Positions 1-34,580 of a stretch of 34,580 nt of DNA are shown one piece after another. Both the position numbers and the translations under genes were made by a program. Positions within the stretch are counted from its first letter, which is position 1; each line of letters begins with the position of its first letter. Origin of the DNA: Candidatus Bruticola sp. (lineage in GTDB: Bacteria > Vulcanimicrobiota > Xenobia > Xenobiales > Xenobiaceae); assembly GCA_051874735.1 (NCBI GenBank), contig JBJEGD010000031.1, forward strand, positions 1 through 34,580. The letters run 5' to 3'. The notes under the pieces were generated by a model. It saw nothing but the letters and a program-made list of their open reading frames with translations, made no database searches and was not told the origin of the DNA.

Positions 1-1
1 G

Positions 2-313
2 TTGGTTGACAAAGAGCCGTTTTCTATGTTAGCTGAATTGGGATTTCAAGTTGAATATCGTTCTTTAAGTGTGCCTGGTGTCTGGGTTAGAGGGCGCACC
101 GAATATGCACAGCGTAGAGTTTATATCGATACTGAGGCTTTAGAAGTTTTGGCCGCGCGCTGTCGCCGCTCTCTATCTGTGCCAGTCAGTGCAGATTTAT
201 TGCAGCGGATAACGGCTGCTCATGAACTATTTCACATTTTAGCTTTTAAGGCCGGTCAGTCTCATACAGAATTAGCAGCCGTTATCTTTTCCCTGTATTT
301 TTTCAGCCGCTGA
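2..313 (+). CDS. Probably 5'-truncated HExxH protein, ImmA/IrrE-like metallopeptidase fold
   Basis: ORF begins at the window edge and contains 'ITAAHELFHIL' (HExxH) followed by 'TELAA..FS', resembling the third-ligand helix of ImmA/IrrE peptidases. Confidence 0.5.
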   Translation: MVDKEPFSMLAELGFQVEYRSLSVPGVWVRGRTEYAQRRVYIDTEALEVLAARCRRSLSVPVSADLLQRITAAHELFHILAFKAGQSHTELAAVIFSLYFFSR

Positions 314-521
314 ACTTTGGCTGCTGCGCTTATATCGTTAATTAGGGGCCGCCGCCTTTGTCTTTTCGCGTTCTCTAATTGCGCTATTTCCGAAATTATA
401 CAACGGATAGTGGCTAAAAAAGCCCTTTGTTTATGCAGGTATTGCTTAACTTGAATGTAAACTTAAACTTACAGACAGAGAGACTTTTGATTTCGATTTA
501 TCTTCCTCGGGAGGTTTTATT

Positions 522-1352
522 TTGTTCAGCGAATTTCATAAGCCGTCCAGCTTGCAGGAGGCAGCTGCTTTGCGCAGTCGCCTGAGCTCCTCAGCTTATT
601 TAGGCGGCGGCACTATACTTAATACCATAACTTACGCCAAGGAAGTTCCTGAAGAAGAGCAAGCAACTACGCTAATCAGTTTAGCGGGTCTCAATTTAAA
701 GCAGGTTGAGCTAAACCATGGTGAGTTAATTATTGGTTCCGGTCTTACTCATCAGGAGCTGCTAGAAAATGAGATCATTTTTCCCTCCCTCAAAGAGGCT
801 GCTTCATATCTGGTCAACCGCAACATACGCAACATGGCGACTGTCGGCGGCAATATTGCTTTGCGTGGCACTGCTTGCAATCTGTACTCTATGCTGTTGG
901 CCTTGGGAGCTAGGTTGGAGCTCATGAAAGCTGACGGCAATACCTATATAGTCAGCATCGACGACTACAACGAACACGGAGCCCCTGCCGATCTTATTTT
1001 AAACGTGCGCATATCCGAAGAAATGGGCCGTCGCCGTTTTGCCTCCCGCCGCTACGTGCGCACTCAAAATGATATTTCTATTGTATCCGCCTACGCTATT
1101 GCGGATGGCGACGCCGAGCACGTTAAAGATTTGCGCTTAGTTATGGGAGGATTTGCTGCTCATCCAGTTCGTCTAACTGAAATTGAGAGCCTAGTTAAGG
1201 GAGCTGCTTTGCCAGATCGCGATTATTTAGCCGCGCAAATTCGTCCTTTACTCAACCCTATAGCCGATATTCGCGGCGGCGTCGCTTTTAAGCGTGAAGT
1301 GGGCGCTCAGATTGCCGCCTGGTCTATCTATAAAGCTTTTGGTCAACTTTAG
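522..1352 (+). CDS. ygfM: FAD-binding subunit of a xanthine dehydrogenase-family molybdoenzyme (YgfM/CoxM-like)
   Basis: N-terminal 'KPSSLQEA', FAD motifs 'YLGGGT' and 'IRNMATVGGNI', C-terminal 'PIADIRG'; GGAGG RBS before the TTG start; adjacent to the xdhD-like gene. Confidence 0.85.
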   Translation: MFSEFHKPSSLQEAAALRSRLSSSAYLGGGTILNTITYAKEVPEEEQATTLISLAGLNLKQVELNHGELIIGSGLTHQELLENEIIFPSLKEAASYLVNRNIRNMATVGGNIALRGTACNLYSMLLALGARLELMKADGNTYIVSIDDYNEHGAPADLILNVRISEEMGRRRFASRRYVRTQNDISIVSAYAIADGDAEHVKDLRLVMGGFAAHPVRLTEIESLVKGAALPDRDYLAAQIRPLLNPIADIRGGVAFKREVGAQIAAWSIYKAFGQL

Positions 1353-1370
1353 GGAGCTGTGTAAAATAAT

Positions 1371-4247
1371 ATGAAAATAACTTTTCGCTTAAACGGCCGG
1401 GAACAGCAGGCCGAAGTTGAGCCTCGCGAGAGGGCTGACGCTTTTCTGCGCCGTTTAAATGTCACTTCTGTCCGCAACGGCTGCAACGGTGAAGGCACTT
1501 GTGGAGCTTGTGCTATCCGTTTTAACGGGAGGCTGGTTAACTCCTGTATTCTCTTAGCTGCTCAGCTCGACGGCCAAGAGGTCTGTACCGTTGAATATTA
1601 TTCCAAGCACCGCACTTTAAGTGCCATTCAGTCTGCTTTAGTCGATGTCGGCGTGGTCCAGTGTGGCTATTGTACTACTGCTGTAGTCTGTTGTATTGAA
1701 GAACTTTTGGAACGTCATCCTAACCCTACCGATGAAGAAATACGCGACGCCATGTCAGGTATTTTCTGCCGTTGTAACGGATATCAGCAGTTCTACGATG
1801 CTATTCGTTTGGCGGCCAAAAGGAAAAACGATCCTAATTTTACCTGCGTAACGGCTCCTTCTTATGCTGAAGGTAAGCGTGTGGTCGGCAAGCCTGCACG
1901 CAAGATCGACGGTTCAAAGTTAGTGCGCGGTCAAAAAGCTTATGTTGAAGATGTTATCGATCCTCATGCCTGCGTGTTGCGCATGATGCGTTCCCCCTAC
2001 GCTCACGCCTATATTAAGTCGATTGATACTTCCGAAGCGTTGAAAGTACCCGGTGTAGTTTACATTTTAACCCATGAGAATTGCCCCGAAGTACACTACA
2101 ACCAAGCTGGCCAAGGTTTCCCTGAGCCCTCTCCTTACGATCGCAAGTTAATTGGTGACAAAGTTCGTCACGTGGGCGATCGTGTGGCTGCCATTGTCGC
2201 CGAAAACATGGACGCCGCTATCGAAGCTGAAAAGAAAATTAAGGTTGAATATGAAGTCCTGCCTTTTGTTCTTACTGTCGACGAAGCTAAGGCTCCCGGA
2301 GCTCCTATAGTTCATAATGCTAAAGTCTCTTATGTTTGCGGTGCTCCTGACAATTTAGAAGAGTACAACAAGACGGCCGATCCTCGCGATGGCGAAGTTA
2401 TTTATCAATTCCCTATTCACGGTGATCCTCACCGCAATTTGGCTTCTAGTGTTCATGCCGGTATAGGCAACGTTGAAGAGGGCTTTGCTGAAGCCGATGA
2501 AATTGTCGATAATTGGTATGACTGCTGCCAAATCCAGTGTACTCCTGTGGAGCCTCACATAGTTTATACGCGTATGGACGGCGATCGCCTGATTATTCAC
2601 GCTTCCACTCAAGTGCCTTGGCATTTGCGCCGCATTGTGGCCAGCATTATTAAAACGAAGCAGAACAATATTCGCGTTATTAAAGAGCGTGTAGGCGGTG
2701 GCTTTGGAGCTAAGCAAGATATTGTACTGGAAGAGGTCTGCGCTTACCTTACTTGGGTGACTGGCCGCGCGATCTATCAGCGTTTTACCAGAGAAGAAGA
2801 ATTTACCGCTTCCCGCACTCGCCATGTAGCTAAAGTGCGCTGTAAGGTTGGCGCCAAAAAAGACGGTACAATTACCGCTATTTATATGGATGTTCAGGCT
2901 AATACCGGACCTTATGGTTCTCACTGTCTGACGGTGCCTATGAACGCTTGTTCTAAGTCGCTGCCTCTCTTTGATTGTCCCAATATGGCGTTCAATGTTG
3001 ATACCTGGTATTCCAACATCGCTCCTACCGGAGCTTACCAGGGTTACGGCGCTCCTAAAGGCTCTTTCGCTTTGCAGTTGGCCGTAGCTGAAATATCCCG
3101 AAAGCTCGGGTTAGATCACATGGATGTTATTGAAAAGAACCGTGTTCATGTGGGCACCAAATTAGAAATTTTGAAAAGTTTGGGCGAAGGACGCGAAGGA
3201 CAAGCTGAAACTATCCAATCTTGCGGTTTGGGGCCGGCTCTTAAACGCGGGCGTGAGCTGATTGAGTGGGGGAAAAAGGAAGTCAGCAGCGATCCCGATA
3301 TCGCTATAGGTAAGGGCTTCGCTATCGTGCAACAGGGATCCGGATTGCCTGGTCTCGATTCAGCCAATGCTGAGGTGCGTATGCTCAGCGACGGCACTTT
3401 CATTGTCCTTTCTGGAGGCACCGATTTAGGCACAGGCTTAGATACGGTGAGTTGCAAGTTTGTGGCTGAAATTTTGTGCGTTGATATGTCTGATGTGGCT
3501 ATACTCTCCGGCGATACCGATGTTACCCCCTTCGATGTCGGTGCCTATGCTTCTAGCGGCACTTTCTTCAGCGGCGGTGCAGTACGCAATGCGGCTGTCA
3601 ATATGAAAGCTCGTATTTTGGAAGTAGCTTCTCAACTGCTCAGTGAACCAGTAGCTGATTTGCAGATTGTCCATCACGGCACAGTGCAGGGCAAGAAGAA
3701 ATCGATTACTTTTGCTCAAATTGCCCATTATGCCGAGCAAGGAGACGGTTGCGGTCAGTTAATGGCTTACGGACACTTTATTGTCGATAAAGCTTCCTTC
3801 CCTTACGGAGCCCATTTCGCTCAGGTGGCCGTCAATAAGCGCACCGGTGAAGTGAAACTGCAGAAGTACTTCTGTTTGGAAGATTGCGGCACCCCAATCA
3901 ATCCTGAATTGGCTTTAGGTCAAATGTACGGTGGTGTGCTCAAAACTATCGGTCATTCTCTTACGGAAGAGATGATTTACGATAAAGAGACGGGCCGCTG
4001 CCTGACTGCCGATTTTACCGATTATAAAGTGCCCATGATACTCGACCTGCCGGAAGTTTTCGTTTCAGAATTAGTGCCCACTGACGATCCTTTAGGGCCT
4101 TTTGGAGCCAAATCTATTTCAGAAATTACCTGCAATGGTGCTGCTCCTTGTATTGCTGAAGCTATTTACGACGCCGTAGGTGTGTGGGTACGTCAGTGGC
4201 CTTTCACTGCTGAACGTGTTTTACGAGCTATGGGCAAAATAGATTAA
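1371..4247 (+). CDS. xdhD: Fused 2x[2Fe-2S] / molybdopterin-binding subunit, XdhD (YgfN)-like
   Basis: CNGEGTCGAC...C and QCGYC...CRC Fe-S motifs; Moco motifs 'VGGGFGAK', 'AYQGYG', 'YASSG'; catalytic-Glu motif 'GAKSISEI'. Confidence 0.88.
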   Translation: MKITFRLNGREQQAEVEPRERADAFLRRLNVTSVRNGCNGEGTCGACAIRFNGRLVNSCILLAAQLDGQEVCTVEYYSKHRTLSAIQSALVDVGVVQCGYCTTAVVCCIEELLERHPNPTDEEIRDAMSGIFCRCNGYQQFYDAIRLAAKRKNDPNFTCVTAPSYAEGKRVVGKPARKIDGSKLVRGQKAYVEDVIDPHACVLRMMRSPYAHAYIKSIDTSEALKVPGVVYILTHENCPEVHYNQAGQGFPEPSPYDRKLIGDKVRHVGDRVAAIVAENMDAAIEAEKKIKVEYEVLPFVLTVDEAKAPGAPIVHNAKVSYVCGAPDNLEEYNKTADPRDGEVIYQFPIHGDPHRNLASSVHAGIGNVEEGFAEADEIVDNWYDCCQIQCTPVEPHIVYTRMDGDRLIIHASTQVPWHLRRIVASIIKTKQNNIRVIKERVGGGFGAKQDIVLEEVCAYLTWVTGRAIYQRFTREEEFTASRTRHVAKVRCKVGAKKDGTITAIYMDVQANTGPYGSHCLTVPMNACSKSLPLFDCPNMAFNVDTWYSNIAPTGAYQGYGAPKGSFALQLAVAEISRKLGLDHMDVIEKNRVHVGTKLEILKSLGEGREGQAETIQSCGLGPALKRGRELIEWGKKEVSSDPDIAIGKGFAIVQQGSGLPGLDSANAEVRMLSDGTFIVLSGGTDLGTGLDTVSCKFVAEILCVDMSDVAILSGDTDVTPFDVGAYASSGTFFSGGAVRNAAVNMKARILEVASQLLSEPVADLQIVHHGTVQGKKKSITFAQIAHYAEQGDGCGQLMAYGHFIVDKASFPYGAHFAQVAVNKRTGEVKLQKYFCLEDCGTPINPELALGQMYGGVLKTIGHSLTEEMIYDKETGRCLTADFTDYKVPMILDLPEVFVSELVPTDDPLGPFGAKSISEITCNGAAPCIAEAIYDAVGVWVRQWPFTAERVLRAMGKID

Positions 4248-4289
4248 GCTTAAAACTTCAACTGTGGGCGGCGGCCTTATCCCTGCCTG

Positions 4290-4343
4290 TATACGCGCCC
4301 CCTGGTGCTTTTTATAAGTCAGTTAGGGGGCGCGTATATTTTT
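4290..4343 (+). terminator. Intrinsic terminator after xdhD
   Basis: Perfect 14-bp inverted repeat tatacgcgccccct (4290-4303) / agggggcgcgtata (4325-4338) followed by ttttt. Confidence 0.75.
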
Positions 4344-4434
4344 AGGACTTTAATACATGCCTTTAATTTTAGCTTGGCTTTAGAGAAAGAAAGGAAGCCC
4401 TATATCAGCAGAAAAGGAGGATTTAAACAACTGT

Positions 4435-4725
4435 GTGGAAGTTGCCGAAGATATGCAGACTCAACCCGATTATGTAAGTTCTATCAATTCCGTTGATGAC
4501 CCAAATTCTCCGTCTCCTTCACTCTGGGAGCGCTGGAAGGCTATGGCAGCCAGAGCCGCTTCTTTTCAAGCCAGAATTTTGCTTATCATATTCTATTGGA
4601 TATGTGTGACACCGTTCGCCATTTTATTAAAGCTTTTTGCCGATCCTCTGGGCCTTAAAGAGCACGGGCGCGGTGGAGCTTGGCAGCCCATACATACTAG
4701 CGATAAGGCGAGGGCTCAATTCTGA
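4435..4725 (+). CDS. Short SxtJ-family membrane protein
   Basis: 'RILLIIFYWICVTPFAILLKLFADPLGLK...W...QF' resembles the C-terminal half of SxtJ-family proteins; the stop overlaps the next start (TGATG at 4723-4727); start codon uncertain. Confidence 0.7.
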   Translation: MEVAEDMQTQPDYVSSINSVDDPNSPSPSLWERWKAMAARAASFQARILLIIFYWICVTPFAILLKLFADPLGLKEHGRGGAWQPIHTSDKARAQF

Positions 4726-7700
4726 TGCGTGTTCTAGGTATTTCTTGTTTTTATCACGATTCGGCCGCTGCTATAATTGTCGACGGTCAAATAGTAGCTG
4801 CCGCTGAAGAGGAGCGCTTTTCCCGCGTTAAGCACGATTTCGCTTTTCCGAAGTTGGCAATTCAGTTTTGCCTTGATTCCGCCTTTTGTAAAGCTGAAGA
4901 TCTCGATTTAGTAGTATTTTTTGAAAAGCCGTTCCAAAAGTTCGATCGTCTGCTGATGTCTTCTATGGCCTCCTGGCCTAAGTCAGCTGTGGCTTTTCGC
5001 GAATCTTCTTTAGTTTGGCTGTTAGACAAGCTTTGGGTTCAGGCCTTTCTGCAGGAACAGCTTGGAGTTGCTAAGGATAAAATAGTTTTTTGCTCTCACC
5101 ATTTATCCCATGCGGCTAGCGCTTATTACTGTTCTGGATTTACTAGCGCTGCTCTTTTAACTGTTGACGGAGTTGGCGAATGGGCTACTGGTACTCGCGG
5201 CTCCGCTTGGGGCAACCAAATTCATCTAGATGACGAAATGCGTTTTCCGCACTCTTTAGGGTTGCTTTACAGCGCTTTTACCGCTTTTTTGGGGTTCCAA
5301 GTCAACGAAGGTGAATATAAAGTAATGGGTATGGCTCCTTACGGCAAGCCTACCTTCTTTGATACTATATTCAAAAATTTAGTGCGTCTAGATAGCGATG
5401 GATCCTTCACTTTAAATATGGATTACTTCGCTTTTCACCGTTCCGCCTACCATTCTTTTAGCGACAAATTCTGCGATCTTTTTGGACGCCCGCGCACTCC
5501 TGAAGAGTCGAACCTGCTCGATCCCCATTATGCCAATATCGCTGCCTCTATTCAGGCTGCAGCTGAAGAAATTCTGGTGCGCCAAGCTCAGGCGCTGCAT
5601 CGCAAGTACGGCCACGAAAATTTGTGCTTAGCTGGTGGAGTTGCTCTGAATTCTGTAGCTAATGCGCGCATTTATCGTGAATCTGGTTTTTCCAACCTCT
5701 ATATTCATCCAGCTGCTGGCGATAATGGCGGAGCTTTAGGAGCCGCCTTATGGGGCTATTACAACGTTTTGGGAGGCACGCAGCGCTACCGTTTGCTTAC
5801 TCCTTACTTAGGCCAAGAACACGACGACTACGCTGTTGCTGATTATTTGCGCTCTCAGAACTGCAAGTTCCGTGAATTGCCCGATATGAATTCTGTATAT
5901 CAGGAAATATCGGCTCGTTTAGAAAGTGGCCAAGTAGTGGGATGGATGAAAGGACGTTTTGAGTGGGGCCCGCGCGCTTTAGGAGCCCGCTCCATTTTGG
6001 CCGATCCGCGTTCCGCCTACATGAAAGACTTAGTTAATGCGCGCATTAAGTTCCGTGAGCCTTTCCGTCCATTTGCCCCTTCAGTTTTAGCTGAAGGCGT
6101 TGAAAGTTATTTCGATATCTCAAATTCTCATTTGCTCGATCCTTTGCGTTTTATGCTCATGGTCGTGCCTGTACGTCCGGAAATGCGTGAAGTAATTCCT
6201 GCCGTAACTCATGTAGACGGAACTTCCCGTATTCAGGCTGTTTACCAGCAGGAGAGCCCTTATTACTACGAGTTAATCAAGGCTTTTTATCAGCGCACCG
6301 GTGTACCTTTAGTGCTGAATACCTCTTTTAATTTAAGGGGTGAGCCTATCGTTAATACTCCGGCTGAGGCCTTGTCTACTTTTACCCGTTCCGATATGGA
6401 TGCTCTGATTATGGGGCGCATGCTAGTCAGCCGCAGGGCTATTTCTGATAAGAGGGTTATTCCTGGGGCCGAGTTAGAAAAATGGTCGCATACTCCATCG
6501 TTGGCGGAAAATCAGAATGCGCAGGGGCGTGCTGCTGCTTCACGCAAGATAGTTTATAAGAGTGACAACGACAGCTCTTCCGGATTTACTCGGATTATAA
6601 GCACCGCCTTCAAATATGTGGCCATCATTTTCTTGCTTTTAGTTGGAGCGGAAATTTTAGTTCGGCTAGGCATAGACAACACTAATATGCAGATGCGTGG
6701 CCTTTATATAAGTACTAAAGACGGTCTGCGTATGCAGCCGGGTTGGACTAGGCGCATACATGGACCTGAGTTCAGCGCTGAAGTCCATATCAACGATGAG
6801 GGCTGGCGGGCTATGCCTGCCTTGCGTCCTGTAGACCAGTTCGGTGGCGATCAGGTCAAACAGCTGGCTGATGGCGCCGATGATAAAGCCGTTTCTGAAG
6901 CCGTTGCTTCGCGTCGTCCTGGTGTAGGACAGACTATTTTAGCTCTGGGCGATTCTTTTACTTTTGGCTGCTGGTCCGATGCTGAGGACACTTGGTTAAA
7001 TCAAATTCAATGTATTACCGGTGCCAAAGTGCTTAATTACGGCATTCCCAACGCTGGTACCGATGCAGAAGCTGAGCTTTATGCTAAGTTGAAGCCTAGC
7101 GAGCGCAAAGCCGATGTAGTCATGCTGGGTTTCTACACCGGCAATGATTTTTACGACAACATGGTCGGCAGTCAGAGTTTTACAGTTTCTGATAAAGCTC
7201 TGGTGCTGACCCCCAAGGCTGAAGCTCTATGGAGTAATTATGACTGTTTTAAGAAGCAGCAAGATTCCGTAGATTTGCCCAAAGATAACAATATCTCTTT
7301 ATATAAAAATTTGCTGCGTCGCAGCCATCTTTACCAGTTCCTGTGCGCCATTGCCTACAGTTTCGGAGGTTCTGCTAAGCTTAGGCCCAATACTGCCCAG
7401 GCTTGGTGTCTCAACAGCTACACTAAGGAAATGCGCGAAGGAGCAGCTAAAACTGCCGAATCTTTAGAAAAAATCCGCACTCTCTGTTCTGAGCGGGGGA
7501 GCGTCTTTGTTATAGTACTCATTCCTTCTTCCATTGAGGTTTACGATCAAGATTGGCAGAACTGGATTGAGCGTTCCAAGTTAGAAGACAGCTTATTTGA
7601 TAGGGGTAAGCCCAGGCAGATAGTGCTTGACTGGGCGGCCGATCAAGGTGTTTACGTGCTCGATTTATGGCCTTACTTAGTGAACAGACCCCGCATGTAC

Positions 7701-7904
7701 TACAGTAAGGATATGCATTTCAATAAGTTAGGTCATTTCCAAACGGGTGAGGTTGTAAGCCAGTTCTTAGATCGCGCAGGCATTTTCGATATTAACATGT
7801 ACGATTCGTCTGTGGTTGATTCCAACATTTTACCCGACAGCATGCCTGCTGAAGAATCAGATAGTGCTGCCAATATAAATGGTGATAATGGTGAGGAGAT
7901 GTAA
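4725..7904 (+). CDS. NodU/CmcH/SxtI-family O-carbamoyltransferase fused via one TM helix to an SGNH/GDSL (AlgX/AlgJ/DltD-like) domain
   Basis: Carbamoyltransferase motifs YHDSAAA, EEERFSRVKH, HHLSHAASA, DGVGE, EYKVMGMAPYG, LAGGVALN, PAAGDNG, GPRALG, KFREPFRPFAP, HVDGTSR, LNTSFN; TM 'YVAIIFLLLVGAEILVRL' from ~6615; SGNH blocks GDSF (from 6948), NYG, GND and DMH (from 7710). Confidence 0.9.
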   Translation: MRVLGISCFYHDSAAAIIVDGQIVAAAEEERFSRVKHDFAFPKLAIQFCLDSAFCKAEDLDLVVFFEKPFQKFDRLLMSSMASWPKSAVAFRESSLVWLLDKLWVQAFLQEQLGVAKDKIVFCSHHLSHAASAYYCSGFTSAALLTVDGVGEWATGTRGSAWGNQIHLDDEMRFPHSLGLLYSAFTAFLGFQVNEGEYKVMGMAPYGKPTFFDTIFKNLVRLDSDGSFTLNMDYFAFHRSAYHSFSDKFCDLFGRPRTPEESNLLDPHYANIAASIQAAAEEILVRQAQALHRKYGHENLCLAGGVALNSVANARIYRESGFSNLYIHPAAGDNGGALGAALWGYYNVLGGTQRYRLLTPYLGQEHDDYAVADYLRSQNCKFRELPDMNSVYQEISARLESGQVVGWMKGRFEWGPRALGARSILADPRSAYMKDLVNARIKFREPFRPFAPSVLAEGVESYFDISNSHLLDPLRFMLMVVPVRPEMREVIPAVTHVDGTSRIQAVYQQESPYYYELIKAFYQRTGVPLVLNTSFNLRGEPIVNTPAEALSTFTRSDMDALIMGRMLVSRRAISDKRVIPGAELEKWSHTPSLAENQNAQGRAAASRKIVYKSDNDSSSGFTRIISTAFKYVAIIFLLLVGAEILVRLGIDNTNMQMRGLYISTKDGLRMQPGWTRRIHGPEFSAEVHINDEGWRAMPALRPVDQFGGDQVKQLADGADDKAVSEAVASRRPGVGQTILALGDSFTFGCWSDAEDTWLNQIQCITGAKVLNYGIPNAGTDAEAELYAKLKPSERKADVVMLGFYTGNDFYDNMVGSQSFTVSDKALVLTPKAEALWSNYDCFKKQQDSVDLPKDNNISLYKNLLRRSHLYQFLCAIAYSFGGSAKLRPNTAQAWCLNSYTKEMREGAAKTAESLEKIRTLCSERGSVFVIVLIPSSIEVYDQDWQNWIERSKLEDSLFDRGKPRQIVLDWAADQGVYVLDLWPYLVNRPRMYYSKDMHFNKLGHFQTGEVVSQFLDRAGIFDINMYDSSVVDSNILPDSMPAEESDSAANINGDNGEEM

Positions 7905-7909
7905 CAAAC

Positions 7910-8080
7910 ATGTTCGGTAAATTTACCAGACGGTGTGCCGTAGCTGTCGATTTTATTAAATTTATGGCCGGCCGACGCTTGTGGCTAGTGCCGTTACTGT
8001 TGGGGTTATTGGCTATGACTGTGCTAGTCTCTTTAGCTCAGGCCACTCATATTGCTCCGTTTATATATACACTTTTCTAG
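7910..8080 (+). CDS. 56-aa DUF5989/SxtK-family membrane peptide, not in the ORF track
   Basis: GAGGAG RBS at 7893-7898; hand translation MFGKFTRRCAVAVDFIKFMAGRRLWLVPLLLGLLAMTVLVSLAQATHIAPFIYTLF*; WLxP, a hydrophobic helix and terminal APFIYTLF are the family signature. Confidence 0.88.
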   Translation: MFGKFTRRCAVAVDFIKFMAGRRLWLVPLLLGLLAMTVLVSLAQATHIAPFIYTLF

Positions 8081-8132
8081 GTTATGTGGTTAGGCTTTGG
8101 GCCTATGTGCACATTAAGTTAATACTGAAAAT

Positions 8133-8169
8133 AAATAAAGCGCTCTCTATTTTGGAGAGCGCTTTATTT
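8133..8169. terminator. Bidirectional intrinsic terminator
   Basis: Perfect 15-bp inverted repeat aaataaagcgctctc / gagagcgctttattt between convergent genes. Confidence 0.8.
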
Positions 8170-8247
8170 GTTAATAGTTCGCTTTAAGCGGGCTGCAGCG
8201 TCTTAGTCGAGCCAAAAGTGGGACGCTCCAGCCTTAAGTTTTTAAAC

Positions 8248-9717
8248 TTATATTGTAGGATCAGCAATAACGGTATAGCTGTAAGTCTCAGTAGAAGCCA
8301 GATCTTTGCCTCCACTATTTTGCAGCTTGAAGGATATGGAGCCAGTTTCATTTACCGCAGCAGTACCGTAAGAAAGCTGATAGCTTTTAGAAAGTTCATT
8401 AGGGGTAACGAGCGTAGAAGTGTTAGTATTGACAGGTATAATGACGGCCGTATTAGTCTTGTCAAAAATTTGTATATGTTCAGTTTCAGAGCCGTCTACA
8501 ATGTAGTAAGCCATAACTCGGAAATTGAACTTATAATTGTCGCTCTGGGGTAGTTTATGCAGGTTAGTGTAATCTACAGCCCCTATTACTACAGGATCGT
8601 ACTCGTAGCAGATACTGTCTTGAGCATCTTTTATGTTGATGGTAATCTCGTCACCTACTTTTTGATTGTTTTCATCGTAGGTATACACTTTTAAGGGAAC
8701 ATTCTCTGTAGTATTCCTAGCCGTATAAATGACTCTATCTTTACCTAATTGGAAGTTGATATCAACGGTGTTGGGGGTCTCCCAGGTAGCTTCGTGGTCG
8801 CGCAGCTGCACTTGGAAATCGTTGCTCTTAGTTGTGGGAGAAGTATAAACTCCAACAGCCACAATCTCACCTGAGCCTACGTTGTAAGACTGACTATTTA
8901 AGACAACGGGGGTAAGGCCAAGATCTACGTTAGGGTTAAGCATAGTAAGCTCATCGGTATCTCCGTTTACGCTGTCTTTAATGATAACTTTAGTTAACAC
9001 TGCGTCGGAAACGTATACGTAATCGTGATGATCTTCAGTACGAGTAGTCGTAAAGTAAGCTAAATTGCTTGAAGTAATTTCAAACTCTTGCTTGCCGTAA
9101 CTTTTGCCTTGATAGTAATTGTTGAGCAGACTATCTTGAGCCTGCATAACCATGTTGCCTAAGGGCTTGATCTCCGCTAAGGGGGTAAGATCTAAATCAG
9201 CATAAGTTGAGTCGGGAAGTAAATAAGAGGCTGTCAGATTTACGTAAGTAAATTCGCCTTTGTCAATATGAGTGTAGGTAGGATTGAAGCGGTAGTACTC
9301 TAAGTCTGTATCGGCAATAGAAGGATCGGCGGTAACGGTCGTTTTTAGGCTGCCAGTAGTATTCCAATCGATATCGTTTATACTGAAACTCTTGGCAGTA
9401 GTACCTAAGAAGTAGTAGCCGATAACCTTTACGGCTTCTTGAGGAACTTTGTCTACAGCTAAAGATTCTTCTACAGCCAGTTCATCGGTTACCAGAATGG
9501 GAAGGCCGCTCTTATTGAGGAAGGAGTATTTAACGGTGCCGAACCTAGAAGCAGTTTCAGACAAATTGAAGGTGACTGTCCCGTATTTTGCATAATCTAG
9601 AGGTGCGTAAGAGGTATCGCCTCCGTCGCTGCATCCGGCGGCAAAAGCAGAAAAAGCGAAGCATAGACCGGCACAGGCTACTGTGCCTAATTTTTTAGAA
9701 AAGTTACTTGTAACCAT
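8248..9717 (-). CDS. Lipoprotein of unknown function, beta-rich and possibly Ig-like
   Basis: Signal peptide with lipobox 'FAAGC' followed by SDGGD; T/Y/V/D-rich, beta-strand-like sequence; AAGGA RBS. Confidence 0.7.
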   Translation of the reverse strand: MVTSNFSKKLGTVACAGLCFAFSAFAAGCSDGGDTSYAPLDYAKYGTVTFNLSETASRFGTVKYSFLNKSGLPILVTDELAVEESLAVDKVPQEAVKVIGYYFLGTTAKSFSINDIDWNTTGSLKTTVTADPSIADTDLEYYRFNPTYTHIDKGEFTYVNLTASYLLPDSTYADLDLTPLAEIKPLGNMVMQAQDSLLNNYYQGKSYGKQEFEITSSNLAYFTTTRTEDHHDYVYVSDAVLTKVIIKDSVNGDTDELTMLNPNVDLGLTPVVLNSQSYNVGSGEIVAVGVYTSPTTKSNDFQVQLRDHEATWETPNTVDINFQLGKDRVIYTARNTTENVPLKVYTYDENNQKVGDEITINIKDAQDSICYEYDPVVIGAVDYTNLHKLPQSDNYKFNFRVMAYYIVDGSETEHIQIFDKTNTAVIIPVNTNTSTLVTPNELSKSYQLSYGTAAVNETGSISFKLQNSGGKDLASTETYSYTVIADPTI

Positions 9718-9788
9718 TAGTTAGTTAATATGTCCTTCCGTTAATTTGCTAATCTATGAATAAAATTACAGAAAAAATCCCCCGGGAT

Positions 9789-9815
9789 TTTCCCCTATTA
9801 TACCTAACTTCCTTC
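9789..9815 (-). promoter_or_regulatory. Sigma-H-like promoter GAAGGA-N17-GAAA
   Basis: Motif recurs upstream of several genes in the window; about 70 nt upstream of the lipoprotein start. Confidence 0.45.
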
Positions 9816-9906
9816 TATAATGGGGCGTTCAGGCTGTTAGTGCGCTTTGTAAAGTCCGTTTTAAACAGTTTTATCGCACAACGATGGACTGATAATAAGT
9901 TTATTC

Positions 9907-12435
9907 TTAGACATTTGTATTGTGGGGCTTTGATTGACCTTTTTTGTTAGACACAGTCAAACTTAAAAGTAATAGTAACATTTTTTTGTGTTTGGCCGAC
10001 AATTTCTCCCACGCTTGTCGCAAGTTTAGATGAGGCGTGTAACTCTTATTAACAGTAGACTCTGCTTGTTTGTACATGTTATTTTCGTAATCCTTGGTCA
10101 TAGATTGTAGCAGAGGCTGTAAGCGTTGATTAGTCACAGTTTGCAGGAATTCATGTGGAGTTTGTGATGGGGATTTGCAAAAATGTAGATCTGCTAAAAT
10201 CATCACCATAGCGGAATACATTTGCTCTGTTTCAGATAAATTATCTGTCTGTAGAATTTTAGAGAAATCTTTTCTTAATCTGAACAGTTTAATAATAATA
10301 TAGAAGCGTTTTTTTATGCTCAGCCCCTTGTTTAAGGAGGTGCCTATAATTAAATGCACCAAATCTGCATTTTTAACTAGCCGATAGCCAGCTAGCAGAG
10401 CTAATGAAAGTAAGATGAAAGCTTTCAAGAAATAGACATAATTTTTATATGAACCTTCAGAATAAGATTTCGCTAAAAACTTTAGCAAATTATTTGCGAT
10501 ATTGGAATATCCGAAACTGGCTCCCTGTTGTTTTTGGTTGTTTACTACATAATTGGGTGAAACAGCGTCAATAGGTAGCCATAGAGATTCCTCACTGAAG
10601 AGAAAAACTTCGGTCCAGGCATGAGTATTATTGCTTCGCACTACATAATCTCCTGAAAACAGATCGGAGTCTTCAGTGGCATAGCCTCCTATATAGCGAG
10701 ACATCAGTCCGATACTACGGCACATTACTGCTAAAGCACTGGCAAAGTTGCGGCATGTCCCTTCCTTATTTTCAAAAAGAAAATAATCATTAGGTTCCAT
10801 GTCGTCCGGGCATGGTGTAGGTGAAAGATTGTAAGCGCAATTCGATCGCAAAAAATGGCAAAGAGCCATTACTTTTAAGAAAGGAGTTCGGTACGGAGCG
10901 GTAAGGCGCACAGCTAAAAAGCGAGTACGCTCTGTAATATTGTCAGGTAATTGTAAGTATTTTTTGACCGCTTTTTTATTAAGATTGGGATCGAGCTTGG
11001 TAATTTCTATACCGCTGCGATCTGCCTCTCCGTGGTAATTCTTGGCCATTTCCCAAGACTTTATTTCGTAAGTTGAAGGTTGATCGTTCAAAAACTGTTC
11101 ATATTCTTTAAAACTGTATCCCAGATCTTCAGGAGAGTTGGGGGCAAAAGAGTAAGTTGTGTAAATAGTTCCTTTTTCTTGAATATTGTGTGAGCGCAGG
11201 CCGTTATCAGAGTCTATGTAGATTGTGTTAGTGGGATAATCTATGGTCTGTGTGAAATACGGGGAGAATATTACATTGTCAAAATTGGTTTCTAAGGAAA
11301 AAATATGGGTAACATATTCACTTTGTGGGCGTTTTCTTAAATATGTGGGATTCATACATCTATCTTTGTAGAAGCGGCGGCTGAACATTCGGGGAATAGG
11401 GCGCATATAACTGGTACTTTCTATTTCCGTAGGCAAGACAAAATCATCTGTTTTCCAGCTTGAGCCATCGTACAATGTATAAACTAAACCGCGACAGTAA
11501 ATAACTCCTTGGCTGTTAGTGCGTATATGCATAAGTACTTTGGGATTGTTTGTTTCTTTCAGGTCGTTATCTTCTCTTAAATTATCATAACTTTCAAATG
11601 CAATTAAATCGTTGTTTTTATTATTACCTTGCCGATTTTTGCTTACAGGTCCATCTGCTCCAATAAGTTCCCCGTATTTGCTTTTTATACCAGCAAAATT
11701 TAAACTTGAGCTTAAATCAAAAGTTGTCTGCATTCTAAAATCGGCTAAACCGGGGTATCGCGGCATAAATAAGAATACCAGTAGTACGGTCAAAATAAAG
11801 ATGGAGACAAACGTACACAATTCACTTATATGTAGTCTTCTATGTTTGCTATCGGCTATTAACAAGATATTATCTGCTTGATAAGACAAGTTGTGGAAAT
11901 AGATAGCATTAATAAATAGGGTGAAATACAGTAGCAAATGTAGGGAAAAATTTGTTTTATTAAAAACGGTAGCTGAGAAGCTAATAAGTAAGAGGCTGAC
12001 TATCAGAGAGTAATTTAAGTCTCGGCGTTTGGGCAAATCAAAAGAGTGGCCGACTACCAACCCTGCTAATAGATTCACGAAAATTTGACCGATATTGTAC
12101 GGAGAGGCTATTAAATTTTGGAAGAAAGTTTTTAGCAGCAGCATCATGTATACGCTGACTAAAGCTTTAATTAGGCAAGCGTTTTTATATCTGAAATAGT
12201 ATGAATATATATGTCCGATTACTAAAAACAGAGGATACAAGTACCAATAATCAGGAAATTCCAGAGCGGAGAAAGTGCTGAATAAGGCGACCAGCTCGCA
12301 CATCATTACACTAAATCGGAGTCTCAGTGAACTTTCCGGGTTGACATGGAGACAGGATAAAAATAGAAGTAGTTTGTCTATTCTGCTGAATCGACTCGGT
12401 TGTTCATGCTTGTTGGTTGATTCACCGCTGCTCAT
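9907..12435 (-). CDS. TgpA-like membrane transglutaminase-family protein (DUF3488 + transglutaminase core + DUF4129-like tail)
   Basis: Multi-TM N-terminus; 'YCRGLVYTLYDGSSW'; triad GTCRNFASA / HAWTEV / IDA; late TM helix and 'SQTPHEF'. Confidence 0.85.
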   Translation of the reverse strand: MSSGESTNKHEQPSRFSRIDKLLLFLSCLHVNPESSLRLRFSVMMCELVALFSTFSALEFPDYWYLYPLFLVIGHIYSYYFRYKNACLIKALVSVYMMLLLKTFFQNLIASPYNIGQIFVNLLAGLVVGHSFDLPKRRDLNYSLIVSLLLISFSATVFNKTNFSLHLLLYFTLFINAIYFHNLSYQADNILLIADSKHRRLHISELCTFVSIFILTVLLVFLFMPRYPGLADFRMQTTFDLSSSLNFAGIKSKYGELIGADGPVSKNRQGNNKNNDLIAFESYDNLREDNDLKETNNPKVLMHIRTNSQGVIYCRGLVYTLYDGSSWKTDDFVLPTEIESTSYMRPIPRMFSRRFYKDRCMNPTYLRKRPQSEYVTHIFSLETNFDNVIFSPYFTQTIDYPTNTIYIDSDNGLRSHNIQEKGTIYTTYSFAPNSPEDLGYSFKEYEQFLNDQPSTYEIKSWEMAKNYHGEADRSGIEITKLDPNLNKKAVKKYLQLPDNITERTRFLAVRLTAPYRTPFLKVMALCHFLRSNCAYNLSPTPCPDDMEPNDYFLFENKEGTCRNFASALAVMCRSIGLMSRYIGGYATEDSDLFSGDYVVRSNNTHAWTEVFLFSEESLWLPIDAVSPNYVVNNQKQQGASFGYSNIANNLLKFLAKSYSEGSYKNYVYFLKAFILLSLALLAGYRLVKNADLVHLIIGTSLNKGLSIKKRFYIIIKLFRLRKDFSKILQTDNLSETEQMYSAMVMILADLHFCKSPSQTPHEFLQTVTNQRLQPLLQSMTKDYENNMYKQAESTVNKSYTPHLNLRQAWEKLSAKHKKMLLLLLSLTVSNKKGQSKPHNTNV

Positions 12436-12464
12436 ATCTGCTCCTAAATTTGTATGCTGCAGAT

Positions 12465-13958
12465 TTAATCTGATAAAGATAAAGAGATTTTAACAGTATC
12501 TTCAGAGACATTCAGACAATTTTTGCCTTGTTTATTGGCAGTATCTATGCCTTCTTCAAGTTCTTTGGAATTATTGTTTAATATCTGAACTTCAGCAAAA
12601 AAACGTTCCAAAGCATAGTTTCCATCCTGGCAGCTGAACAATCTGTAAAAAATTTCGTCAGAGTTTTGATAGTTTTTAGAAGATTGGATATCTCTGCATA
12701 TATGTATCAAGCCGTCTTTCCTATGGTGGTATAAATCCAGATTACTTGAAGAGGGAATACCGCGGTAAGAGACTATTAAGGGGCGCTTCTGGCGTCGGCA
12801 TAAATACAGCACAGAAGCGGCAGCTGATAAAATCATTTCAAATTTGGTTTCAATGGGCTGTAGTTGCAGTGGTGTTTTAGGATCTATTAGGCAGTCTATT
12901 TCCAAATAAACTGGGCGTTTATCATAATGCTGCGTTTCCTGAAATTCTTTAATAATTAATTCATCGAAACGAGCACTGGACGCCCAATGTATAAGTCGAA
13001 AATCTTCGCCATCTTGATATATATGTAGGCCACGAAAATTATCAGAGTCGCTTTTTTGGTTACTATACTGCTCGTTAACATTACTTCGAGTAAGCTTATC
13101 CTTTAATAAATTTGTATTAGGATTGACTTCAGGTTTTATATATATTTGGGGAGTGTAGTTGTCGTTTTGTTTGAGTTGTACTGACCAAAAACCTAAGTAG
13201 CTAATTATGCTTAAGGAACAGGGTATTAGGGGTGTATGTCCTCTATGAACAGCTTGAAAATTGTAGGTAATATTAGCTGACTGATGAGCCCCGACAGCTT
13301 TAATTAAACATAATTTATTAACTATTCGCTCACTGTTAATGTTTGCAGCTAGAGCTTTTAGTCCTGAGTTTATCTCACTTATACTTTTTCTTCGTTTGTG
13401 AAATAATCTGACCAAATTTACAGAAGTTGAGGAAGGGATTATCTCTTCCTGAGAGGGCTGAAAGCGACCTAAAATACTGCAGTTAGTTTCATAGTTATCG
13501 AAATCAAATAATACTTGCAAATTTAATATATCTGCGTTGGAATTATTAGTAATTTTAAGATTGACAGTCCCTGCTTTGTTTAATGAAACTATTAAGTTGC
13601 CTTTTTCATCGATAAAAAAATCGCTGTTAATTTTGTAGTTAGGATTCACCTGATTAACTTTGTACGGCACAGCTGTAATAGTAAGGGGAGCTTTATGTCT
13701 TATAAACTTAAATGATGTTACAACGTAGTCAGCCGTCAAAATTGCCAAAATTATTGAAGTTATAATAAAAAGCCAACCGGATTGAGTATTTGTGGCTATA
13801 CCATAAATTATTAAAACCAGAAAAAACAGAGGCAATCCCATACCGTGAAATTGAGGTATAGTTTTTAAGCTCATATTGACAGACAATTTATCGTTAGTTT
13901 GTTTTAACTCATCCATAAGCCATACATTACATAAGTAAAAAAAAGAGCGTACTCCCAA
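12465..13958 (-). CDS. DUF58-family protein; true start may be the ATG at 13916
   Basis: N-terminal TM pair including 'ATNTQSGWLF'; DUF58 core 'NFRGLHIYQDGEDFRLIHWASSARFDELIIKEF' and 'FEMILSAAAS'. Confidence 0.8.
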   Translation of the reverse strand: MGVRSFFYLCNVWLMDELKQTNDKLSVNMSLKTIPQFHGMGLPLFFLVLIIYGIATNTQSGWLFIITSIILAILTADYVVTSFKFIRHKAPLTITAVPYKVNQVNPNYKINSDFFIDEKGNLIVSLNKAGTVNLKITNNSNADILNLQVLFDFDNYETNCSILGRFQPSQEEIIPSSTSVNLVRLFHKRRKSISEINSGLKALAANINSERIVNKLCLIKAVGAHQSANITYNFQAVHRGHTPLIPCSLSIISYLGFWSVQLKQNDNYTPQIYIKPEVNPNTNLLKDKLTRSNVNEQYSNQKSDSDNFRGLHIYQDGEDFRLIHWASSARFDELIIKEFQETQHYDKRPVYLEIDCLIDPKTPLQLQPIETKFEMILSAAASVLYLCRRQKRPLIVSYRGIPSSSNLDLYHHRKDGLIHICRDIQSSKNYQNSDEIFYRLFSCQDGNYALERFFAEVQILNNNSKELEEGIDTANKQGKNCLNVSEDTVKISLSLSD

Positions 13959-14003
13959 AGGGGGAACATACGCTCACCTTGTAAGACAACCTTCTAAAGG
14001 TCG

Positions 14004-15326
14004 TTAATTGTCTTGTTCGTAGTTGCCTACGGAGTAGAGCAGCTTATTGGAAGTATCTACAGCTTCTTGAATAGCTGTTTCGGTATCACACTTGCGCCCC
14101 AGAGCCTTGAACATGGCGTCGTCCAAAATGCTGCGAATAGATTCCCAAACGGGAACACGTGGCTGAACAGTAGCCTTTTCTAAGGATTTAAGGCCGACAG
14201 CGTATTCAGGATGCTGCTTAACGTGATTCTGGTAAGTAGCTGATTTAATAGCTGATTTGCGCACGGGCAGATAACCTGTCTGAATAGACCAATCGGTAGT
14301 GACTTCTTGGCTGCACATGTAGGAGACAAACTTATAAGCTGCATTTTGCTTTTCGACGTCATTAGCGCCTCTGAAAATAGCTAAGTTTGTACCTGCGAAT
14401 TGGCTGGCCTGAGTGCTGCCTTTAGGAATAGGCATAACGCCGAAATCTAAACCCTGTTCTTTAGCCTTTTCGAAACCGCCAATACGGGAAGTCGTTTCGA
14501 TATACATACCGGCTCTGCCGTCTTGGAACAATTTAACTGCGTCGAAAGTAGGCTTAGCCGAATGATCTTTGTGAACCAGATTGACCCAGTAATTAAGATC
14601 GTTCACGCCTAATCTGCCGCCAAAACCAGCTCCTTTGTCGTCTTTGCTGATAAAAGTTCCGCCGTAAGAGTAGAGGTAATGGCCAAAGATATCTACACTG
14701 GGCTGGAAGGCCAGGCCAGGGATGCCTTTGCGATCTGAAATAACTCTAGCTGCTTGGCTGAGTTCTTGCCAAGTTGTGGGCGGCTTGAGGCCAAGCTCCC
14801 TAAATATGGTTTTGTTATAGTATAGAACGTAGATAGACTTATTGAAAGGAAGAGTATAAAGAAGCTTCTCGCCACTGGGAGAAGTGAAAGTATTGGCACT
14901 CAGGAAAACGGGCACAATATCTTTCATAGCTGCTTTGTCGTTGGCGCTCATTAAGCTCTCCACTGGAACCAGAGCATCGATGCCTACGTACTGGGTGGTC
15001 CAGTTTTCATAAACCTGAGCTACGTCGGGTGGAGTGTTTTTTGCGATATTTTCCAAAATTTTGGAATATAAAGCGTTGTAGTCGTTGCCGTACTCTTTGT
15101 TTTGAGATTGGATGCACACAGATTTGACAACGATATTTGGGTTAGCTTTATTGAACTTGTTAACCAGCTGGTCGAGAACTTTACCGCGGGACCTGCTCAT
15201 GGCGTGCCAGAAGGTAATTTCTACCGGTGCGTCAGCACGGCTAACTGTGGCTCCGCAGATAATAACAAAAGCAAAGACAGCTAAAACTATCGATGCAATA
15301 TACGCAAGGCGCGTTCTAGGCACCAT
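14004..15326 (-). CDS. ABC transporter substrate-binding protein, family 1 (UgpB/sugar-binding type)
   Basis: Signal anchor, 'ITFWHAM', 'PPDVAQ', 'LPFNKS..LYYNK', 'PPTTWQEL', 'TGYLPVRKSA'; AAGGAG RBS. Confidence 0.9.
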   Translation of the reverse strand: MVPRTRLAYIASIVLAVFAFVIICGATVSRADAPVEITFWHAMSRSRGKVLDQLVNKFNKANPNIVVKSVCIQSQNKEYGNDYNALYSKILENIAKNTPPDVAQVYENWTTQYVGIDALVPVESLMSANDKAAMKDIVPVFLSANTFTSPSGEKLLYTLPFNKSIYVLYYNKTIFRELGLKPPTTWQELSQAARVISDRKGIPGLAFQPSVDIFGHYLYSYGGTFISKDDKGAGFGGRLGVNDLNYWVNLVHKDHSAKPTFDAVKLFQDGRAGMYIETTSRIGGFEKAKEQGLDFGVMPIPKGSTQASQFAGTNLAIFRGANDVEKQNAAYKFVSYMCSQEVTTDWSIQTGYLPVRKSAIKSATYQNHVKQHPEYAVGLKSLEKATVQPRVPVWESIRSILDDAMFKALGRKCDTETAIQEAVDTSNKLLYSVGNYEQDN

Positions 15327-15441
15327 ATTTACGCAACTCCTTTGTTTGTAGGGAAAATATTCTTCTGAAGTCGGTCATTTCATCAATCGCACTCAGTCCA
15401 GATACGATAGCTCCAATAACTTTTTGAAGCTGGGCAGATTT

Positions 15442-16584
15442 TTAAATGTCGATTGACAGCGGAGCCTGGTTCAGGGAATGAAGCACCAAACTGACAGGTT
15501 TGGAATCGGCGGGCACTTCAAAAACTAAGTAGCCGAAGTTGATCCCGTACGGACGTAAAATTACTAGCCAAAAGTTGCTTAATCCTTCTATATATTCGTA
15601 GGAATTAGACTTTTGATCCATGAGGGAGAAGCGGCCAGTGTAAATTTGAACCTGCTGAGAAATATTTTGCTGAGAGAGATAAGCAATAACGTACTTGCAT
15701 CCCTCTTTCGGACGATAAAAATCCTTAAGTACAGAAATAGTTTCTAAGTTGGTTACTGTAACTTGAAAAACGTCATTTTTAGCGCTTTTGGGCACATAAA
15801 CACGTCCGTTTTGAGGACGCTGAGCGTTAGTAGACAGACTAGCGCTGCCACCTTTGAGAGTATTTACTCCCTGAATGGGGCCAGGTTGTAAATTGGAAGA
15901 AAGGTAGGGAGAGGCGTCGGCAGGACGCAGAGATACATTAGTGTTTATTTGATTAGGAGCGTAACTGGCCGGAGTTCCTACCTGGTTAAAACCTGGTGAG
16001 CGGCTAAGCGAAGAATTGTTTATTTGTATGTTGGTAGCTTGAGGCGCAGAGGCCGTCTTAGCTACAGGTTTGGTCGGCTGAGTATAAACAGAACCAGATG
16101 ATGAACTGGCAGTATTGTTGACAACAGCTCGGTTTGGCTGTACGTAGGTGTTGGCAGCAGCTGCAGAAGAGGCAGACGGCTGAGTTTTAAAAGCATTGCC
16201 GGTGGAAATTAAAATGCGGTTGTCGCGTCCGTCAAAGTTTACGGTTCCTCCCATAGAACTTACGAAAGTTTCTACTGGCAGGTAAATACGTCCGCCGTTA
16301 TTGTAAATGGGAGATGAAGCTATTTGGCCGTTTACTTTAACGGTATTTAGTTTAGAATCCCAAATAATTTCAGCCTTGAGAGCTTGGGCCATAACTTGTA
16401 TAGGCAGATAAGTTACGCCGTCGCGCACTACAGGAGCGGCGTCCACGCGCATGCCGTTTACAAAAACCTTCGCTGGAGAAGCGGCCATAATCGTGTGTGG
16501 AACCGCTAAAAGGACTGCCAGCACGGCCAAAAATAGAAATATTGGCAAGCGGGCTTGCTTCTTCCCGACAGAGGGCGTCAGCAT
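15442..16584 (-). CDS. Exported protein with copper-amine-oxidase N-terminal-like (stalk) domains, an S/T/N/P linker and a DUF4352-like C-terminal domain
   Basis: Signal peptide; 'DGVTYLPI...LKAEIIWD' and 'GRIYLPV...MGGTVNFD' stalk repeats; C-terminal 'FSLMD...Y...GYLVFEVP'; AAGGAGG RBS. Confidence 0.7.
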   Translation of the reverse strand: MLTPSVGKKQARLPIFLFLAVLAVLLAVPHTIMAASPAKVFVNGMRVDAAPVVRDGVTYLPIQVMAQALKAEIIWDSKLNTVKVNGQIASSPIYNNGGRIYLPVETFVSSMGGTVNFDGRDNRILISTGNAFKTQPSASSAAAANTYVQPNRAVVNNTASSSSGSVYTQPTKPVAKTASAPQATNIQINNSSLSRSPGFNQVGTPASYAPNQINTNVSLRPADASPYLSSNLQPGPIQGVNTLKGGSASLSTNAQRPQNGRVYVPKSAKNDVFQVTVTNLETISVLKDFYRPKEGCKYVIAYLSQQNISQQVQIYTGRFSLMDQKSNSYEYIEGLSNFWLVILRPYGINFGYLVFEVPADSKPVSLVLHSLNQAPLSIDI

Positions 16585-16658
16585 TAGGAAAACCTCCTTA
16601 AAAATTCTTAGTATTTTGATTGCTCAATATGTTTTCTAGACTAATTAAAAATATACTT

Positions 16659-16750
16659 GCTTAACTTAGCTGAGGCTGCCGACTATTTTATCATTGTTGC
16701 CCTATGACCGCCCCAGTTTTAGTTCCGCACTGCGATTAGTCAATTTCAGC
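16659..16750 (-). ncRNA. Candidate degenerate c-di-AMP (ydaO-type) riboswitch
   Basis: Minus strand carries GCUGAA...GGAAC...UGGGG...UAGGGC...UCAGCUAA...UAAGC in the order of the ydaO consensus, but the internal helices pair poorly. Confidence 0.35.
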
Positions 16751-16940
16751 AGCCAAAACCTGCGGCCCTGCAATGCCGAGGGAAACGGTTGAATTTTAGC
16801 TTAAACAAGCACATCCACTTTATATTATATCGATAAAAAAGGTGCGCAATGCTGCTTTTGAACCGTAGCAGCGCCTTAATTTTAGTAATATATAGGGCCA
16901 TCTGAGCTAAGTTGTACACTATAAAGTGTATTCATTTAAC

Positions 16941-16967
16941 AAAGGATTTAAAGGCCTGGCGCAGAAC
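16941..16967 (+). promoter_or_regulatory. Sigma-H-like promoter AAAGGA-N17-GAAC
   Basis: Recurrent motif, about 65 nt upstream of the 17032 start. Confidence 0.45.
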
Positions 16968-17031
16968 ATTTAGGGCAATTTTTTTTCGCTGACGGCGACG
17001 AACAACGTGGTTTGAGGAGTTTTATTTTTTT

Positions 17032-19308
17032 ATGCAATTCATACGCAAAAAATTGACATGTCTTGGCAATATTAGCGATAGAAAAACTGTATTAGCCAGT
17101 TTGCTCAGTAAAAAATTTAGCCCGGTCATATCCGGAGGCCATGATCGGTTCGTTGAAATTTTAGGTAAGGGCAACTTAGAAGAGGCTTTAGACGGTGACA
17201 TAATTATCACTCCCGCCGGAGAGATGCTCTATTACCACTTTTTACCCCAAGATAATGCTCTGTTCGTTGGCGGAGTTTGGGATGAAAAGAACGGCGAAAA
17301 TGCTTGGAAAGAGTATGCGGCTATTGTAGATGAGGCCATTCCTCAGGCTGAATATGAAGATGTCCCTGTAATTTCCCCTTATTTTGAATTGTTGCGTGAA
17401 GATTCCGAGCCTTTGCCAGTAGGTGAATGGGAGCGGTCCGCTGCTTACTGCCTTCGCAGTCCCGGAGTGCGCCAAATTCTCAAGGTCGTTTCCGAGCGTG
17501 GGGTTGTTTCTCTGCCCGAAGCTGCTCAGGGGCGCTCTATTTTTGAAGTCGGTGAAGACGTCAAAACTATGGCCGATATGGGCATTATTAACTGCGAATT
17601 TGAGGTGTTCTGTAAAGAAACCGGACAGAAGGTCAGTCGTGTCTCTAGCTTAGCCGCTCTCGATGAAGCTGCCAAGCGCGGTTTCCGCTGTTTCCACTGC
17701 GGCAAAGCTATTTCCGATGAGCAAATAGTGCAATCTTTGTCTGTTTGCCCCAAAGGTTCTGTTTTAGCTCGCAGCAACATGTGGTTAGCTTACACTGTAG
17801 GTGCGGCTTTGCTTGATTGCGGTGTTAAGAGTGAACATATACTATTCCGCAGCGAGAACAATTATCATAGTTGTGAAGTATTCGCCGATTATAAAGGGCT
17901 TCTGCTTATGTTCTCCATATCTGAGCAGGGACTCGATGCCAATTCTGTATTCCGTATTCTGACCCGCAGCCGCTTCTTCCATCCCGATTGCACTTTTGCG
18001 GTGACCTCTGGACTCATTAGTGCCGAAGCTTACAAAGTGATTGAAGCTGAAGGGGAGCGCATGCTTATTGTCAGCGATATCGATACTTTGCAAAAATCTA
18101 TAGAGTCTGTTGCCGATCGGGCTTGCCGCTCTGCTATTAGCAGTTTCTTAGCTAATATTGATGAACTTACAAAGGTTAGCGTTGGAAAAATTATAGGTGA
18201 GTACTTCCTAAACACTCCAAGCACCGAGCTGGCTGGGGCAGCTGTCGCTTTAGAACCTCGCACTTCTGCTAGTAAAAAGACCGCTGCAGAATCGGAAGTA
18301 GTTGCGCCTGTTGCTGAAATTGCTGCCGAATCTGAAGTAGCTGCTCCTGTTGTTGAAACTATTGCCGAACCTGAAGTAATTGCTCCTGTTACTGAAACTG
18401 CTGTCGAACCTGAAATAGCTGCTTCTGTTGCCGAAACTGCTGTCGAACCTGAAGTAGCTGCTCCTGTTGCCGAAACTGCTGTCGAACCTGAAGTGGCCGC
18501 TCCGGCTGCCGAAGCTGCTGCCACTGCTTCCGACAACGATGTCAGTCCTGATTTACCCGCGTTCCTGCCCGCTGTCAGTGAATCACTTAATGCTGCGGTC
18601 AGTCAGCTTTTGGAGCACCTTATAGAAGAGAGCGAGGATACCGATAATTTAGAGGTTAGTCTCAACTCTATCTCTGATCTTGGTATTTCATCGGCTATGA
18701 TTGTGGCTGATGACGGTATGCCTTTCTTAGGCGCCATGGAAACTTTCTCCGATGCCGAATCTGCTGCCGCTTTCTTGCCCGAATTTATCGGCAACATTAA
18801 GACTATCGCTAGTGAGGTATCGTTAGGCGAAGTACAGCGCACTTTCATTGCAGCTGGTAAGGCAGGATGCTTCGATCTTTATCCTACTGCAGATGGATTG
18901 ACTCTGTCAGTTCATAATATAGAAACTGGTTCTCTTTGCTATGGAGGCCGCTTAGCTAAAGATGATACTTTGAAAAAGAGCTTGATGGGGCTGACAGTAA
19001 TCGATAGCTTCTTCGATGCTGTTATTGTCACCGACGACGTAGTTGTCGATTCCACCACTCAGGACTGCGACGACATAGCTATGGCTATGTCCAAAATGTA
19101 CGATGCGGCTCTTCTTTACCTTGATGAGCTCGGTCTTGACAAGTGCTTGGCTCTGGTAGTTGATACTGACAGTCAGATGCTGGCTGTTTATCCTCTCAAG
19201 GAGGATTATAGGATTATTTGTATCCTTGATAAGGGAGCTAATGAATCTGTCTGGCGTAAGAGTATTCCTGCTAAATTGGCGCGTGTTATAGGAGCTCTAG
19301 ATCTGTAA
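17032..19308 (+). CDS. Multidomain hypothetical protein: winged-helix/Cys-knuckle region, 13-aa repeat linker, two C-terminal Roadblock/LC7-like domains
   Basis: 'FCKETG...CFHCG'; 'GISSAMIVADDGMPF...AAAF...EVSLGEV' resembles Roadblock/MglB, and a second copy reads 'DAVIVTDD...IAMAMSKMY...ELGLD'; GAGGAG RBS. Confidence 0.6.
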   Translation: MQFIRKKLTCLGNISDRKTVLASLLSKKFSPVISGGHDRFVEILGKGNLEEALDGDIIITPAGEMLYYHFLPQDNALFVGGVWDEKNGENAWKEYAAIVDEAIPQAEYEDVPVISPYFELLREDSEPLPVGEWERSAAYCLRSPGVRQILKVVSERGVVSLPEAAQGRSIFEVGEDVKTMADMGIINCEFEVFCKETGQKVSRVSSLAALDEAAKRGFRCFHCGKAISDEQIVQSLSVCPKGSVLARSNMWLAYTVGAALLDCGVKSEHILFRSENNYHSCEVFADYKGLLLMFSISEQGLDANSVFRILTRSRFFHPDCTFAVTSGLISAEAYKVIEAEGERMLIVSDIDTLQKSIESVADRACRSAISSFLANIDELTKVSVGKIIGEYFLNTPSTELAGAAVALEPRTSASKKTAAESEVVAPVAEIAAESEVAAPVVETIAEPEVIAPVTETAVEPEIAASVAETAVEPEVAAPVAETAVEPEVAAPAAEAAATASDNDVSPDLPAFLPAVSESLNAAVSQLLEHLIEESEDTDNLEVSLNSISDLGISSAMIVADDGMPFLGAMETFSDAESAAAFLPEFIGNIKTIASEVSLGEVQRTFIAAGKAGCFDLYPTADGLTLSVHNIETGSLCYGGRLAKDDTLKKSLMGLTVIDSFFDAVIVTDDVVVDSTTQDCDDIAMAMSKMYDAALLYLDELGLDKCLALVVDTDSQMLAVYPLKEDYRIICILDKGANESVWRKSIPAKLARVIGALDL
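18289..18522 (+). repeat. Six 39-bp coding tandem repeats, consensus EPEVAAPVAETAV
   Basis: gaacctgaagtagctgctcctgttgccgaaactgctgtc-like units read directly from the sequence. Confidence 0.9.
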
Positions 19309-19354
19309 GTAGCAAAGCTTAGAAGGGAAGATAATCTTCTTAAGCGCTTGGTAG

Positions 19355-19403
19355 GAGGTCTGACCTTGCCGTCGGGAATGGGAATGCATCAGGCCTCTTT
19401 TTT
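19355..19403 (+). terminator. Possible intrinsic terminator
   Basis: gaggtctga / tcaggcctc stem with one G-U pair and a large loop, followed by T6. Confidence 0.45.
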
Positions 19404-19466
19404 AATTGTTTGGGCTCTGCTCAGAAAAAAAGGAGTAGGTGTAGTTTTTTAGGAGGTGCAGCCGCT

Positions 19467-20165
19467 GTGGCTACGCAGAAAAATGACGGCTTCTGGCCTA
19501 GAATGTTATTAACATCTTTTATATTAATCTGGATGTCTGTGGCTGTTGGCGCCATGCTCGGCAATACAGCCATTGAAAAATATTTGGCTGATGATACCGT
19601 ATCCGCTGAATCGGCTATGCCTGTCAAAAATGAGCGCTTCTGGATTGATAAAGCCAAAGATAAACAGGCTGAAATTGACAAAAGTAATAATAAAGTCAGC
19701 GATTTGAATCAGGAAGAGGAGGCAACTGTAATAGCAGCTCCCATTGAAGAGAAAACTTCCAGCGAGGGGGAACGGTTCTCTGTAACTCCCAGTGAAGTTC
19801 CCTCTGTTACAGTTGGAAGTTCTGGATCTTCTAATTCTAATGAGGGTGAACTTTCGGAAAACAACCCCTCTTCTGATAACAGCTCGTCAAGTTCGTCTGA
19901 TAATGAAACTTTGGGCAACAGCAGCTCTCCATCCAGTACGGAGGGACGCGTTCTCATTTTCGGCACTTTTATGCAGAAAGAAACCGTCGATACTTTGGGA
20001 GCTAAACTGGAACAAGCCGGTGTACCTTATTTAGTACAGGAAATAGCGGTTGAGGCTGGTACCGCTTACAAAGTAACTAGTACTCCTTATGCCAGTGCTG
20101 AGGAAGCTAACTCTGAACTGAAAGCTCTGGAGCGTGCCGGCATTCAAGCCTATGTCAACGAATAG
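19467..20165 (+). CDS. SPOR-domain membrane-anchored protein; start reassigned to GTG 19467
   Basis: AGGAGG at 19451-19456; N-terminal TM helix, S/E-rich linker, C-terminal 'FGTF...A.L...G...YKV...PY.S.EEA...L..AGIQAYV'. Confidence 0.75.
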   Translation: MATQKNDGFWPRMLLTSFILIWMSVAVGAMLGNTAIEKYLADDTVSAESAMPVKNERFWIDKAKDKQAEIDKSNNKVSDLNQEEEATVIAAPIEEKTSSEGERFSVTPSEVPSVTVGSSGSSNSNEGELSENNPSSDNSSSSSSDNETLGNSSSPSSTEGRVLIFGTFMQKETVDTLGAKLEQAGVPYLVQEIAVEAGTAYKVTSTPYASAEEANSELKALERAGIQAYVNE

Positions 20166-21153
20166 TCTTTTACTTGATACTTTTGATGCTTTATCTAATT
20201 TAAAATTAGATCGAGCCAGCGCTGTAGCTTTGGGCTTTTTTGACGGTGTTCATTTAGGCCATTTAGCTTTGCTTGAGCGCACTAGGCAAATAGCTGAAGC
20301 TTATAATTTAAATCCTGTAGTCTTCACTTTTAGGGAACATCCTAGTTGGCTGCTCGATCCAGAACACCGTGTCAAACTGCTCTGTTCTCTTGCAGAGCGT
20401 TTATCTATTATTCAACAACTGGGACTGCGTCCTATTGCGGTGCCTTTTACTTGGGACTTAGCGTCAATGAGTCCTGAAAGTTTTATTTTGTCAATTCTGC
20501 GCGATAAACTTAAAGCAGCCCAAGTTATAGTAGGTTACAATTATCGGTTCGGTCATAAGGCTCAGGGCACGGTACAAACTTTAAAAAAATTAGAAAAGTT
20601 CGGTCAATTTTCTGTAGAGGCCTTACCTTGCTTCAGTGTGTCAGGTCAAAGTGTATCTTCCAGTATTTTGCGCAAGCTAATTGAAGAGGGAAAATTTACT
20701 GAAGCTTTCCGTTTATGGGGACGCCATTACAAAGTCAGTGGACAAATTGTACACGGACGCAAAGTGGGCCGGACTTTGAATATCCCCACGGCCAATGTTG
20801 AAATAGATTCTTACTTGGTAACTCCTCCACGAGGAGTGTTTGCTGCTGTTTGTTCCCTCAGCAGGAGACAGCCCGCAGATGGAAGCACTCCTGATTTCGT
20901 GCTTCCCGGTTTAGCTTACTGGGGAAATCGGCCCACTTTCGATAAAGGGCGCGATATTTTGGAAGTTTTTCTTCTTACAGAACCTGACCAGTTTGGGCCA
21001 GATGAACTATACGGTTGGTATTTAGATACTGAATTTATCAAAATGATGCGCGGTCAAAGGCAATTTTCCAGTTCAGAGGCTTTTGTCGCTCAGGTTGCTG
21101 AGGACTGCCGCCAAGTTAGCCAAATAATTAATAATTTTAGTTTGTCAGTGTAA
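20152..21153 (+). CDS. ribF: Bifunctional riboflavin kinase / FAD synthetase
   Basis: 'LGFFDGVHLGH', 'VGYNYRFG', 'VSSSILR', 'GRTLNIPTAN', 'GNRPTF'; ATG 20152 preferred over GTG 20134. Confidence 0.92.
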   Translation: MSTNSLLLDTFDALSNLKLDRASAVALGFFDGVHLGHLALLERTRQIAEAYNLNPVVFTFREHPSWLLDPEHRVKLLCSLAERLSIIQQLGLRPIAVPFTWDLASMSPESFILSILRDKLKAAQVIVGYNYRFGHKAQGTVQTLKKLEKFGQFSVEALPCFSVSGQSVSSSILRKLIEEGKFTEAFRLWGRHYKVSGQIVHGRKVGRTLNIPTANVEIDSYLVTPPRGVFAAVCSLSRRQPADGSTPDFVLPGLAYWGNRPTFDKGRDILEVFLLTEPDQFGPDELYGWYLDTEFIKMMRGQRQFSSSEAFVAQVAEDCRQVSQIINNFSLSV

Positions 21154-21194
21154 GCTGAAATTCTCGTTTCTGCCTAATTTAAGCCTATAGTTTT

Positions 21195-21221
21195 GTAGGT
21201 ATTTTAGAGGGGGGCGCGAAA
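21195..21221 (+). promoter_or_regulatory. Sigma-H-like promoter GTAGGT-N17-GAAA upstream of the gcv operon
   Basis: Recurrent motif. Confidence 0.4.
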
Positions 21222-21339
21222 AATTAGCGGATCGTCTGCTGCCGTTTTATGTTCTAAAAAAGACAAGGTAAGAAGTTCAGACTCCAAAGTTTTTAACGGA
21301 TGACCATGCTAAATAGGCAGCGCATTAAAGGAGCATATT

Positions 21340-22452
21340 TTGGCTAACGAACTTTTGCGTACTCCTCTTTACGAGGCCCACAAACGTGACGGCGGCAAAA
21401 TTGTGGATTTTGCCGGTTGGGAAATGCCCGTTGAGTATACCGGCATTAAGAGCGAACACTTGATCGTGCGTTCTGAGGTCGGTATTTTTGATCTTACCCA
21501 CATGGGGGAGTTCGAAATTACAGGTCCCGATGCTACTGAGTTCATTGACAATTTAGTGACCAACGATGTTCGTCGCATGACTGAAGGTCAGTGCATGTAT
21601 ACTTGCATGTGCCGCGAGAATGGCTGTATCATCGACGACCTGCTCGTTTACCGCTTTCCCAATACTGCTGAGGGCGAACCTTATTATTGGTTGGTTGTCA
21701 ATGCCGCCAACTGTGCTAAAGATTATCAGTGGGTTGAGTCCCATTTGCAGGGACGAGTTAAATTAAAAAATATTTCTATGGAAACGGCTCTGATCGCCGT
21801 TCAGGGACCTAAGGCTCAGTCTGTGCTGCAGCCTTTTACCAATACCGATTTAGAACCTTTAGCCTATTATCATTTAACTAGAGGCGATTTTCAGGGACTC
21901 AAGGTTGTAATTTCCCGTACTGGCTACACTGGCGAGGATGGTTTTGAAATTTATGTACCTTGGAATGAGGCCGAAAAAGTCTGGAACGCTCTGCGCGCTG
22001 AGGGCTGTCTGCCCATCGGTCTGGGAGCGCGTGATACCTTGCGCCTGGAGGCTGGCTATTCACTTTACGGCCATGAAATTACCGAGGCTACTACGCCTAT
22101 AAACACCTCTTTAGGATGGGTAGTGCGCTTTACAGAAAATAATTTTATAGGCAAAAATGCTCTACTGGCGCAGAAAGAGAAGGGGGCTGAAACTGCTATT
22201 ATCGGCCTAGTTATGAAAGGACGTTCCATTCCGCGCCAAGGATACGCCGTTGAAGATGGGCAGGGACAAGTAGTAGGTTCCGTAACTAGTGGTACTTTCT
22301 CTCCCTCTCTGGGACGCGGTGTCTGCTTAGCATTAGTAAATAGCGAATGCAGAAAAGGCATTGATGAATTGAATATTAGAGTGCGCCCTAACCGTGTCGA
22401 GCTTGCTTCTGTGCAGCGTCCTCCGTTTGTGCGCGGTAGTGTGCGCCGTTAA
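21340..22452 (+). CDS. gcvT: Glycine cleavage aminomethyltransferase T
   Basis: 'RTPLY', 'FAGWEMPV', 'FDLTHMG', 'SRTGYTGEDGFE', 'GLGARDTLRLEAG'; AAAGGAG RBS before a TTG start. Confidence 0.97.
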   Translation: MANELLRTPLYEAHKRDGGKIVDFAGWEMPVEYTGIKSEHLIVRSEVGIFDLTHMGEFEITGPDATEFIDNLVTNDVRRMTEGQCMYTCMCRENGCIIDDLLVYRFPNTAEGEPYYWLVVNAANCAKDYQWVESHLQGRVKLKNISMETALIAVQGPKAQSVLQPFTNTDLEPLAYYHLTRGDFQGLKVVISRTGYTGEDGFEIYVPWNEAEKVWNALRAEGCLPIGLGARDTLRLEAGYSLYGHEITEATTPINTSLGWVVRFTENNFIGKNALLAQKEKGAETAIIGLVMKGRSIPRQGYAVEDGQGQVVGSVTSGTFSPSLGRGVCLALVNSECRKGIDELNIRVRPNRVELASVQRPPFVRGSVRR

Positions 22453-22466
22453 TTTTTTTGTTGTCG

Positions 22467-22487
22467 GCCCGGCTTAAAAAGTCGGGC
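22467..22487 (+). other. Intergenic stem-loop between gcvT and gcvH
   Basis: gcccggctt-aaa-aagtcgggc with no strong U tract; possibly an mRNA stability element. Confidence 0.4.
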
Positions 22488-22522
22488 TATCTTAATTTAT
22501 AAGCCAGTATAAGGAGATAGTC

Positions 22523-22921
22523 ATGATTCCTCAAGATCTGAAGTATACTAACACTCATGAATGGGTGCGTGTGTTGGAAGACAACGTTGTTGTAGTAGGT
22601 ATTACCGATTTCGCTCAAGATCAGCTTGGTGACATCGTTTTTGTAGAAGTTCCGCAGGTTGGTATCTCTTACGAGCAGGGCAAGCCGATGGGAACAGTTG
22701 AATCGGTAAAGACCGTTTCCGATATGTATGCCCCTGTCAGCGGAGAGGTAATTGAAGTTAATGCTTGTCTATGTGAAAGCAACGATGAATTTAGTCCGGA
22801 AATAGTCAATCAAGACGCTTTCGGACAGGGCTGGATTGCTCGTATAAAAATGAGCAATGTTGCCGAGCTGGACAAGCTTCTCGACGCTGCTGACTATAAG
22901 CAGATTACGGAGAAAGTTTAA
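22523..22921 (+). CDS. gcvH: Glycine cleavage H protein
   Basis: 'HEWV', 'GITDFAQDQLGDIVFV', lipoyl-Lys motif 'VESVKT'. Confidence 0.97.
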   Translation: MIPQDLKYTNTHEWVRVLEDNVVVVGITDFAQDQLGDIVFVEVPQVGISYEQGKPMGTVESVKTVSDMYAPVSGEVIEVNACLCESNDEFSPEIVNQDAFGQGWIARIKMSNVAELDKLLDAADYKQITEKV

Positions 22922-24264
22922 TGACCTATACTCCACACACCGCCGCGGATATAAAGGCTATGATGGAGGAGGTTGGGGTAAGCAGTTGGGAAGAACTTTT
23001 CTCTTTTATCCCAGAAAAACTGCTTTTACCTCGTCCTCTGCAGTTGCCTGAAGCTTTAAGTGAATACGATTTGATAAACTATTTCAGGAGCTTATCAGAT
23101 CGCTGTGCCGTCTTTAGCGGAGGGAGTTTCTTAGGAGCCGGTGCTTACCGTCACTTTATTCCCTCGATAGTTAATCATATTATTTCCCGTTCTGAGTATC
23201 TTACGGCCTATACTCCTTATCAGGCGGAAGCTAGTCAGGGTACTTTGCAGACCATTTTTGAATTTCAGAGTTTAATTTGTCGCTTGACGGGTATGGAAGT
23301 GGCCAACGCTTCTGTATATGACGGGGGAACTGCCGCCGCTGATGCTGTCATTATGGCTGCTGCTCAAACAAGGCGTTCTAAAGTGATTGTTTCTCGTGGC
23401 GTCCATCCGCAAATTAGAGAGGTGCTTAAAACTTACTTGGTCGGCAGCCGTATTCAGGTAGAAGAGGCAGCATTAAATGAGAAAACCGGCCTTACCGAGC
23501 TAGGCGTAATTGATAACGATACCGCCGCTGTTCTGATCCAGAATCCCAATTTCTTGGGTGTAATTGAAGATGGAGAGGCTTTGTGCAGCCAGGCGCATAA
23601 ATCAGGAGCTCTAGCTATTGTCGAAGTTTCTGATCCAGTTTGTTTGGCTGTATTGCGTTCACCAGGCAGCTGCGGCGCTGATATATGTTGCGGTGATGCT
23701 CAAGCTTTAGGTAATCCAGTTGCTTACGGCGGTCCCTACGTAGGGTTCTTAGCTTGCACTAATAAGCTCATGCGCCGTATTCCGGGACGCCTAGTCGGTC
23801 TAACTTCAGATGCTGAAGGGCGCCGAGGTTTTTGTTTGACTTTACAAGCTCGGGAACAACATATCAGACGTGAAAAGGCTTCCTCAAATATCTGCTCTAA
23901 TCAGGCTTTGTGTGCTTTAGCTACTACTATCTATCTTAGTCTCTTGGGGCCAGTTGGTTTAAAGAGAGCTGCTATTAGTTCTATACAGAATACAGCTTAT
24001 TTAAAAAAGAAACTAGCTGAACTAAAAGGCTTTAATATGCCTTTATCAGGTTCCTCTTACAACGAATTCGTACTTCAATGTCCCCAGGGAACAGCGGCAA
24101 ACCTGCTTCAGTATTTGGCTTGCGAAGGTATTCAGGGCGGTTATTTGTTGGAACAAGATTATCCGGAATTGGCTGATTCTATGCTTTTATGCTGTACTGA
24201 ACTTACTAAAGCTGAGCAGATTGATGAGTTTGTTGAGGCTCTGCGCAACTATAAGGAGGCCTAG
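22921..24264 (+). CDS. gcvPA: Glycine dehydrogenase subunit 1
   Basis: 'FLGAGAY', 'YTPYQAEASQG', 'LQAREQHIRREKASSNICSNQ'; TAATG overlap with gcvH. Confidence 0.97.
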   Translation: MTYTPHTAADIKAMMEEVGVSSWEELFSFIPEKLLLPRPLQLPEALSEYDLINYFRSLSDRCAVFSGGSFLGAGAYRHFIPSIVNHIISRSEYLTAYTPYQAEASQGTLQTIFEFQSLICRLTGMEVANASVYDGGTAAADAVIMAAAQTRRSKVIVSRGVHPQIREVLKTYLVGSRIQVEEAALNEKTGLTELGVIDNDTAAVLIQNPNFLGVIEDGEALCSQAHKSGALAIVEVSDPVCLAVLRSPGSCGADICCGDAQALGNPVAYGGPYVGFLACTNKLMRRIPGRLVGLTSDAEGRRGFCLTLQAREQHIRREKASSNICSNQALCALATTIYLSLLGPVGLKRAAISSIQNTAYLKKKLAELKGFNMPLSGSSYNEFVLQCPQGTAANLLQYLACEGIQGGYLLEQDYPELADSMLLCCTELTKAEQIDEFVEALRNYKEA

Positions 24265-24273
24265 CCGAAAAAT

Positions 24274-25710
24274 ATGACTTCTAAGACCATATTTGAAAAG
24301 TCCCATCCCGGCCGCCTTGGCACTATGCCCCCGCCAAGCAGTTGTCCTGGTGTGGATATTGCTGAGATTATTCCCGGCAACATGCTGCGTCAGGAGCCTC
24401 TGGAATTGCCGGAGCTTTCTGAACTTGAAGTTATGCGCCATTTTGTGGGGCTGTCGCAGAAGAATTACTCTGTAGATACACAGTTCTATCCTTTGGGCTC
24501 TTGCACTATGAAGTACAATCCTAGGGTAAATGAAACTGTAGCTTCTTTGCCTGGCTTTACTGATCTCCATCCTTTAAGTGAATGCGAGCACTCTCAGGGA
24601 GCTTTGCAGATCATGCATGAACTGCAGGAAAGTTTGGCTGAAATTACCGGGATGGAATCTATCACTTTGCAGCCGGCAGCCGGGGCTCACGGGGAAGTGA
24701 CCGCTCTATTTACTATCGCCGCCTATTTTCGTTCTTTAGGACAAGAGCGCAGCATCATTATTGTGCCCGACTCTTCTCATGGAACTAACCCTGCTTCCGC
24801 CGCTTTGGCCGGTTTTGAAGTGGTAACTATTCCTTCAGCTTCCGATGGTTCTGTCGACTTAGAGGTACTGAAAGCTAACATGAGCCCTAAAGTTGCTGCT
24901 CTAATGCTAACTAATCCCAGCACCTTAGGTTTATTTGAAACCCATATAGAAGAAATTTGCCGTATTTTGCACGAAGCTGGAGGTGTCGTCTATTACGACG
25001 GGGCCAACATGAATGCCTTAATGGGCATAGTCAGACCTGGCGATATGGGCTTTGATATGGTGCACCTTAACTTGCATAAAACTTTTTCCACTCCTCACGG
25101 AGGAGGAGGACCTGGTAGCGGTCCTGTGGGAGCTCGAGGAAAACTAGCTGAGTTTCTGCCCGGTCCTATAGTAATCAAAACGGAAAATGGTTACGCGTTA
25201 CAGCGTACTGAGCACACTATAGGTCGAGTGCGCCTGTTCTGGGGCAATTTTTTAGTTTTGGTTAAGGCGCTGGCTTATATTCGTTCATTGGGAGCGGAGG
25301 GACTGCGCCAGGCCAGTTGTCTGGCTGTTTTAGCTGCGAACTATATGCGCATGCGCCTCAAGAGTACTTATCTGCTTCCTTTCGATCGGCTGTGTATGCA
25401 TGAATTTGTGCTTTCAGCTTCCGAATTAAAGAAGCAGCGCGGTCTTCATGCTTTAGATATTGCCAAGAGCTTACTAGACAAAGGATTCCATGCTCCTACG
25501 ATTTATTTCCCTTTGATAGTTGAAGAAGCGCTTATGATTGAGCCTACTGAAACTGAAAGTAAAGAGGTAATGGACGAGTTTATTGAAGCTATGCTGCAGA
25601 TTGCCTCTTGCGAAAGTGGTGAAACTCTGCACGATGTACCTAAGAATTTACCCGTTACCAGACTAGATGAAACTAAGGCGGCTAGAAAGCCGATTCTGCG
25701 TCAGCCTTAG
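24274..25710 (+). CDS. gcvPB: Glycine dehydrogenase subunit 2
   Basis: 'YPLGSCTMKYNP', 'HGTNPAS', PLP-Lys motif 'HLNLHKTFSTPHGGGGPG', 'IEPTETE'. Confidence 0.97.
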   Translation: MTSKTIFEKSHPGRLGTMPPPSSCPGVDIAEIIPGNMLRQEPLELPELSELEVMRHFVGLSQKNYSVDTQFYPLGSCTMKYNPRVNETVASLPGFTDLHPLSECEHSQGALQIMHELQESLAEITGMESITLQPAAGAHGEVTALFTIAAYFRSLGQERSIIIVPDSSHGTNPASAALAGFEVVTIPSASDGSVDLEVLKANMSPKVAALMLTNPSTLGLFETHIEEICRILHEAGGVVYYDGANMNALMGIVRPGDMGFDMVHLNLHKTFSTPHGGGGPGSGPVGARGKLAEFLPGPIVIKTENGYALQRTEHTIGRVRLFWGNFLVLVKALAYIRSLGAEGLRQASCLAVLAANYMRMRLKSTYLLPFDRLCMHEFVLSASELKKQRGLHALDIAKSLLDKGFHAPTIYFPLIVEEALMIEPTETESKEVMDEFIEAMLQIASCESGETLHDVPKNLPVTRLDETKAARKPILRQP

Positions 25711-25729
25711 GCTACTGTTTAGCTAGTTG

Positions 25730-25789
25730 CAGTTAGAGGCTTCTTGGAACGTTTTTTTGAATGAAGCGATTTACAGAAGCCTCTAACTG
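25730..25789. repeat. Long intergenic hairpin
   Basis: Perfect 15-bp inverted repeat cagttagaggcttct / agaagcctctaactg around a 30-nt, partly self-pairing spacer. Confidence 0.75.
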
Positions 25790-25816
25790 TATTTAGAGAA
25801 GTGCGAGGGCAAAGCG

Positions 25817-26503
25817 ATGGAGCACAATTTTTTGGAGTCTTACGCAGCTTTAAGCTGGCAGTACATTATCGACGCTCCTTTGAGTGGAGCAGAAAATATG
25901 GAACGCGATCTCTGCTTAATGAAGAAATGCACTATGCCGATTCTTCGCTTGTACGATTGGGTTAGACCTACGCTGAGTTTAGGACGAAACCAAAACGATC
26001 AATGGATAGACAGAGAGCTGTGCCGCCGCCTTCAAGTTGATATTGTGCGCCGTCCTACAGGTGGACGGGCTCTGCTCCATATGCCAGGAGAAATTACTTA
26101 CGCTGTTATTTTACCTGGAATAGACAATAGGTTGAAGATTGTAAAAGCTTTTTCTGATATAGCAGCTGTGCTGGGAAAGGCTTTGTATTCTTTAGGATTG
26201 CCGGTATCAACTTCCCAGGATGGTCATGTACCTAGCGGAGTTTCTCATCCTTCTTGCATGTCGGTAACTGCACCAGGAGAAATTACTGCTTTGGGGCGTA
26301 AATTTGTGGGTAGCGCCCAAGTTCGTCAGGGTTCTAAGTTGCTTCAGCATGGCGTCATTGTGCGTGCTTACGACATTGAACTGTTGCGTGAAATTATTCC
26401 TGAAGCTGAACCGGGCGTCGATTTAGTGAGTTTAGGTTTTGCCGATTTAAAGCCGCAGACGGTGGCTCTCGCCTTTAAAGAAGTCCTGGCTAAACTTAAG
26501 TAA
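25817..26503 (+). CDS. Lipoate-protein ligase family protein, LipM-like octanoyltransferase (single domain)
   Basis: 'NMERD', 'LRLYDW..PTLSLGRNQ', 'VRRPTGGRALLH', 'RKFVGSAQ', 'LQHG'; Cys in 'PSCM'; follows the gcv genes. Confidence 0.85.
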   Translation: MEHNFLESYAALSWQYIIDAPLSGAENMERDLCLMKKCTMPILRLYDWVRPTLSLGRNQNDQWIDRELCRRLQVDIVRRPTGGRALLHMPGEITYAVILPGIDNRLKIVKAFSDIAAVLGKALYSLGLPVSTSQDGHVPSGVSHPSCMSVTAPGEITALGRKFVGSAQVRQGSKLLQHGVIVRAYDIELLREIIPEAEPGVDLVSLGFADLKPQTVALAFKEVLAKLK

Positions 26504-26528
26504 CAGAAACGAATTCTAGGCAATTTTA

Positions 26529-26571
26529 CAGGCCTCTTTTGCATGTTTTTTTTGACAGCAAAAGGGGCCTG
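26529..26571. terminator. Terminator hairpin between convergent genes
   Basis: caggcctcttttgc / gcaaaaggggcctg, 14 bp with one G-U pair. Confidence 0.7.
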
Positions 26572-26609
26572 CTTAGTGTGTTGTTTAAGCTTTTACAGCT
26601 TGTATTTAT

Positions 26610-27029
26610 TTAGTTGATGTCTTCGTCTGAATATTCAGCTTCTTTTTCATCAGCGACTTGAGCTACATATTCAATAATACTTCTAAAGTCGTCAGCTCCA
26701 ATACTGTCGGGCACTTTAGCTGTGAAGATAAGAGATCCACCAGCAAGTTCCCAGCCGCCTACATTGTGGGAGCAACTTTCTTCGAGCAGCTCTTGGAAAT
26801 CGCTCTTGCTGAGATCGTCCAAATCGGCTGCTTTGGAATAAACATGCAGCATATTAGGGCCATTAGCGGAAATTTCGTGTTTTTCACAGCTGACTATAAC
26901 TAACTGAGAGCGCCCTTTATCTTCCTCGTTATCTTCATCACTTAAGTCCATCACAATGTTATAGTCATTGTCGTCGTCTATATCGTAAGTGAGATCCGCT
27001 TCTTCAAGTAATTTTTCGATGCGTTTCAT
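26610..27029 (-). CDS. Small very acidic protein, probable YbjN/CesT-like chaperone fold
   Basis: 'YDIDDDNDY', 'GRSQLVIV', 'LLEES...VGGW', 'VAQVADEKE'; AGGAG RBS. Confidence 0.6.
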   Translation of the reverse strand: MKRIEKLLEEADLTYDIDDDNDYNIVMDLSDEDNEEDKGRSQLVIVSCEKHEISANGPNMLHVYSKAADLDDLSKSDFQELLEESCSHNVGGWELAGGSLIFTAKVPDSIGADDFRSIIEYVAQVADEKEAEYSDEDIN

Positions 27030-27154
27030 ATTGCTATACTCCTGAATAAAATAATTTTCGAAGTACTTATTTTCTAAAAAGACTCAATAAAAAATGGCAT
27101 TTAAATTCCATTCATCTGAGAATTTAACAATATTTTTTAATTCTCTATTTTGAG

Positions 27155-27182
27155 ATTCACCCCTACTTTTGTGTTTTCCTGA
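27155..27182 (-). promoter_or_regulatory. Sigma-H-like promoter TCAGGA-N18-GAAT
   Basis: Recurrent motif upstream of the 27029 start. Confidence 0.45.
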
Positions 27183-27349
27183 ATAAGGACTTTTTTGGTT
27201 AAGCTGCTTTTAAAAGCTGCTTTATAGAATGAGCATAACTAGCAGCAAAATTACGAAAAAAAGCTCAGTTTTATAAAAATATTAATGAGTTCAATTATTG
27301 AAAAAAATATTTTTTTTCGCATTTAATCTAAAAAAATAAATTATATTTA

Positions 27350-27376
27350 ACAGGTTAGATTAATTTAATCAAGAAA
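27350..27376 (+). promoter_or_regulatory. Sigma-H-like promoter ACAGGT-N17-GAAA with a palindromic spacer
   Basis: Recurrent motif; gattaa-t-ttaatc inverted repeat at 27358-27370. Confidence 0.4.
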
Positions 27377-27558
27377 GTAACCGTTTGTGAAAATAAACTT
27401 CCGAGTGTACTTTTTTTGGTATTAGTAATAGGACACTTAATTTGCTCAGCTTTTGTTTATTTATAGTGCTGATGACTTAACTTTTTGGTGCGTCTGAGTT
27501 TGCTCTTACCTGTATATGTACGGCTCAAAAATAAGTTGTTTCGGAGCTTTCGTAACAT

Positions 27559-28503
27559 ATGAATTTTCGCTGTAAATTGTTTTTATCTTTTATAGTGCTT
27601 GCTTTGGGGTGCTTCTGGCTGCCTTTAATGGTTGAAGCCGATGAAATGGCTAATCAGAGCGGTCCTTTTTCCGTTGCTGTTTTAGATTTCGACAATTCCG
27701 GTTCAAATTACGGACGCGGTTCCAGTGATAGTCCCGGTACGGCTATCCCTGCAATCTTAACTACCGAGCTGGCTAATTCCGATCGCTTTACTGTTGTAGA
27801 GCGCGAACAGCTGAAAGCTGTTTTAAATGAGCAAAAATTAGGAGCTTCCGGAGCTGTTACCGCGGAAACTGCTGCTCGAATTGGACAAGTTTTAGGGGTA
27901 GAGTATCTTATTGTAGGTAAGGTCACTCAGTTCAACGTAGAGCGTGGAAAGAGCAAATCATTTTCTATGTTCGGTATAGGAAGCTCCAGCAAGTCCCCCG
28001 ATATCGCTCGTGTGTCTATAGAGTTAAAGGTTCTCGATAGTGAGTCCGCTCGCATCGTAGCCACAGCTAGCTGCCGCCGTGATATTGAGGTTGGCAAAGG
28101 AAGCAGCAGCACTAGGGTTTTAGGCATTAATTCCCGTTCAGATAATAGTGGCGCTTCTGATAGTGCTATGGCTGATGTTTACTACGCCATTGCCAAAGAT
28201 TTGGCCGATCAGCTTAATACCGTTCGCTTTAAGTCTTTGCCGGCTAAAGTGAAATATACCGGGTTTGTGGCTCATGTTGAAGGTGATACCGTCTATATTA
28301 ATCTTGGCTCTAAACATGGTATTACCCAGAAGATGGTGTTCTTAGTGCGCCGCGAAGAGCAGAAAGGTACCATTAAGTTCAAGAAAACCGTAGGTGAAAT
28401 TCAAGTCATTAATGTCGATGAAGGTGCCAGTGAGTGCAAAGTTATCAAAGTTGAAAGCCCTAATAAGGTGAAAAACGGCGACTTGATTGAGAGTAAATTC
28501 TAG
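27559..28503 (+). CDS. CsgG/HfaB-family exported protein with a FlgT-C-like beta domain
   Basis: Signal peptide; 'VAVLDFDN', 'RFTVVEREQL..VL.EQKL', 'IGQVLGVEYLIVGKVTQF'; C-terminal 'VYINLGSKHGI'. Confidence 0.8.
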   Translation: MNFRCKLFLSFIVLALGCFWLPLMVEADEMANQSGPFSVAVLDFDNSGSNYGRGSSDSPGTAIPAILTTELANSDRFTVVEREQLKAVLNEQKLGASGAVTAETAARIGQVLGVEYLIVGKVTQFNVERGKSKSFSMFGIGSSSKSPDIARVSIELKVLDSESARIVATASCRRDIEVGKGSSSTRVLGINSRSDNSGASDSAMADVYYAIAKDLADQLNTVRFKSLPAKVKYTGFVAHVEGDTVYINLGSKHGITQKMVFLVRREEQKGTIKFKKTVGEIQVINVDEGASECKVIKVESPNKVKNGDLIESKF

Positions 28504-28601
28504 ATTTTATTTTTAAGCTTTTGTGCTATCGGCGGAGAAGCTGGCCATTTCTTATAGAGGTTAGCTTGCTTCGCCTTTTTATTTCTCAGCGGAGGAAGAT
28601 C

Positions 28602-29267
28602 ATGAATATCACAAAATTCGTTTGTTCCTTGTTTGCCTTAACTCTAATGGTATCATCTGGATTAATTTTAACTGCTGAATCTGTCCAAGCCGAGCGCCCT
28701 CCAGAGGTTAAATATGAGGTATCCGATATGGAAGGCAGAGCTGATATTATGTATTTCGATCGCATGCGGGTAAATCGGATAGTCAACGACTATGTATACA
28801 AAATGAAAGCTGTGGAAAAGTACGATAACGATCTGCGTTATATACTCATTGAAAGTAATAAGCTTACTCTTGAGGAATTAGGCAAATTTTTAGACAAGAA
28901 TGCTATGCCTATAAGTCAAACTTTGGTTTTTAAAGCTGGTGAAATTACTTCTGAAAGTAGCGCGCTGCGTCAATTGCACGCTTTATATATTCAGTACGTT
29001 ACTGAACGTCATAAGGCTCTGTCGGCTTTAGCTGTCTATGCTAAAGAAAAAGCTCCCAAGACTACTGTCGCTGCTAGTATTACTAGTCATGGAAGCAACG
29101 TTACATATGTAGAGACTACCGATAAGCATACACCTAAACATACTTACGATAATGTTGCTGCGTATCGTCAGAGAATCGCTGATTGTGATTCCTTGCGCAA
29201 CGTTTACTACAATCGCAAAGATTATATTCTGCGCAACAGTTTAGAAATAATTGGCGAAGAAAAGTAA
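28602..29267 (+). CDS. Exported hypothetical protein; start reassigned to ATG 28602
   Basis: GGAGG at 28591; signal peptide ending 'VQA'. Confidence 0.65.
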   Translation: MNITKFVCSLFALTLMVSSGLILTAESVQAERPPEVKYEVSDMEGRADIMYFDRMRVNRIVNDYVYKMKAVEKYDNDLRYILIESNKLTLEELGKFLDKNAMPISQTLVFKAGEITSESSALRQLHALYIQYVTERHKALSALAVYAKEKAPKTTVAASITSHGSNVTYVETTDKHTPKHTYDNVAAYRQRIADCDSLRNVYYNRKDYILRNSLEIIGEEK

Positions 29268-29298
29268 AACAAAGAGTCTTTTCTAAGCTTTTATATAT

Positions 29299-29325
29299 AA
29301 AGGAAAGTAAAACTGAGCTTAGAAA
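29299..29325 (+). promoter_or_regulatory. Sigma-H-like promoter AAAGGA-N17-GAAA
   Basis: Recurrent motif, about 90 nt upstream of the 29415 start. Confidence 0.4.
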
Positions 29326-29414
29326 GCAGGCCCTGTTGTAGCGGACTAATTCTAAGCTCTAGTGTTTATATGATCGGCAGGATTGGTAATTAAAAGCTGA
29401 CAAGGGATTGTGGT

Positions 29415-29906
29415 ATGCGCAGAATAAACAAATTTTTGGCAATTATACTTGCAGCAGTCGTCTTTTGTATAGGCGCAGCTGCAGCACAAAGCAATTGGGA
29501 TGTGCGTCCAGGCCAAGGTGTTGGTCCTCTGAATATCGGTATGAACATAAAGCAATGTGAGCAGATTGTACAGCGCAATCCTAATGCCGATCATGCTTTT
29601 GTTGGAAAAAAGCGACCCTTCTGGATTTATTATCTCAACGGCGTACAAATAAATTACGATAACAGTGCTTCAGTTTATCAAATTTATATTGATAAGCCAG
29701 GTATTGTGACTTCTAAGGGCATCCAAGTGGGCGATCCTCAAGCCAAGTTCATAGCCGCTTACGGTAAAAATTACTTAGCTCATGAATTGCCTACAGCTAA
29801 AAGTCAACCTAAGCAGTCTTTTTATGCTTATAAAACTTTAGGTTTAGGGTTTCAGGTAGAAAACGAGGTAGTGAAATTTATTGCCGTATTTCCTCCTCAT
29901 CAATAG
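29415..29906 (+). CDS. Exported hypothetical protein with an internal two-fold repeat
   Basis: Signal peptide ending 'AAAA-Q'; 'PGQGVGPLNIGM' and 'TSKGIQVGD...AYG' halves. Confidence 0.7.
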   Translation: MRRINKFLAIILAAVVFCIGAAAAQSNWDVRPGQGVGPLNIGMNIKQCEQIVQRNPNADHAFVGKKRPFWIYYLNGVQINYDNSASVYQIYIDKPGIVTSKGIQVGDPQAKFIAAYGKNYLAHELPTAKSQPKQSFYAYKTLGLGFQVENEVVKFIAVFPPHQ

Positions 29907-29922
29907 GTATTGCAATATTAAT

Positions 29923-29961
29923 ATAAAAAAACCGAGGCTTCGTCTGCCCCGGTTTTTTTAT
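29923..29961. terminator. Bidirectional intrinsic terminator
   Basis: ataaaaaaaccgaggc / gccccggtttttttat with one mismatch, between convergent genes. Confidence 0.8.
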
Positions 29962-30014
29962 GAGCTATTAGCTGTGCGTTATATAGCACTAAAGATGTAA
30001 GTTTAGCTCGTTCA

Positions 30015-31541
30015 TCAGGCCAAAATTTTAGCTACAGCTGCTTTCAAAGAGGTTTGACTGTAGTTAAAAGCGGTCACAGCCGTATCTATCCAGTCCATAT
30101 CTTCGAGGAAATAGGGACTAGAGAGGGGGAGAACAATAGTTTTAGGGCAGACCTTGGGAATTTCTCTAGCCAGTTCTTTTTGGGAATCAGAGAGTTGGCC
30201 TCGGGCATAAAGAGCTAAAATTACGCAATCAAATCCTTCCAAATCGCGAACTAGCTGATTTAAAGGCGGGCCGAAAGATGCCATATTAAATTTGAACTCC
30301 TCAGCTTTTAAGCTGTGCTCCGTCAGCAAGGGAGCTAAAGATATCGATCGAGAAACTTCACCTAAAGGACTTTGCGGTAGTAAATCGGGAGATACTACTG
30401 CTATTTTAGTTTCTGAGCTTAATTTAAGAGGCAGAATCATACGGCGATCGCGCAAAACAGTAGCCGTTTTGGCAACTATGGCGGTCATTTTCTCTTTATG
30501 TTCAGCGGTATGGCTTAGTTCTGCCGCCGGTAGCTGTTGATGATTAGCTCTAAGTTTTTGCAAACGGGTTAATGATTCGTTTAAACGTTCTTCACTTATA
30601 CGCCCTTGCCTAACAGCCTCTGTTAAAGCCTGCCATGATTCAATCTGCTGTTCAAAGGTGCCTAAAGCTAAAATTAAATCGGCGCCGGCCTCAATAGACA
30701 TCACTGCTGCTTCGCCAAAGCCCCAAGTGTTGGCAATAGATTTCATAGCTAGTGAATCAGTCACGATAACTCCCTGGTACCCTAGCTCGTGGCGAAGTAG
30801 ATCTGTTAAAATAGTTTTAGATAAGGTGGCAGGCAGCTGTTTATCTAAAGCGGGAAAAACTATATGGGCTGTCATAATGGCTTCCACTTGTTCGCGTATG
30901 GCAGCTTTAAAGGGGAGCAATTCCGTCTCTTCTAGCTGCTGGCGGGTACCTTTAATAGAGGGTAGGGCCAAATGGGAATCCATGTCTGTGTTGCCGTGGC
31001 CGGGGAAGTGTTTCGCGGTAGGAATAACGCCTCCATCCCTCAGTCCACGTATAGCGGCGCATCCAAAAACGGCAGCTTCCTGCGGATCAGCTGAAAATGA
31101 GCGCACACCAATTATTGGATTGCGGCTATTATTATTGACATCGAGACAGGGAGCAAAATCTATATGTATACCCAAATCGCGCAGTTCTTCACCCATAATG
31201 CGATGGGCTTCATAAACATCATCTTCACTTTTTGTTGTGCCTAAAGCCATTGCTCCTGGAGACAAGCTCATTTCTGAATAGCGGAAGCGATCAACTAAAC
31301 CGCCTTCTTGATCTACAGCTATAAAGGGGGTTATTTTAGCATTTTTATGAATGTCCTCAATAAGTTTATTAACTTGCAGACGGTTTTGAATATTTTTGGC
31401 AAAGAGAATGACGCCGTTCCAAGCACGACTCTGCAGATGATGAATACTTTTGTCACATAATTCCTGATCGGGAAGATCGATCATAATAAGCTGAGCTGTT
31501 TTGTCTTCGATGCTCAAATTAGCAAAATTAGCTCCAAACAT
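30015..31541 (-). CDS. nagZ: GH3 beta-N-acetylhexosaminidase, two-domain, no signal peptide
   Basis: 'AVDQEGG', 'KHFPGHGNTDMDSH', 'IMTAHI', 'VTDSLAM'. Confidence 0.9.
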   Translation of the reverse strand: MFGANFANLSIEDKTAQLIMIDLPDQELCDKSIHHLQSRAWNGVILFAKNIQNRLQVNKLIEDIHKNAKITPFIAVDQEGGLVDRFRYSEMSLSPGAMALGTTKSEDDVYEAHRIMGEELRDLGIHIDFAPCLDVNNNSRNPIIGVRSFSADPQEAAVFGCAAIRGLRDGGVIPTAKHFPGHGNTDMDSHLALPSIKGTRQQLEETELLPFKAAIREQVEAIMTAHIVFPALDKQLPATLSKTILTDLLRHELGYQGVIVTDSLAMKSIANTWGFGEAAVMSIEAGADLILALGTFEQQIESWQALTEAVRQGRISEERLNESLTRLQKLRANHQQLPAAELSHTAEHKEKMTAIVAKTATVLRDRRMILPLKLSSETKIAVVSPDLLPQSPLGEVSRSISLAPLLTEHSLKAEEFKFNMASFGPPLNQLVRDLEGFDCVILALYARGQLSDSQKELAREIPKVCPKTIVLPLSSPYFLEDMDWIDTAVTAFNYSQTSLKAAVAKILA

Positions 31542-31564
31542 AGTATAACAACCTCTTAAAACGT

Positions 31565-34420
31565 TTAATTGTGTTTTATCAACTGCAGAATGGTGCGACT
31601 GGAAATTTTAATTTTATCACTTGTAGTGATTTGACGCTCTCCTCCTGAGGGAACTGATACACCATTTATAAAGGTAGGGTTCGTATCAGAACGATGCTGC
31701 AGGAAGAACTTGCCTCCGCGGAATGCTAGGGTACAGTGATTGCGGCTTATTTCCTGATCGGTAAGAGTTATATCTGAATTGCGGTCACGTCCAATAGTAG
31801 AGCGCTGCTTAGCTAGGGGGAAAGATTTGCCTAAATCAGTTTCAGTGCCCTCAACTACATCCAGAGAATAAGCTTCCAGCGCTTCACTGGTGCTGCGCTC
31901 ACGAAATACCAAAGTAGTTGAACCCAAAGTAATCTCGTCGCCAGTAAGCAGATTTACTTGTTCTCCGCAGGTGACGAGGCGTTTATTGAGCTTTATATCT
32001 TCCTCTTGGAAATTAATCAGTGTAAAGCGTCCGCCGCTGTAGCGCAAAAGAGCCTGATCGTTAGCAATTGACGGTTCATCGACTTCAATATCGTTTACTC
32101 TTTCGCCAGGAGAACCTATAGTTAATGTACGCTCATTGCCCATTTCAGAGACTAACAGCGAAATACGCTGACCTCGGCGGCTGCCACTTTCGTAGTCTAT
32201 AGCATAATCACACTCATAACTCCAAGGGCGAGTCATGCTTCCGAAACGGTTATTTTGAGGATCATAAACGGGAACATCGCTGCGCACATACGAAGCCGAT
32301 TCAGAAGTCGCCTGCTGGGGAACTGTATGGGCCGATAAATTATCACCTATATCATTGATAGGCGCTTCTTCCGGCTGGCTTTCTTCCTGTTCAGTTTGGT
32401 AATCTTCCGCTGCTTCTTCTTCTTCTTCTTCTTCTACTACTTCGTAATCTTCGTTGTGATATTCTTCCGGCTGTATTTCTCTCTGTTCAGTTTGGTAATC
32501 TTCCGCTGCCTCTTCTTCTATTACTTCGTAATCTTCGTTGTGATATTCTTCCGGCTGTATTTCTCCCTGTTCAGTTTGGTAATCTTCCGCTGCCTCTTCT
32601 TCTATTACTTCGTAATCTTCGTTGTGATATTCTTCCGGCTGTATTTCTCCCTGTTCAGTTTGGTAATCTTCCGCTGCCTCTTCTTCTATTACTTCGTAAT
32701 CTTCGTTGTGATATTCTTCCGGCTGTATTTCTCCCTGTTTCTGACTGTCTTTTTCCTGTTTCGGGAGGGAAGAGATATTCTTGTTAGCGTACTCGCCGCT
32801 TCCATTATTAATAAGCTGCCCCTCTATATATTTTGTAGGTTCAGCATTGTCTTTATCAGGATAGCTCTGGATGGCACTTTCAGACTTAGAATTCACTGCA
32901 GAAAAAGAGAGCGCCGCCCAATCTTCTTCCTTAGATGTATCATCTGTCTTCTTAGATAAGTAATCTTCTATGTGTGCGTCATCCGTTAGTAAGGAATCTG
33001 TGCCAGCGTGGCGGCTACCTTGTTCATCATTATCTGCATAACCAAGGCTCTGAGGATTGCCATCTTCTTGCACATACGGCTCAGTTTCTTCATTACATTC
33101 TTCATGTAATTCTTCTTCGCCAGATGTAGAGGCTACTTCACTGTCATCTTCGGGCATAACAAATTCACCGTGCGGACCAAAAGTGTATCCTACTGCCTCC
33201 CAGTCCTGGCGCGTGTATCCCTCTCTATCGTAGCCGTCGCGGTCGAATCCTCCGTAATCGTATCCTTCCCAGTCGTAGCCTTCTCGATCGTAGTTGTCTC
33301 TATCGAAGCTGTCTCTATCGAAGCCGTCTCTATCGAAGCCGTCTCTATCGAAGCCGTCTCTATCGAAGCCGTCCCTGTCGAAGCCGTCTCTATCGAAACC
33401 GTCCCTGTCGAAGCCGTCGCTATCGAAGCCGTCCCTATCAAAGCCGTCGCTATCGGTTCTGCTGTCTAAATTTTGATTGTACTCCTCTGAGACACTAGGA
33501 ATGGAGTTGCTACTTTCTCGGTCATGACCTTCTCTATCTAACCCCTCTCGGTCAAAACCTTCCCAGTCGTATCCTTCCCAATCGTAGCCTTCTCGATCGT
33601 AGTTATCCCTGTCAAACCCGTCTCTGTCGTAACCTTCTCTATCGAATCCTTCTCGGTCAAAACCTTCCCAGTCGTATCCTTCCCAATCGTAGCCTTCTCG
33701 ATCGTAGTTATCCCTGTCGAATCCGTCCCTGTCGAATCCGTCCCTGTCGAATCCGTCCCTGTCGAATCCGTCCCTGTCGAATCCGTCTCTATCGAAGCCG
33801 TCGCTGTCGTAATCTTCCCTGTCGAATCCGTCTCTGTCGAATTCTTCTCCGTCAAATCCCTCGCTGCTGGATGTGTCTTCGCGATTCAGGTCTTTCTCAG
33901 GTACAACTGCCACAAGTTCAGCAGAACTGTCGTTAGAGTCGTCATAGGAGAAAGGGTCTACATAAGATCGCTGATTTTGTTGATTCTTATTGGAAGAAAT
34001 TGAATCCCAGAGCGAAGGATCAAAAGTTGGGGAGTTGCGAGAACTGGCGGCAATCGACTTATGCTTACTAAAGGAACCAAAAGAGTAGGGAACAGCCCTC
34101 TTAGCGCGTTCTTCATCTTCTTTAAGTTCGTGTTCAGCGCTTAAGTCAGAGTTGGGAAGTAAATTTTCATATTTGGGATAGGCAGCTTCCTCTTGGTCTG
34201 AATTAGAAAATGACCCATTAACCAGGGGTAAGTTTTCATCAGAAAAATCAGAATTTGAATCAGAGATATAAGCCACTAATTCATCGTAGGACATAGTGTC
34301 TATATCGCTTAGAGTTGTACCTCTAGAATTGCGTCGAGAAGACGCCTTCTTGGGAGGTTCACTTTCTAGCATCATACGCAGGTTGGCCGCTTGATGCTGA
34401 GGGTTATTCTGATTTTCCAC
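31565..34420 (-). CDS. Highly acidic repeat protein with two C-terminal FHA domains
   Basis: Second FHA is canonical ('TIGRD...ISRNHC...TNPTFING'); first FHA is degenerate ('TIGSPG...SIANDQA...GDEITLG'); D/E-rich low-complexity N-terminal 700 aa; GTG start. Confidence 0.85.
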   Translation of the reverse strand: MENQNNPQHQAANLRMMLESEPPKKASSRRNSRGTTLSDIDTMSYDELVAYISDSNSDFSDENLPLVNGSFSNSDQEEAAYPKYENLLPNSDLSAEHELKEDEERAKRAVPYSFGSFSKHKSIAASSRNSPTFDPSLWDSISSNKNQQNQRSYVDPFSYDDSNDSSAELVAVVPEKDLNREDTSSSEGFDGEEFDRDGFDREDYDSDGFDRDGFDRDGFDRDGFDRDGFDRDGFDRDNYDREGYDWEGYDWEGFDREGFDREGYDRDGFDRDNYDREGYDWEGYDWEGFDREGLDREGHDRESSNSIPSVSEEYNQNLDSRTDSDGFDRDGFDSDGFDRDGFDRDGFDRDGFDRDGFDRDGFDRDGFDRDSFDRDNYDREGYDWEGYDYGGFDRDGYDREGYTRQDWEAVGYTFGPHGEFVMPEDDSEVASTSGEEELHEECNEETEPYVQEDGNPQSLGYADNDEQGSRHAGTDSLLTDDAHIEDYLSKKTDDTSKEEDWAALSFSAVNSKSESAIQSYPDKDNAEPTKYIEGQLINNGSGEYANKNISSLPKQEKDSQKQGEIQPEEYHNEDYEVIEEEAAEDYQTEQGEIQPEEYHNEDYEVIEEEAAEDYQTEQGEIQPEEYHNEDYEVIEEEAAEDYQTEQREIQPEEYHNEDYEVVEEEEEEEAAEDYQTEQEESQPEEAPINDIGDNLSAHTVPQQATSESASYVRSDVPVYDPQNNRFGSMTRPWSYECDYAIDYESGSRRGQRISLLVSEMGNERTLTIGSPGERVNDIEVDEPSIANDQALLRYSGGRFTLINFQEEDIKLNKRLVTCGEQVNLLTGDEITLGSTTLVFRERSTSEALEAYSLDVVEGTETDLGKSFPLAKQRSTIGRDRNSDITLTDQEISRNHCTLAFRGGKFFLQHRSDTNPTFINGVSVPSGGERQITTSDKIKISSRTILQLIKHN
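32387..32737 (-). repeat. Four 84-bp coding tandem repeats, QGEIQPEEYHNEDYEVIEEEAAEDYQTE
   Basis: Unit boundaries at 32387, 32483, 32567, 32651 and 32735; one copy carries 4 extra Glu codons. Confidence 0.95.
33209..33448 (-). repeat. Sixteen 15-bp coding repeats, (D/E)G(F/Y)DR
   Basis: tctatcgaagccgtc-like units on the + strand. Confidence 0.95.
33518..33862 (-). repeat. Twenty-three 15-bp coding repeats, (D/E)G(F/Y)D(R/W)
   Basis: cctgtcgaatccgtc-like units on the + strand. Confidence 0.95.
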
Positions 34421-34509
34421 CGTTGCGCTACCTATATAAAACTAAACACACTCAAGCCGATCAGTCAGCTGTTTATGAAAATATGACTTACCTGATCGGC
34501 GTTGATGAA

Positions 34510-34578
34510 CTACTGATAATGACTTTCAGACTCAGGTTGAGCTCCAGTTGACCTAGGTGCTCCAGTTGGTCTGGGTGC
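34510..34578 (-). CDS. Possible 3' end of an upstream gene (partial)
   Basis: Reads APRPTG APRSTG AQPESESHYQ* with an 18-bp repeat; too short to confirm. Confidence 0.3.
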   Translation of the reverse strand, partial: APRPTGAPRSTGAQPESESHYQ

Positions 34579-34580
34579 TC

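Follow-up and report, generated by a model that had tools for sequence, protein, structure and literature searches.

A three-gene operon of Candidatus Bruticola sp. joining a carbamoyltransferase, an SGNH domain and a tyrosine-tailed DUF5989 microprotein, which may carbamoylate molecules outside the cell

The described systems that come closest to the locus considered here include those built around the C-terminal FXYXXF acyl-shuttle motif, the tyrosine of which, according to PMC12148441, receives the acyl group in DltX as well as in PatA and passes it to the serine of an SGNH partner. That source also presents the DltX-DltB-DltD system of teichoic acid D-alanylation as a single-pass, N-in/C-out microprotein ending in FXYXXF together with a TM-anchored extracytoplasmic SGNH protein, and OatA, an AT3-SGNH fusion, as one polypeptide in which a donor-side module and an extracytoplasmic SGNH domain are linked, with a tyrosine as the intermediate carrier. 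On the carbamoyl side, the saxitoxin cluster carries sxtI, sxtJ, sxtK and the GDSL-type sxtL in a row (PMC2679770 and PMC2885083), SxtJ and SxtK still counting as uncharacterised in a 2026 preprint, while PMC10070186 depicts a crocagin pathway consisting of, among others, the SGNH-fold leader peptidase CgnD, the carbamoyltransferase CgnI and the precursor CgnA, whose core contains Tyr and Trp.

The window, that is, the whole 34,580-nt stretch of DNA analysed, contains three tightly packed genes of a single operon (o1, o2 and o3; Table 1) at positions 4453-8080 of the forward strand, and the tight three-gene unit proposed in the preliminary description of this DNA is indeed there in the sequence, with a TGATG overlap (4722-4727) at the o1/o2 junction and a 5-nt gap (7905-7909) between o2 and o3. 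As all three have conserved homologues, and the same arrangement of these recurs in many genomes, o1, o2 and o3 are real genes. Hairpins were also found on both sides, where terminators had been proposed to bound the unit, the upstream one likely closing the transcription unit that comes before the operon and the downstream one being a probable bidirectional terminator; the terminator scan as a whole, however, did not exceed chance (8 found versus 6.4 +/- 2.4 in shuffles). The genes flanking the operon encode molybdopterin dehydrogenase subunits, an unassigned 489-aa protein and a TgpA-like protein.

Table 1. Positions of the operon's genes, domains, key codons and flanking elements within the window
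Feature	Position	Strand	Remarks
Hairpin, short, GC-rich, then T run	4295..4308	+	5-bp stem, 4 GC pairs; 3' of upstream molybdopterin-dehydrogenase gene
Sigma-70-like promoter candidate, weak	4311..4340	+	9/12 positions match; scan at or below shuffle expectation
o1, truncated SxtJ homologue, 90 aa	4453..4725	+	Alternative GTG start 4435 (in ORF listing 4435..4725, 96 aa); homologue comparison, profile alignment
o2, fusion, 1059 aa	4725..7904	+	Carbamoyltransferase, disordered linker, one TM helix, beta subdomain, SGNH, acidic disordered tail
NodU/CmcH-type carbamoyltransferase, cytoplasmic	4728..6434	+	Pfam; AF2 pLDDT mostly >85
Single TM helix, o2 residues 620-649	6582..6671	+	AF2 model; alignment of SGNH partners
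Beta subdomain and SGNH domain, predicted extracytoplasmic, o2 residues 661-1017	6705..7775	+	Pfam, alignment, fold search
Ser744 codon, predicted SGNH nucleophile	6954..6956	+	Invariant in 39/39 aligned partners
o3, DUF5989 microprotein, 56 aa	7910..8080	+	Basic N-terminus, one TM helix, uncharged 13-residue tail, PFIYTLF-COOH
C-terminal hexapeptide F51-I-Y53-T-L-F56	8060..8077	+	Fits FXYXXF; Tyr53 codon 8066-8068
Perfect palindromic hairpin, 15-bp stem	8133..8169		Between operon and convergent gene 8248-9717(-)

The smallest of these genes, o3, matches DUF5989 (PF19451; 49.6 bits versus a cut-off of 27, profile positions 5-49 of 49), and its terminal hexapeptide fits the published FXYXXF acyl-shuttle motif. 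The preliminary reading, in which the tyrosine of this tail is the carrier, depended on that residue being conserved in DUF5989, and it is: Y53 and F56 are the only invariant residues across 21 relatives down to 15% identity, the invariant set in 67 DUF5989 sequences is P28, Y53 and F56, and a Y-x-x-F end is seen in 47/47 DUF5989-like ORFs of the phylum and close-relative loci and in all of the best 120 of 4081 DUF5989 clusters (PFIYTLF in 112 of these 120). The flank N-terminal to the helix is more basic than the tail in 133/133 DUF5989 sequences (mean of 3.24 Lys+Arg versus 0.00). By charge bias, the Tyr tail and the SGNH domain are predicted to be outside the membrane, DUF5989 being predicted to be single-pass, with its N-terminus in and its tail out. 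A single TM helix, predicted N-in/C-out topology, a C-terminal FXYXXF and an invariant Tyr are features that o3 has in common with DltX-type microproteins, yet at the sequence level it could be linked to DltX neither by the Pfam DltX family (no match at E<=0.1) nor in a PDB sequence search that included the solved DltX chains (no match at E<=10), and modification of the o3 tyrosine is a proposal. The operon further differs from DltX-DltB-DltD in having neither an MBOAT (DltB) nor a carrier protein, and its donor would be carbamoyl-adenylate made by a NodU/CmcH-type enzyme.

That enzyme is the N-terminal part of o2, which had been described as a carbamoyltransferase-TM-SGNH fusion, a description that domain searches and modelling uphold. 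Both carbamoyltransferase domains are full-length and high-scoring, as in TobZ/NodU/CmcH O-carbamoyltransferases (the PF02543/PF16861 pair: Carbam_trans_N at residues 2-342 with 265.2 bits versus a cut-off of 24, and Carbam_trans_C at residues 398-570 with 227.6 bits versus 27), and the NCBIfam NodU equivalog cut-off is not reached (137.7 bits versus 1000). Both signature motifs are in place, HHLSHAAS (residue 125) and GPRALGARS (residue 415), HHLSH being the metal-binding His motif of enzymes of this type, which work in the cytoplasm and use ATP to turn carbamoyl phosphate into carbamoyl-adenylate. GPRALGRS, for its part, has been named a putative catalytic site in a 2026 preprint. The known members, however, are soluble and act on small molecules or oligosaccharides, and no paper returned by our literature search reports one that is fused to a TM-SGNH part or works with a partner ending in a Tyr tail.

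In the AF2 model of o2, a disordered linker leads to the TM helix and then to the SGNH domain, with Glu643 and Arg647 near the outer end of the helix; Glu643 is kept in at least 90% of 39 SGNH partners, and the Glu/Arg pairing recurs in most SGNH anchors among those listed. The Lipase_GDSL_2 match (residues 740-1004, 34.8 bits versus a cut-off of 32.9) is accompanied by blocks I (G742-D743-S744), II (N776-A-G778), III (G806-N807-D808) and V (D996-x-H998, D-x-H instead of the usual D-x-x-H), with G742 and S744 invariant and H998 kept in at least 90% of the 39 partners, so, with its Ser/Gly/Asn/His set intact, the domain looks active. In a fold search, the SGNH model had 128 matches in the PDB (E<=0.001); the best 50 of these, i.e., the matches listed, are nearly all GDSL/SGNH-type esterases, with none of DltD, PatB, AlgX and OatA among them.

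The top match among those listed is CgnD (E 5.4e-8, TM 0.58 on target), which evokes a crocagin-type peptide modification, where the Tyr tail would be a substrate that is carbamoylated or otherwise modified and cut by an SGNH peptidase into a small extracellular product or cofactor, and the two systems do share an SGNH-fold enzyme, a carbamoyltransferase and a peptide with a Tyr in its C-terminal part. We nevertheless consider this quite improbable: CgnD is only slightly ahead of generic GDSL esterase matches, the tail, unlike typical natural-product cores, is near-identical over thousands of clusters from many phyla, o3 is a membrane protein whose tail would be outside, away from the enzyme, rather than a leader-core precursor such as CgnA from a pathway of soluble proteins, and the essential CgnB, CgnC and CgnE (the CgnB/E-type binding protein and the CgnC-type dioxygenase) have no counterpart in the three-gene operon.

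The first gene, o1, probably starts at the ATG at 4453, because a MQTQPDYV start is common to its relatives, and consists of a basic amphipathic segment, a single hydrophobic stretch of ~21-24 aa with an invariant Pro at its centre, a DPL motif and a C-terminal R-x-Q-F. Its earlier label as SxtJ-like is justified by homology to bona fide SxtJ proteins (hhalign probability 99.3%, E 3.9e-20), confined to the C-terminal half of SxtJ, the N-terminal TM helices of which o1 lacks; it is not justified by the Pfam and NCBIfam models, PF19588 (SxtJ) included, none of which match o1 even at E<=10, with PF19588 being reached by phylum homologues of o1 instead (L038, L040 and L046 with 43.3, 39 and 48 bits, respectively, versus a cut-off of 24.4). 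The operon resembles the saxitoxin cluster in combining an adjacent carbamoyltransferase, SxtJ, a microprotein (SxtK has 54 aa and is, by its size and position, probably a DUF5989 member) and a GDSL-type protein, and differs from it in that its SxtJ is reduced to the C-terminal half and its SGNH domain is fused to the enzyme. As the single hydrophobic stretch of SxtJ proteins has strongly basic segments before and after it (4.12 and 3.96 Lys+Arg per 20 aa), the SxtJ core probably enters the membrane from the cytoplasmic face and turns back as a re-entrant hairpin, without spanning it, and is probably not a channel. The idea that SxtJ takes the place of an MBOAT in crossing the membrane finds no support on these grounds and on account of its absence from 5/31 carbamoyltransferase-DUF5989 loci.

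Those 31 loci come from a neighbourhood survey in which a carbamoyltransferase lay within 600 bp of DUF5989 at 31/39 loci of the phylum and at 58/79 metagenome loci, many of the latter being incomplete. Chance adjacency, or a spurious 56-aa ORF with no function, is contradicted by such conservation, as well as by the score of the DUF5989 match and by the 4081 homologous clusters, and with nothing found in its favour, apart from terminator and promoter scans that alone are not above chance, its probability is practically negligible. An SGNH domain is present at 26/31 of the phylum loci, either fused (12 carbamoyltransferase-TM-SGNH proteins) or as a separate neighbour (14), nearly all stand-alone partners having one N-terminal TM anchor; two of the five loci without one end at a contig edge. 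Carbamoyltransferase loci from genomes without DUF5989 had an SGNH gene in only 1/20 cases, the company of SGNH being a specific trait of those carbamoyltransferases that have DUF5989. All of the evidence on the operon is comparative, and the related genomes are non-independent samples. In a broad metagenome sample, on the other hand, SGNH was found within 4 kb at only 10/25 DUF5989 loci, and here the outcome went against the preliminary reading, for which loci mostly lacking SGNH had been named as adverse. When 122 neighbours from 25 metagenome loci were scanned with Pfam in an unbiased way, Lipase_GDSL_2 ranked first, with 11 proteins, and the 25 families listed include neither MBOAT nor AT3; glycosyltransferases, Bac_transf and Wzt/ABC-2 exporter genes are among the other neighbours.

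The 15/25 loci without SGNH within 4 kb, those other neighbours and the monotopic, cytoplasmic look of the SxtJ core would all suit an arrangement in which DUF5989 and SxtJ do no more than tether the carbamoyltransferase to the inner side of the membrane, or activate it there, the enzyme directly carbamoylates a substrate that is lipid-linked or associated with the membrane, and the outward SGNH domain works on its own as an esterase removing, for example, O-acyl or carbamoyl groups, as would the hydrolases that are the nearest structures to the o2 SGNH domain among the matches listed and the proposal, in PMC2885083, that SxtL is a decarbamoylase. We regard this as unlikely, if by no means far-fetched, as it leaves unexplained why the only invariant residues are the Tyr and terminal Phe of a shuttle-type hexapeptide, why the tail is on the membrane side opposite the enzyme, and why the SGNH domain is fused to, or specific for, DUF5989-carrying carbamoyltransferases.

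The window's genome, which is 92% complete, has no PF03062 (MBOAT) match and no AT3 was found in it, and MBOAT was not found in 19/33 DUF5989 genomes, including 8/8 of the window's genus, which supports the view that the carbamoyl system is not MBOAT-dependent. What MBOAT-SGNH envelope acylation and the operon share is, by prediction, the TM-anchored extracytoplasmic SGNH partner, and not the MBOAT. Likeness to PatA/PatB and AlgI/AlgJ-type pairs is seen, too, at the level of the tail, as MBOATs of the same phylum end in (P)F[ILV]Y-x-x-F at 18/20 MBOAT loci (e.g., PFIYFQF, compared with PFIYTLF in o3), and of the partner, as the MBOAT-adjacent SGNH genes L161 and L165 are detectably related to those of the DUF5989 loci (profile matches with E 4e-7 and 3e-8) and agree with them in layout (a TM anchor, an acidic residue, N..G.R and GDS). 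In the operon, however, the tail is on a free 56-aa protein, with the multi-helix acyl-CoA tunnel protein not found in the genome, and, in contrast to OatA, the donor side of o2 is a soluble, cytoplasmic, ATP-dependent enzyme on a single helix rather than a 10-helix AT3 channel.

Our preferred reading, which we would place just short of probable, is that the operon encodes a membrane-embedded module relaying carbamoyl via tyrosine to an extracytoplasmic SGNH transferase: the cytoplasmic carbamoyltransferase would carbamoylate Tyr53 of o3, at the outer face the tail would offer its carbamoyl-Tyr to the SGNH serine, Ser744 (cf. DltX to DltD, and the PatA tail to PatB), and the SGNH domain would hand the carbamoyl to an acceptor outside the cytoplasm, for which a surface glycan is the likeliest candidate, with the SxtJ-like o1 as a monotopic adaptor keeping the enzyme at the membrane, and not as a channel. 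Tail conservation, the SGNH link, MBOAT-independence and the predicted outside topology all argue for the relay as it had been outlined in the preliminary description, the role given there to SxtJ being a part that finds no support. Counting against the relay are the SGNH-free loci of the broad metagenome sample and of the phylum, the want of a DltX match for o3 and the absence of DltD, PatB, AlgX and OatA from the fold matches listed; in addition, no carbamoyl conduit was identified between a cytoplasmic enzyme and a Tyr predicted to be outside, SxtJ probably not spanning the membrane; loading could conceivably occur either if the uncharged 13-residue tail dips back into the bilayer, reaching the inner face, or if o3 receives its load before being inserted post-translationally, in which case each molecule would act as a carrier only once. 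Carbamoyl-serine enzymes, moreover, tend toward slow turnover, and the saxitoxin case suggests that what such a module acts for can be a small molecule instead of a polymer of the envelope.

The operon may, nonetheless, be an undescribed way of carbamoylating molecules outside the cell, and no paper connecting the shuttle motif with either DUF5989 or SxtK was found in our literature search. Extended to the family, which we do with more doubt than conviction, this would mean that bacteria can move an activated group across the cytoplasmic membrane by a third route, next to those of MBOAT and AT3 proteins, in which carbamoyl made by a cytoplasmic ATP-dependent enzyme is carried as a tyrosyl carbamate on the tail of a ~55-residue DUF5989 protein (probably SxtK as well) and an outward-facing SGNH domain O-carbamoylates extracytoplasmic molecules. 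If true, a function would be assigned to both DUF5989 and SxtJ, and the GDSL-type partner in such clusters would be not a decarbamoylase but the transferase that acts last.

Three co-directional ORFs form a compact unit within the window (table below), o1 and o2 overlapping by TGATG and o2 and o3 being separated by 5 nt. The ATG at 4453 (giving 90 aa) is likely the actual start of o1, because the start MQTQPDYV is common to its relatives. Pfam assigns to o2 the families Carbam_trans_N (residues 2-342, 265 bits), Carbam_trans_C (residues 398-570, 228 bits) and Lipase_GDSL_2 (residues 740-1004, 34.8 bits with a cut-off of 32.9), and to o3 the family DUF5989 (49.6 bits, cut-off 27); that o3 might be a chance or spurious ORF was considered and rejected, the small gene being conserved. 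Hairpins are found on both sides of the unit, in a window whose terminator scan is overall not above chance (8 vs 6.4 +/- 2.4 in shuffles). The closest public relatives are MAGs from gut or rumen that carry the names Candidatus Bruticola or Riflebacteria or just "bacterium", and the genome itself (2.47 Mb, 92% complete) has one DUF5989 gene and one carbamoyltransferase, with neither MBOAT nor AT3, the multi-helix membrane enzymes of known acyl-Tyr shuttle systems, found in it.

Features of the window in and around the carbamoyltransferase operon
Feature	Positions	Strand	Description
Molybdopterin dehydrogenase set	522-4247	+	FAD-binding subunit, then fused 2Fe-2S and MoCo-binding subunit (xanthine/aldehyde oxidoreductase type); upstream of the operon and apparently unrelated to it
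Short hairpin and T run	4295-4308		3' of the upstream gene
o1	4435..4725	+	SxtJ-like protein; ORF call, 96 aa if GTG start
C-terminus of o1	4705-4722		R-x-Q-F-COOH after a conserved Trp, conserved in SxtJ-type proteins
o2	4725..7904	+	carbamoyltransferase-TM-SGNH fusion; ORF call, 1059 aa
o2 residues 641-649	6645-6671		Glu643 near outer end of anchor helix, Arg647 in most printed anchors; position where the microprotein tail would be
o3	7910..8080	+	DUF5989 microprotein; ORF call, 56 aa
Perfect palindromic hairpin	8133-8169		15 bp, between the operon and the convergent gene
489-aa protein	8248-9717	-	lipoprotein-like N-terminus, no Pfam match
TgpA-like transglutaminase membrane protein, then DUF58 protein	9907-13958	-	a common gene pair
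758-aa protein	17032-19308	+	no Pfam match

Carbamoyltransferases of the NodU/CmcH/TobZ type make carbamoyl-adenylate in the cytoplasm and then transfer the carbamoyl group to a hydroxyl. In what seems to be the best explanation of the operon, a carbamoyl relay, this hydroxyl would be that of Tyr53 in the tail of o3, carbamoyl-Tyr53 would donate the group to Ser744 (the predicted SGNH nucleophile of o2) outside the membrane, and the SGNH domain would then carbamoylate an extracytoplasmic acceptor. The relay is put forward tentatively, at a little below an even chance, and its basis is the domain set, the intact catalytic motifs, the fusion, the conserved and specific co-occurrence of the genes, the invariance of the tail motif and the predicted sidedness. 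The acceptor is probably a glycan, since relatives of the operon sit among polysaccharide genes; no glycan genes were found near the operon in this window.

The conservation of the tail Tyr in DUF5989, on which the idea in the preliminary description depends, is borne out, as Y53 and F56 are the only columns invariant across 21 diverse sequences, with identities as low as 15%, and P28, Y53 and F56 are the invariant ones in 67 DUF5989 sequences. The last 14 residues of o3 are invariant among 14 close relatives, Y-x-x-F ends all 47 of the DUF5989-like ORFs in the fetched loci (variants include PFIYTLF, PFLYTLF, PFVYSLF, PLIYTLF, PFTYNLF, PALYFIF, TFVYAGF and SLIYAGF), and the best 120 of the 4081 clusters (at 90% identity) retrieved by a DUF5989 profile all end in Y-x-x-F, 112 of them in PFIYTLF. 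Phylum-wide, DUF5989 is present in 36 of 401 genomes, a tally which, like the phylum search for control carbamoyltransferase loci, includes ten genomes flagged as unpublished, which bear on nothing else reported here. Because the N-terminal flank is basic (mean Lys+Arg 3.24, and more basic than the tail in 133/133 sequences) and the 13-residue tail uncharged (0.00), the microprotein is predicted to have its N-terminus in and its tail out. A protein search with o3 beyond DUF5989 gave no usable match.

The full-length AF2 model of o2 (47-row alignment; mean pLDDT 85.4, pTM 0.58) shows two confident domains joined by a disordered linker (590-620) and one long helix (620-649), which is followed by a small beta subdomain, an SGNH fold that runs to residue 1017 and, last, a tail that is acidic and disordered; modelled alone, the TM-SGNH portion reaches a pLDDT of 85.2 and a pTM of 0.82. 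SGNH blocks I, II, III and V (D-x-H) are all present, and across 39 aligned SGNH partners G742 and S744 are invariant, with E643, G693, R695, D743, G748 and H998 kept in at least 90%. Nearly all stand-alone SGNH partners have, at the N-terminus, one hydrophobic anchor with basic residues in front of it, the anchors mostly ending in E-[ILV]-x-[LV]-R (AEILVRLG in the window). An uncontrolled complex prediction of o2 600-1020 with o1 and o3 scored 0.06 (mark 0.32), which counts neither for nor against binding.

Foldseek against the PDB places CgnD first for the SGNH part of o2 (8a2n; E 5.4e-8; TM 0.58 on the target), followed by generic GDSL esterases, with none of DltD, PatB, AlgX and OatA among the matches listed, to rank 50, and when the SGNH region was searched by sequence against the PDB, only weak GDSL matches came up (best E 0.053). 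It is beside these esterase matches that a tethering/esterase reading, with the microprotein tethering and the SGNH domain acting as an esterase, has to be weighed, and with the invariant tail also in view it seems rather unlikely. In the crocagin pathway, according to PMC10070186, CgnD serves as a leader peptidase of the SGNH fold, and the pathway also has a carbamoyltransferase (CgnI) and a Tyr/Trp-containing core peptide; a crocagin-like peptide-maturation reading of the operon, to which this likeness points, is judged quite improbable.

ORFs were called in 40 phylum and 80 metagenome loci and scored with profiles from the window's own proteins, the window-derived SGNH profile being less sensitive than Pfam to distant members and the counts coming from related, hence non-independent, genomes. 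A carbamoyltransferase lies within 600 bp in 31 of the 39 phylum loci with a DUF5989 anchor, and these 31 carry an SxtJ-like gene within 4 kb in 26 cases and an SGNH domain within 2.5 kb in 26 (12 fused); contig ends truncate two of the five that lack SGNH. Phylum genomes that lack DUF5989 supplied 20 carbamoyltransferase loci, all 20 with the enzyme, in which SxtJ-like matches number four (all weak) and SGNH matches one, the sole SGNH-positive locus also carrying an SxtJ-like gene. The enzyme is within 600 bp in 58/79 anchored metagenome loci, many just 1-3 kb long, and the 25 longer ones have, all within 4 kb, a carbamoyltransferase in 22, an SxtJ-like gene in 19 and SGNH in 10. An unbiased Pfam scan of 122 neighbours from these 25 loci (carbamoyltransferase, o1 and o3 matches excluded; 14/136 candidates dropped on size) is headed by Lipase_GDSL_2 (11 proteins), with Lipase_GDSL in 6 and then glycosyltransferases, ABC/Wzt exporters, sugar-nucleotide enzymes and Bac_transf; neither MBOAT nor AT3 is among the 25 families listed, and MBOAT is missing from 19/33 DUF5989 genomes. 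A contig search with the close-relative alignment, too specific a pattern, found 7 near relatives only.

Some loci depart from the arrangement seen in the window. In L064-L067 and L069 (e.g., L065:9007-9167, L067:9015-9175), the DUF5989 paralogues, which end in PALYFIF, are without an adjacent carbamoyltransferase, and among the neighbours in L064, L065 and L067 are a DUF7411/QueC-like PP-loop ATPase, FGE-sulfatase-like proteins, GT2 glycosyltransferases, a radical SAM/SPASM enzyme, asparagine synthase and an SGNH protein, so a Tyr-tailed microprotein may pair with other ATP-dependent enzymes too. L071-L074 (e.g., L071:8936-12069) represent a second subtype, in which a DUF5989-like protein with the ending [FI]VYAGF/LIYAGF adjoins the carbamoyltransferase and a TM-anchored SGNH is nearby (directly after the enzyme in L071 and L073); these loci are without an SxtJ-like gene, and SxtJ is therefore not obligatory. 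L181:1448-4845 lies in a genome that gave no DUF5989 match; there an SxtJ-like gene, a carbamoyltransferase, an 80-aa ORF ending YPLW and SGNH follow one another, and the small ORF may represent a Tyr-tail partner that is divergent and non-TM.

As for o1, no Pfam or NCBIfam match is found even at E<=10, and its "SxtJ-like" label is nonetheless right: a profile of o1 and close relatives matches, at E<=0.001, 1108 representatives (50% identity) in a set of 1.84 billion proteins (mostly about 75 or about 172 aa among the 150 matches listed), 25 of 61 sampled sequences (o1 plus 60 profile matches) match Pfam SxtJ at E<0.01 via the second half of its model, three same-phylum homologues exceed its cut-off of 24.4 (43.3, 39 and 48 bits), and hhalign pairs the o1 alignment with the C-terminal half only of 14 longer SxtJ-type proteins (99.3%, E 3.9e-20). 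o1 is thus a truncated SxtJ without the N-terminal TM helices of the full-length protein. The core is a hydrophobic stretch of 24 residues that includes an invariant Pro and has basic flanks (4.12 and 3.96 Lys+Arg per 20 aa), which, judged by sequence, is better explained by a re-entrant hairpin on the cytoplasmic side than by a helix crossing the membrane; on this charge bias, and on the absence of SxtJ from 5/31 loci, a trans-membrane channel role was rejected, and the earlier proposal that the protein takes the place of an MBOAT is not supported. With its R-x-Q-F, o1 gives the operon a further conserved aromatic C-terminus besides that of o3.

The tail of o3 resembles the FXYXXF "acyl shuttle" described in PMC12148441, where the PatA peptide is FIYANF. 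MBOAT loci of the phylum (L158-L177) directly illustrate the generality of such a tail, the MBOAT ORF ending in (P)F[ILV]Y-x-x-F in 18 of 20 (e.g., PFIYFQF, PFLYFQF, FVYADF), and SGNH genes adjoining the MBOATs in L161 and L165 match the window SGNH profile (E 4e-7 and 3e-8) and have the same arrangement (TM anchor, acidic residue, N..G.R, GDS). Homology between o3 and DltX was detected neither by Pfam nor by PDB sequence search (where signal peptides and an aquaporin were matched by the DUF5989 profile, at chance level only), nor did the o3 profile score against the last helices of phylum MBOAT proteins; the likeness is therefore one of motif and architecture rather than of demonstrated common descent, and the common tail may be convergent or too short for scoring. 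The relay would differ from known Tyr-shuttle/SGNH systems in its donor chemistry, which would be new, and in dispensing with MBOAT and AT3; the evidence for it is all comparative.

The Tyr-to-Ser half of the relay, with both residues predicted outside, is topologically consistent, and loading of an outward Tyr by a cytoplasmic enzyme is its unexplained half. Speculatively, the uncharged tail might re-enter toward the inner face, near the SxtJ hairpin and the enzyme, or the very short microprotein might be loaded before post-translational insertion, which would make it a single-use carrier.

In saxitoxin clusters, PMC2679770 and PMC2885083 place sxtI (carbamoyltransferase), sxtJ (405 bp), sxtK (165 bp) and sxtL side by side, sxtL being of the GDSL type and a proposed decarbamoylase, and a June 2026 preprint still has sxtI/J/K "hypothesised to work in conjunction". 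By size and position, we infer SxtK to be a DUF5989 member. Within the literature searched there was no paper on DUF5989, none on topic by title or abstract for DltX with carbamoyl among the matches listed, and unrelated matches only for carbamoyltransferase with SGNH, membrane and polysaccharide.

If true, the relay would extend the recently established acyl-tyrosine shuttle beyond acetyl and D-alanyl to carbamoyl groups, would mean that such a shuttle can work without large MBOAT or AT3 membrane enzymes, and would supply DUF5989 and the SxtJ-like core, two widespread families so far lacking an assigned function, with one that can be tested. It would also address why carbamoyltransferase genes often travel with two tiny membrane-protein genes, a question open since saxitoxin clusters were described, while setting a cytoplasmic loader against an outward-facing Tyr as a sharp topological problem that is open to experiment, and it would predict that surface molecules in many phyla undergo an extracytoplasmic O-carbamoylation not recognised so far.
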